In this document: piece after piece, positions 1 to 29,466 of the stretch | How positions within the stretch are numbered: the first letter of the stretch is position 1 | How the letters are laid out: each line of letters opens with the position of its first letter | Virus record (IMG/VR): IMGVR_UViG_2565956720_000007 | Location: 1-29,466 of that record | DNA from: a virus | Taxonomy: Duplodnaviria > Heunggongvirae > Uroviricota > Caudoviricetes | Direction: 5' to 3' (one strand) | Length of the DNA: 29,466 nucleotides | The notes under the pieces: generated by a model | Databases searched by the model: none | Told to the model about the DNA's origin: nothing | What the model saw: only the letters and a program-made list of their open reading frames with translations | Made by a program: the position numbers and the translations under genes

Positions 1-67
1 TCAAAATCGGTGGAGCTGCATGACAAAGTCATCGGGCATTATCTGAACATAAAACACTATCAATAAG

Positions 68-1048
68 TTGGAGTCATTACCGAACCGCAGTTTGCTCAAT
101 GACTTTAATAAATTAAAGAATCATTCCTTTGACAAAAATTGTATTTATAAATCGGTTTATAGACCGTTTAACAAATCAAATCTATATTTTAGCAGGGCGT
201 TAAACGATATGGTTTATCAAATGCCTCAGCTATTTCCAACAGCCGATTCTGATAACTTGGTTATTTATATTAACGGTAGTGGCAATGGTGGGAAACCGTT
301 CTCTGCATTAATAGTTAATGCAATTCCAGATTTGAATATGCAGCACTCAGGTGGGCAGGGGTTTCCTTTATATTATTATGAGAAATCTTCGAGTGATGAA
401 GTAGTTAAAGAATACAAAAGGAAAGAAGCAATTTCTGACGCAGGATTGTTTTATTTCAAAGACTTTTACTCAACTGAAAGCATAAGCAAAGAAGATGTTT
501 TCAATTATGTATACGGATTGCTTCATTCTGAAGATTATCGTGGACGTTATGCTGATAACCTTTCTAAGGAGTTACCGCGTATACCTTGTGTCAAAAAATA
601 TGACGACTTCGTGATTTTTTCTCAAGCTGGACGAGATTTAGCCTTTTGGCATTTGAATTTTGAAGAAGTCGAGCCATACAAAGCAACTATTGATTCTGGC
701 AACTTAAATTATTCTCAATTACCGAAAGAGGATTTTTATGTAGAGAAGATGAAGTTTGCTAAAAAGGCTGACAAAAGTACAGTCATCTATAAAAACAAAA
801 TACGGATAAAAAATATCCCATCTGAAGCCTATGATTACGTAGTAAATGGTAAACCTGCACTTGAATGGGTAATGGAACGACAGGGTGTTTTAACCCATAA
901 AGATAGCGGTATTGTTAATGATGCCAATGACTGGGCTATGGAAGCTATGGGAAATGCGAAATACCCATTGGAACTATTTCTAAGAGTTATCACTGTAAGC
1001 CTGGAAACTCAGAAGATAGTAAAAGGATTACCTAAACTCGATATATAA
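68..1048 (+). CDS. C-terminal domain fragment of a type ISP-like restriction-modification helicase/methylase family protein (possibly disrupted gene)
   Basis: 326-aa ORF from a TTG codon. Motif YVYGLLHSEDYRGRYADNLSKELPRIPCV matches my recollection of the conserved C-terminal target-recognition region of large helicase-methyltransferase (LlaGI/LlaBIII-like) proteins. Its frame is closed by stops at 44-46 and 50-52, while frame 1 is open from the window start to a TAA at 64-66, suggesting a frame break or truncated gene. Confidence 0.35.
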   Translation: MESLPNRSLLNDFNKLKNHSFDKNCIYKSVYRPFNKSNLYFSRALNDMVYQMPQLFPTADSDNLVIYINGSGNGGKPFSALIVNAIPDLNMQHSGGQGFPLYYYEKSSSDEVVKEYKRKEAISDAGLFYFKDFYSTESISKEDVFNYVYGLLHSEDYRGRYADNLSKELPRIPCVKKYDDFVIFSQAGRDLAFWHLNFEEVEPYKATIDSGNLNYSQLPKEDFYVEKMKFAKKADKSTVIYKNKIRIKNIPSEAYDYVVNGKPALEWVMERQGVLTHKDSGIVNDANDWAMEAMGNAKYPLELFLRVITVSLETQKIVKGLPKLDI

Positions 1049-1607
1049 GTAGATCAAGAACAGGATGGTGTTAATCACCATCCTGTACACAGGCTATAAT
1101 AATATTATTATTTATTAAGTTTTTCCGACTTTCATTAAAGGAAAATGTCTTTATATTAAAATTGGTTTGAGATTTATAAATCTCTTAGATTATTTTATGA
1201 TTTTTTTCTATGTATTTTTTGAAGAGAAAATGAGTGATATTACTCTCTCTCAATAACTTTTATTGAAGGGTTTAATTATAGAGGTAACGTTCTTTAAGCG
1301 ATTTTACACAGTCTTCCAGAGTAGTGAGTCAGTAGATAATTCCTATCTGTAAAAAAATAATACGGAACTAATATCTGTGAGTTTGTTATCTGTAAAATGA
1401 AATTTTTTACGTTGCTTCGTTCTTACCACGTAACGGACAGTGAGCAGGAACATTAGGTTCACTTAAGCGATACATAGCCACATGACTTCCTTTTCTAACC
1501 GAAGGGAAGAAAAGCAAGGGGAACTCAAAGAAGCAAGCGCAGCGGCTTCGCAGAGTTAGCCCTTGCTTCTCTTATAATTGGCATTATTCATTCAAGAACA
1601 ATAGGAT

Positions 1608-1627
1608 CTTCGCTTGTACAAGCGAAG
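1608..1627. repeat. Perfect 20-bp palindrome cttcgcttgtacaagcgaag in AT-rich non-coding region
   Basis: Read directly: cttcgcttgt is the exact reverse complement of acaagcgaag. Related half-site-like motifs (gaagcaagcg, aagcaaggg/cccttgctt) recur at 1512-1568. Confidence 0.7.
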
Positions 1628-2282
1628 CTATAATAAAAACAATCAATTAATTATTTTTAAAGTATTAAACAAGAACCTATTGACATTCATAAAATACAAG
1701 TTATTTATAATGTATGCCATAAATAAAAAGTTTTATGTCATATGTATCCTGCACTATGTGCAGTTAATGTACCACTTGTCCCATAGATGGGAATATTGGA
1801 AAGGTTACTTTGTTTTGAAGTAGCCTTTCGTCCTTCAATATTAACGATTACTTATTGCTATTACCAAGTCCAGTCGAATCGAAGAACATCTTTTATCTGA
1901 AACGACTCCTAATACCCGGTTAAAGCCACAATATCTCTCGCATACGTAGACCAAAGAAAAATTATGATATTAAATATGTGATTTTTTTTAGTGTTAAGTT
2001 GAATAATTAAATACTGGAGAGTTTTCTGTGCACTACCAATTGCTGGTTCATCTGTTCTGCCGCTGATGTTTCTGACGAATCTCCCGGTGACACAGAACTG
2101 TCCCTCTCTACCAGCCTTTATTCGACTCAATGTCCGGCTGCTGATACGAAGTTATCCCTTCGTATCAATGGCTTACACTTAAACGTAATGCTTTGGTTGC
2201 TGGCGTATCTGACAGCTTCTTCGGCGTGAAGGTCGTTGTGTAAGTATACTTCTTGGTTTATTTAGGCTATATAAAACCATGA

Positions 2283-3179
2283 CTATGACTTGCTGTTTTC
2301 AGTAAGAGTCTTATCATCCAAAGAATTTATTCTAGAAATTCTTTTTAACTCATTAAGATAATCAACCTCGTTTTCTAAGAACCAATGAAGAACTTTAGAA
2401 TTGCCAAGTAATTTATTAATATATGACTGGATTATAACGAATTTCAACATATCTGAACCATACTCGGTTTGAAGCTTTTTCGTTTCTTCCGAAGTTGTTG
2501 CCATTTCTTGTTCCAGACGAAGTATGGTTTTTTTTATGTCCTTTTTATAGGGAGTGTTTTTCCCTTTATTTACTATCATCGATGCCGGTGTTGCATCCAA
2601 GATGCTCATTGCAAATTTTTTACTATAATTATCAAAATTAATCATTGTACCGACTGCTTCAATTTGGCGAATTGGCTTCATTTTCCTCAAAACGTCAAAT
2701 GTAGCCTTAGGTATAGGTTTATCAGAAAGTTTCGCAATTACACTTGAATCTATGCCGTTCATCACATTCGCTTTATCTTTTATGGCATCAACAGATATGC
2801 CCAAAGCAGCACTAAGTTTTTCAATTGATACTTTTGCCAGAGACTTAATTATCATTCTATGTTCTTCAACTACATTTATATGATTCACTTGTTTGTTAGG
2901 AGTGAAAGCATCATCTATGCTCGAAAGTATACATGGAGCTTTTTCTATACCTAAGTCTTTTAAAGCCTCAACCCTTAAATGGCCATCAAGTATCTTAGTG
3001 ACATCTTTATCTTTGTCATAGAATACTATTATTGGTTCAATAATACCTAAGCTTTCGATAGAGGTAACTATATGATGATATTTATGGCTTCGCTTTACGT
3101 TTTCTAATAATTCCTTAGATGGAATTAACTTATTAGTTTCCAGGTAAATAAAATTATCGCCAAAACGTATCTGAATCAT
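2283..3179 (-). CDS. ParB/Srx-superfamily (ParB-like, KorB/RepB-like) protein, paralog 2
   Basis: 298-aa ORF; N-terminal region ILDGHLRVEALKDLG resembles the ParB-box arginine-containing motif; start overlaps stop of upstream ParB-like gene (3176-3179). AT-rich. Confidence 0.6.
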   Translation of the reverse strand: MIQIRFGDNFIYLETNKLIPSKELLENVKRSHKYHHIVTSIESLGIIEPIIVFYDKDKDVTKILDGHLRVEALKDLGIEKAPCILSSIDDAFTPNKQVNHINVVEEHRMIIKSLAKVSIEKLSAALGISVDAIKDKANVMNGIDSSVIAKLSDKPIPKATFDVLRKMKPIRQIEAVGTMINFDNYSKKFAMSILDATPASMIVNKGKNTPYKKDIKKTILRLEQEMATTSEETKKLQTEYGSDMLKFVIIQSYINKLLGNSKVLHWFLENEVDYLNELKRISRINSLDDKTLTENSKS

Positions 3180-4072
3180 TTTAATACCTCTTTGTTTACT
3201 GGGGTTAATATCTGAGATGGTAGTTCTGAAAGATTCTCTTGTTCAAGTATATGTTGAAAGCTTTTATTCATCATTATGATGTTAAAAATCTCATTTACTA
3301 TTAGTAGGTTGGTTTTTATGAATTTTGAGTTGTTATAAACAGATTTATGTTCAGCGATACTATTTTCATAAAGCTCAATCAACTCCTCTGCAGTCATCCT
3401 TTTTGATGGTTTGTGATAATAAAATCCGGCTGCTTTTGCACCTTTATTCCCAACTGTTCTTTGATTTAGAATGTGTTTTATCTTTATAATGTCCCGACTT
3501 TTTATTAATTTTTTATCATATGCTTCGGTAAGAATATCTTGTGCTTCCTCAGTTTCACATCTTGCAAATTGCACTGCGAGATACAGAGGCAAATTACCCC
3601 GTTCGACTGCTGAGAGAAGTTTATGCTCTCCCTTATCAAGTAGCATATTAATACTGCTCACCCAGTTCGATGAATATCCAGTAATCTCACTTATTTCGGA
3701 GTCTGAAAGTCCTCTGATTTTCATGTCTTTAATCACCTGTAATAACTCATTAGAACGTGGTCTTCTCCTTGCAATGTTTTCAACTAAACTCATAACGTAA
3801 GCATCTTCTTCTGATACATCTCTTATAATTGCTGGAATAATAGTTTCACCTAATGCAACGAGAGCCTCTATTCTCCCTTGACCACAAATTAAAGCATATT
3901 TGAAATCGCCTTCATCAATAGCTCTTACGCTTATAGGCTTGCTTAATCCTCTTTTTTTTATGCTTTCCTTTATTTCTTCATGCACTACCTTATTTCTTGT
4001 TCGTGGGTTAAGAAATTTTATTTTTGCAATCTCAATTTGAATTATTGGGAATTCATTTTTTTCAGGCAGCAT
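3176..4072 (-). CDS. ParB/Srx-superfamily (ParB-like) protein with HTH, paralog 1
   Basis: 298-aa ORF; ParB N-terminal motifs GQGRIEALVALG and SLVENIARRRPRSNELLQ followed by a helix-turn-helix-like segment; 11-nt overlap with recombinase gene stop, so translationally coupled operon. Confidence 0.65.
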   Translation of the reverse strand: MLPEKNEFPIIQIEIAKIKFLNPRTRNKVVHEEIKESIKKRGLSKPISVRAIDEGDFKYALICGQGRIEALVALGETIIPAIIRDVSEEDAYVMSLVENIARRRPRSNELLQVIKDMKIRGLSDSEISEITGYSSNWVSSINMLLDKGEHKLLSAVERGNLPLYLAVQFARCETEEAQDILTEAYDKKLIKSRDIIKIKHILNQRTVGNKGAKAAGFYYHKPSKRMTAEELIELYENSIAEHKSVYNNSKFIKTNLLIVNEIFNIIMMNKSFQHILEQENLSELPSQILTPVNKEVLK

Positions 4073-5618
4073 ATAGTTCCCTCACTTTCATGCGAGTAAT
4101 AATTTGTAGAAGTTTATCAAGATTATCAAATCTATAGAGATCTAATCGAATGTTGTTTGTTTCCGTCATGCACATTTTATTATATTCGTTTTCAATCTTT
4201 GGTATGATATAAAAATCAAGAGGTGAAATATTTTGTGAATTCATTCGTATAACAATTGTTATGTCTGCTTTCTGTGAGTTATCAAACCGGACTTTCCATC
4301 TAAGTTTACCTGATTTCATATGTATGCATTTAGTAACAAGGACGGAAATTAAAAACTCATCATTGATGTAAAGCATTGGGGCATATTTATACTCGTCTAT
4401 ATGACAGTTGCTTTTTAAAATTTCACCCTTAAAATCCTCAATTATCTCTGAGTAAAATGATCTTAGTGCTTCATTTATTTTGAGATAGCTGTAATCATGT
4501 TCTGGCTTATAACCAATCAAAGTATATGCTCTTAAAAGACCACCAAATCGGGTTCTATAAACAGAAGATGAAGGGCCTGTATCATCTTCATCAATGATAA
4601 AGCCTGATAGTTTTCCATTAGATTCTAATTTTTGTTTTAGTTTTTCTAATAGATCTTCATTAGTCAAATGAATGGATCGGAGCTGAATTATTTCTTGAGC
4701 TTTATTGTATTTTTTCTTTGAAATAATAGGTTTATATGCCTTGTCACATCTAACCCATTCATGTTTGGGGTTTTTTACAAGCCTACTTTTTAATTTAGAT
4801 GAGGTTTTGTTATATATGTTGTTTCCAATATATTTTTCATTTGTCAAAATTTGATGTATTTTTGCACGAGTCCATAATGTACCATTTTCTGCAGGTATGT
4901 TCTGTTCATTTAATCTCTCAGCAATAATGAATTCTGGGACGTTATTATCTATAAAGAGATCATATATTCTATTTACAATTTTTATTTCATTTTTTGGTCC
5001 CGGAATTAATATTACCCTATCTGTTTGAATACTCTTTCTTTTGCGGAAACTCAATATTTCTTTAGCTATGCCATTTTCGTCTACTAAAAGACGTCTCAGC
5101 CCATAACCAGCCATACCGCCTTGATGATAACCAAGCTTTATTAAATTTACTTGCCCTATAAATACCTTTTCAGATAGATTCCTGCTGTGATATGCAGCAC
5201 TAGATCTTTTTATATTCAGTATAACAGAGGACTCTAAAGGGAAATCTTTAGTGGGTATAGGTTCGGAACAATATATAAGATCTACACCATTTCTCTCAAA
5301 TAGAAAGGAATAATATGCCGCTTCATCACTATTTTGAAAACGACCAAAACGGCTCACATCATAAAATAATACAGCCTGTATATCTATTTTCTTTTGTTCT
5401 ACATCGCTAAGTAACTGCTGCAAAGAATGCCTGCCTACGATACTGACTCCGCTCTTACCTGAATCATCGTAGGTATAAGCGATTTCCATATTGTTCTTTT
5501 CAGCATAATCTTTGATATATTCGGACTGATTATGTAAAGAATATTGCTGATGGTCGGTAGACATCCTCAAGTACTGCGCGACCCTAACTCTATGATTTTT
5601 GTCATTTTCGCTAGCCAT
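4062..5618 (-). CDS. Large serine recombinase (resolvase/invertase catalytic domain plus recombinase domain)
   Basis: 518-aa ORF; N-terminal catalytic motif VAQYLRMSTDHQQYSLHNQ (Y-x-R-x-S...Q of serine recombinases); recombinase-domain-like middle region; first gene of a three-gene minus-strand operon. Confidence 0.8.
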   Translation of the reverse strand: MASENDKNHRVRVAQYLRMSTDHQQYSLHNQSEYIKDYAEKNNMEIAYTYDDSGKSGVSIVGRHSLQQLLSDVEQKKIDIQAVLFYDVSRFGRFQNSDEAAYYSFLFERNGVDLIYCSEPIPTKDFPLESSVILNIKRSSAAYHSRNLSEKVFIGQVNLIKLGYHQGGMAGYGLRRLLVDENGIAKEILSFRKRKSIQTDRVILIPGPKNEIKIVNRIYDLFIDNNVPEFIIAERLNEQNIPAENGTLWTRAKIHQILTNEKYIGNNIYNKTSSKLKSRLVKNPKHEWVRCDKAYKPIISKKKYNKAQEIIQLRSIHLTNEDLLEKLKQKLESNGKLSGFIIDEDDTGPSSSVYRTRFGGLLRAYTLIGYKPEHDYSYLKINEALRSFYSEIIEDFKGEILKSNCHIDEYKYAPMLYINDEFLISVLVTKCIHMKSGKLRWKVRFDNSQKADITIVIRMNSQNISPLDFYIIPKIENEYNKMCMTETNNIRLDLYRFDNLDKLLQIITRMKVRELYAA

Positions 5619-5788
5619 GCACGAAACCTCATGGATGATTCAATACAATGTAGTGGATAAAATTGATCAAATTTTAACCGAATTCAACTGTTTTATCATT
5701 GATTAGAGCGAATTTGGTAGATCTTCGAGGTGTATGATAATCGAGAAGAGATGTGAATTATTTAGCTGATATGACCGACAGCTTTCGT

Positions 5789-5838
5789 TATGTGGACTCA
5801 ATGTCCCCATTTGTAAATGGCTATGCTTAGTCCACATA
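5789..5838. repeat. Composite palindrome (outer 10-bp arms tatgtggact/agtccacata and inner 14-bp palindrome ccatttgtaaatgg sharing one centre) in the region upstream of the recombinase operon
   Basis: Read directly from sequence; both dyads are centred between 5813 and 5814; located between the integrase stop (5901) and the recombinase start (5618). Confidence 0.6.
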
Positions 5839-5900
5839 GGTTAATGGTGTGATTATTAATTCTTTAACTAAATCAAGATAGTTAATCCATCATGGGAGAG

Positions 5901-7130
5901 TTATGCGGCAATAACTTTGCATTTTTGAGACGAAACATAGTCACTCCACCATTGCATGAGAACCACCCGTTCAGTGAGATACTCTGCACGATTGTAGGCT
6001 GCAATTATTTCATCTTTCTTCGAGTGGGCAAGGGCGGCTTCTAAGACATCAGTCCTAAACTTGCCAGACTCCTCAGCAGCCGTTCTAGCAATGGATCGCA
6101 TACCGTGAGCTACAAGCTCACCTCCGAAACCCATACGGATTATGGCCGCATTAGCTGTTTGTTCATGCATGTGATTGAGTGGAGCTTTGATACTGGGGAA
6201 CACCCACTCTCTATGCCCGCTGATGACTTTCATTAAATCCAAAACTCGCAAAGCTTCTTTGCTCAGTGGAACTTTGTGAGGCTTCTTCATTTTCATAAAC
6301 TCCGCCGGGATGTTCCACATGCCAGTTTCAATATCAATATCTGACCATCTTGTGCGAACAGCTTCACCTGGGCGAACCCATGTGAGAAGTTGCCACTCAA
6401 TCAGTAGCCTTGTTTCCAAACGGATAGAAGCATTGTTTAGAGCAACCAAGAAGCGAGGGAGTTCGGAAGGGGGTAATGCTGGCATATTCTGTTTTTTTGG
6501 CTTGCTGAACCGTTGCCCCAGGTTGTCTGCCGGGTTGAATTCTATGAGTTCTTCTGTTGCTGCATAGCGGAAAATTTCATTCAGGCGGGATATGATGCGG
6601 CGAAGTGTTTCAAGGACACCTCGTTTTTCTATGGGTTCTAAATGCTGTTTAAGCATTTTAGGGCGAATCTCCTTAATTGGGGTATCACCCAATGTGGAAA
6701 AGATATTTCTCTCTAGGCTTCGCCAGATGTCGTTAGCATGATCTTGGGAGATGCCTGACGTTTTGACTTTCTCATCAAGCCACTTCTTGGCTACTGCTTG
6801 AAATGTATGTTCCGTGGCATCTTTCAGTGCATTGGCTTTTTGGTTGTTATGAACTTGGGGGTCTATACCATTTGTAAGCAACGACAAGTATTCATCACGT
6901 AAAGCTCGTGCCTTCGCAAGTGTAAGGTGAGGATAGGTTCCTAAGCTCACCTTAGTTCGCTTTTTGGTCACAGGCACTGCATATCTGAAATACCAATTTT
7001 TCTTCCCTCCCTTCGCCAGGGGAGCGATTCGCAACAGCAAACCATCGCCGTCAAAAAGGTTAACCTCTTTTTCGGCAGGTTTGGTGCTTTTGATTTCAGT
7101 GTCAGTGAGCTTCTTAGCGATTTTGGCCAT
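5901..7130 (-). CDS. P4-family tyrosine integrase (CP4-57 IntA-like)
   Basis: Start placed at internal ATG 7128-7130 giving the typical N-terminus MAKIAKKLTDTEIKSTKPAEKEVNLFDGDGLLLRI (arm-binding domain of P4-type integrases); C-terminal catalytic region with conserved R..HxxR..Y context. The longer ORF to 7211 is probably N-terminal overextension. Confidence 0.85.
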   Translation of the reverse strand: MAKIAKKLTDTEIKSTKPAEKEVNLFDGDGLLLRIAPLAKGGKKNWYFRYAVPVTKKRTKVSLGTYPHLTLAKARALRDEYLSLLTNGIDPQVHNNQKANALKDATEHTFQAVAKKWLDEKVKTSGISQDHANDIWRSLERNIFSTLGDTPIKEIRPKMLKQHLEPIEKRGVLETLRRIISRLNEIFRYAATEELIEFNPADNLGQRFSKPKKQNMPALPPSELPRFLVALNNASIRLETRLLIEWQLLTWVRPGEAVRTRWSDIDIETGMWNIPAEFMKMKKPHKVPLSKEALRVLDLMKVISGHREWVFPSIKAPLNHMHEQTANAAIIRMGFGGELVAHGMRSIARTAAEESGKFRTDVLEAALAHSKKDEIIAAYNRAEYLTERVVLMQWWSDYVSSQKCKVIAA

Positions 7131-7228
7131 GTTTGGGACCCTCGATTTTAGGACCCATCTTCGTGGGTCCCATTCAGGGTGCCATAACTCGTAGTTCTCA
7201 GCAATTCTCACTAGACTACAATAGACGT

Positions 7229-7260
7229 AAAAAAGCCCGCAGAGCTTGTGCTGTGCGGGC
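7229..7260 (-). terminator. Rho-independent terminator downstream of the ssrA 3' fragment (minus strand)
   Basis: Hairpin gcccgcagagc-ttgt-gctgtgcgggc (one mismatch) followed on the minus strand by a run of six T (plus-strand aaaaaa at 7229-7234). Confidence 0.6.
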
Positions 7261-7296
7261 TTAGTAGACTTTACTGAACTTCAGTACATCAATATT

Positions 7297-7341
7297 TGGT
7301 GGAGCTGGCGGGAGTTGAACCCGCGTCCGAAATTCCTACAT
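7297..7341 (-). other. ssrA: 45-nt copy of the 3' end of tmRNA gene ssrA (attachment-site core; not a complete ssrA)
   Basis: Minus-strand sequence ATGTAGGAATTTCGGACGCGGGTTCAACTCCCGCCAGCTCCACCA matches the recalled E. coli ssrA 3' terminus exactly; similarity stops abruptly at 7342, so only the att core is present. Confidence 0.8.
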
Positions 7342-7458
7342 ACCATTTTTACACTAACGAAATCATATTTTTTCATTCTAAATCATGATGTTAGTGTTAA
7401 TCTGTGTTTGCTTGTTTTACTTGTTTTTAGTGCTCTGCCGCCAAAGTGCCGCCATTTA

Positions 7459-8484
7459 TTAGCGATGCCAGTTGAGGTTATGAAGTGGATTTTTGGTAAC
7501 GGCATCTTCCAGATGATCCGGTGCAAAATGGGCATAAATCATGGTCATTTTAATATCAGCGTGCCCTAAAATATCCCTCAATACTAAAATGTTTCCGCCG
7601 TTCATCATAAAGTGGCTGGCGAAAGTGTGGCGCAGAACGTGGGTACATTGACCTTCAGGTAGTTCAATTCCAGCTCGTTTTACCGCACGCTCAAAAGCCT
7701 TTCGGCATGGTGTGAATAACTTTCCTCTGTTTTTGGGTAATTCTTCATACAGTTCCTGAGAAATAGGAACAGTTCGGTTTTTCTTTCCTTTTGTTTTGGT
7801 ATAGGTAATTCGATACTTTGATATCTGGTTACCTTGCAGGTTTTCGGCTTCGCTCCATCTTGCCCCGGTTGCCAGACAAATCTTGGCAATCATTAGCAGA
7901 CTGGGACTTTGAGATTCAGCACAAGCGTCAAGCAGGCGTTTGATTTCATCAGCAGCAAGGAACGCCAGTTCACCCTCTGCAATTTTGAAAGTTGGCAGAC
8001 CGGCGAGAGGGTTGGGTGCAGACCAATGTCCCAGCTTTTTCAGTGTGCCAAAAACTGAGGATAGGTTACGTTGTTCAAGGTTCACCGTTCTGGGCTTAAC
8101 TGGTGACATGAGCACACCATCTTCGTTTTTGACCTCACCTTTTAATCTGGCTTCCCGGTATTTTGTGAAATCACCTGCTGTCAATTCAGAAGCGATGGGA
8201 TCGCCAAGCCCATTACAAATGATTTTTAACTTAGCCATTAATCGCTTAGGGTCAGCGAGTGTCTGACCGTACAGGGAATACCATTGCTCAATCACTTCTG
8301 ACAGTTGTCTCCGATCTTCCTTTTCTCCCAGCCAAGGTTTCTTGTTTACCTCGTCCATGGTGAAATTCTCAAACGCAATGGCTTCGCCTTTCGTCGCAAA
8401 TTGTTTGCGTACGCGTTTGCCATCTCGCCCGTTTGGGTAGCATTCACATAACCACTTTCCGTTCGGCTGTTTTCTGATGGTCAT
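7459..8484 (-). CDS. int: P2/186-type phage tyrosine integrase
   Basis: 341 aa; strong similarity to recalled P2 Int, e.g. ATGARWSEAENL and HVLRHTFASHFMMNGGNILVLRDILGHADIKMTMIYAHFAP catalytic region. Confidence 0.9.
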   Translation of the reverse strand: MTIRKQPNGKWLCECYPNGRDGKRVRKQFATKGEAIAFENFTMDEVNKKPWLGEKEDRRQLSEVIEQWYSLYGQTLADPKRLMAKLKIICNGLGDPIASELTAGDFTKYREARLKGEVKNEDGVLMSPVKPRTVNLEQRNLSSVFGTLKKLGHWSAPNPLAGLPTFKIAEGELAFLAADEIKRLLDACAESQSPSLLMIAKICLATGARWSEAENLQGNQISKYRITYTKTKGKKNRTVPISQELYEELPKNRGKLFTPCRKAFERAVKRAGIELPEGQCTHVLRHTFASHFMMNGGNILVLRDILGHADIKMTMIYAHFAPDHLEDAVTKNPLHNLNWHR

Positions 8485-8485
8485 A

Positions 8486-9118
8486 TCAAAGGCTCTTAAT
8501 GATTTTCAGTGCGCGGCCTATTACCTTAATGTCATCCAGTTCGCACTCAAACGATGAATCATCCTGATGCACTACTAATCTGTTTCCCGGGAGTCGTGTC
8601 AATTTTACAATGCTTTTTATCCCGTCGATGTCCACTAACCACGTACCATTTACTGGTGGTGTTTGGTTGCGATCTATTAAATAAGAATCACCAGAAGTAG
8701 TCACCAGCAGCAGGTTGCTTGAGTCTGAGGGGAGTATGCTGCTATCAATGATTGCTTTTCCAGCATCGACCAATAAACCACCGTTGAGAGTTGCCTTTTC
8801 AATTTCAGGAGATACAAGCTCAGAAAGAGGTTTAACCTTGCTGGGGTTCACGGAATTGATATTTTTTTTAGGGTCAATGTTTGAACCTGGCTCGCCCTGT
8901 CCGGTGGTTAGCCATAGTAAAGAAACTCCTGTTTCCAAGGCGCACTGAATCACCCATTCTGCGGGAAAGCTATCTCTTAAGTATCTGTTTGCCATAGTGC
9001 TTTTTGATGCACCTAAGTGATCGCAAAGTTGCTGTCTGGACTTGAAATCATAGGCTGCCATTAGTCTATGGATAGCCTCTCTTCCCCCTGTATTCTCGCC
9101 AGCTTTTACCTGTATCAT
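8486..9118 (-). CDS. cI: 186-type CI-like prophage repressor (HTH N-terminal domain)
   Basis: 210 aa; HTH-like segment LGASKSTMANRYLR and CALETGVSLLWLTTGQGE; located directly upstream of and co-oriented with int, divergent from apl-like gene, as in phage 186. Confidence 0.7.
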   Translation of the reverse strand: MIQVKAGENTGGREAIHRLMAAYDFKSRQQLCDHLGASKSTMANRYLRDSFPAEWVIQCALETGVSLLWLTTGQGEPGSNIDPKKNINSVNPSKVKPLSELVSPEIEKATLNGGLLVDAGKAIIDSSILPSDSSNLLLVTTSGDSYLIDRNQTPPVNGTWLVDIDGIKSIVKLTRLPGNRLVVHQDDSSFECELDDIKVIGRALKIIKSL

Positions 9119-9130
9119 TTCTTAATCCTA

Positions 9131-9182
9131 TTGACGTATCAAATATTGGATCATAGTATCTCGATGTATCAAATATTGAATC
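9131..9182 (+). promoter_or_regulatory. Lysis-lysogeny switch region: candidate rightward promoter (-35 TTGACG 9131-9136, 17-bp spacer, -10 TAGTAT 9154-9159) overlapping two direct 20-bp repeats (9133-9152, 9163-9182)
   Basis: Repeats gacgtatcaaatattggatc and gatgtatcaaatattgaatc differ at 2 positions, spaced 30 bp; sit between divergent cI-like and apl-like genes. Confidence 0.5.
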
Positions 9183-9237
9183 TAATAAAACAAGATAAAA
9201 CTACATAAACCAAACCTTAATCGAGAGATACTGCACT

Positions 9238-9486
9238 ATGAGCAACGACATTTCAATTCGTGTACCAAAAGTGATGGCGACACCTGCAGAGTTCGCGGAA
9301 TGGGAAGGCCGCTCTCGCGGTTCGGTATATCAAATGATTCATAATGGTAAACTCGCTAAGTTTTTGGAAAGAAAGGAAAAACCGAAAGACAGAGTATGTA
9401 TACGTTACCTTGAGTACAAAAAGGAACAAGTCAGGAAAAACATGGGCCAATCCAATTTCAACTTTAATGTCATCGTTGGTGACTAA
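9238..9486 (+). CDS. apl: Apl/Cox-like small DNA-binding protein (excisionase/transcriptional regulator)
   Basis: 82 aa, divergent from cI, HTH-like segment ATPAEFAEWEGRSRGSVYQMIHNGKL; position equals 186 apl / P2 cox. Confidence 0.65.
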   Translation: MSNDISIRVPKVMATPAEFAEWEGRSRGSVYQMIHNGKLAKFLERKEKPKDRVCIRYLEYKKEQVRKNMGQSNFNFNVIVGD

Positions 9487-9518
9487 GTTCAATTATGAGA
9501 ACTTTCTAAGGTGGCAGC

Positions 9519-10028
9519 ATGTTTGATTACAAAATTTCCAAACATCCGCATTTTGATGAAGCCTGTAGAACTTTTGCACTACGTCACAATATGGCGAAGC
9601 TGGCAGAACGTGCAGGAATGAATGTTCAGACACTGAGAAACAAACTCAACCCAGATCAACCGCATCAGCTCACCGCACCAGAAATCTGGCTGCTTACCGA
9701 TCTGACTGAAGATTCAACGCTGGTAGATGGTTTTCTGGCTCAGATTCACTGCCTGCCATGCGTACCGATTAATGAGGTGGCAAAAGAGAAACTGCCACAT
9801 TACGTCATGAGTGCAACCGCAGAGATCGGGCGTGTTGCTGCAGGTGCGGTATCTGGCGATGTAAAAACCAGTGCAGGTCGTCGTGATGCTATCAGCAGCA
9901 TTAACTCTGTAACACGACTGATGGCGCTGGCTGCTGTTTCATTGCAGGCCCGTTTACAGGTTAACCCTGCGATGGTGAGTGCAGTTGATACCGTGACTGG
10001 CCTCGGTGCTTCATTCGGTTTGCTGTGA
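9519..10028 (+). CDS. cII: 186 CII-like transcriptional activator
   Basis: 169 aa (the size I recall for 186 CII), position after apl, RBS aaggtgg upstream of ATG. Confidence 0.55.
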   Translation: MFDYKISKHPHFDEACRTFALRHNMAKLAERAGMNVQTLRNKLNPDQPHQLTAPEIWLLTDLTEDSTLVDGFLAQIHCLPCVPINEVAKEKLPHYVMSATAEIGRVAAGAVSGDVKTSAGRRDAISSINSVTRLMALAAVSLQARLQVNPAMVSAVDTVTGLGASFGLL

Positions 10029-10035
10029 GGTGCTT

Positions 10036-10332
10036 ATGTTGACGAAAGAACCATCATTTGCATCGCTGCTGGTAAAACAAAGCCCGGCAATGCACTACGG
10101 TCACGGCTGGATCATGGGTGAGGATGGTAAACGCTGGCATCCATGTCATTCACAAGATGAATTGCTGTCTGAATTGACCACGAGGAAACGGAGAAAGTCA
10201 AAATGTATGCAGCGGAAAGTGAAGTGGTTTATCAGTTTCGTTACAGAGGGGAGAGTTATTCAGTACCTGAAGATGATTTGCTCTGTTGTTATCCGTCGTT
10301 GTCGGGCGATGGCAGTTACTTTTTCACGCTAA
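10036..10332 (+). CDS. Hypothetical small early protein (uncertain extent)
   Basis: ATG at 10036 preceded by gtgagg RBS; 3' part overlaps next ORF in another frame, so the true end is uncertain. Confidence 0.3.
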   Translation: MLTKEPSFASLLVKQSPAMHYGHGWIMGEDGKRWHPCHSQDELLSELTTRKRRKSKCMQRKVKWFISFVTEGRVIQYLKMICSVVIRRCRAMAVTFSR

Positions 10333-10427
10333 GGGATGGGACGTTTTTACGGGGAGAGCAGGTTAAAGAGACGATACGAAAAAATGTATCTCCTCTTGAA
10401 CGTTACCGTAAGAAAAAAGAACGATAG
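10203..10427 (+). CDS. Hypothetical small early protein
   Basis: 74 aa, ATG preceded by ggagaaag RBS. Confidence 0.5.
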   Translation: MYAAESEVVYQFRYRGESYSVPEDDLLCCYPSLSGDGSYFFTLRDGTFLRGEQVKETIRKNVSPLERYRKKKER

Positions 10428-10449
10428 TTGCGTTTGGGGGATATGAATT

Positions 10450-10791
10450 ATGGCAATTAATGGCGCTGCGGCGACTGTTCCATTAAGCCCCGGTGAACGC
10501 CTGAATGGACTTAATCACATTGCGGAGTTAAGGGCGAAAGTATTTGGCCTGAATATTGAGTCAGAGCTTGAGCGGTTTATTAAAGATATACGTGATCCAC
10601 GGGATATCAATAACGAACAAAATAAACGAGCACTGGCTGCCATATTCTTTATGGCAAAAATTCCAGCTGAACGTCATAGCATCAGCATTAATGAGCTGAC
10701 CACTGACGAAAAGCGGGAGTTGATTAAAGCAATGAATCATTTTCGTGCAGTGGTGAGCTTATTTCCCAGACGGCTAACCATGCCGAATTAA
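10450..10791 (+). CDS. Hypothetical phage early-region protein
   Basis: 113-aa ORF co-oriented in early operon; no recognisable motif. Confidence 0.5.
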   Translation: MAINGAAATVPLSPGERLNGLNHIAELRAKVFGLNIESELERFIKDIRDPRDINNEQNKRALAAIFFMAKIPAERHSISINELTTDEKRELIKAMNHFRAVVSLFPRRLTMPN

Positions 10792-10858
10792 CCAACTAAT
10801 GAAATTAATGGCGTAAACCCGCCGGGCATCCCTTTATCTAAATTCAGGAGAATTGATT

Positions 10859-11092
10859 ATGCGTAATATTGAAATCCTCACGACTAAAACCGGACCGGAT
10901 GATGCAGGGCTTAATATTTTACTGACAGAGGCTCGTCTGGAAGAACGCCGGGCAAGGGCTGAAGCAATGGCAGCTCGCCTTGATAGCCTGGCGTGTCATA
11001 TCTCATCCCGTCAGCTAAACCACGTGGAAGCGGCAGAACTGCTGCGTGTGACTGCTGAAGCAATCCAGAACGAAGCGCAGGAGATCCACTAA
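10859..11092 (+). CDS. Hypothetical phage early-region protein
   Basis: ATG 10859 preceded by caggag RBS; 77 aa. Confidence 0.5.
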   Translation: MRNIEILTTKTGPDDAGLNILLTEARLEERRARAEAMAARLDSLACHISSRQLNHVEAAELLRVTAEAIQNEAQEIH

Positions 11093-11319
11093 TGGCTGAT
11101 GCAATGGATCTCGTACAGCAGCGCGTTGAAGAAGAACGCCAGCGCCATATCCGTGCTGCCCGTGCCAAAACACCGGGTGTGTCTCGCGTGCTTTGCATTG
11201 AGTGTGAAGCGCCAATTCCGCCAGCACGACGCCGCGCCATTCCGGGTGTGCAGCTTTGCATTACTTGCCAGGAAATCGCAGAGCTGAAAGGCAAACATTA
11301 CAACGGAGGTGCTGTATGA
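11092..11319 (+). CDS. TraR/DksA-family C4 zinc-finger protein
   Basis: 75 aa with CxxC...CxxC ([25 protein letters not shown]) typical of phage TraR/DksA-like proteins. Confidence 0.7.
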
Positions 11320-11618
11320 CAAGGGCAGTGCGTATCCATCAATTAAAAATTGCACCTAAGTATTTCAACGCTGTGGTTGCAGGTCAAAAGACGGCTGAAC
11401 TTCGTAAAGACGATCGTGGCTATAAAGTTGGTGATGTTCTTTCTCTTTGCGAATGGAAGCATGGCGTATTTACGGGTAGGGAATGGGCCGCTGTTATCTC
11501 TCATGTGTTTCCGGTTAATGACGTCATGGCAGTTTCAGAACAATGGGTGATGCTATCAATTCGCCCATTAACCCCATTAGAAGCTTTAGGATATGTTATT
11601 GCCGGAGGTGCTGTATGA
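11316..11618 (+). CDS. Small ASCH/DUF3850-like domain protein
   Basis: 100 aa from ATG 11316 with ggagg RBS; [36 protein letters not shown] resembles ASCH-like small phage proteins; flanked by identical 16-nt junctions (see findings). Confidence 0.5.
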
Positions 11619-12472
11619 GCACCATCCTGAAATGGGCGGGAAATAAAACCGCCATTATGCCAGAACTGAAAAAACACCTTCCAGCTGGCCCGCGACTGGT
11701 TGAACCTTTCGCGGGTTCCTGTGCGGTGATGATGGAGACGGATTATCCAAGCTATCTGGTTGCGGATATTAATCCTGATTTAATCAACCTCTATAAAAAG
11801 GTTGCCGCTGATTGTGAATCGTTTATATCTCGCGCCAGAGTTTTATTTGAGATCGCAAACAGGGAGGTAGCTTATTACAACATAAGGCAGGAGTTTAATT
11901 ACTCAACTGAAATTACTGATTTCATGAAAGCGGTATATTTCCTGTATCTCAATCGTCACGGTTACCGTGGTTTATGTCGCTATAACAAGAGCGGGCATTT
12001 CAATATTCCCTACGGTAATTATAAAAATCCGTATTTCCCTGAAAAAGAAATTCGCGCATTTGCAGAAAAAGCCCAGCGGGCAACGTTTATCTGCGCCAGC
12101 TTTGATGAAACGCTGGCGATGTTGAAGGCGGGGGATGTGGTGTATTGCGATCCGCCTTATGACGGTACGTTTTCCGGCTATCACACTGATGGTTTCACTG
12201 AAGATGACCAGTATCACCTGGCATCCGTTCTTGAACATCGATCATCAGAAGGTCATCCAGTCATTGTTTCTAACAGTGACACATCCCTGATTCGTTCGCT
12301 GTATCGCAATTTTACTCACCACTATATCAAGGTAAAACGCAGCATCGGTGTGGCAGCTGGCGAGTGTAAATCAGCAACAGAAATCATCGCTGTTTCCGGG
12401 CCGCGCTGCTGGGTGGGATTTGATCCTTCGCGTGGCGTGGATAGTTCTGCCGTGTACGGAGTGCGTGCATGA
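11615..12472 (+). CDS. Dam-family DNA N6-adenine methyltransferase
   Basis: Motifs KWAGNK near N-terminus and DPPY catalytic motif; start ATG 11615 with ggagg RBS, overlapping upstream stop (ATGA). Confidence 0.85.
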
Positions 12473-14883
12473 GCCATGCTGATATGAACAACTGCAGCGG
12501 CTTTAACGAGGTCGCAGCAGCATTCTCATGGAGCAGCCCGAAAAAGGCCATTAACCCTTATCTGGACCCGGCGGAAGTTGCGCCGGTTTCTGCGCTTTCA
12601 AACCTGATCACTCTGTACGCTGCCGATAACGAGCAGGAACAGCTGCGCCGTGAGGCGCTGAGTGATCAGGTCTGGGAGCGTTATTTCTTTAATGAATCCC
12701 GTGATCCTGTCCAGCGCGAAATCGAGCAGGATAAGCTCATTAGTCGGGCAAAGCTGGCGCATGAGCAGCAGCGTTTTAATCCGGATATGGTCATTCTGGC
12801 GGACGTCAACGCCCAGCCTTCCCATATCAGCAAGCCGCTGATGCAACGTATTGAATACTTCAGCAGTCTGGGCAGGCCAAAGGCTTATTCCCGCTATTTG
12901 CGTGAGACGATTAAGCCATGTCTGGAACGACTGGAGCATGTACGCGAGAGTCAGCTATCCACTTCTTTTCGCTTTATGGCAAGCCATGAAGGGCTGGACG
13001 GCCTGCTGATCCTGCCTGAAATGAGTCAGGATCAGGTGAAGCGCCTGTCTACCCTTGTTGCCGCGCATATGAGCATGTGCCTTGATGCAGCTTGTGGTGA
13101 TTTGTATGCCACCGATGACGTTAAGCCAGAAGAAATCCGCAAGACATGGGAAAAGGTGGCAGCGGAAACCCTGCGTCTGGATGTAATCCCTCCTGCGTTT
13201 GAGCAACTCCGTCGGAAAAGAAACCGCCGTAAACCCGTGCCCTATGAACTCATTCCGGGTTCGCTGGCGCGTATGTTGTGCGCCGACTGGTGGTATCGGA
13301 AATTATGGAAGATGCGTTGCGAATGGCGGGAAGAGCAGTTGCGTGCTGTCTGCCTGGTCAGCAAAAAAGCATCTCCCTATGTCAGCTATGAAGCCGTGAT
13401 GCATAAACGTGAGCAGCGCCGTAAGTCGCTGGAGTTTTTCCGTTCTCATGAACTGGTGAACGAAGACGGCGACACGCTGGACATGGAGGATGTGGTAAAC
13501 GCCAGCAGCAGCAACCCGGCGCATCGCCGCAATGAGATGATGGCCTGTGTTAAAGGTCTGGAGCTTATCGCGGAAATGCGCGGTGACTGCGCCGTTTTCT
13601 ACACCATCACCTGTCCGTCACGTTTCCATTCCACGCTCAATAACGGCAGACCAAACCCGACCTGGACAAACGCGACGGTAAGACAAAGCAGCGATTATCT
13701 GGTCGGCATGTTTGCTGCATTTCGTAAGGCGATGCACAAAGCCGGGTTGCGCTGGTATGGCGTGCGGGTGGCTGAGCCGCATCATGACGGCACAGTTCAC
13801 TGGCACCTGTTGTGTTTCATGCGCAAAAAAGACCGCCGTGCCATCACTGCATTACTGCGTAAGTTTGCCATCCGTGAAGACCGCGAGGAGCTGGGCAATA
13901 ACACTGGGCCGCGCTTTAAGTCTGAGTTGATTAACCCGCGCAAAGGAACGCCAACAAGCTACGTCGCGAAATACATCAGTAAGAACATTGACGGGCGTGG
14001 TCTGGCTGGCGAGATCAGCAAGGAAACGGGGAAATCCCTGCGTGATAATGCTGAATACGTTAATGCCTGGGCGTCTCTGCATCGTGTTCAGCAATTCCGC
14101 TTCTTTGGCATTCCGGGGCGTCAGGCTTACCGTGAACTGCGATTGCTGGCTGGTCAGGCGGCAAGGCAACAGGGGGACAAAAAAGCAGGTGCGCCGGTAC
14201 TGGATAACCCACGCCTTGATGCCATCCTGGCTGCTGCTGATGCTGGTTGTTTTGCCACCTACATCATGAAGCAGGGCGGCGTACTGGTTCCCCGCAAATA
14301 TCACCTCATCAGAACCGCTTATGAAATCAACGAAGAGCCGACCGCCTATGGCGATCACGGCATTCGTATCTATGGCATCTGGTCACCTATTGCAGAGGGC
14401 AAGATCTGCACTCATGCCGTGAAGTGGAAAATGGTTCGTAAGGCCGTTGATGTTCAGGAGGCGGCAGCCGACCAGGGCGCTTGCGCCCCTTGGACTCGTG
14501 GCAATAACTGTCCCCTTGCTGAAAATTTGTACCAACAAGGGAAAGACAAATCAGCTGATGGAGATACCAGAACGGATATCACCCGCATGGATGACAAGGA
14601 GTTGCACGATTACCTGCACAGTATGAGCAAAAAAGAGCGCCGGGAACTGGCAGCAAGGTTACGCCTGGTGAAACCGAAACGGCGTAAAGACTACAAACAG
14701 CGAATTACAGACCATCAGCGACTGCAGCTCGTGTATGAACTGAAGTCCAGGGGATTTGATGGCAGCGAGAAAGAGGTCGATTTACTGCTTCGCGGCGGCA
14801 GTATTCCGTCAGGAGCAGGCCTGCGTATCTTCTATCGGAACCAGCGTTTGCAGGAAGATGATAAGTGGCGAAACCTGTATTAA
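12469..14883 (+). CDS. A: P2 gpA-like rolling-circle replication initiation protein
   Basis: 804 aa; HUH-type motif HWHLLCF and catalytic tyrosine motif YVAKYISK typical of P2 A/phiX174 A family. Confidence 0.85.
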
Positions 14884-14977
14884 TTACGCGGGTTAACAAT
14901 TCGTGCTCTTAATAATACCAGGCATATCAGGCTGATGAGCGTAAAAAAACGTTTTACATCAGTAAGATTATTATATA

Positions 14978-14993
14978 CTGTAAATATAAACAG
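14978..14993 (+). promoter_or_regulatory. LexA (SOS) box CTGTAAATATAAACAG upstream of Tum/DinI-like module
   Basis: Exact CTGT-N8-ACAG dyad with AT-rich spacer, 43 bp upstream of the ATG at 15036, in an AT-rich promoter-like region. Confidence 0.6.
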
Positions 14994-15035
14994 TGGTTAT
15001 GTATACAGTATTGCTTTGGTGTCATAGGAGGAAAG

Positions 15036-15224
15036 ATGCAGGACTATTTTTTGGAGTCTTTGAAGCTCCAGCGCATTGATTTTTTTCTTAAGCTTGTAGC
15101 GGCTAGTGAGTGTAGTGATGAAGAGAAGGGGCTGGCCCTGCAGTGGGTTTCTGAACTGACAGATGAACTCATGGCAAAAATCAGAACCCACGAATACAAC
15201 CGCTCAATGGATGTCATCAGCTGA
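15036..15224 (+). CDS. Small protein, possible N-terminal part of a Tum-like SOS-inducible antirepressor
   Basis: 62 aa, strong RBS aggagg 6 nt upstream of ATG; downstream of LexA box; overlaps the frame carrying the DinI-like ORF. Confidence 0.5.
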   Translation: MQDYFLESLKLQRIDFFLKLVAASECSDEEKGLALQWVSELTDELMAKIRTHEYNRSMDVIS

Positions 15225-15234
15225 GGTGACTTTT

Positions 15235-15468
15235 ATGCGCATTGAAATAATGATCGATAAAGAGCAGAAGATTAGCCAGTCTACACTGGACGCCCTTGAA
15301 TCCGAGCTTTACCGCAATCTGCGCCCCCTGTATCCCAAAACGGTAATTCGTATCCGCAAAGGTAGCTCTAACGGTGTGGAACTGACCGGACTGCAACTGG
15401 ACGAAGAAAGAAAACAAGTGATGAAAATTATGCAGAAGGTGTGGGAAGACGACAGCTGGCTGCATTAA
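15235..15468 (+). CDS. DinI-family protein (DinI-like domain as in 186 Tum C-terminus)
   Basis: 77 aa from ATG 15235; MRIEIMIDK...IRIRKGSSNGVELTGL...VMKIMQKVWEDDSWL matches recalled DinI (MRIEVTI...ETWESADDWF). Confidence 0.7.
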   Translation: MRIEIMIDKEQKISQSTLDALESELYRNLRPLYPKTVIRIRKGSSNGVELTGLQLDEERKQVMKIMQKVWEDDSWLH

Positions 15469-15603
15469 GAAACGTTGCTGGCGTCTGAACTTGTTTCTGG
15501 CGTCAGCAAGGTTGAACAACGAGCCCTTGCGAGGCGTTAGCTCTGTAGTGCATGTCTATGCCGCATGAGATCGCATGATCGTTTGAGGATCGTTTTTGCT
15601 AAG

Positions 15604-15630
15604 GCCCGCCAGGAGTGGCGGGATTTTGCT
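15604..15630 (+). terminator. Candidate rho-independent terminator
   Basis: 6-bp GC stem cccgcc/ggcggg with 6-nt loop followed by attttgctt. Confidence 0.35.
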
Positions 15631-15673
15631 TATGTCATGCAGGCGCATGAAAACCGCTACATAAAGCGGGCAG

Positions 15674-15692
15674 GCGTGGCGGGGATACGAGC
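15674..15692 (+). other. Candidate cos site (P2/186-type cohesive end)
   Basis: ggcgtggcggggatacgag: first 13 nt identical to the recalled 186 cohesive end GGCGTGGCGGGGAAAGCAT (P2: GGCGAGGCGGGGAAAGCAC); lies between the A/tum region and the portal side as expected for a prophage. Confidence 0.5.
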
Positions 15693-15804
15693 GCGCGCTA
15701 TGTGGTATAGGCCTTAATTTAGTATGATTCAAGAGTGTCGGGATCTTTGCGCTGATCAGTCCTAAGTTATATGATAAGAAAAATGCATAAAAAAGGTTCG
15801 GTTC

Positions 15805-16779
15805 ATGGGGTTAGGATTAAAAGACGCTATTGTGCATACCGCTGCGTTTCATCAAAAGGAAACTAATGAATTGCAATTGCCAAACAACCATTGGCATCCT
15901 GGTTTTATCACTGTCTTAGCAGCTTACGTGAATCATCACAAAATTACCGAAGATAACTGCGTTTTGTCATGCCCTGACTATATGCGAGCTATCAATTTAC
16001 ATGGTGCTTTATGGGGCGAGGATCAGTATCAACAGGAACGTGTAAATGTTGGAAGAAATTACAGTTTGGTTACAGCATTAACCAATGTTGAAGCTGTTGA
16101 CGTTGCCACTGGTAGTATTAACAGTTGTGTAAGGCAGTTAACATTCCCTGATCGTGATCCGAGAGATTATCCCAAGGGACTTACAGATCTAACTCATGTT
16201 ATAGGTGAGCTTCACGATAACGTTTGGTCGCATGGAAAATCAACGGGTTTTTCTTTTGCACAACGTTCGGCTGTACCCCACACACAAAGAAAAGAGCACT
16301 ATTTAGAATTTTCTTTGGCGGACTGTGGGTTAGGATTTCTCCGAGAATTGCGGCGAGCTGGTATACCCGGAATTGAGACTCACCAGGATGCGATCGCATG
16401 GTGTATTCAAGAGGGACATTCATCTAAGCATGCTGATTTGCAGGATGATTGGGCACAGCAACTTCCCCAGGATTTTATTGGGGGTAGTATGTTTGGTCAC
16501 GGGGTTTCGGTCAAAGAAAAAGATAATAATCATCAAGGGCTTGGGTTATATCACTTGATGAAATTGATAAAAACATATAATGGGGAATTGCAACTGGCTT
16601 CAGGAAATGTATGCTTAGAAGCAATAGGTGATGAAGTGAGCTATACTGAATTACGTACTAAATGGCCGGGTGTAGCAATTTCTTGCCGTTTTAAGATTCA
16701 TGAACTGGCAGTCGATAAAGATAGCGAAGAAAATGACCCTCAGCTTATGGAAATAATGCGGGCGTTAGGAGGAGAGTAA
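15805..16779 (+). CDS. GHKL-superfamily (histidine-kinase-like) ATPase with uncharacterised N-terminal domain; accessory gene, candidate defence/partner-switching kinase
   Basis: 324 aa; N-box-like ELHDNVWSHG, G1 box DCGLGF, G2 box GHG...QGLGLYHL in correct order and spacing for a HATPase_c fold; about 125 N-terminal residues of no recognisable family; lower GC than flanking phage genes. Confidence 0.6.
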   Translation: MGLGLKDAIVHTAAFHQKETNELQLPNNHWHPGFITVLAAYVNHHKITEDNCVLSCPDYMRAINLHGALWGEDQYQQERVNVGRNYSLVTALTNVEAVDVATGSINSCVRQLTFPDRDPRDYPKGLTDLTHVIGELHDNVWSHGKSTGFSFAQRSAVPHTQRKEHYLEFSLADCGLGFLRELRRAGIPGIETHQDAIAWCIQEGHSSKHADLQDDWAQQLPQDFIGGSMFGHGVSVKEKDNNHQGLGLYHLMKLIKTYNGELQLASGNVCLEAIGDEVSYTELRTKWPGVAISCRFKIHELAVDKDSEENDPQLMEIMRALGGE

Positions 16780-17117
16780 TGAACAAAATCGCATACAAGT
16801 TACCCGAGGGTGACCTGGCTTCGCGCAATCAGGCTATCCCCCAACGACACAAGATTGAAGGGTTCATTAAAGAAGGGTATACCGTAGATTTGGACCTGAG
16901 CGGTGTTTATTCAATTTCAGAATCATACTCTGATGAAATCTTTGGTGTTTTGGTAGTGAAATTCGGTGTAACCAAAGTTTTGAGTCAGGTTAAGGTTCGC
17001 AATGCATCCCCTTCAATTTTAAAAAGTATTGCAAAAGTGATCCAACGTCGTAGCAATGAAGTAGCATCAAAAAAGGTTCATTCCGTTGGATTTGATGGTT
17101 TATACGCCGTTTGTTAA
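16779..17117 (+). CDS. STAS-like (DUF4325-like, anti-sigma-antagonist-like) small protein, partner of the GHKL ATPase
   Basis: 112 aa; start overlaps upstream stop (TAATG); VDLDLSGVYSISESYSDEIFGVLVVKFG resembles the STAS-like DUF4325 signature as I recall it. Confidence 0.5.
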   Translation: MNKIAYKLPEGDLASRNQAIPQRHKIEGFIKEGYTVDLDLSGVYSISESYSDEIFGVLVVKFGVTKVLSQVKVRNASPSILKSIAKVIQRRSNEVASKKVHSVGFDGLYAVC

Positions 17118-17134
17118 TATATGGTTAGTTAGAT

Positions 17135-17165
17135 AAAAGGCGCTGAGATTAGCGCCTTTTCTTTT
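17135..17165. terminator. Bidirectional rho-independent terminator between convergent STAS-like gene and portal gene Q
   Basis: Hairpin ggcgct-gagatt-agcgcc flanked by aaaa on the left and ttttctttt on the right. Confidence 0.7.
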
Positions 17166-18198
17166 ATTCCTGAGCACCTAAAACATAGTCATCAAAACGT
17201 ATTACTTCTGCACCCAGCCAGTCGTTCAGCTCCTGCAGTCGCTTTTGCAGTGGCATCAGTTCATTGCGAACGAAGACACGGCTCGCTTTTTCCACATCAC
17301 CAAAGCCGCCAGTGTTGTTGGGAATGATGCCCATCATTTGTGGTGGTACGCGATGAGCCGCCATCATGTCATCGCGGCTGACGTTCTTGATGTTCAGAAA
17401 TTCATCCTTCGCCGCAACTTCCGACAACGGGATAATCTGAATGCCATCTTTTTTGCCGTTAGGCGAGTACATAAACAGGTTGCGGAAGTTGCCCGGCCCT
17501 TTAGCACTTTTCATTGCCTTGCGGATGTTGTTCACATCCTCCTGGTTCTGCGCGGCGTCGGTCATGTACATGATGAAGCCTGCGTGGCTGCCGTTAATGT
17601 AATACTTGCGGCGGAACAGCGTGGCGGATTCGTTGAGCAGAGCTGACGGAATGGCAGAAAGGTAACCCGGCAGACCATAAATCTCCTGGTTGATATCCGG
17701 CTCCATCAGGTGGAAGACGTTACCTTTTGTGAACTGATACGGCTGTGTCGTCAGGCTGTATTGCACAAACCAGTATGTTTCAAGGTCAAGCCCGCGCCGG
17801 GTGTATTTTGCCAGTGCAGGCTCCAGCGAAATAACTTCACCAAAGCGATTCGTGCGCTTCTCCAGATAGGCGTTACCAAAAACCAGATAGTCCTGCACAA
17901 AACGGGTAAATGCCTGCTGGCTGAGAAGGCGATGTGGAATATAGGTACTGCTGATGATGTCACGTTTAACACTGATCGGGGAGCTGTGGTGCACGGCGGC
18001 GCGGAAGGTTCGTGCCAGTCCGTCAAAACTGACGGGCGGCTCATACCAGCGATCCATCTGTACGCATTCCACATAGTCCAGCAGTTCGCGGCGGTCCAGT
18101 ACAGGAATGGGATCACCAAAGCTGAAAGCCTCAGCAACGGGTTTTTTAGTTTCTTCTGCAGTTACGGTTTCGCCTGGCGCGATATGTTCTTTCATCAA
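17164..18198 (-). CDS. Q: Portal protein (P2 gpQ homolog)
   Basis: 344 aa, same length and position as P2 Q; upstream of terminase P with 4-nt overlap. Confidence 0.85.
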   Translation of the reverse strand: MMKEHIAPGETVTAEETKKPVAEAFSFGDPIPVLDRRELLDYVECVQMDRWYEPPVSFDGLARTFRAAVHHSSPISVKRDIISSTYIPHRLLSQQAFTRFVQDYLVFGNAYLEKRTNRFGEVISLEPALAKYTRRGLDLETYWFVQYSLTTQPYQFTKGNVFHLMEPDINQEIYGLPGYLSAIPSALLNESATLFRRKYYINGSHAGFIMYMTDAAQNQEDVNNIRKAMKSAKGPGNFRNLFMYSPNGKKDGIQIIPLSEVAAKDEFLNIKNVSRDDMMAAHRVPPQMMGIIPNNTGGFGDVEKASRVFVRNELMPLQKRLQELNDWLGAEVIRFDDYVLGAQE

Positions 18199-19961
18199 AA
18201 AATCTCCACAATATTGCTGGTATTGGCGGACTCGCCCTGCAGCGGTTCGTTAAACAGTGCGTGCATGGTTGCCCATGCCAGATCGGCATGGCTGGCTTCT
18301 TCGCTGCGGCTGGCTTCGTAGGTCGGGCGGTTGCCACTGGCGGTGGTGGCGCGACGGATTGCCATGAATGACTGCGCAATGTCGGTATGTCCGGCGTCAA
18401 ACTCCAGACGGCGGTGGCTGATAATGTCGTAGGCCTTGAGTACCAGGGCGTTTTTAACGTTGGGGTTGTAGACAAACTCCCGGACGGCAGGAAAGAACGC
18501 TTTCACGTTCTCGTAAACCCCGTGACCGACGCCGGTTGAGTCGATACCGATATAGGTCACGTTGTACTGTTCAGTCAGTTTTTTGATGGCGTCCGCCTGG
18601 GCGCGGAAGTCCATCCCGCGCCACTGGTGACGCTCAAGAATGCGAAACTTACCGCCCGGCACGGCTGGCGGAGCCACCACCACGCATCCGGCGCTGTCGC
18701 CGTTCTGCGTACCTTTTGCCGGGTCATAACCGATCCACACTTCGCGCCAGCCAAACGGGCGCAGGGCCAGTGCATGAAAGTCGGTCCAGACTTCCCAGCT
18801 GTCCACCATGCACGCCTGCAATTCGCTGAGCGGGAACACAGATGCGAGATCGTCAACGAACTCGCACATCAGCAGGTTCTGGTATTCGTCCGGGCTGTAC
18901 TCCATGCGCAACTGGTCGAGGTCGAACAGGTTACAGCCGCCGCGCACCGCATCTTCCACGGTGACTATCTGGCGGTATTGCCCGTCTGCGCACAGCAGGC
19001 CGGGGGCCAGATTGCTGTGGGACAGGTCGATGTCCACCTTGTCGGCTTTGTTGCGCCCACGGTTGAACAGCGCACCGGACCAGAACGGATAAGCACTGTG
19101 TGTCAGGCTGGATGGCGTGGAAAAATAGGTCTGTCGCCATTTCTTGTGAATAGCCATACCGGAAGCCACTTTGCGCAGCTCCTGGAATTTCGGTATCCAG
19201 AAATATTCATCCAGATACAGGTTGCCGTGGTAACTCTGGGCCGTGCGGGCATTGGTGCCGAGGAAATACAGTGTGGCCCCGTTGGGAAGCACCATCGGAT
19301 CGCCTTTCAGCTCCACCTCCACTTCTTTGGCGAAGTCGATGATGTACTGCTTAAAGACGTGAGCCTGTGCCTTACTGGCAGAAAGGAAAATCTGGTTACG
19401 TCCGGTAAGCAGGGCGTCAATCAGGGCTTCACGGGCAAAGTAAAAGGTCGCACCGATCTGGCGTGACTTCAGCAGGTTGCGGATGCGGTTGGTTTTTCCG
19501 GCTTCCCACCAGTGGCGCTGATAGTTGAACATGGAGGAATGGAAGATTTCTTCCAGCTTCTCAATCTGTTCATCGGTGAAAACGTTCTTTTCCGGCTGAC
19601 GACGCGGGCCTTTGTTTCGGTTGGCGACGTTAGGGTTTAAGTCGGCTTCGTTGCCGCCATTGTTAAACTTGCCGATCCGCGCATGGCGCTCCGACTGGCG
19701 CGCCAGCAGGTCAATCTCTTTGAAATCTTTCCCTTCTTTGTGCTCCTTCATAATGAGCTGGCAGTAGCGTGCGGCGGTGGTGAGCTGCATCTGATCCAGC
19801 GGCCCATAGTCACCCCACTTGTCGCGTTTTTTCCAGCTGTGAACGGTTGCAACTTTCTCGCCCAGCATTTCAGCAATGCGGGCTACGCGGTATCCCTGAA
19901 AGTACAGCAGCATGGCCTGCCGACGGGGATCGAGATCTGCGGGTGTCAGTGTGGTGTTCAT
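18195..19961 (-). CDS. P: Terminase large (ATPase) subunit (P2 gpP homolog)
   Basis: 588 aa, P2 P is about 590 aa; conserved order Q-P divergent from O. Confidence 0.85.
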   Translation of the reverse strand: MNTTLTPADLDPRRQAMLLYFQGYRVARIAEMLGEKVATVHSWKKRDKWGDYGPLDQMQLTTAARYCQLIMKEHKEGKDFKEIDLLARQSERHARIGKFNNGGNEADLNPNVANRNKGPRRQPEKNVFTDEQIEKLEEIFHSSMFNYQRHWWEAGKTNRIRNLLKSRQIGATFYFAREALIDALLTGRNQIFLSASKAQAHVFKQYIIDFAKEVEVELKGDPMVLPNGATLYFLGTNARTAQSYHGNLYLDEYFWIPKFQELRKVASGMAIHKKWRQTYFSTPSSLTHSAYPFWSGALFNRGRNKADKVDIDLSHSNLAPGLLCADGQYRQIVTVEDAVRGGCNLFDLDQLRMEYSPDEYQNLLMCEFVDDLASVFPLSELQACMVDSWEVWTDFHALALRPFGWREVWIGYDPAKGTQNGDSAGCVVVAPPAVPGGKFRILERHQWRGMDFRAQADAIKKLTEQYNVTYIGIDSTGVGHGVYENVKAFFPAVREFVYNPNVKNALVLKAYDIISHRRLEFDAGHTDIAQSFMAIRRATTASGNRPTYEASRSEEASHADLAWATMHALFNEPLQGESANTSNIVEIF

Positions 19962-20007
19962 GGCACAAACCTACAGCCTTGAATGAAGGCTTTCCCCGCC
20001 TGCGGTT

Positions 20008-20025
20008 TGTGTGGCTGTCGGTACA
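20008..20025. promoter_or_regulatory. P2-type late promoter activator site (TGT-N12-ACA dyad) between P and O
   Basis: tgt-gtggctgtcggt-aca in the divergent P/O intergenic region, where P2 Ogr-dependent late promoters carry this dyad. Confidence 0.5.
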
Positions 20026-20103
20026 AATACCGCGCATTGTTTCACTGCCCCCATCACCGCAACCATAAGGCTCCAGTAAGTTTTTTCTAACGGAGCACGG
20101 CTC

Positions 20104-20937
20104 ATGACAGTGAAAGCAAAGCGTTTTCGCATCGGGGTGGAAGGTGCCACCACCGACGGACGCGAAATCCAGCGTGAATGGCTGGAACAGATGGCAGCCA
20201 GCTACAACCCGGCGGTGTATACCGCGCTGATTAACCTTGAGCACATCAAGTCTTATCTGCCGGACAGCACCTTTAACCGCTACGGCAAGGTGACGGCGCT
20301 GTTTGCTGAAGAAATCACGGAAGGTCCGCTGGCAGGCAAGATGGCGCTGTATGCCGACGTTGAGCCAACGGAGTCCCTGGTGGAACTGGTGAAAAAAGGC
20401 CAGAAATTATTCACCTCTATGGAAGTCAGCCCGAAGTTCGCTGATACGGGCAAAGCCTATCTGGTCGGCCTGGCTGCAACTGATGACCCTGCCAGTCTGG
20501 GTACGGAAATGCTGACATTCAGCGCCAGTGCAGCCCATAACCCGTTGGCAAACCGCAAGCAGAATCCTGCCAATCTCTTTACCGCTGCAGAGGAAACGGT
20601 GATCGAACTGGAAGAAATCCAGGACGACAAACCGTCCCTGTTTGCCCGCGTCACGGCGCTGTTTACCAAAAAAGAGCAGTCCGATGACGCCCGGTTCTCT
20701 GATGTGCATAAGGCCGTGGAGCTGGTCGCCACTGAGCAGCAGAACCTGAGCGCACGCACCGAAAAATCCCTGTCTGAGCAGGAAGAACGCCTGTCTGAGC
20801 TGGAGACTGCCCTGCAGGCACAGCAAACCGCCTTTAACGAACTGGTGGACAAGCTGAGTCATGAAGACAGTCGCCAGGACTACCGCCAGCGTGCAACAGG
20901 CGGTAACGCCCCCGCTGACACTCTGACCAATTGCTGA
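20104..20937 (+). CDS. O: Capsid scaffolding protein (P2 gpO homolog)
   Basis: 277 aa; N-terminus FRIGVEGATTDGREIQREWLEQMAASYNPAVYTALINLEH matches recalled P2 O. Confidence 0.9.
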   Translation: MTVKAKRFRIGVEGATTDGREIQREWLEQMAASYNPAVYTALINLEHIKSYLPDSTFNRYGKVTALFAEEITEGPLAGKMALYADVEPTESLVELVKKGQKLFTSMEVSPKFADTGKAYLVGLAATDDPASLGTEMLTFSASAAHNPLANRKQNPANLFTAAEETVIELEEIQDDKPSLFARVTALFTKKEQSDDARFSDVHKAVELVATEQQNLSARTEKSLSEQEERLSELETALQAQQTAFNELVDKLSHEDSRQDYRQRATGGNAPADTLTNC

Positions 20938-20953
20938 TGGAGCACAAAACCCG

Positions 20954-22012
20954 ATGAAGAAGAATACCCGCTTTGCTTTTAACGCTTACCTGCAGCAGCT
21001 GGCGCGTCTGAACGGTGTGGCAGTTGAAGAACTGTCCAGCAAGTTCACCGTGGAGCCGTCTGTGCAGCAGACGCTGGAAGACCAGATCCAGCAGTCCGCC
21101 GCTTTCCTGACGCTGATTAACGTCACGCCAGTGACTGAGCAGTCCGGTCAGCTGCTGGGGCTGGGAGTTGGCAGCACCATTGCCGGAACCACTGACACCA
21201 CCGCGAAAGAGCGTGAACCTGTCGATCCGACGCTGATGGTCGATGTGGAATACAAATGCGAGCAGACCAACTTTGACACGGTGCTGACCTACGCGAAGCT
21301 GGACCTGTGGGCGAAGTTTCAGGATTTCCAGGTGCGCATCCGTGACGCCATCGTGAAACGTCAGGCTCTGGACCGCATCATGATCGGCTTTAACGGCGTG
21401 AAGCGTGCGAAAACCTCCAACCGTAGCGAAAACCCGCTGCTGCAGGATGTGAACAAAGGCTGGCTGCAGAAAATCCGTGAAGATGCACCGGATCACGTCA
21501 TGGGCAGCACCACCACGGGCGGTGAAACCACACCGGGTGCGGTGAAAGTCGGGAAAGGTGGCGAATATGCCAACCTGGACGCCGTGGTGATGGATGCCGT
21601 CAATGAGCTTATCGATGTGGTCTACCAGGACGATGACGATCTGGTGGTGATTTGCGGTCGTGAACTGCTGTCTGACAAGTATTTCCCGCTGGTCAACAAA
21701 GAGCAGGAAAACAGTGAAAAACTGGCTGCCGATATGATCATCAGTCAGAAACGCATGGGTGGCCTGCAGGCCGTGCGTGCGCCGTTCTTCCCGCCGAATG
21801 CACTGCTGATCACCCGTCTGGATAACCTGTCCATCTACTGGCAGGAAGACACCCGCCGCCGCTCAGTTATCGACAACCCGAAACGTGACCGGATTGAAAA
21901 CTTTGAATCCGTTAACGAAGCCTATGTGGTTGAGGACTACCGCTGCGCCGCACTGGTGGAAAACATCCAGATTGGCGACTTCAGCGCCGCAGCAGCAGAA
22001 ACCGGAGCGTAA
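20954..22012 (+). CDS. N: Major capsid protein (P2 gpN homolog)
   Basis: 352 aa; extensive identity to recalled P2 N (RFAFNAYLQQLARLNGV..., GFNGVKRAKTSNRSENPLLQDV...). Confidence 0.95.
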   Translation: MKKNTRFAFNAYLQQLARLNGVAVEELSSKFTVEPSVQQTLEDQIQQSAAFLTLINVTPVTEQSGQLLGLGVGSTIAGTTDTTAKEREPVDPTLMVDVEYKCEQTNFDTVLTYAKLDLWAKFQDFQVRIRDAIVKRQALDRIMIGFNGVKRAKTSNRSENPLLQDVNKGWLQKIREDAPDHVMGSTTTGGETTPGAVKVGKGGEYANLDAVVMDAVNELIDVVYQDDDDLVVICGRELLSDKYFPLVNKEQENSEKLAADMIISQKRMGGLQAVRAPFFPPNALLITRLDNLSIYWQEDTRRRSVIDNPKRDRIENFESVNEAYVVEDYRCAALVENIQIGDFSAAAAETGA

Positions 22013-22015
22013 TTC

Positions 22016-22666
22016 ATGAGCCTGAGTCCCGCACGGCAGCATCGCCTGCGCGTTCAGGCTGAACAGGCCGCCCGCGAGGGCGGCAGCGTTCGCCACGCGT
22101 CGGGCTATGACCTGATGCTGCTGCAACTGGCGGAAGACCGCCGCCGTCTCAAGGGCGTTCAGTCCACGGTCAAAAAAGCGGAAATCAAGGTGGAGCTGCT
22201 GCCGAAGTACGCCGCCTGGGCGGAGGGTGTGCTGGCTGCCGGAGGCGCTCAACAGGATGACGTGCTGATGTACGTGATGCTGTGGCGCATTGATGCCGGA
22301 GATTATGCCGGGGCGCTGGAGATCGGGCGTCACGCCCTGCGTCATGGCTGGGTGATGCCGTTAGGTAACCGCAACGTGCAGACCGTGCTGGCAGAGGAAA
22401 TGGCAGATGCAGCCCAGAGCGCAATGCTTGCCGCCACCGGCTTTGATGCCGATCTGTTGCTGCAGACCCTGGAGCTGACAGACGGTATGGATATGCCGGA
22501 CCAGTCACGGGCGCGTCTGCATAAAGCGATTGGCGCTGTCCTGAGTGAAAGCAATCCGGCTTCCGCCCTTAATCATCTCAACCATGCGTTACAGCTCGAT
22601 CCCCGCTGTGGCGTGAAAAAAGACAAACAGCAGCTGGAGCGCAGACTGCGCAATGACAGCCGCTGA
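22016..22666 (+). CDS. M: Terminase small/endonuclease subunit (P2 gpM homolog)
   Basis: 216 aa, position and sequence consistent with P2 M. Confidence 0.85.
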   Translation: MSLSPARQHRLRVQAEQAAREGGSVRHASGYDLMLLQLAEDRRRLKGVQSTVKKAEIKVELLPKYAAWAEGVLAAGGAQQDDVLMYVMLWRIDAGDYAGALEIGRHALRHGWVMPLGNRNVQTVLAEEMADAAQSAMLAATGFDADLLLQTLELTDGMDMPDQSRARLHKAIGAVLSESNPASALNHLNHALQLDPRCGVKKDKQQLERRLRNDSR

Positions 22667-22761
22667 CAGAACGTGCCCCCGCGCACGGGCGGCACGGGGT
22701 GGCGAAAGGCACTGCCACATCAAAACCCCGTCCACCGCCCTCTATTTCAGGAGAAAGCAGC

Positions 22762-23226
22762 ATGAAGTTTGTTGCGCCAGAACAGGCACCGGAACAGGCG
22801 GAAATCATCAGGAATACGCCGTTCTGGCCTGATGTGGACCTGTCGGAGTTTCGCAGTGTGATGCGCACTGACGGCACGGTGACGCAGCCGCGTTTAAAAC
22901 AGGTTGCCCTGTCGGCAATTTCGGAGGTCAACGCAGAGCTGTATGAGTTTCGCAGACGCCAGCAGATGCTGGGGTATGCCTCGCTGGCAGAAGTCCCGGC
23001 GGAGCAGCTGGACGGCAAAAGCGAGCGCATTCAGCACTATTTCAACGCGGTTTACTGCTGGGCACGCGCCATGCTCAACGAACGTTACCAGGACTATGAC
23101 GCCACGGCATCCGGTGCGAAGCGAGGCGAGGAACTGGCGGAAGCAAGCGGTGATTTATGGCGTGACGCCCGCTGGGCCATCAGCCGGGTGCAGGATGCGC
23201 CGCACTGCACAGTGGAGCTTATCTGA
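22762..23226 (+). CDS. L: Head completion/stabilisation protein (P2 gpL homolog)
   Basis: Start chosen at ATG 22762 with aggag RBS (alternative GTG 22699); IIRNTPFWPDVD...ELWRDARWAISRVQ matches recalled P2 L. Confidence 0.85.
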   Translation: MKFVAPEQAPEQAEIIRNTPFWPDVDLSEFRSVMRTDGTVTQPRLKQVALSAISEVNAELYEFRRRQQMLGYASLAEVPAEQLDGKSERIQHYFNAVYCWARAMLNERYQDYDATASGAKRGEELAEASGDLWRDARWAISRVQDAPHCTVELI

Positions 23227-23429
23227 TGAAAGTGCGTGCGCATCAGTATGACACGGTGGACGCACTTTGCTGGCGTCATTACGGGCGCACGCAGGGTGTC
23301 ACGGAGCAGGTACTGAAGGCAAATCCGGGGCTTGCCGAATACGGCCCCTTTTTACCTCACGGGCTGCAGGTGGAGCTGCCGGACATTCCGACAACCACCA
23401 CCGTGCAGACCGTCCAGCTATGGGACTGA
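23226..23429 (+). CDS. X: Tail protein X (P2 gpX homolog, LysM-like)
   Basis: 67 aa, same length as P2 X; DTVDALCWRHYGRTQGVTEQVLKANPGLAE matches. Confidence 0.9.
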   Translation: MKVRAHQYDTVDALCWRHYGRTQGVTEQVLKANPGLAEYGPFLPHGLQVELPDIPTTTTVQTVQLWD

Positions 23430-23432
23430 ATT

Positions 23433-23648
23433 ATGACGCTTGAGCGAATCAGCGCCTTTATCACGTATTGCATCGCCGTCGTGCTGGCCTGGCTGGGCGA
23501 TTTGTCCATCAAGGATGCCTCAACGCTGGGCGGCCTGATGATTGGTGTGCTGATGCTGGCTATCAACTGGTACTACAAACACAAAGCCTACCAGCTTCTG
23601 CGCGACGGGCAGATCTCGCGGGAGGACTATGAATCCATCAATCGTTAA
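23433..23648 (+). CDS. Holin
   Basis: 71-aa membrane protein with two hydrophobic segments and charged C-terminus, directly upstream of endolysin. Confidence 0.7.
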   Translation: MTLERISAFITYCIAVVLAWLGDLSIKDASTLGGLMIGVLMLAINWYYKHKAYQLLRDGQISREDYESINR

Positions 23649-24141
23649 ACGCTGCCTTGTCGGGGCCGTGCTGGCTATTGCTGCCACGCTGCCGGGTTTT
23701 CAGCAGCTTCACACCTCCGTGGAGGGGCTGAAACTGATTGCTGATTACGAAGGCTGTCGTCTGCAGCCGTATCAGTGCAGCGCGGGTGTCTGGACCGACG
23801 GCATTGGTAATACATCGGGCGTCATTCCCGGCAAAACAATCACGGAACGACAGGCAGCAGAAGGGCTGATCTCCAACGTGCTGCGTGTGGAGCGGGTACT
23901 GGAAAGGTGTGTGAAGCAACTGCCACCACAGAAGGTGTATGACGCTACGGTGTCGTTTGCCTTCAACGTGGGGACGGGCAATGCCTGCAGCTCCACGCTG
24001 GTGAAATTGCTCAATCAGCGGCGCTGGGCGGATGCGTGCCGACAGTTGCCGCGCTGGGTTTATGTAAAAGGTGTGTTTAATCAGGGGCTGGATAACCGCC
24101 GTGCGCGGGAGATGGCCTGGTGTTTACAGGGAGCAAACTGA
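23629..24141 (+). CDS. SAR-type endolysin (T4 lysozyme-like glycoside hydrolase with N-terminal signal-anchor-release segment)
   Basis: N-terminal hydrophobic KRCLVGAVLAIAATLPGF followed by catalytic E-x8-D-x5-T pattern (YEGCRLQPYQCSAGVWTDGIGNT). Confidence 0.8.
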   Translation: MNPSIVKRCLVGAVLAIAATLPGFQQLHTSVEGLKLIADYEGCRLQPYQCSAGVWTDGIGNTSGVIPGKTITERQAAEGLISNVLRVERVLERCVKQLPPQKVYDATVSFAFNVGTGNACSSTLVKLLNQRRWADACRQLPRWVYVKGVFNQGLDNRRAREMAWCLQGAN

Positions 24142-24142
24142 A

Positions 24143-24520
24143 ATGAAAAAGAAATTAATCAGCGGACTGTTTCTGATGTTATGGATGGCGCTGTTAATCG
24201 CAGCAATGGTGTATCCGCAGGGGATTTTTCCGGTACTGGCAGCGTCCGGCGTTTGGGTAGCCTGTTTGCTGACATGGGCGGTAATTCCGGTAGCACTGGC
24301 TGCGTTAATTAAGAATGGCCCGCTCTGGCAGGAGTTAAGGGCATCTTTACTGAAGACAATTACCCGAAAAGAAAACGTATTTATCAGTTGGGTGATGCGA
24401 TTGCTGATTGTTGTAAGTCTCGCCTGGACGGGGTGGGCTATTACCCTAGTCTTTTATCTACTGACCGTTATTGCCTTCTGGATCACCCGTAATCAGATGG
24501 CGCAACAGGTAGCAGCATGA
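24143..24520 (+). CDS. LysA-like membrane protein (lysis timing regulator)
   Basis: 126 aa from ATG 24143, multiple hydrophobic helices, between endolysin and spanin genes as in P2. Confidence 0.6.
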   Translation: MKKKLISGLFLMLWMALLIAAMVYPQGIFPVLAASGVWVACLLTWAVIPVALAALIKNGPLWQELRASLLKTITRKENVFISWVMRLLIVVSLAWTGWAITLVFYLLTVIAFWITRNQMAQQVAA

Positions 24521-24945
24521 ACCGGTTGCTGCTGGTTGTGCTGGCGTTATTACTGGCGGCGCTGGGCTGGCAGACGTGGCGGCTGGCTGATGCCAGCCAG
24601 ACCATCAGCACGCAGGCAGACGAGCTGCAGAGCAAAAGCCAGGCACTGGCAAAGAGCAACAGCCAGCTTATCAGCCTGTCCATTCTGACTGAAACCAATA
24701 ACCGGGAGCAGGCGCGGCTCTATGCCGAAGCAGAACAGACCAGCGCGCTGCTGAGACAACGACAACACCGGATCGAGGAACTGAAACGTGAGAACGAGGA
24801 TTTACGCCGCTGGGCTGATACTCCTTTGCCTGCTGACATTATCCGGCTGCGGGAACGTCCGACGCTCACCGGAGGTGCAGCTTATCGTCAGTGGTTGTCC
24901 GCGAGTGACACCGTGTCGGCTGGATCAGGCAGCGCCGCGCACTAA
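24517..24945 (+). CDS. lysB: LysB-like i-spanin (Rz-like)
   Basis: 142 aa, N-terminal transmembrane helix then coiled-coil-like region; overlaps lysC in another frame. Confidence 0.7.
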   Translation: MNRLLLVVLALLLAALGWQTWRLADASQTISTQADELQSKSQALAKSNSQLISLSILTETNNREQARLYAEAEQTSALLRQRQHRIEELKRENEDLRRWADTPLPADIIRLRERPTLTGGAAYRQWLSASDTVSAGSGSAAH

Positions 24946-25078
24946 CGGTGATCTGAACGCGTTGTTGGATGAAACGGAGGCCGCCTGGGCGGTCTGTGCA
25001 GACAAAGTGGACATGATTATTGCGTGTCAGGAGCAAAACAGTGAACAAACCACAATCCCTGCGCCACGCCCTCAATAA
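24788..25078 (+). CDS. lysC: LysC-like o-spanin lipoprotein (Rz1-like), overlapping the 3' end of lysB
   Basis: GTG start with gaggaa RBS; signal peptide with lipobox LTLSGC; embedded out-of-frame in lysB 3' region (24788-24945). Confidence 0.7.
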   Translation: MRTRIYAAGLILLCLLTLSGCGNVRRSPEVQLIVSGCPRVTPCRLDQAAPRTNGDLNALLDETEAAWAVCADKVDMIIACQEQNSEQTTIPAPRPQ

Positions 25079-25472
25079 AGCTGTGCCTTATGTCCGCAAT
25101 AACCCGGACAAACTGCATCTGTTTGTGGATAACGGTTCGCTGGTTGCCACGGGGGCCAGCTCCATGTCGTGGGAGTACCGTTACACCCTGAACGCGGTGA
25201 TTGAGGATTTCAGCGGCGACCAGAATCTGCTGATGGCCCCGGTTTTGCTGTGGCTGAGGGATAACCAGCCCGATGCCATCAATAACCCGGCGTTACGGGA
25301 AAAACTATTCACCTTTGAGGTGGATATTCTGCGCAACGATGTCTGTGATATCAGCCTGAACCTGCAACTGACGGAGCGTGTGCTGGTCAGCACTGACGGT
25401 AGTGTGTCGAGTGTTGAAGCTATAGCGGAACCTGATGAACCTGAAGAAATGTGGACGGTGAAACGTGGCTGA
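25041..25472 (+). CDS. R: Tail completion protein (P2 gpR homolog)
   Basis: Start at GTG 25041 with aggag RBS; NKPQSLRHALNKAV...LHLFVDNGSLVATGAS matches recalled P2 R. Confidence 0.85.
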   Translation: MNKPQSLRHALNKAVPYVRNNPDKLHLFVDNGSLVATGASSMSWEYRYTLNAVIEDFSGDQNLLMAPVLLWLRDNQPDAINNPALREKLFTFEVDILRNDVCDISLNLQLTERVLVSTDGSVSSVEAIAEPDEPEEMWTVKRG

Positions 25473-25911
25473 ACTGCAGAAGGTGGACGACTGGCTGAGT
25501 GCCTTGCTGGCGAATCTGGAACCAGCCACGAGAAGCCGCATGATGCGCCAGCTGGCGCAGGAACTGCGCCGGACACAGCAGCAGAATATCAGGATGCAGC
25601 GCAATCCAGATGGCAGCAGTTATGAACCGCGCAGGGTAACAGCACGCAGCAAGAAGGGGCGCATCAAACGTCAGATGTTTGCAAAGCTGCGCACCACAAA
25701 ATACCTGAAAACTGCCGCCAGCACCGACTCTGCCAGCGTGCAGTTTGAAGGCAAGGTGCAGCGCATTGCCCGCGTTCACCATTACGGCCTGCGAGATCGC
25801 GTCAGTCGTAAGGGACCGGAGGTGCGTTACGCAGAGCGTCGCCTTCTGGGTGTAAATGATGATGTTGAGGCAATGACCCGCGACATGATTCTGCAATGGC
25901 TGGCGGGGTGA
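25465..25911 (+). CDS. S: Tail completion protein (P2 gpS homolog)
   Basis: 148 aa, position after R; GTG start. Confidence 0.8.
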   Translation: MAELQKVDDWLSALLANLEPATRSRMMRQLAQELRRTQQQNIRMQRNPDGSSYEPRRVTARSKKGRIKRQMFAKLRTTKYLKTAASTDSASVQFEGKVQRIARVHHYGLRDRVSRKGPEVRYAERRLLGVNDDVEAMTRDMILQWLAG

Positions 25912-25915
25912 TCTT

Positions 25916-25933
25916 TGTATCAGCACTGATACA
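25916..25933 (+). promoter_or_regulatory. P2-type late promoter activator site (TGT-N12-ACA, near-perfect palindrome) upstream of V
   Basis: tgt-atcagcactgat-aca, centred about 55 bp upstream of the V start codon. Confidence 0.55.
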
Positions 25934-25979
25934 AGTTGCAGCACTGCCGCCTTTCTTCCCCTGATGGCAACCTTTCCCT

Positions 25980-26558
25980 ATGAACGCACAATTAACCGAA
26001 ATCATGCGCCTTATCACCAACCTGATCCGCACAGGGGTAGTCACCGAAGTGGACAGGGAAAACTGGCTTTGCCGGGTGAAAACGGGCGAGCTTGAAACCA
26101 ACTGGATCAGCTGGCTGACGCTGCGTGCCGGGAATGCCCGTACATGGTGGCGACCATCGGAAGGTGAGCAGGTGGTGCTGCTGAGTCTGGGCGGCAATCT
26201 GGAAACCGCCTTTGCGCTGCCCGCTGTCTATTCGAATCAGTTCGCACCACCGTCGACGTCGGCGGACGCCTGCGTGACAGAACATCCTGACGGTGGCTGG
26301 TTTGAATACGAACCCGCCACCGGGCGCTGGTATGTCAGGGGCATCAAATCAATGGTCATTGAGGCTGCTGACAACATCACCATGAAAACCAGTGAGTTTG
26401 TACTGGAGGCTGACCGCACGCGCATTAACAGCGAAGTGGTGATCAATGGTGGCGTTACCCAGGGCGGCGGAGCGATGAGTTCTAACGGGATCGTGGTTGA
26501 TGCGCATCAGCATACTGGCGTCCTGAAAGGCGGCGATACAACCGGAGGCCCGGTATGA
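25980..26558 (+). CDS. V: Baseplate spike/assembly protein (P2 gpV homolog)
   Basis: 192 aa; IRTGVVTEVD...RVKTGELETNWISWLTLRAG matches recalled P2 V. Confidence 0.9.
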   Translation: MNAQLTEIMRLITNLIRTGVVTEVDRENWLCRVKTGELETNWISWLTLRAGNARTWWRPSEGEQVVLLSLGGNLETAFALPAVYSNQFAPPSTSADACVTEHPDGGWFEYEPATGRWYVRGIKSMVIEAADNITMKTSEFVLEADRTRINSEVVINGGVTQGGGAMSSNGIVVDAHQHTGVLKGGDTTGGPV

Positions 26559-26914
26559 CGCTTTATAGCGGGATGAACAATACCAGCGGCAAAGTCATTA
26601 CTGATATTGATCATCTGCGCCAGTCGGTGCGGGACATTCTGCTGACACCGCAGGGTAGCCGTATTGCCCGCCGGGAATATGGTTCCCTGCTGTCGGCACT
26701 GATAGATCAGCCACAAAATCCGGCATTACGCCTGCAGGTCATGTCGGCAGTGTATGTGGCGCTGAGTCGCTGGGAGCCACGGCTGACGCTGGATTCCATC
26801 ACCATCAACAGCAATTTTGACGGTTCAATGGTGGTGGAGCTGACCGGGCGGCGGAATAACGGTGTGCCTGTGTCCCTTTCCGTATCAACAGGAGCAGAGA
26901 ATGGCAGTGATTGA
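26555..26914 (+). CDS. W: Baseplate wedge protein (P2 gpW, gp25-like)
   Basis: 119 aa; ITDIDHLRQSVRDILLTPQGSRIARREYGSLL matches recalled P2 W. Confidence 0.9.
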   Translation: MTLYSGMNNTSGKVITDIDHLRQSVRDILLTPQGSRIARREYGSLLSALIDQPQNPALRLQVMSAVYVALSRWEPRLTLDSITINSNFDGSMVVELTGRRNNGVPVSLSVSTGAENGSD

Positions 26915-27809
26915 CCTTTCGCAGTTGCCTGCACCGCAGATTGTGGATGTGCCGGACTTTGAGACGCTGCTTGCCGAACGCAAGGCAGAATTTGTGGCGC
27001 TTCATCCGAAAGATGAGCAGGAAGCAGTGAGCCGCACGCTGGAACTGGAATCTGAACCCGCCACTAAATTGTTGCAGGAGAACGCTTACCGTGAGTTGCT
27101 TCTGCGCCAGCGCATTAACGAAGCCGCGCAGGCGGTGATGGTGGCTTACGCGATGGGCGGCGATCTTGACCAGCTCGCTGCCAACTACAACGTGACACGC
27201 CTGACGGTGACGCCTGCTGATAATGATGCTGTGCCGCCCGTTGCAGCTGTGATGGAAAGCGATGAAGCGTTGCGCCTGCGTGTGCCTGCAGCCTTTGAAG
27301 GGCTTTCTGTTGCGGGGCCAACTGCAGCTTATGAATTTCATGCCCGAAGCGCCGACGGTCGGGTGGCGGATGCCAGTGCAACCAGCCCGGCACCTGCAGA
27401 GGTGGTGCTGACTGTCCTTAGCCGCGAAGGCGATGGAACTGCAGAAAAAGACCTGCTGGACGTGGTGGAAAAAGCTCTGAACAGTGAGAACGTCCGCCCG
27501 GTGGCTGACCGTCTTACGGTTCGCAGCGCAGAAATCATCCCGTATCGCGTGGAAGCCACCATTTTTCTCTATCCTGGACCGGAAGCAGAGCCGGTAATGG
27601 CAGCGGCAAAAGCCAGCCTGCAGAAGTACATCGCCAGTCAGACGCGTCTTGGTCGGGATATTCGCCGTAGCGCCATCTTTGCCGCCCTGCATGTTGAGGG
27701 GGTGCAGCGTGTGGAGCTGGCTTCTCCTCTGGCGGATGTGGTCCTGAACAAAACACAGGCGGCATCATGTACGCAGTGGAGCGTAACCAACGGAGGAACG
27801 GATGAATAG
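26901..27809 (+). CDS. J: Baseplate protein (P2 gpJ homolog)
   Basis: 302 aa from ATG 26901 (aggag RBS), identical length to P2 J; near-collinear identity (MAVIDLSQLPAPQIVDVPDFETLLAERKA...). Confidence 0.95.
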   Translation: MAVIDLSQLPAPQIVDVPDFETLLAERKAEFVALHPKDEQEAVSRTLELESEPATKLLQENAYRELLLRQRINEAAQAVMVAYAMGGDLDQLAANYNVTRLTVTPADNDAVPPVAAVMESDEALRLRVPAAFEGLSVAGPTAAYEFHARSADGRVADASATSPAPAEVVLTVLSREGDGTAEKDLLDVVEKALNSENVRPVADRLTVRSAEIIPYRVEATIFLYPGPEAEPVMAAAKASLQKYIASQTRLGRDIRRSAIFAALHVEGVQRVELASPLADVVLNKTQAASCTQWSVTNGGTDE

Positions 27810-28407
27810 TCTGCTGCCACCGGGTTCAACACCACTGGAGCGCCGACTGGCGCAAACCTGCAGCGGGATTTCTGATCTGCAGGTGCCGCTTCGTGATTTG
27901 TGGAATCCGGCAACCTGTCCGGTCAGCTTCCTGCCTTATCTCGCCTGGGCGTTCTCTGTGGATCGCTGGGACGAGGGCTGGACAGAAAGCGTCAAGCGCC
28001 AGGTGGTGAAGGATGCTTTTTATATTCATCAGCATAAAGGGACCACCAGTGCCGTGCGGCGGGTGGTGGAGCCGTTCGGATTCCTGATCCGCATTATTGA
28101 GTGGTGGCAGACCGGAGAAACACCGGGCACGTTTCGCCTGGATATCGGCGTGCAGGACCAGGGCATCACTGAAGATACCTATCTGGAACTTGAGCGACTG
28201 ATAAGCGATGCCAAACCATGTAGCCGCCACATGATCGGCATGTCCATCAATCTGCAGACCAGCGGCCCGCATTGGGTGGGAGCCGCCAGCTATCTTGGCG
28301 AAGAAATCACGATCTATCCGTATATCAACGAAACGATTATTTCCGGTGGCACCGCGCATGAAGGCGGGGCGGTCCATGTTATTGACACAATGAGAGTGAA
28401 TCCATGA
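27802..28407 (+). CDS. I: Baseplate/tail formation protein (P2 gpI homolog)
   Basis: 201 aa; LWNPATCPVSFLPYLAWAFSVDRWDEGW matches recalled P2 I. Confidence 0.9.
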   Translation: MNSLLPPGSTPLERRLAQTCSGISDLQVPLRDLWNPATCPVSFLPYLAWAFSVDRWDEGWTESVKRQVVKDAFYIHQHKGTTSAVRRVVEPFGFLIRIIEWWQTGETPGTFRLDIGVQDQGITEDTYLELERLISDAKPCSRHMIGMSINLQTSGPHWVGAASYLGEEITIYPYINETIISGGTAHEGGAVHVIDTMRVNP

Positions 28408-29466
28408 GCACAAAATTTTATACCCTGCTGACGGATATTGGCGCGGCGAAACTTGCCAGCGCCGCCGCGCTCGGTGTGCCGCTAAAAATTACCCATATGG
28501 CGGTGGGCGATGGCGGTGGAGTATTGCCAACGCCGGACGCAAAGCAGACGGCACTGGTAAATGAGAAACGCCGGGCTGCGCTGAATATGCTTTATATCGA
28601 CCCGCAGAACAGCAGCCAGATTATTGCCGAACAGGTGATCCCTGAAAACGAGGGCGGTTGGTGGATACGTGAAGTGGGCCTGTTTGATGAGTCAGGGGCA
28701 TTGATTGCCGTGGGCAACTGCCCGGAAAGCTATAAGCCGCAACTGGCTGAAGGTAGCGGGCGCACTCAGACCGTGCGCATGGTGCTGATTACCAGCAGCA
28801 CGGACAATATCACCCTGAAAATCGACCCTGCTGTAGTGCTGGCAACCCGCAAGTATGTGGATGACAAGGCACTGGAGCTGAAGGTGTACGCGGATGATCA
28901 GATGGCAAAACATCTTGCCGCACCGGACCCGCATTCACAGTACGCGCCAAAAGCCAGCCCGACATTTACCGGAACCCCCAAAGCGCCAACGCCAGCGGCG
29001 GGGAATAATACCACGCAGGTTGCGACCACCGCGTTTGTTCAGGTGGCACTCACGGCCCTTATTAATGGTGCGCCAGCCACGCTGGACACGCTGAAAGAAA
29101 TAGCCGCAGCCATTAACAATGATCCGAATTTCAGTACCACCATTAACAATGCGCTGGCACAAAAAGCGCCGCTGTCGAGTCCGGCACTCACCGGAACTCC
29201 AACAGCACCTACTGCGGCACAGTCGGTCAACAATACACAGATTGCCACTACAGCTTTTGTGAAATCAGCGATTGCAGCAATGGTGGGGTCTGCACCCGCG
29301 GCACTGGATACACTGAACGAACTGGCGGCGGCACTGGGGAATGATCCGAACTTTGCCACGACAATGCTTAATGCGCTGGCAGGTAAACAACCGCTGGACA
29401 ATACGCTTACCAATTTGAGTGGAAAGGATGTAGCTGGTCTTCTCGCATACCTTGGTTTGGGAGAAG
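28404..29466 (+). CDS. H: Tail fibre protein (P2 gpH homolog), 5' partial, runs off window end
   Basis: ATG 28404 overlapping I stop; N-terminus MSTKFYTLLTDIGAAKLASAAALGVPLKITHMAVGDGGG like P2 H; contains tandem protein repeats; no stop before window end. Confidence 0.9.
   Translation, partial: MSTKFYTLLTDIGAAKLASAAALGVPLKITHMAVGDGGGVLPTPDAKQTALVNEKRRAALNMLYIDPQNSSQIIAEQVIPENEGGWWIREVGLFDESGALIAVGNCPESYKPQLAEGSGRTQTVRMVLITSSTDNITLKIDPAVVLATRKYVDDKALELKVYADDQMAKHLAAPDPHSQYAPKASPTFTGTPKAPTPAAGNNTTQVATTAFVQVALTALINGAPATLDTLKEIAAAINNDPNFSTTINNALAQKAPLSSPALTGTPTAPTAAQSVNNTQIATTAFVKSAIAAMVGSAPAALDTLNELAAALGNDPNFATTMLNALAGKQPLDNTLTNLSGKDVAGLLAYLGLGE

Follow-up and report, generated by a model that had tools for sequence, protein, structure and literature searches.

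What does a large serine recombinase do in the company of two ParB-like proteins, on a genomic island that also carries a tyrosine integrase? To address this question we analysed the stretch of E. coli DNA in which the three genes (hereafter the trio) lie, 29,466 nucleotides that we call the window, together with relatives of the trio elsewhere. The relevant features of the window are these.

68–1048, plus strand: C-terminal part of a type ISP restriction-modification enzyme, island cargo (Pfam and PADLOC)
1483–2282, no strand: non-coding island segment downstream of ParB-B, common to some E. coli copies
2283–3179, minus strand: ParB-B, 298 aa (Pfam RepB), judged a degenerate, ancient paralogue of ParB-A
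3176–4072, minus strand: ParB-A, 298 aa (Pfam ParB_N, with an HTH/RepB-type C-terminal region)
4062–5618, minus strand: serine recombinase, 518 aa (Pfam Resolvase and Recombinase)
5619–5900, no strand: intergenic, from the integrase stop to the recombinase start, with a non-conserved palindrome at 5789–5838
5901–7211, minus strand: P4-type tyrosine integrase of the ssrA island (Pfam and NCBIfam PRK09692)
7229–7441, minus strand: 3′ fragment of ssrA (tmRNA), with partial Rfam tmRNA and IsrM matches

The first-pass annotation had read 2283–5618 as an AT-rich operon of three overlapping minus-strand genes, and both the open reading frames and Pfam agree. The recombinase gene shares its last 11 nt with the beginning of ParB-A (ATGCTGCCTGA), and ParB-A overlaps ParB-B by 4 nt (ATGA). 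The GC content is 0.30–0.37 over the trio, against 0.55–0.61 in the right-hand part of the window. The trio presumably has its promoter in 5619–5900, where a single promoter-like match (5699–5671, minus strand) is no better than chance; this interval has 88% nucleotide identity to a variant copy of the locus, L093.

What kind of recombinase is this? Pfam recognizes a Resolvase domain (9e-22) and a Recombinase domain (PF07508, 6e-22, residues 210–312). The motif YLRMSTDHQ, earlier singled out as catalytic, occupies residues 16–24, and the catalytic residues are invariant among relatives, the serine nucleophile and the conserved Arg and Asp being retained. In both sequence and structure comparison with the PDB the recombinase domain aligns to that of the SPbeta integrase; the structural comparison ranks 9dxd (SPbeta), 9iu2 (Bxb1) and phiC31 chains highest. 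Serine-integrase matches, structural and sequence alike, are confined to the N-terminal and recombinase domains (some 300–330 residues in the structure), and no PDB sequence match was found past residue 320. In canonical serine integrases a zinc-ribbon/coiled-coil domain reads the att sites and sets direction. The recombinase of the trio has no PF13408 match, no Cys4 motif and no paired cysteines. Instead, the model of its C-terminal domain (approximately residues 372–518) matches the PD-(D/E)XK, restriction-endonuclease-like fold, with resemblance to restriction and homing endonucleases and to one chain of the SPARDA defence complex. Residues W441, D452, R458, N463 and D468 of this domain are conserved; the canonical (D/E)xK lysine is not. 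We conclude that the protein is an unusual serine recombinase in which, to judge from the model, a restriction-endonuclease-like domain replaces the zinc-ribbon/coiled-coil.

With the serine integrases (phiC31-gp3, Bxb1-gp47, SPbeta SprA–SprB) the recombinase shares the resolvase catalytic and recombinase domains, and both are found on mobile elements, often at their edges. The integrases of phiC31, Bxb1 and SPbeta rely on extra proteins encoded nearby, the directionality factors. Apart from the C-terminal domain, the trio differs from them in its partners: two translationally coupled ParB-type proteins of about 300 aa rather than one small, unrelated directionality factor. Among NCBIfam models the best matches are CcrB (62.9 bits) and CcrC (42.6 bits), both with cut-offs of 900. 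The ccr complex of SCC (CcrA/CcrB, CcrC), like the trio, places a serine recombinase beside variable, often defence, cargo at a fixed chromosomal island site, and Ccr is reported to mobilize defence cassettes in tandem (PMC11470126). The trio nevertheless stands apart, scoring 63 bits where 900 are called for, occurring in different host phyla and having ParB-like accessory proteins, not those of the cch/DUF927 type. Excision of the fdxN element of Anabaena offers a precedent for a recombinase with two partners: there XisF, a large serine recombinase, needs two dedicated accessory proteins, XisH and XisI, which are small and not ParB-like.

What of the ParB-like proteins themselves? ParB-A matches ParB_N (1.6e-13) and RepB (8.5e-8) in Pfam. 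Its CTP-binding boxes I–III are intact (NPR, CGQGR and VENIARR), and 29 orthologues show no variation at N22, R24, G64, G66, R67, E98, N99 and R102. Its sequence matches in the PDB include Spo0J, ParB, Noc and KorB, and those to Spo0J and Noc run through the HTH. ParB-B matches RepB (PF07506) at 6e-24 and ParB_N at 1.5e-5, slightly under the Pfam cut-off; its RepB-type C-terminal region is conserved and its family profile matches Noc at 7e-11. A check of the CTP-binding GxxR motif had been proposed: ParB-A keeps both GxxR and ENxxR, while ParB-B keeps GxxR (DGHLR) and lacks the ENxxR box. ParB-A thus has the CTP-binding domain and HTH of a ParABS protein, and ParB-B has them in part (GxxR only). 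That the two are paralogous had been claimed earlier. Pairwise BLASTP finds them 30% identical across 63 aa, and hhalign aligns their family profiles from end to end (probability 97%, E 5e-11). As judged from these sequences they are paralogues that split anciently, with ParB-B degenerate. Noc, KorB and VirB, which are ParA-independent CTP switches, resemble ParB-A in the ParB_N CTP motifs, the HTH, the C-terminal region and the absence of a ParA. In contrast to them, the ParBs of the trio form a conserved, diverged pair, one member of which lacks box III, and both are coupled to a recombinase gene.

Could these genes belong to a partition system? Among all window ORFs of at least 120 aa none contains the KGGxGK[ST] motif, in line with the earlier statement that the window has no ParA, and none of the complete islands or neighbouring genes inspected encodes ParA, RepA or RepC. 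The trio therefore departs from ParABS, with its adjacent deviant Walker A ATPase. It shares with RepB of the repABC plasmids the Pfam RepB domain (PF07506), which is common to both ParBs, but its score against the RepB equivalog TIGR03454 is 35.6 bits, far under the cut-off of 201.5, it has no RepA or RepC nearby, and in E. coli it is chromosomal. The view that this is not a standard partition module stands: we met neither ordinary ParB fragments with a ParA nearby nor a known integrative module to which the trio belongs.

Is the trio a unit? The co-occurrence survey that had been called for gives a clear answer. In species-representative genomes the full trio, in the order recombinase, ParB-A, ParB-B, is present in 69 of the 72 assessable loci (96%), and it is complete in 47 of 50 distant IMG/VR loci. 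Overlaps of 4 nt are usual, the median overlap of ParB-A with ParB-B being 4 nt. The phyla represented are Proteobacteria, Acidobacteria, Planctomycetes and others; the trio is also present in Geobacter, Salmonella, K. aerogenes, Serratia, Morganella, Agrobacterium pAt and a Piscinibacter plasmid. Relatives occur in at least 594 species-representative genomes and in 1,351 clusters (50% identity) matching at E<1e-30. Among 5,426 complete E. coli genomes, 695 carry the trio, an E. coli B derivative among them; the 702 copies are all chromosomal and single-copy per replicon, with none on a plasmid. Purifying selection on each of the three genes is strong, dN/dS in E. coli being 0.05–0.11 (0.07 for ParB-A and 0.05 for ParB-B). 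At the protein level, homologues of the trio are found in 162 PLSDB records, 109 of them Pseudomonas plasmids. A plasmid origin of the E. coli trio was rejected: PLSDB holds no DNA match to it, and its plasmid protein relatives are complete trios, not ParAB operons. Recombinase–ParB fusions were also discarded as evidence of interaction; P0294 and P0372, which have RepB-domain tails, look like deletion fusions at decayed loci, and P0330 and similar supposed fusion proteins are without ParB similarity. We conclude that the trio is an uncharacterised operon conserved across several bacterial phyla. Full-text literature searches brought up no published description of it. One paper does no more than list the accession of the recombinase and mention ‘parB’ as a site of prophage insertion.

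How does the trio relate to the integrase beside it? The integrase scores 444 bits against PRK09692 and contains Arm-DNA-bind_3, Phage_int_M and Phage_integrase (Pfam); in E. coli relatives it adjoins ssrA. The ssrA 3′ fragment of the window is an attachment-site remnant between the island and a tandem-integrated P2-like prophage, and relatives without that prophage have a complete ssrA at the position of the fragment. A P4-type integrase adjoins the trio only in enterobacteria, in two opposite arrangements or a few genes away, and is absent beside most of 80 species-representative loci. It is not part of the conserved module. The independence from this integrase that the first-pass annotation proposed is borne out by the recurrence of the trio without one in Geobacter, Salmonella, pAt and a Tn7-like element. 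In the E. coli B derivative the island is complete and minimal, consisting of the integrase, the trio and IS1, with no cargo and no ParA.

The rest of the neighbourhood is variable and typical of mobile or defence DNA; the nearest neighbours belong to 96 Pfam families on one side and to 74 on the other. Defence genes are frequent: type I and type ISP restriction-modification, AbiE, Fic, DUF499, SNF2/NOV_C helicases, PIN and WYL. The type ISP cargo of the window (Type_ISP_C 1.5e-89; PADLOC REase_MTase_IIG 1.9e-110) is truncated in related genomes, where its remnant is flanked by IS1. The segment 1483–2282 does not belong to the fixed module, since its homology ends at differing points across genomes (query positions 1, 275, 421, 457, 567, 750 and 785). 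One trio follows directly after tniQ and other Tn7-like transposition genes, and that of Geobacter sits at an island edge. In 31 of 50 IMG/VR contigs the trio lies within 3.4 kb of a provirus end; since the programs that call provirus boundaries rely on integrase-like genes, this figure may involve some circularity. At 14 loci the trio converges on phage tail genes, where an integrase usually sits. Next to the trio of one relative, L016, is a cassette with flanking direct repeats of about 190 bp.

If the trio recombines DNA, where does it act? Two palindromes had been suggested as sites for the recombinase or the ParBs, and neither is conserved with the module. That at 5789–5838 has 24-nt arms, 75% complementary; it is degraded without compensating changes in an E. 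coli copy of 94.6% identity, and the other enterobacterial loci have no such palindrome upstream of the recombinase. That at 1608–1627 belongs to a segment that many E. coli copies do not have. No consistent terminal inverted or direct repeats surround the module in four alphaproteobacterial loci and the window, and the loci compared yielded no recombination site, att site, junction or empty site. Two candidate empty sites in E. coli gave no clean junction, one being an IS1 deletion and the other unrelated restriction-modification cargo. Short contigs showed no terminal overlaps indicative of circularity. Near the operon no parS-like repeat or conserved palindrome was found, in a search limited by locus divergence. 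A conserved DNA ‘site’ in the intergenic region between an HTH gene and the recombinase was largely accounted for as coding sequence for a conserved N-terminal peptide of that HTH gene, which is divergent.

A structured RNA motif of 109 nt lies at the 3′ end of the trio operon in alphaproteobacteria. Its model matches neither the window, the segment 1483–2282 included, nor any E. coli locus, and no Rfam family covers the motif or the region downstream of ParB-B. As an attachment site the motif was rejected, because a search for partial duplicates found a second copy in one locus only (L016), several ‘orphan’ copies retain a 3′ remnant of ParB-B, and prophage-like loci carry the RNA at an internal position, with the trio on one side and the tail genes on the other.

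We consider the trio to be probably a recombination module for mobile DNA, not a DNA-partition system. More specifically, we give a probability of roughly 45%, a tentative figure, to a mobile-element recombination module in which the ParB pair marks sites and controls the recombinase. Such a module would travel as a self-contained, site-specific unit among genomic islands, prophage-like regions, large plasmids and Tn7-like transposons. The recombinase would cut and rejoin the DNA. ParB-A and ParB-B most likely form a heteromeric DNA-clamping pair; after nucleating at an element site they would bridge or mark the DNA and license the recombinase, so supplying the site choice, synapsis and directionality that elsewhere come from accessory proteins or from the recombinase's own C-terminal domain. 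As a result the carrier element would be integrated and excised, or resolved, and not partitioned by a ParA. The E. coli ssrA island would then have two recombination modules side by side, the P4-type integrase and the trio. Arguments for a recombination module are the fixed synteny with translational coupling, the invariant catalytic residues, serine-integrase matches that stop short of the C-terminal domain, the CTP-binding boxes kept by ParB-A, the absence of ParA, the variable flanks, the edge positions and the low dN/dS. Against it, no recombination site, junction or empty site came to light in the loci compared, the supposed recombinase–ParB fusions look like decayed loci, the single-copy E. 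coli element always lies beside a tyrosine integrase that could by itself explain the mobility of the island, and the PD-(D/E)XK-like domain could point to a nuclease activity that follows another logic. A bolder form, which we hold doubtful, would make the trio a new class of site-specific recombination system: the ParBs, as a CTP-gated heteromeric clamp, would select and synapse the sites for a recombinase whose zinc-ribbon/coiled-coil has been exchanged for the endonuclease-like domain, the whole would serve islands, prophages, plasmids and transposons as a portable platform for integration or cassette capture, and in alphaproteobacteria the RNA would cooperate.

Might the trio maintain its carrier instead? 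The recombinase would then resolve multimers or tandem arrays, and the ParB pair would condense the element, position it or silence its transcription, as KorB or VirB do, with no dedicated ParA; the element would be stabilized and not moved. The homologues on large plasmids (pAt and the PLSDB records), the likeness of ParB-A to Spo0J, Noc and KorB and the single copy per replicon are all consistent with this, as is the trio after Tn7-like transposition genes; transposon families related to Tn7-like elements carry resolvases. We think it unlikely, however. The E. coli copies are chromosomal throughout, an integrated island has no obvious need of resolution or partition, the carrier plasmids have partition systems of their own (repABC on Agrobacterium pAt, for example), and parS-like repeats did not come to light.

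A role in defence or inter-element conflict, with the ParB pair loading on incoming DNA and the recombinase and its endonuclease-like domain damaging or rearranging it, we regard as rather unlikely. It would accord with the defence genes nearby, with the modelled likeness of the C-terminal domain to restriction and homing endonucleases and the SPARDA chain, and with a patchy, horizontally spread distribution under strong purifying selection. Yet association with defence genes is expected of any island backbone gene, and the system-specific models of PADLOC-DB 2.0 match none of the three proteins: the recombinase and ParB-A have no match at all, and the sole one, weak, is of the ParB_N region of ParB-B to a type II methyltransferase model. 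That the canonical (D/E)xK lysine is not conserved tells against it too, and full conservation of the serine-recombinase active site suggests conservative recombination, not degradation.

Is the trio then a switch, the recombinase inverting or deleting a nearby segment and so switching the expression of adjacent cargo such as restriction-modification genes, with the ParBs as accessory or architectural proteins, as Fis is for Hin and Gin? Serine recombinases commonly need architectural cofactors, and restriction-modification genes are frequent neighbours of the trio. But the neighbours change on both sides from locus to locus, no conserved inverted repeats enclose a segment, and in E. coli B the module persists without any cargo, so that a switch seems very unlikely. 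Chance adjacency of a recombinase gene to decayed plasmid ParB fragments, their ParA lying outside the window, has practically no standing, refuted as it is by the synteny of the intact trio across phyla, by complete islands that lack ParA and by the dN/dS values, and with no plasmid DNA match in its favour.

The preferred reading, ParB-controlled recombination of mobile DNA, is directly open to experiment because the E. coli B laboratory derivative carries the trio with almost no other cargo. If it is true, ParB-type CTP switches would gain a job beyond segregation, nucleoid occlusion and gene silencing, namely the control of site-specific recombination, and the trio would stand for a large branch of serine recombinases with a different DNA-recognition architecture, one that matters for the movement of genomic and defence islands. 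Genome-engineering tools currently draw on integrases of the zinc-ribbon type, and the new branch may be of relevance to them.

If a serine recombinase and two ParB-like proteins are encoded side by side, as the first-pass annotation proposed for a P4-integrase island, do the three genes belong together? All three minus-strand reading frames are found exactly where they had been placed, with overlaps of stop and start codons of 11 nt (recombinase/ParB-A) and 4 nt (ParB-A/ParB-B). The family assignments hold: Pfam recognizes Resolvase and Recombinase on the 518-aa protein, and ParB_N and RepB on both 298-aa proteins. The AT-rich composition reported earlier is borne out by a GC content of 0.30–0.37 across the trio, and the suspected lack of a ParA partner by the absence of a ParA-type Walker motif from every reading frame of at least 120 aa in the window.

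Features of the window (strand where noted)
68–1048: type ISP restriction-modification enzyme, C-terminal specificity domain
2283–3179 (−): ParB-B
3176–4072 (−): ParB-A
4062–5618 (−): recombinase
~7229–7441: ssrA 3′ fragment, a remnant between the island and prophage integrase genes
7229–9118 onward to the right end: P2-like prophage in tandem with the island at ssrA, with integrase, CI repressor, replication endonuclease and late genes
7459–8484: integrase of this prophage (Pfam)
8486–9118: its CI repressor (Pfam)
12469–14883: its replication endonuclease
15805–16779 and 16779–17117: reading frames in a prophage GC dip

The window originates from the ssrA (tmRNA) integration hotspot of E. coli. 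Its left 7.3 kb is 99–100% identical to many E. coli chromosomes, in which the gene order is ssrA, P4-type integrase, recombinase, ParB, ParB and decayed cargo. An ssrA 3′ fragment lies between the two integrase genes because of the tandem integration of the P2-like prophage. At the left end, the type ISP gene is an IS1-truncated remnant in related genomes, and in other copies of the island its place is taken by a complete type I restriction-modification system. In related genomes an anti-phage dCTP deaminase adjoins the integrase of the P2-like prophage. Phages of this type often have defence cargo in the interval that separates replication from late genes; here that interval contains a dip in GC content (0.43–0.46, 15163–17117) whose reading frames gave no convincing PADLOC match.

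Among 5,426 complete E. coli genomes, 695 carry the module, chromosomal in every case and nearly always single-copy (one, at most two places per genome). In the E. coli B derivative NEBExpress (NZ_CP053599.1, 1803691–1808538) the entire island consists of integrase, trio and IS1; this trio is identical to that of the window. A second E. coli variant, 94–95% identical, has a tyrosine-integrase pseudogene nearby, an IS3 element in between and different cargo. Comparison of the two variants gives dN/dS values of 0.11 (recombinase), 0.07 (ParB-A) and 0.05 (ParB-B); therefore all three genes are maintained by selection. The cargo boundary falls 16–50 bp past the ParB-B stop in some E. coli genomes. 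A survey of Stx2l-producing E. coli O8 (PMC9227347) reports this ‘parB’ locus (relatives of 2283–4072) as an insertion site of Stx2l prophages and lists the recombinase accession WP_000135615.

How far does the arrangement extend beyond E. coli? ParB-A homologues of 39–70% identity are flanked by a recombinase of the same family and a ParB-B homologue at every locus, barring Dickeya, where both ParB genes are called but the ~2-kb upstream gap has no recombinase call. The trio occurs in Geobacter sulfurreducens, Salmonella, Klebsiella aerogenes, Serratia, Morganella and Xenorhabdus (there with ParB-B truncated by an IS element), on plasmid At of Agrobacterium fabrum C58, and on a Piscinibacter plasmid directly after tnsA/tnsB/tniB/tniQ. 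With each species represented by one genome, relatives of the recombinase number at least 594. The full trio, in the same order, is present in 69 of the 80 loci kept, 96% of those assessable; eight are cut by a contig end and three are decayed. ParB-A and ParB-B overlap by a median of 4 nt, and among the hosts are Alpha-, Beta- and Gammaproteobacteria, Acidobacteria, Planctomycetes, Bdellovibrionota and Myxococcota. Among distant IMG/VR loci, 47 of 50 examined have the full trio, and 1,351 clusters (50% identity) match the recombinase at E<1e-30 over its full length, C-terminal region included. Decayed partition genes and a chance grouping are both excluded as accounts of the trio.

The nearest neighbours are highly variable (96 Pfam families in 135 downstream reading frames, 74 in 139 upstream) and are mobile or defence in character: type I and type ISP restriction-modification genes, N6/N4 methylases, DUF499, SNF2 helicases, PIN, WYL, AbiE, Fic, TniQ, ArdA and VgrG. 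The module tends to be located at element edges. It directly adjoins a P4-type integrase in E. coli and K. aerogenes, in opposite arrangements; in Dickeya this integrase is at most two genes away, and in Morganella an integrase-like gene (faint Pfam match) is one gene away. An adjoining P4-type integrase is confined to enterobacteria; in other hosts the common neighbour families do not include integrase domains. The Geobacter trio adjoins core genes, and the Piscinibacter trio comes immediately after tniQ. In 31 of 50 IMG/VR contigs the trio points inward from a predicted provirus end no more than 3.4 kb away, a figure that may be inflated since boundary callers rely on integrase-like genes. 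At 14 loci the trio faces two convergent genes 0.4–4.7 kb past ParB-B, for a J-like tail protein (1,300 aa) and a tail-fibre-like protein; a place opposite the tail genes is the usual integrase position in a siphovirus-type prophage.

Some relatives carry elements that the window lacks. Directly 5′ of the recombinase in 49 loci is a small, divergently transcribed, weakly HTH-like gene (~90–135 aa) with a conserved N-terminal peptide, MSFPKKGKFFP; it has no equivalent in E. coli, where the integrase–recombinase gap is only 282 bp. Alphaproteobacterial trios have a 109-nt structured element 0–150 nt past the ParB-B stop.

Examples in relatives’ loci (L-numbers)
L030:844–1230 (−), L011:4967–5374 (−), L003:8106–8366 (−): HTH-like gene
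L069:11398–11506, L030:4730–4838, L099:6744–6852 (minus strand): 109-nt element

Our model of this element, R1, has 41 matches in genome loci and 80 in metagenome contigs, none in the window, and the element matches no Rfam family. Of 76 metagenome copies whose upstream sequence is long enough to judge, 66 lie directly 3′ of ParB-B. Compensatory changes occur at 14 of 26 base pairs, with 98% of cells paired, and the element is probably RNA because the G–U pairs fall on the coding strand. In Ruegeria conchae the motif region occurs twice (L016:11340–11540 and 16374–16554) as a ~190-bp direct repeat enclosing 5 kb of DNA with genes for a PIN-domain protein and a 1,162-aa protein with no assigned function; this single example resembles a cassette inserted by site-specific recombination. 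On a metagenome contig (L100:1640–1806) the HTH-like gene starts ~35 nt from the motif with no recombinase or ParB genes between, an arrangement that would fit either a precise removal of the trio or its never having been inserted.

What sort of recombinase is this? Its catalytic residues (Y16, R18, S20, D87, R90, R93 and others) are invariant across 40 diverse homologues. In the confident AF2 model (pLDDT 86.8), similarity to the SPbeta, Bxb1 and phiC31 integrases is limited to the N-terminal and recombinase domains, some 300–330 aligned residues, and past residue 320 a sequence-profile search finds no PDB match. The protein has neither a zinc-ribbon Pfam match nor a Cys4 motif; the domain with which att sites are normally read has been lost. 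Residues 372–518, modelled on their own (pLDDT 88.8, pTM 0.82), match PD-(D/E)XK-fold proteins with moderate TM-scores (0.36–0.45); weaker Foldseek matches (E 0.007–0.06) are the Eco15I N-terminal domain, SPARDA complex chains and PvuII. W441, D452, R458, N463 and D468 are conserved, but no (D/E)xK lysine is. This C-terminal domain may cut DNA or only bind it. Some relatives (P0241 and P0242, 1,057 aa) are tandem double recombinases, with two Resolvase and Recombinase units per polypeptide.

In ParB-A all three boxes are retained with invariant residues: NPR (box I), CGQGR (box II) and VENxARR (box III). Its matches to chains of Spo0J, ParB, Noc and KorB extend through the HTH region. ParB-B, on the other hand, keeps LLDGHLR, lacks the ENxxR box and has conserved motifs of its own (FTYNK, QEH, RKMKPxRQIE). 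Homology between the two families extends from end to end (hhalign probability 97%, identity 18%); judged by these alignments they are ancient paralogues with a common architecture, C-terminal region included, and this fits a putative heteromeric pair.

Each protein is within a known superfamily. None of the families tested covers the combination of a fixed operon, a recombinase without zinc ribbon, a PD-(D/E)XK-like C-terminal domain and an intact/degenerate ParB pair. A full-text literature search, with most subscription-journal papers outside its scope, turned up no account of the trio, and an earlier description is possible.

What, then, might the trio do? The reading that fits best, with a probability of about 0.45, is a portable module for recombination, the ParB pair being the accessory and control apparatus of an atypical serine recombinase. 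A role in maintenance is unlikely. A role in defence or conflict is rather less likely still: the endonuclease-like domain of the recombinase and the defence-gene neighbourhood speak for it, but the trio has no match among the system-specific PADLOC models. That the trio acts as a switch is very improbable. As to the portable recombination module, we looked for recombination sites, a junction and an empty locus and found none, so that we only infer the type of reaction, which would be integration/excision, resolution or cassette capture. Serine recombinases often need architectural or directionality cofactors, and the ParB pair would serve this recombinase in the place usually held by them.

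Follow-up and report, generated by a model that had tools for sequence, protein, structure and literature searches.

The ssrA fragment and its surroundings

The window, by which we mean the whole stretch of 29,466 nucleotides that was analysed, contains a short piece of the tmRNA gene ssrA enclosed between two tyrosine integrase genes of different families, one belonging to an island of the P4 type and the other to a prophage of the Fels-2/186 kind. The ssrA piece, the terminator that follows it and both integrase genes are all on the minus strand. The features of the window on which the argument depends are the following.

1-81, end of an IS1 element that truncates the island; the reverse complement of GGTAATGACTCCAACTTATTGATAGTG..., which we take to be the IS1 terminal sequence
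82-5900, rest of the P4-type island (Pfam; 100% identity to the islands of FORC_082 and other strains)
68-1048, type ISP/IIG restriction-modification gene, truncated, C-terminal part
2283-3179, minus strand, second of two tandem ParB/RepB-like genes
3176-4072, minus strand, first of the two ParB/RepB-like genes
4062-5618, minus strand, large serine recombinase of 518 aa with Resolvase and Recombinase domains
5901-7130, minus strand, P4/CP4-57-type tyrosine integrase of 409 aa (Pfam, NCBIfam, identity to IntA)
7131-7296, minus strand, arm and leader of the P4-type island, from the ssrA end to the integrase start codon (100% identity to prophage-free strains)
7229-7262, minus strand, intrinsic terminator, with its hairpin at 7233-7262 and its U-tract running to 7229 (folding)
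7297-7341, minus strand, displaced 3' fragment of ssrA, the last 45 nt (exact single match; the same as the attP core of phage SEN8)
7342-7458, minus strand, P arm of the prophage attR (homologous to the SEN8 P arm up to the core boundary)
7459-8484, minus strand, Fels-2/186/P2-family tyrosine integrase of 341 aa (Pfam Int_N and Phage_integrase)
8486-9118, minus strand, 186-type CI repressor (Pfam Phage_CI_repr and Phage_CI_C)
9238-9486, plus strand, Apl-like excisionase/regulator of 82 aa (72% identity to the annotated excisionase of SEN8)
9519-29466, remainder of the 186/Fels-2-like prophage, which runs off the right end of the window (Pfam and synteny)

Read along the minus strand from 7341 to 7297, the ssrA piece has the sequence ATGTAGGAATTTCGGACGCGGGTTCAACTCCCGCCAGCTCCACCA. 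It is an exact copy, with 0 mismatches, of the last 45 nt of the E. coli gene, as the initial annotation had claimed, and it occurs once in the window, where 0 copies would be expected by chance (100 shuffles). The same 45 nt are the annotated 3' end of ssrA in K-12 (positions 1412-1456 of the K-12 locus, L004, where the gene ends at 1456) and they close ssrA in every other locus compared; the orientation of the fragment is that of the intact gene in the relatives described below. In the alignments, identity to ssrA ends precisely at 7341/7342, and upstream of 7341 no similarity to the gene was found.

ARAGORN found no complete tmRNA or tRNA gene in the window, and Rfam gave no match there at its gathering scores. 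In a permissive Rfam scan the tmRNA model (RF00023) reached 30.8 bits against a cut-off of 47, with its 3' end alone aligned, and the remainder consisted of sub-threshold matches to the ends of the IsrM model and noise from miRNA, snoRNA and leader models. A complete ssrA gene hidden in the window is ruled out by the ARAGORN result and the empty Rfam scan at gathering score, and one overlapping 7297-7341 is equally contradicted by alignments that stop at 7341/7342; the earlier suggestion that the intact gene must lie outside the window agrees with this, as no tmRNA gene is present within it. Neither a second copy of the 45-nt core nor a 13-nt pseudo-ssrA lacking one T occurred elsewhere in the window beyond chance.

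The fragment is followed by a terminator and then by the P4-family integrase gene, an order that had also been proposed from the sequence at the outset and that is borne out by the hairpin at 7229-7262 and the open reading frame at 5901-7130. The terminator hairpin has a folding energy of -20.4 kcal/mol (z = -6.95), and none of 200 shuffled sequences (0/200) folded equally well; a simple terminator scan recovered the inner part of the hairpin only, and the full stem came from folding. This terminator is homologous to the ssrA terminator of K-12 and matches, at 100% identity, the sequence after the intact ssrA of the prophage-free strain NIPH17_0020. The entire arm and leader (7131-7296) sits after intact ssrA in prophage-free strains. 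The terminator is part of the arm of the P4-type element and, in those strains, serves the live ssrA gene.

Two integrases and the elements behind them

Both integrase genes are full length, and each could be assigned to its family. The start codon of the P4-type integrase is the ATG at 7130 and not the GTG at 7211 that a mechanical reading of the frame gives. The 409-aa product contains the Pfam domains Arm-DNA-bind_3 (DUF4102), Phage_int_M and Phage_integrase, it passes the NCBIfam IntA-type model NF007246 (444.6 bits, cut-off 434), over 401 aa it shares 48% identity with the K-12 integrase IntA (the HGxR, LAH and Y motifs are present in the alignment), and it is 100% identical to the protein encoded beside intact ssrA in NIPH17_0020 (L006). 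By these sequence comparisons the open reading frame at 5901-7130 is an integrase of the P4/CP4-57 type.

The large serine recombinase and the two ParB/RepB-like genes form a conserved trio that adjoins this tyrosine integrase; a PADLOC search of the trio gave no defence assignment beyond a weak match to a methyltransferase domain. Beyond the trio, the type ISP/IIG gene has been reduced to a remnant that keeps only its C-terminal specificity domain, and IS1 cuts the island at 81/82. In two strains with an identical island, FORC_082 and B-JRPT-4119, an IS1 element lies between the type ISP remnant and a truncated amylase gene beside glaH, and the annotation no longer has ypjA between glaH and the island. 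IS1 meets the type ISP gene at a different point in the window than in FORC_082. In NCTC11023 even the P4-type integrase gene has been cut by an IS element. Because IS1 cuts the island in the window, and because ypjA has dropped out of the annotation there in the two strains with the identical island, the P4-type island may have lost its far end, and a far-end copy of its core and an excised circular form may not exist.

On the other side of the ssrA fragment, the initial annotation had described prophage DNA leading into a P2-type integrase, and this description is confirmed: the integrase gene at 7459-8484 (minus strand) has the CI, Apl-like and CII genes behind it. The integrase is 95% identical to that of Salmonella phage SEN8, the alignment contains the RHTFASH, GH and Y motifs, and it matches the HP1 integrase 1aih (6e-68) and the chain 5c6k, entitled "Integrase" (9e-52). 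It is also 100% identical to the integrase of a prophage in E. coli 160-11H1. Its assignment to the P2/186/HP1 type is made on these alignments.

Within 9519-29466, Pfam matches were obtained for CII, a Dam-type methylase, replication protein A and DinI; synteny with related prophages places here the portal, terminase, capsid, lysis and baseplate genes and the start of the tail fibre genes. Gene for gene, the prophage of the window is syntenic with the annotated prophages of 160-11H1 and NCTC11023, and it is probably intact. The genome of the window was not found in a search of 5,426 complete E. coli genomes, where those that matched best are mosaics, at about 96-97% identity over 82-86% of 25 kb.

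Between the DinI and portal genes, the prophage has a variable cargo slot, occupied in the window by a two-gene cassette (15805-17117, plus strand). Its 324-aa protein had no Pfam or PADLOC match, and its 112-aa protein belongs to DUF4325 (STAS-like) and gives a weak match to a segment of DrmA. The same slot in related prophages holds DUF262, dCTP deaminase, GapS1 or SEFIR genes, and the pair may be an uncharacterised anti-phage system. In some of the related prophages the integrase gene is also separated from the 45-nt attR core by an additional 1-2.5 kb, as in E. coli ACN001 (L003, 21888-22817, annotated as a hypothetical protein) and in two Citrobacter loci (L007 and L009); this is a second place for cargo, located at the outermost margin of the element, and the prophage of the window is without such an insertion.

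The attachment site in four configurations

The origin of the 45-nt fragment becomes apparent when the free phage, the chromosome with the island alone and the two ends of the integrated prophage are compared. In the free phage SEN8, attP is made up of the identical 45 nt with a P arm on one side and a P' arm on the other. Its P arm is homologous to 7342-7458 of the window up to the boundary ...AAAAATGGT|ATGTAGG, and its P' arm, AAATAAAACAAGGGGTTACGTGAAAACGTAGCCCCTTTTTCTTTGGTGGTGGCGGCAAAATGGCGACAG, is homologous to what comes after the intact ssrA of 160-11H1. The chromosome with the island alone is represented by the prophage-free strains NIPH17_0020, FORC_082 and B-JRPT-4119, in which the order is smpB, intact ssrA, terminator, P4-type integrase, serine recombinase and the two ParB-like genes. 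Between 7341 and the start of the integrase gene, the DNA of NIPH17_0020 and that of the window are 100% identical, and the similarity is lost at 7341/7342. Since the identity breaks at this point, the window corresponds to the chromosome with the island alone into which a single Fels-2-type phage has inserted, at ssrA position 318/319.

The attL configuration is found in 160-11H1, where smpB and an annotated intact ssrA are followed by the P' arm and then by the ogr end of the prophage, and NCTC11023 has the same layout, with intact ssrA and smpB at the far end of its prophage. The attR configuration is that of the window and of the equivalent sites in 160-11H1 and NCTC11023, so that the complete order in these two genomes is smpB, intact ssrA, the ogr side of the prophage, CI, integrase, the 45-nt fragment and the P4-type integrase. 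The copies at attL and attR have in common the 45 nt plus 1-3 A/T bases after the CCA. In this comparison the 45-nt block of the window is the core of the prophage attR. The prophage has its own integrase and, to judge by the free phage SEN8, an attP bearing a fragment of its target gene, together with a displaced 3' fragment of that target, in the same orientation, at one of its ends. These are among the features by which Islander-type islands are recognised; another, a regenerated target gene at the opposite end, is seen in 160-11H1 and NCTC11023.

The earlier prediction that an intact ssrA would be found past the far end of the prophage is confirmed directly in 160-11H1 and NCTC11023, and for the window's own genome it is extended from these two. 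The distance between the end of tail gene I and the 3' end of ssrA is 10.5-11.4 kb in the two relatives, a spacing that would place the intact gene at about 38.9-39.8 kb, some 9-10 kb past the end of the window. The far end predicted in this manner would have, on the minus strand, an ogr-type gene and a short P' arm containing TGGCGRCA repeats and a GGGGTTACG...CGTAGCCCC-TTTTT terminator, followed by an intact ssrA of 363 nt that closes with the 45-nt sequence and by smpB.

The arms of the site contain short repeats. Two direct repeats, TGGCGGCA, are present in the P arm of the window at 7436-7443 and 7447-7454 (minus strand). In SEN8 the motif TGGCGRCA occurs 6 times in 4.9 kb, where 0.4 would be expected, and five of these copies flank the core, with two on the P-arm side and three on the P'-arm side (L005, 1415-1452 and 1640-1658). 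These repeats are probably arm-type binding sites of the integrase, candidates of which we found no description in the literature searched.

The initial annotation had regarded the 45-nt block as the segment of identity shared by both elements, which had used one attachment site in series. That two elements occupy ssrA in series holds, but the attachment site is not the same. The distal end of CP4-57 in K-12 is a 14-nt pseudo-ssrA (psaA), CCGCCAGC-CCACCA, in which one T is missing, and in 160-11H1, whose island is of the type found in the window, the same 13 nt, CGCCAGC-CCACCA, are followed by the same chromosomal flank; in E. coli ACN001 no 13-nt pseudo-ssrA lacking the T was found. Since the distal repeat of the P4-type elements in K-12 and 160-11H1 measures 13-14 nt and that of the prophage 45 nt, the two integrases use different sublocations in ssrA. 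The P4-type enzyme acts at the extreme 3' end of the gene, within an identity block of about 13-14 nt, and the 45-nt block is the attL/attR identity of the prophage alone. A position 45 nt from the CCA end is what we take to be the anticodon-loop sublocation of many tRNA-targeting integrases of this family. The last approximately 14 nt of the fragment are also the core that lies beside the integrase-side arm of the P4-type island. As for the signs of a tandem array, the window contains two integrase families and the fragment belonging to the prophage; the island's own fragment is not in it.

The junction between prophage and fragment (window 7133-7458) was found in 45 of the 5,426 complete E. 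coli genomes, whereas the ssrA core itself was matched in every one of the 5,426. Elsewhere, a single scan of species-representative genomes with the junction of P arm and core gave four matches: Citrobacter pasteurii, Citrobacter sp. FP75, Photorhabdus australis and Enterobacteriaceae G50. The 8-kb loci of these four yielded no P4-type integrase, a small sample in which the tandem arrangement was thus not seen outside E. coli.

Order of integration and relation to known arrays

The arrangement would be explained by the insertion of a Fels-2/186-like prophage (Felsduovirus-type, P2 family) into an ssrA gene that already bore a P4/CP4-57-type island downstream, and we hold this reading with high confidence. 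The attP of the phage, which carries the last 45 nt of ssrA, would have recombined with the gene by an integrase-mediated crossover inside that identity. The phage's copy would then complete ssrA at the far (attL) end, where the phage would also supply a new terminator, and the old 3' end of the gene would have been displaced by about 30 kb to attR, still joined to the island's terminator and integrase gene. The island would have integrated earlier, at the more 3' sublocation of about 13-14 nt, and would later have been cut by IS1. Insertion of this sort is the standard way in which elements enter tRNA and tmRNA genes without destroying them (PMC4383910). We infer the recombination event itself, its order with respect to the island and any competence for excision at the present day.

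Considered alone, the structure would be compatible with either order of integration. Had the prophage come first, a P4-type element would have inserted later into the last approximately 14 nt of the displaced fragment, at attR; that fragment retains the whole 13-14 nt ssrA terminus that P4-type elements repeat and would have kept its native downstream flank, and it could in principle serve as attB. Three points nevertheless favour the older island. The identical island lies directly on intact, live ssrA in prophage-free strains (100% for the integrase protein and 100% for the DNA over 7133-7341), it has decayed through the action of IS elements, which suggests age, and the junction with the prophage, whose genes look intact, is restricted to the 45 complete genomes. 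Given these points, we consider the opposite order very unlikely. The chance is close to nil that the fragment is what remains of an ssrA pseudogene after deletion or rearrangement, or a product of chance or faulty assembly, with no site-specific integration involved: the piece of the gene is short and the window has no second copy of it, but the breakpoint coincides to the base with the core boundary of the free-phage attP and the fragment with the attL/attR repeat of the relatives, 45 complete genomes and four other enterobacterial species have the junction too, 0 copies of the 45 nt are expected by chance, and the four-way comparison of the att sites contradicts such an origin.

The ssrA gene is the best-known of integration hotspots, and the arrangement that an older island and a younger prophage would have produced here is well known in enteric bacteria. 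SopEPhi and Fels-2 are both reported to integrate into ssrA (PMC3448106). For the ssrA of S. Typhimurium LT2, Table 1 of PMC10107115, citing Williams 2003, lists an element with a P4 integrase, Stm27X, together with Fels-2 and its P2 integrase; as far as that listing goes, tandem occupancy of ssrA by P2-type and P4-type elements was already recorded in 2003. The Islander software, which counted 125 tandem arrays at tRNA and tmRNA genes, resolves them automatically (PMC4383910). Compared with LT2 by way of the entries in that table, the window likewise has a P2-type prophage and a P4-type element at ssrA with a displaced 3' fragment between them; it differs in that the fragment belonging to the island itself lies beyond the window and may be lost.

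The prophage shares with Fels-2, SopEPhi and SEN8 (Felsduovirus, 186-like Peduoviridae) its ssrA site, an integrase that is 95% identical in the case of SEN8, the same core and a homologous P arm, as well as the 186-type CI, the Apl-like protein, CII and replication protein A, and P2-type morphogenesis genes placed by synteny. In contrast to SEN8, its host is E. coli, the DNA identity across int-cI is only 83%, and it has its own cassette at 15805-17117. The island resembles CP4-57 of K-12 (integrase IntA, attL in ssrA, attR formed by psaA) in having a P4-type integrase directly after the ssrA terminator and in the same orientation, in the homology of that terminator, in the 48% identity to IntA and the passing of NF007246, and in the same flank with 13-nt pseudo-ssrA in the relative 160-11H1. 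Unlike CP4-57, it has as cargo a serine recombinase, two ParB-like genes and a type ISP remnant, it is cut by IS1, no alpA-like gene was identified between its integrase and its serine recombinase, and its integrase-side junction lies on a dead 45-nt fragment instead of on live ssrA.

In K-12 the excision of CP4-57 places the pseudo-ssrA lacking a T at the 3' end of ssrA, and the resulting tmRNA is inactive, with rescue by ArfA (PMC10107115). It is conceivable, if doubtful, that a resident prophage insulates the live ssrA gene from the excision switch of its P4-type neighbour. Were this so, excision of the P4-type element would not affect the live gene, and the switch would be armed again once the prophage was induced. 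Because IS1 truncates the island, a working switch is unlikely in this genome, and the proposed insulation is the only, and mildly, new angle of the finding, which otherwise opens no new question. The value of the finding lies mainly in annotation: the fragment fixes to the base the right boundary of the prophage as well as that of the older P4-type island on its integrase side, and the live ssrA gene should be sought about 30 kb from the fragment and not at the fragment itself. It is also a clean textbook case, in which attP, an equivalent of attB, attL and attR can all be compared side by side, with two integrase families that use different sublocations in ssrA.

The leader that joins the fragment to the P4-type integrase also bears a likeness to the Salmonella small RNA IsrM. 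The Rfam model of IsrM (RF02763, 329 nt) gave 46.3 bits at 7229-7306 (minus strand) against a gathering score of 376, and the match consists of the two ends of the model, with 272 model positions replaced by 21 nt. An IsrM sRNA at 7229-7306 is rejected, the score being far under the gathering score with the ends alone aligned. As a weaker idea, the fragment and its terminator might form the 3' end of a small RNA resembling IsrM or of the cI-int transcript of the prophage. The last approximately 57 nt of IsrM are essentially the terminator of the window. IsrM is an island-encoded sRNA of Salmonella, and in LT2 isrM lies just upstream of the integrase gene STM2763 (PMC2515195). Relative to that integrase gene, isrM has the position that the leader composed of ssrA fragment and terminator occupies here, and IsrM may have originated from an att-site leader of this type.

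Follow-up and report, generated by a model that had tools for sequence, protein, structure and literature searches.

A predicted LexA-controlled operon with separate tumA-like and DinI-like genes in a Fels-2-like prophage

A described counterpart of the locus analysed here is the tum gene of phage 186, the product of which is controlled by LexA, binds the CI repressor and blocks its binding to the operators (Shearwin et al. 1998, as cited in PMC3121763). According to the Discussion of the latter paper, tum is divided into two parts in Fels-2 and PSP3, the upstream half being the antirepressor, and the upstream gene of PSP3 is reported there as an antirepressor second-hand, on the basis of a personal communication. 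In the annotation of 186, tum is a single gene of 146 aa with the promoter p95, a LexA site and several internal starts, one of which, a GTG, gives the DinI-like part alone, with the same boundary as the split considered here. The PSP3 annotation describes tumA as similar to the 5' end of 186 tum and related to UV induction of the prophage, and tumB as similar to dinI and to the 3' end of 186 tum. In the annotation of Fels-2 from Salmonella LT2 the corresponding genes are STM2728 (62 aa) and STM2726.1, the latter named 'DinI family protein; similar to TumB of PsP3'. The passage cites Bunny et al. 2002, a paper whose title makes Fels-2 responsible for the lethality of lexA null mutants. A literature search for TumA and TumB returned unrelated papers only.

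The whole stretch of DNA analysed (the window, 29,466 nt) contains a P2/186-like prophage, and DNA searches show the region to be 96-97% identical to Fels-2 and to related Peduoviridae of Escherichia, Klebsiella and Salmonella. The prophage genes comprise an integrase (7459-8484, minus strand), a 186-type CI immunity repressor (8486-9118, minus strand; Pfam Phage_CI_repr, PF07022, and Phage_CI_C, PF16452), a CII-like activator (9519-10028), a Dam-like methylase (11543-12472), the replication gene A (12469-14883; Pfam Phage_GPA, E 1.6e-127) and, from 17164 onwards, the portal, terminase and head genes. The SOS module lies directly downstream of gene A, which ends at 14883, and 186, PSP3 and Fels-2 share this synteny. 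The repressor is 33% identical to 186 CI (E 3e-35) and has, according to Pfam, the HTH and C-terminal domains of 186 CI without an S24 self-cleavage domain. Therefore, an antirepressor is needed for SOS induction, as in 186, and this repressor is its presumed target. To the left of the prophage integrase, the segment 68-7211 looks like a separate mobile island, with the C-terminal specificity domain of a Type ISP restriction enzyme (68-1048), two ParB/RepB-like genes (2283-4072), a large serine recombinase (4062-5618) and a second tyrosine integrase (5901-7211). No match to Rfam was obtained anywhere in the window.

We are highly confident that the region downstream of gene A represents the SOS operon of a Fels-2-like prophage (P2/186 family, Peduoviridae), in which the antirepressor and the DinI-like protein are encoded by separate genes and which would act through the mechanism set out below. 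The split tumA/tumB SOS operon is thus an already known arrangement, and it is intact and under selection. The LexA-box-controlled Tum/DinI-like module of the original prediction is supported by the SOS box, by homology to both halves of Tum and by the P2/186-like nature of the prophage.

The tumA-like gene (ORF1; 15036-15224, plus strand) encodes a predicted antirepressor of 62 aa and is preceded by the ribosome-binding site AGGAGG (15026-15031) 4 nt ahead of its ATG, in agreement with the 62-aa ORF and strong ribosome-binding site noted originally. Its product is 98% identical to Fels-2 STM2728, with a single residue different. Profile and phmmer comparisons, unlike BLASTP, show homology between ORF1 and the N-terminal half of Tum from 186. 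Neither 186 Tum nor PSP3 TumA could be aligned with ORF1 by pairwise BLASTP, but phmmer among seven syntenic candidates linked ORF1 to ESSI2 (E 2e-16), to the YenM 'tum protein' (6e-7) and to the 186 Tum N-terminus (2e-5). An HMM of the close ORF1 family gives the 186 Tum N-terminus 17.9 bits, a score reached by none of 2000 shuffles, and a diverse profile of 35 ORF1 sequences gives 186 Tum 33.9-35.9 bits over residues 5-43, with 33.9 bits for the full-length protein (0 of 5000 shuffles, the best at 10.2). The ORF1 family and the Tum N-terminus have the motif LxRI(D/E)LIARLxxxxxCxxxD(K/R)ExALxWIAEL in common. The score of the ORF1-family profile against PSP3 TumA is marginal (3.2 bits, reached by 99 of 5000 shuffles), and phmmer among the syntenic candidates links PSP3 TumA to 186 and ENT90.

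Homologs of ORF1 occur in many genera at a length of about 62 aa, none of them fused to DinI. They number 484, and the best 120 of these all share the C-terminal end, the longer ones among the 120 being due to upstream start-codon calls only. ORF1 belongs to phrog_698 (E 3.6e-38), a family labelled 'unknown function'. Pfam and NCBIfam hold no family for ORF1, a PDB sequence search with it gave no match, and PADLOC matched neither ORF1 nor the DinI-like protein. An AlphaFold model of ORF1 is a helical hairpin of two helices (pLDDT 90.5), with which a BFVD fold search gave no match at E <= 0.001, the fold being too simple to inform. In RefSeq the family goes by the name 'hypothetical protein' and is occasionally mislabelled 'levan regulatory protein'. 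The homology to the N-terminal domain of 186 Tum would allow phrog_698 to be annotated as a TumA-like antirepressor, which would fill an annotation gap. A tumA-like gene stands alone behind a LexA box, without a DinI gene, in the P2-like Erwinia phage ENT90, Yersinia phage vB_YenM_06.16-2 and ESSI2 (ESSI2_ev015). As these phages have only the tumA-like gene, the two halves of Tum appear to act as independent modules.

The second gene (tumB; 15235-15468, plus strand) encodes a DinI-like protein of 77 aa that is 100% identical to Fels-2 STM2726.1, and has its own ribosome-binding site GAGGTGA (15223-15229), which stands 5 nt ahead of the ATG at 15235 and shares bases with the stop codon of the tumA-like gene. 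The original prediction placed a DinI-family ORF after ORF1, which holds, and gave it an overlap of about 60 nt in a frame open from 15163. Such an ORF is indeed present in the mechanical ORF list (15163-15468, 101 aa, 62 nt of overlap with ORF1; Pfam DinI PF06183, E 1.3e-22), but the real gene starts at 15235. The Pfam match begins at residue 38 of the 101-aa version, to which the extension adds nothing, and the 77-aa protein covers positions 1-63 of the 63 in the profile (PF06183, E 6.6e-23; 81.3 bits against a cut-off of 24.2). The predicted true start is the ATG at 15235, 10 nt past the ORF1 stop and without gene overlap, because residue 1 of the protein read from it aligns with residue 1 of the solved DinI structure (PDB 1ghh), because the Fels-2 coding sequence is identical and because the upstream open frame is not conserved. 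The internal start of 186 Tum (VKVNITLDK...) and the first residue of the DinI-like protein (MRIEIMIDK...) also coincide exactly in the alignment.

In sequence comparison E. coli DinI and the C-terminal half of 186 Tum are both homologous to the DinI-like protein. The DinI-like protein is 41% identical to residues 71-145 of 186 Tum (E 3e-24), in agreement with the original prediction, in which the C-terminal part of Tum is described as DinI-like, and it matches positions 71-148 of the 151 in phrog_189. Its score against the NCBIfam DinI equivalog NF007893 is 42.7 bits, below the cut-off of 111, and the gene is classed on its sequence as a DinI-like paralogue and not as an orthologue of the host DinI.

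Upstream of ORF1 lies a candidate LexA operator, SOS box 1 (TACTGTAAATATAAACAGTG, 14976-14995, plus strand), the core of which is the perfect CTGT-N8-ACAG site at 14978-14993 that had been seen from the beginning. It is the sole such site in the window, where the bare 8-base motif is expected 0.4 times and is present at least once in 35 of 100 shuffles. The full 20-mer TACTGTAAATATAAACAGTG has three mismatches to the consensus TACTGTATATATATACAGTA (17/20), a match as good as which was found in none of 100 shuffles. Moreover, each of the ten syntenic tum/tumA genes examined is preceded by a TACTGT-N8-ACAGT box, although the flanks are unrelated in sequence. The single box of the original prediction is nevertheless incomplete, as it misses a second, overlapping box (SOS box 2, CAGTGGTTATGTATACAGTA, 14991-15010, plus strand) with 15/20 consensus matches. 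The two boxes are offset by 15 bp at their starts and overlap by 5 bp. The right half-site of the second is perfect and the left one weak (GTG replaces CTG), and the second box is kept in Fels-2 and MLG42 (15-16/20). The operator at 14976-15010 is thus predicted to consist of two overlapping SOS boxes, like the colicin and pesticin operators, and LexA would bind to it.

The promoter of the operon would be the analogue of p95 in 186. A candidate -35 element, TTTACA (14953-14958, plus strand), read from the sequence by analogy with 186, is located 17 nt upstream of TACTGT (14976-81), the would-be -10. In 186 the annotated -10 is formed by the first six bases of the LexA site, and the same placement is presumed here. 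A generic sigma-70 promoter scan of 14850-15850 gave no site at its thresholds.

The two coding sequences are separated by the tumA-like stop codon (15222-24), a 10-nt gap and the ribosome-binding site and ATG of the second gene, and do not make up one Tum reading frame. They are in different frames, the DinI frame is open 65 nt into ORF1, and their combined length (62 + 77 = 139 aa, close to the ~140 aa pointed out originally) approximates the 146 aa of 186 Tum. These features favour a pseudogenised tum, i.e. a ~140-aa ancestor broken by an indel in 15163-15224, with a prophage no longer responsive to SOS, as was proposed alongside a genuine two-protein arrangement in the original prediction. 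This is highly improbable in view of how the module is maintained elsewhere. The same layout is found in Fels-2, the phage reportedly linked to lexA-null lethality, two ORFs are likewise found in PSP3, and the two-gene module occurs in 1125 of the 5426 complete genomes of E. coli, where the pair goes by the labels 'hypothetical protein | DinI-like family protein', as well as in many other enterobacteria. Separate ORFs are thus the norm, the very outcome that the original prediction had named as refuting it. A profile search of 1.84 billion protein representatives yielded no ORF1-DinI fusion among its 86 matches, the few longer of which are N-terminal extensions or chimeric reads. Selection was assessed at nine loci with a synonymous divergence of ~0.5 to >1, and dN/dS amounted to 0.03-0.12 for ORF1 and 0.02-0.12 for the DinI-like ORF, that is, around 0.05-0.1 for both at a dS near 1, which points to strong purifying selection. 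At these loci the genes are 10, 11, 12 or 13 nt apart, each of the three relative frames and each of the three stop codons is represented, and every homolog has a purine-rich Shine-Dalgarno sequence in the gap. With gaps in all three frames and both genes under selection, the relative frame is uninformative and a recent frameshift is excluded. The DinI-like ORF, with its own ribosome-binding site and a start aligned to residue 1 of DinI, also speaks against a broken gene, and the two-protein arrangement therefore proved to be the right alternative.

The open frame across the end of ORF1, present as a +1 frame in both the window and Fels-2, and the several Tum isoforms made by 186 could also be accommodated by programmed +1 frameshifting within the 62-nt overlap, giving a fused Tum-like protein beside the two separate products. 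This can be given very little credence and was rejected, as the overlap is not conserved. Among relatives, the stretch left open ahead of the DinI start codon measures between 0 and 65 nt; STEC383 and MLG42 show no overlap (0 nt), and in SEN8 and SopEPhi it comes to 31 nt and is in a different frame. In E. coli STEC383, which shares the relative frame of the window, a stop codon precedes the DinI ATG by 6 nt, and this tells against the broken gene as well. The frame open back to 15163 is, from these comparisons, to be read as accidental. Furthermore, no slippery motif was identified, and the hairpin at the junction (15213-15230, over the DinI ribosome-binding site), considered as a coupling element, was dropped, being no more stable than shuffled sequence (z -1.0) and not conserved. 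In one relative, Escherichia phage 500465-1 (481-1113 of the record), both genes of the module look damaged: ORF1 contains an altered internal stretch (GWLCSGVSELT), and the DinI-like coding sequence lacks its first residues and is frameshifted at the C-terminus. The damage represents either sequencing errors or a genuinely decayed copy.

A different alternative is that the operon is LexA-controlled but ORF1 is not an antirepressor, in which case the module would do no more than modulate the host SOS response through the DinI-like protein, and induction, if any, would take place by another route. The lack of a Pfam, NCBIfam or PADLOC family for ORF1 and the label of phrog_698 are compatible with this, as is the fact that the literature examined gave no experiment on the exact ORF1 protein family. 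It is unlikely, however, as ORF1 is homologous to that part of Tum which lies outside the DinI-like half, and as ENT90, YenM_06.16-2 and ESSI2 retain the tumA-like gene behind a LexA box in the absence of a DinI gene. The missing self-cleavage domain of the CI repressor and the lexA null lethality reportedly ascribed to Fels-2 weigh in the same direction.

In the favoured reading, that of an intact operon with a TumA-like antirepressor and a separate DinI-like protein, LexA would in the undamaged cell occupy the double operator at 14976-15010, over the presumed -10, and keep the operon off. Upon DNA damage RecA would become active, LexA would cleave itself and the operon would be transcribed. 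The 62-aa TumA-like protein would then bind the 186-type CI repressor and stop it from binding its operators, with CI off the lytic promoter would fire, and prophage induction would follow. The separately translated 77-aa DinI-like protein (TumB) probably acts on RecA filaments and would thereby tune the SOS signal. From its sequence, the module would place the prophage in the SOS-inducible 186/Fels-2 type, not in the non-inducible P2 type, with a switch that looks intact. The importance of this beyond annotation is small. The colicin-type double SOS box adds a small testable detail on how firmly induction is restrained: the double box suggests very tight repression of the antirepressor operon, and if both boxes were cooperatively filled, induction in this lineage would come later than in 186 and be closer to all-or-none.

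Directly 3' of the DinI-like stop codon, RNA folding gives a stable hairpin without a U-run (15471-15513, plus strand), which may act as a stabiliser or as a partial terminator; in 186 the corresponding site is occupied by t95a, a partial terminator. The operon likely ends at a terminator-like hairpin found by a terminator scan (CCCGCCAG-GAGT-GGCGGG followed by the U-run ATTTTGCTTA; 15605-15632, plus strand), the stem of which (hairpin 15605-15622) is kept in Fels-2, vB_EcoM-813R9 and 500465-1, with a variable loop. The terminator-like hairpin is contained in a non-coding block of about 150 nt (~15550-15698) that is kept in Fels-2, 813R9 and 500465-1 and ends exactly where variable cargo starts. 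In the window, two cargo genes (15805-17117) are located between the SOS operon and the portal gene Q; the first encodes a protein of 324 aa (phrog_3364, with a faint HATPase_c match) and the second a protein of 112 aa (DUF4325 / STAS-like, with a weak match to part of DrmA). Relatives have a TIR-domain protein (500465-1) or a Hypoth_Ymh protein (813R9) at this site. Given the different genes at the cargo site in related phages, the pair may be an anti-phage defence pair.

Outside the phages, the closest likeness concerns the operator. The double-box region is identical at 34 of 37 positions to the colicin Y operator and similar to the colicin R and pesticin operators, which have the same geometry with boxes offset by 15 bp. 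Colicin operators of this double form bind two LexA dimers and are very tightly repressed (PMC2994835). The operators of colicins Y and R and of pesticin are located upstream of bacteriocin genes on small mobilizable plasmids, whereas the LexA site considered here is a predicted one and precedes a prophage antirepressor operon. A full-text literature search with the colicin operator sequence string gave no match. Tentatively, and with less than even confidence, it may be proposed that Fels-2-type prophages use a colicin-type double operator on their antirepressor, that the near-identity of the operators reflects an exchange of SOS modules between Col plasmids and P2-like phages, and that fused, in-frame-stop and out-of-frame forms of tum constitute a natural fusion-fission series.

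Among prophages, the dinI-gfoA/gftA operons of Gifsy-1, -2 and -3 are, as here, LexA-controlled and combine a DinI homologue with a small antirepressor, but in these lambdoid phages dinI comes first, the order thus being reversed, and the antirepressor is of an unrelated family. Phage 186 has its tum gene at the same genome position, a LexA operator over the -10 and a CI repressor of the same type, and both halves of its Tum are homologous to the proteins encoded here. It differs in joining these halves in one polypeptide through a linker of ~25 residues and in carrying orf97 after tum. In PSP3, as here, two genes lie behind a LexA box downstream of gene A, and its TumB (77 aa) is close to the DinI-like protein. 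However, tumA (60 aa) and tumB of PSP3 are in the same frame, with a stop codon and 3 nt between them, unlike in the window, and its TumA is marginally similar to ORF1, which fits a different cognate repressor. Both 186 and PSP3 have a single SOS box, in contrast to the double box of the window and Fels-2. Fels-2 itself shows the same order of gene A, SOS operator, 62-aa ORF, 10-nt gap and 77-aa DinI-like ORF, with the same double SOS box, an ORF1 that is one residue off and an identical DinI-like protein; the difference lies downstream: in Fels-2 a homologue of orf97 (STM2726, 243 aa), absent from the window, follows the DinI-like gene and precedes the conserved terminator block, and the cargo further on is another.

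Follow-up and report, generated by a model that had tools for sequence, protein, structure and literature searches.

Organization of the lysis cassette

The lysis cassette is an unbroken run of five plus-strand genes spanning exactly positions 23433-25078 of the window, the 29,466-nucleotide stretch of viral DNA analyzed here (IMG/VR record IMGVR_UViG_2565956720_000007). It is real and intact at the place given for it in the preliminary description. The gene order X - holin - endolysin - lysA - lysB - lysC - R is that of P2, with tail genes forming both boundaries (Table 1). Gene R probably begins at a GTG codon at 25041 with an AGGAG 5′ of the start, and the same start is annotated in phage 500465-1. 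The P2-like phage setting proposed earlier is supported by Pfam matches to GpL, tail X, and GpR, and by a nucleotide identity of 97.4-97.7% to Peduoviridae relatives over 23200-25100. Substitutions are few, and those in the endolysin include V90, L98, and T107, where most relatives carry A, Q, and A/V, respectively. PADLOC, when run on the cargo ORFs, returned a weak match to a DrmA fragment and nothing else.

Table 1. Features of the lysis cassette and its boundaries, in window coordinates.
Feature	Position	Strand	Evidence
Tail gene X (upstream boundary)	23226..23429	+	Pfam Phage_tail_X, E 2e-34
Holin, 71 aa, two TMDs	23433..23648	+	Pfam Phage_holin_2_3 (HP1 family, PF16080), 36.7 bits (cutoff 28.8); phrog_20 holin, E 1.9e-26
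SAR-type endolysin, 170 aa, GH24 lysozyme	23629..24141	+	Pfam Phage_lysozyme/GH24 (PF00959), E 6e-39
Predicted SAR domain, endolysin residues 9-31	23653..23721	+	Composition; Cys9 conservation
Endolysin catalytic motif E41-G-C43-RLQPYQ-C50-SAGVW-T56	23749..23796	+	Alignment to 1XJT
LysA homologue, 125 aa, about four TMDs	24143..24520	+	phrog_162, E 8e-44; NCBIfam NF038378, E 5e-36; P2 synteny
LysB, i-spanin, 142 aa	24517..24945	+	TIGR03495 phage_LysB (NCBIfam equivalog), 174 bits (cutoff 92.75); phrog_89
LysC, o-spanin, 96 aa, GTG start	24788..25078	+	NF038368 P2_Rz1, 124 bits (cutoff 27); Pfam LysC
Tail completion gene R (downstream boundary)	25041..25472	+	Pfam P2_Phage_GpR, E 6e-46

Holin

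Two TMDs are predicted in the holin, at approximately residues 6-22 and 32-48; its C-terminus is charged, and the topology is class II. TMD1 is fairly hydrophobic, and a GxxxGxxxA motif (G34xxxG38xxxA42) can be read in TMD2. The protein resembles pinholins in being small, in having two TMDs with N- and C-termini that are predicted to be cytoplasmic, and in being encoded next to a SAR endolysin gene. A search of the holin for a dual-start motif found none, and its score against the P21 holin S family (PF04971) was 23.2 bits, below the gathering cutoff of 26. The pairwise match between the holin and P2 Y is weak.

Endolysin family, start codon, and catalytic residues

The endolysin gene shares 20 nt with the 3′-end of the holin gene. 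Its ATG at 23629 is the first start codon past the upstream stop and is served by a GGGAGG Shine-Dalgarno sequence, and residues M1, V6, R8, and C9 are invariant across 26 homologues; the start is therefore not a product of faulty ORF calling. The record of phage vB_EcoM-813R9 instead places the start at a GTG at codon 14, with loss of Cys9 and the beginning of the predicted SAR domain. This alternative was rejected on the conservation of residues 1-13 and the strong Shine-Dalgarno sequence at the ATG.

Among PDB entries, the endolysin is matched best by P1 Lyz (1XJT, E 5.5e-26); R21 and DLP12 RrrD come lower in the list. BLASTP aligns it to P1 Lyz at 38% identity (E 2e-33). An AlphaFold2 model built on a shallow alignment (26 sequences at 80-99% identity) was used for Foldseek only, where RrrD, P1 Lyz (TMq 0.72), and R21 were the top matches; the pLDDT of this model is 70 and falls below 50 in the catalytic loop (residues 42-69), and the model is silent on the disulfide state.

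The catalytic residues E41-x8-C50-x5-T56 have the canonical E-x8-[D/C]-x5-T spacing and align to E42/C51/T57 of P1 Lyz, and the motif EGCRxxPYxCxAGVWTDGIGNT is common to both enzymes. E41, C50, and T56 are invariant in the 26 homologues, where conservation of C43 is 90% or higher. An E-D-T triad had been described for this protein; the alignment to 1XJT does not bear this out, as the middle residue is Cys50 and the triad is E-C-T, as in P1 Lyz. The distinction matters because the counterpart of Cys50 is covalently blocked in the inactive form of P1 Lyz, whose triad Cys is kept in a disulfide until activation (PMC3556154).

Many database homologues of 277-296 aa carry both PF00959 and PF28015, which suggested a programmed fusion of the endolysin to LysA. 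This candidate was rejected, as the junction varies among the fused proteins, three of which are joined after Q167, A163, and R160, as most of them are singletons, and as the lysA frame happens to stay open for 24 codons upstream of the lysA ATG. The fused homologues have the appearance of frameshift errors or mutations that occurred independently.

The endolysin N-terminus

The endolysin begins with MNPSIVKR, in which K7 and R8 are basic, followed by 23 uncharged residues, CLVGAVLAIAATLPGFQQLHTSV (residues 9-31). The mean Kyte-Doolittle hydropathy of this stretch is 1.30, with 39% Gly/Ala/Ser/Thr, compared with 1.48 and 50% for the 24-residue SAR stretch of P1 Lyz. Being uncharged, weakly hydrophobic, rich in Gly/Ala/Ser/Thr, and preceded by basic residues, it has the characteristics given for SAR domains (PMC9239132). 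The regulatory Cys set of the P1 Lyz class is also present (C9/C43/C50 here, C13/C44/C51 in P1 Lyz), and each enzyme has seven Cys in corresponding positions (9/43/50/94/120/137/165 here, 13/44/51/91/118/150/178 in P1 Lyz). The P1 Lyz residue numbers were worked out from the P1 genome and its 1XJT alignment. HMMER and BLAST place Cys9 and P1 Lyz Cys13 in different alignment columns, and their correspondence is drawn from spacing and conservation. Cys9 is the predicted isomerizing thiol.

The conservation of this residue was surveyed among 150 representatives clustered at 50% identity, of which 20 combine a hydrophobic N-terminus with C43 and C50. In 18 of these 20 (38-72% identity) there is exactly one N-terminal Cys, located 30-32 residues before the catalytic Glu; the distance is 32 residues here and 29 in P1 Lyz. 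Such spacing of a single Cys would be expected by chance in approximately 24% of proteins, giving a binomial P of approximately 1e-9 when phylogeny is ignored. C43 and C50 are also both present in many soluble relatives that have no N-terminal extension (20 of the 66 that lack a hydrophobic N-terminus), so the C43/C50 pair alone is not diagnostic of SAR regulation.

An ordinary Sec signal peptide could have a similar appearance. The segment would then be cleaved to leave a soluble periplasmic enzyme under some other control, as for fOg44 Lys44, and the sequence does have an n-h-c-like layout, with MNPSIVKR followed by a hydrophobic core (C9-L21) and the helix breakers P22 and G23. When read for cleavage sites, it offers weak -3/-1 candidates at L27-H28-T29 before S30 and at A16-I17-A18 before A19, but no A-x-A site after P22-G23. 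The conserved spacing of the lone Cys in 18 of the 20 relatives also argues against a signal peptide, as a discarded leader would have no reason to retain it. Moreover, the alignment to active P1 Lyz (1XJT) starts at query residue 13, inside the segment, so the equivalent region of P1 Lyz belongs to the crystallized enzyme, and P1 Lyz and R21, the closest characterized relatives, are uncleaved (PMC6116005). Cleavage is therefore considered very unlikely.

At the other extreme, the N-terminal helix may be a permanent type II signal anchor, with the enzyme either active while tethered or left without function as the prophage decays. The N-terminus does reach a hydropathy of 1.95 in its best 17-residue window, little below the values of the bona fide TMDs of the cassette (2.12-2.45). 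Taken as a whole, however, the uncharged stretch is less hydrophobic than the P1 SAR domain, and the purified KP12 protein was reported to be lytic in spot tests, though the discussion in that paper is hedged (PMC9902359). Evidence against decay comes from the intact state of all cassette ORFs and from their 97-98% conservation in phages obtained as virions or by induction. A permanent anchor or a decayed gene is extremely improbable.

The composition of the segment, its single conserved Cys, and P1 Lyz as the best PDB relative instead uphold the SAR-like hydrophobic N-terminus that had been noted ahead of the catalytic residues. Assignment of the endolysin to the SAR type is well supported by inference from sequence, and Sec export, non-cleavage, and release would be expected by homology. 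SAR endolysins are exported by Sec, remain uncleaved, and are freed when the PMF collapses (PMC6116005; PMC9239132). In characterized systems their export occurs without a holin, but timely release and activation need holin-driven depolarization (PMC9239132; PMC6116005). The holin-independent export put forward in the preliminary description gives only half of the picture, and a holin gene lies directly upstream of the endolysin gene here. The definitive test of a SAR endolysin is its membrane release and activation on depolarization or pinholin triggering (PMC9239132).

Activation may instead be of the R21 type, resulting solely from the released SAR helix refolding into the catalytic domain, in which case the Cys residues would be structural and no isomerization would occur. 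R21 and RrrD are likewise significant structural and sequence relatives of the endolysin, and the presence of C43 and C50 in many relatives without an N-terminal TMD allows these residues another purpose. However, the middle triad residue is Asp in enzymes of the R21 type but Cys in the endolysin, which carries the full P1 set of three regulatory Cys along with the same four additional Cys. In addition, 18 of the 20 TMD-bearing relatives have the SAR Cys together with C43 and C50, and P1 Lyz is closer than any other relative by E-value. Activation of the R21 type is judged distinctly unlikely, and regulation of the P1 Lyz type is preferred.

LysA homologue

Between the endolysin gene and lysB, in the position of P2 lysA, lies a gene for a 125-aa protein with approximately four hydrophobic segments, which was absent from the earlier reading of the cassette. 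P2 LysA belongs to the same PHROG (E 1.8e-67), though the pairwise match between the two proteins is weak. The homologue is a putative lysis-timing protein or antiholin; P2 LysA has been stated to delay lysis as a holin antagonist (PMC3091744).

The neighbors of this retained phrog_162 protein, the holin and the endolysin, are of families unrelated to those of P2, and LysA is absent from a Yersinia phage of the Peduoviridae in which the same holin/SAR-endolysin pair is found. Because of this distribution, LysA could be viewed as a holin-agnostic membrane timer rather than a holin-specific antiholin, acting, for example, via the PMF, membrane properties, or the retention and release of the SAR domain. 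Such a role, loosely analogous to that of Mu releasin and opposite in sign, is unlikely.

Spanins

LysB has a predicted N-terminal TMD (residues 4-19) and a predicted helical periplasmic domain, and is 33% identical to P2 LysB, also a member of phrog_89. The lysC gene starts at GTG 24788, 7 nt downstream of a GAGGA Shine-Dalgarno sequence, in the +1 frame of lysB, which agrees with the out-of-frame start within lysB that had been noted. LysC, a predicted outer-membrane lipoprotein, has an L-S-G-C lipobox, with Cys21 followed by Gly at +2, that aligns with the AGC lipobox of P2 LysC. The starts annotated further downstream in KP12 and 500465-1 were rejected, as they would remove this lipobox.

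The lysC gene had also been described as embedded in lysB, which is the lambda Rz/Rz1 arrangement. This does not apply, as the first 158 nt of lysC coincide with lysB and the gene then continues for 133 nt after the stop of lysB (24945), its last 38 nt overlapping gene R. An o-spanin gene that begins out of frame in the i-spanin gene and passes the i-spanin stop defines the overlapped architecture (PMC6139136), the commonest among the two-component spanin systems surveyed (228/528; PMC6139136). By sequence, LysB and LysC are a predicted two-component spanin of overlapped architecture, P2 type.

Proposed lysis pathway and significance

The locus is very likely the lysis cassette in the late operon of an intact P2-like prophage (Peduoviridae), with P2 Y and K replaced by a two-TMD holin of the HP1 family and a SAR lysozyme of the P1 Lyz type. 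Each step of the pathway proposed for it is modeled by homology on P1 Lyz. First, the endolysin would be exported by the host Sec system, with no need for the holin, and tethered to the energized inner membrane by its uncleaved SAR helix. While tethered, it would be held inactive through a disulfide between the catalytic Cys50 and Cys43. Once the holin triggers and the membrane depolarizes, the SAR helix would exit the bilayer, and the free thiol of Cys9 would attack the C43-C50 disulfide to form a C9-C43 bond. The freed Cys50 would then complete the E41/C50/T56 active site for degradation of the murein, after which the complex of the LysB and LysC spanins, products of the overlapped genes, would disrupt the outer membrane. 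The LysA homologue probably modulates the timing of lysis.

SAR endolysins have been understood since 2004-2005. The cassette is likewise already known, as a near-identical cluster from Klebsiella phage KP12 has been published with its SAR domain and overlapped spanins described (PMC9902359); a literature search on SAR endolysins in Fels-2 and other Peduoviridae returned this paper only. The practical value of the analysis lies in annotation, given that relatives in GenBank/RefSeq have truncated o-spanin genes, one mis-set endolysin start, and one mislabelled LysA. Antimicrobial engineering of the endolysin should take account of a probable regulatory role for the N-terminal helix and Cys9/43/50, as opposed to that of a dispensable leader.

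Comparison with known systems

The cassette of Klebsiella phage KP12 (KP12.peg.316-320, OM835953) is 97.7% identical and agrees in all five genes and in their order. It is also found in other phages, among them Escherichia phage 500465-1 (Wadgaonvirus, NC_049342) and Klebsiella phage 4LV2017. The KP12 study independently described peg.319 as conserving the P1 Lyz SAR domain and pegs 316/317 as P2-type overlapped spanins (PMC9902359). The o-spanin is annotated at 57 aa in KP12 and at 39 aa in 500465-1, both shorter than the 96-aa model presented here, and the 500465-1 record labels the LysA homologue as "endolysin."

P1 Lyz (PDB 1XJT/1XJU), the prototype SAR endolysin with disulfide isomerization, shares with the endolysin its GH24 fold, the E-x8-C-x5-T triad, the Cys two residues past the Glu, and the lone Cys in an uncharged N-terminal stretch of 23-24 residues that follows basic residues. 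The endolysin is 15 residues shorter than P1 Lyz and is without an insertion of approximately 11 residues after the NVG/NMG motif. The genetic settings also differ, as P1 lyz lies ahead of lydD, a pinholin gene, and has no linkage to lydA/lydB, whereas here the holin gene is directly upstream of the endolysin gene in a P2-type cassette. For the pinholin status of P1 LydD, complementation with lambda R has been used (PMC9025707).

Phage 21 likewise encodes a small two-TMD holin (S21) just upstream of and overlapping the gene for a SAR lysozyme (R21) that is a significant relative of the endolysin. In contrast to phage 21, the cassette has a holin that scores below the P21 S cutoff and is without the dual-start motif, a triad with Cys in place of Asp, a Cys in the SAR domain, and spanin genes that are overlapped rather than embedded.

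The P2 cassette (Y, K, lysA, lysB, lysC) occupies the same late-operon place between X and R in the same order. Its first two genes are of different families: P2 Y is a three-TMD holin of PF04550/phrog_175, in contrast to the HP1-type two-TMD holin (PF16080/phrog_20) found here, and P2 K is a soluble endolysin of phrog_90, to which no similarity was found in the GH24 SAR lysozyme. LysA, LysB, and LysC, however, belong to the same PHROGs as in P2 (162, 89, and 456/952, respectively) and are homologous. The correspondence is closest for lysC, whose geometry is identical to that of P2 in its length of 96 aa, +1 frame, 38-nt overlap with R, and start position, with GTG as the start codon here and ATG in P2, and whose product is 41-42% identical to its P2 counterpart along all 96 aa, with five Cys conserved.

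Organization of the lysis cassette

The window is a P2-like prophage, as the preliminary description had proposed, and carries an integrase, a CI repressor, replication gene A, gpL, and the P2-type tail genes X and R. An unbroken run of plus-strand genes spans window 23433-25078, precisely the outer limits first assigned to the lysis cassette. The cassette is real, though its first gene list left out the LysA homologue, and two details were wrong: the catalytic triad is E-C-T and the spanin genes are overlapped. The holin and endolysin genes share 20 nt, and the phage 21 S holin model matches the holin at only 23.2 bits, under that model's cutoff (Pfam).

Features of the window in and around the lysis cassette
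Feature	Coordinates	Strand	Observations
Type ISP/IIG restriction-modification enzyme, C-terminal part	68-1048		left flank
Two ParB/RepB-like genes	2283-4072	-	left flank
Large serine recombinase	4062-5618	-	left flank
Second tyrosine integrase	5901-7211	-	left flank
Integrase	7459-8484	-	P2-like prophage gene
Gene A	12469-14883		replication
Two-gene cargo	15805-17117	+	between genes A and Q
Portal gene Q	17164-18198	-	
Tail gene X	23226-23429		flanks cassette; Pfam Phage_tail_X
Holin	23433-23648	+	71 aa, two hydrophobic segments; Pfam HP1 holin family, 36.7 bits
Endolysin, GH24 lysozyme	23629-24141	+	170 aa; PF00959, E 6e-39
LysA homologue	24143-24520	+	125 aa, about four hydrophobic segments; phrog_162, E 8e-44; NCBIfam NF038378
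LysB, i-spanin	24517-24945	+	142 aa; TIGR03495, 174 bits (cutoff 92.75)
LysC, o-spanin	24788-25078	+	96 aa; NF038368 P2_Rz1, 124 bits (cutoff 27); lipobox LSGC at Cys21
Tail-completion gene R	25041 (probable GTG) to 25472		flanks cassette; Pfam P2_Phage_GpR

The cassette is already known and of an ordinary kind. Region 23200-25100 shares 97.4-97.7% identity with Klebsiella phage KP12, about thirty other Klebsiella prophage-derived phages, Escherichia phage 500465-1 (classed in Peduoviridae, Wadgaonvirus), and others, and 80-90% with Salmonella and Felsduovirus relatives. For the 97.7% identical KP12 cassette (KP12.peg.316-320), P2 cassette architecture with overlapped i- and o-spanins, conservation of the P1 Lyz SAR domain in the endolysin KP12.peg.319, and a TM-align score of 0.83 for this endolysin against 1XJT have been described (PMC9902359). 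The cysteine analysis and the assignment of peg.318 as LysA are absent from that paper, which reports no test of holin-independent export or lysis and whose discussion gives lytic activity against Gram-negative bacteria as unverified (PMC9902359).

Several annotation errors in related phages correspond to window 23629-25078. The o-spanin is annotated too short in 500465-1 (NC_049342; 39 aa) and KP12 (OM835953; 57 aa), losing the lipobox; the LysA homologue is called "endolysin" in the RefSeq records of 500465-1 and P2; and the endolysin start of vB_EcoM-813R9 (ON470620) is set at GTG codon 14, losing K7, R8, and Cys9. Endolysin-LysA fusions account for dozens of the proteins entered as "lysozymes" in databases (PF00959 + PF28015; e.g., P0006, P0014, P0018, and P0019; 277-296 aa). 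A programmed fusion was rejected, since the junctions lie at differing codons and nearly all forms are singletons; they resemble separate frameshift events that enter the reading frame of lysA, where the 24 codons before the lysA ATG are free of stops (window 24071-24145). One fused form, P0014, occurs on 30 contigs and could reflect a genuine mutation carried by a clonal lineage.

Elsewhere in the window, the two-gene cargo occupies the position of the P2 "old" hotspot. The product of its first gene (324 aa) matched nothing in Pfam or PADLOC, and that of its second is a 112-aa DUF4325 (STAS-like) protein weakly matching a segment of DrmA (E 2e-6); the pair may be anti-phage defence cargo. The left flank (window 68-7211) is not P2-like and appears to be a separate integrative element or defence island adjoining the integrase end of the prophage.

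The endolysin as a probable SAR enzyme

The endolysin start at ATG 23629 is secure, since it is the earliest possible start downstream of the preceding stop, is preceded by GGGAGG, and M1, V6, R8, and C9 are invariant among 26 homologues (80-99% identity). K7 and R8 are followed by 23 uncharged residues (CLVGAVLAIAATLPGFQQLHTSV) with a mean Kyte-Doolittle value of 1.30 and 39% Gly/Ala/Ser/Thr, compared with 24 residues, 1.48, and 50% in P1 Lyz (translated from the P1 genome). Such a layout agrees with how SAR domains are described in practice, with basic residues preceding a weakly hydrophobic TMD that contains many small residues (PMC9239132). The nearest solved relative is P1 Lyz (1XJT, E 5.5e-26), and the SAR endolysins R21 and DLP12 RrrD were matched in the same search; Foldseek with a mediocre AlphaFold model (pLDDT 70) likewise placed RrrD, P1 Lyz (TMq 0.72), and R21 at the top. 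Together with a Cys at fixed spacing in relatives, these results uphold the SAR-like N-terminus originally noted, and homology and conservation support the SAR interpretation well.

Alignment to P1 Lyz places the triad at E41, C50, and T56, where E-D-T had been claimed. The segment E41-G-C43-R-L-Q-P-Y-Q-C50-S-A-G-V-W-T56 corresponds residue for residue to E42-G-C44-R-R-D-P-Y-M-C51-P-A-G-V-W-T57 of P1 Lyz, and each enzyme has seven Cys in corresponding places (9/43/50/94/120/137/165 and 13/44/51/91/118/150/178, respectively). The title of Xu et al. 2005 states that activation occurs by disulfide isomerisation once the SAR domain has been released from the membrane, and that paper reportedly describes the chemistry of C13, C44, and C51 in P1 Lyz. 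The difference between E-C-T and E-D-T is mechanistically important, given that the triad Cys of P1 Lyz stays locked in a disulfide up to activation (PMC3556154).

Homologues were sought in a set of 1.84 billion representative sequences (clustered at 50% identity). Those kept from the best 150 matches began with Met, had a simple N-terminus, and shared at most 75% identity with the window endolysin. Among these, 20 relatives have an N-terminal hydrophobic domain together with C43 and C50, and 18 of the 20 carry a single Cys within or next to this domain, in every case 30-32 residues before the catalytic Glu (32 in the window endolysin, 29 in P1 Lyz). At a chance Cys rate of ~24% per segment, at least 18 of 20 has P ~1e-9, phylogenetic relatedness being ignored. 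If the N-terminal segment were instead a leader peptide, cut off and degraded, a positionally fixed Cys would not be expected to persist in it, and inspection of the sequence beyond the helix breakers P22 and G23 found no A-x-A site. The fixed Cys thus argues that the segment is retained in the mature, regulated endolysin. The C43/C50 pair alone is not diagnostic of SAR, since diverged GH24 relatives without an N-terminal hydrophobic domain include 20 with both residues and 20 more with C50 alone; endolysins that appear soluble thus often have a catalytic Cys, or even the pair, and it has been suggested that such enzymes stem from SAR ancestors (PMC3556154).

In the most likely mechanism, the Sec system would export the endolysin, and the SAR helix would hold it at the energised inner membrane, inactive through a C43-C50 disulfide. 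Holin triggering would collapse the PMF and let the helix leave the bilayer, whereupon Cys9 would isomerise the disulfide, freeing Cys50 for murein degradation; LysB and LysC would then disrupt the outer membrane, and LysA would probably tune lysis timing. "Holin-independent" would apply to endolysin export only; in characterised SAR systems the holin is required for sharp, timed lysis, and spontaneous release leads to slow lysis (PMC9239132; PMC9025707).

Comparison with P2 and other Peduoviridae

The lysC gene starts at GTG 24788, 7 nt downstream of a GAGGA motif and at the position of the P2 lysC ATG. It lies in the +1 frame relative to lysB, shares 158 nt with it, and runs 133 nt beyond the lysB stop, its final 38 nt overlapping gene R. 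It is therefore out of frame and begins inside lysB, as first described, but is not embedded. By published definitions, which distinguish overlapped from lambda-type embedded spanin genes and have P2 as the experimentally tested overlapped example (PMC6139136), the architecture is overlapped. P2 LysC is 41-42% identical over all 96 residues, conserving the lipobox Cys and four others, and P2 LysB is 33% identical over 75 residues of the C-terminal half.

LysA, LysB, and LysC of P2 share PHROGs with the window proteins (162, 89, and 456/952), whereas holin and endolysin differ in family: P2 has Y (PF04550, phrog_175, three TMDs) and K (phrog_90), and the window has a PF16080 holin (phrog_20) and a PF00959 endolysin (phrog_7). 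In pairwise BLAST, K showed no similarity to the window endolysin and Y a weak similarity to the holin. The holin-endolysin pair as a whole therefore differs from that of P2, with the accessory and spanin genes of P2 retained. Other Peduoviridae of Klebsiella and Yersinia also carry this SAR-type endolysin, again directly downstream of a holin gene. In one of them, Yersinia phage vB_YenM_56.17 (positions 1590-2719), a small holin gene precedes an endolysin 62% identical to that of the window, but lysA is missing between the endolysin gene and lysB, unlike in window 23433-24945. Given this absence, and since the LysA family in P2 accompanies a Y/K pair unrelated to the window holin and endolysin, LysA is not tied to one holin family.
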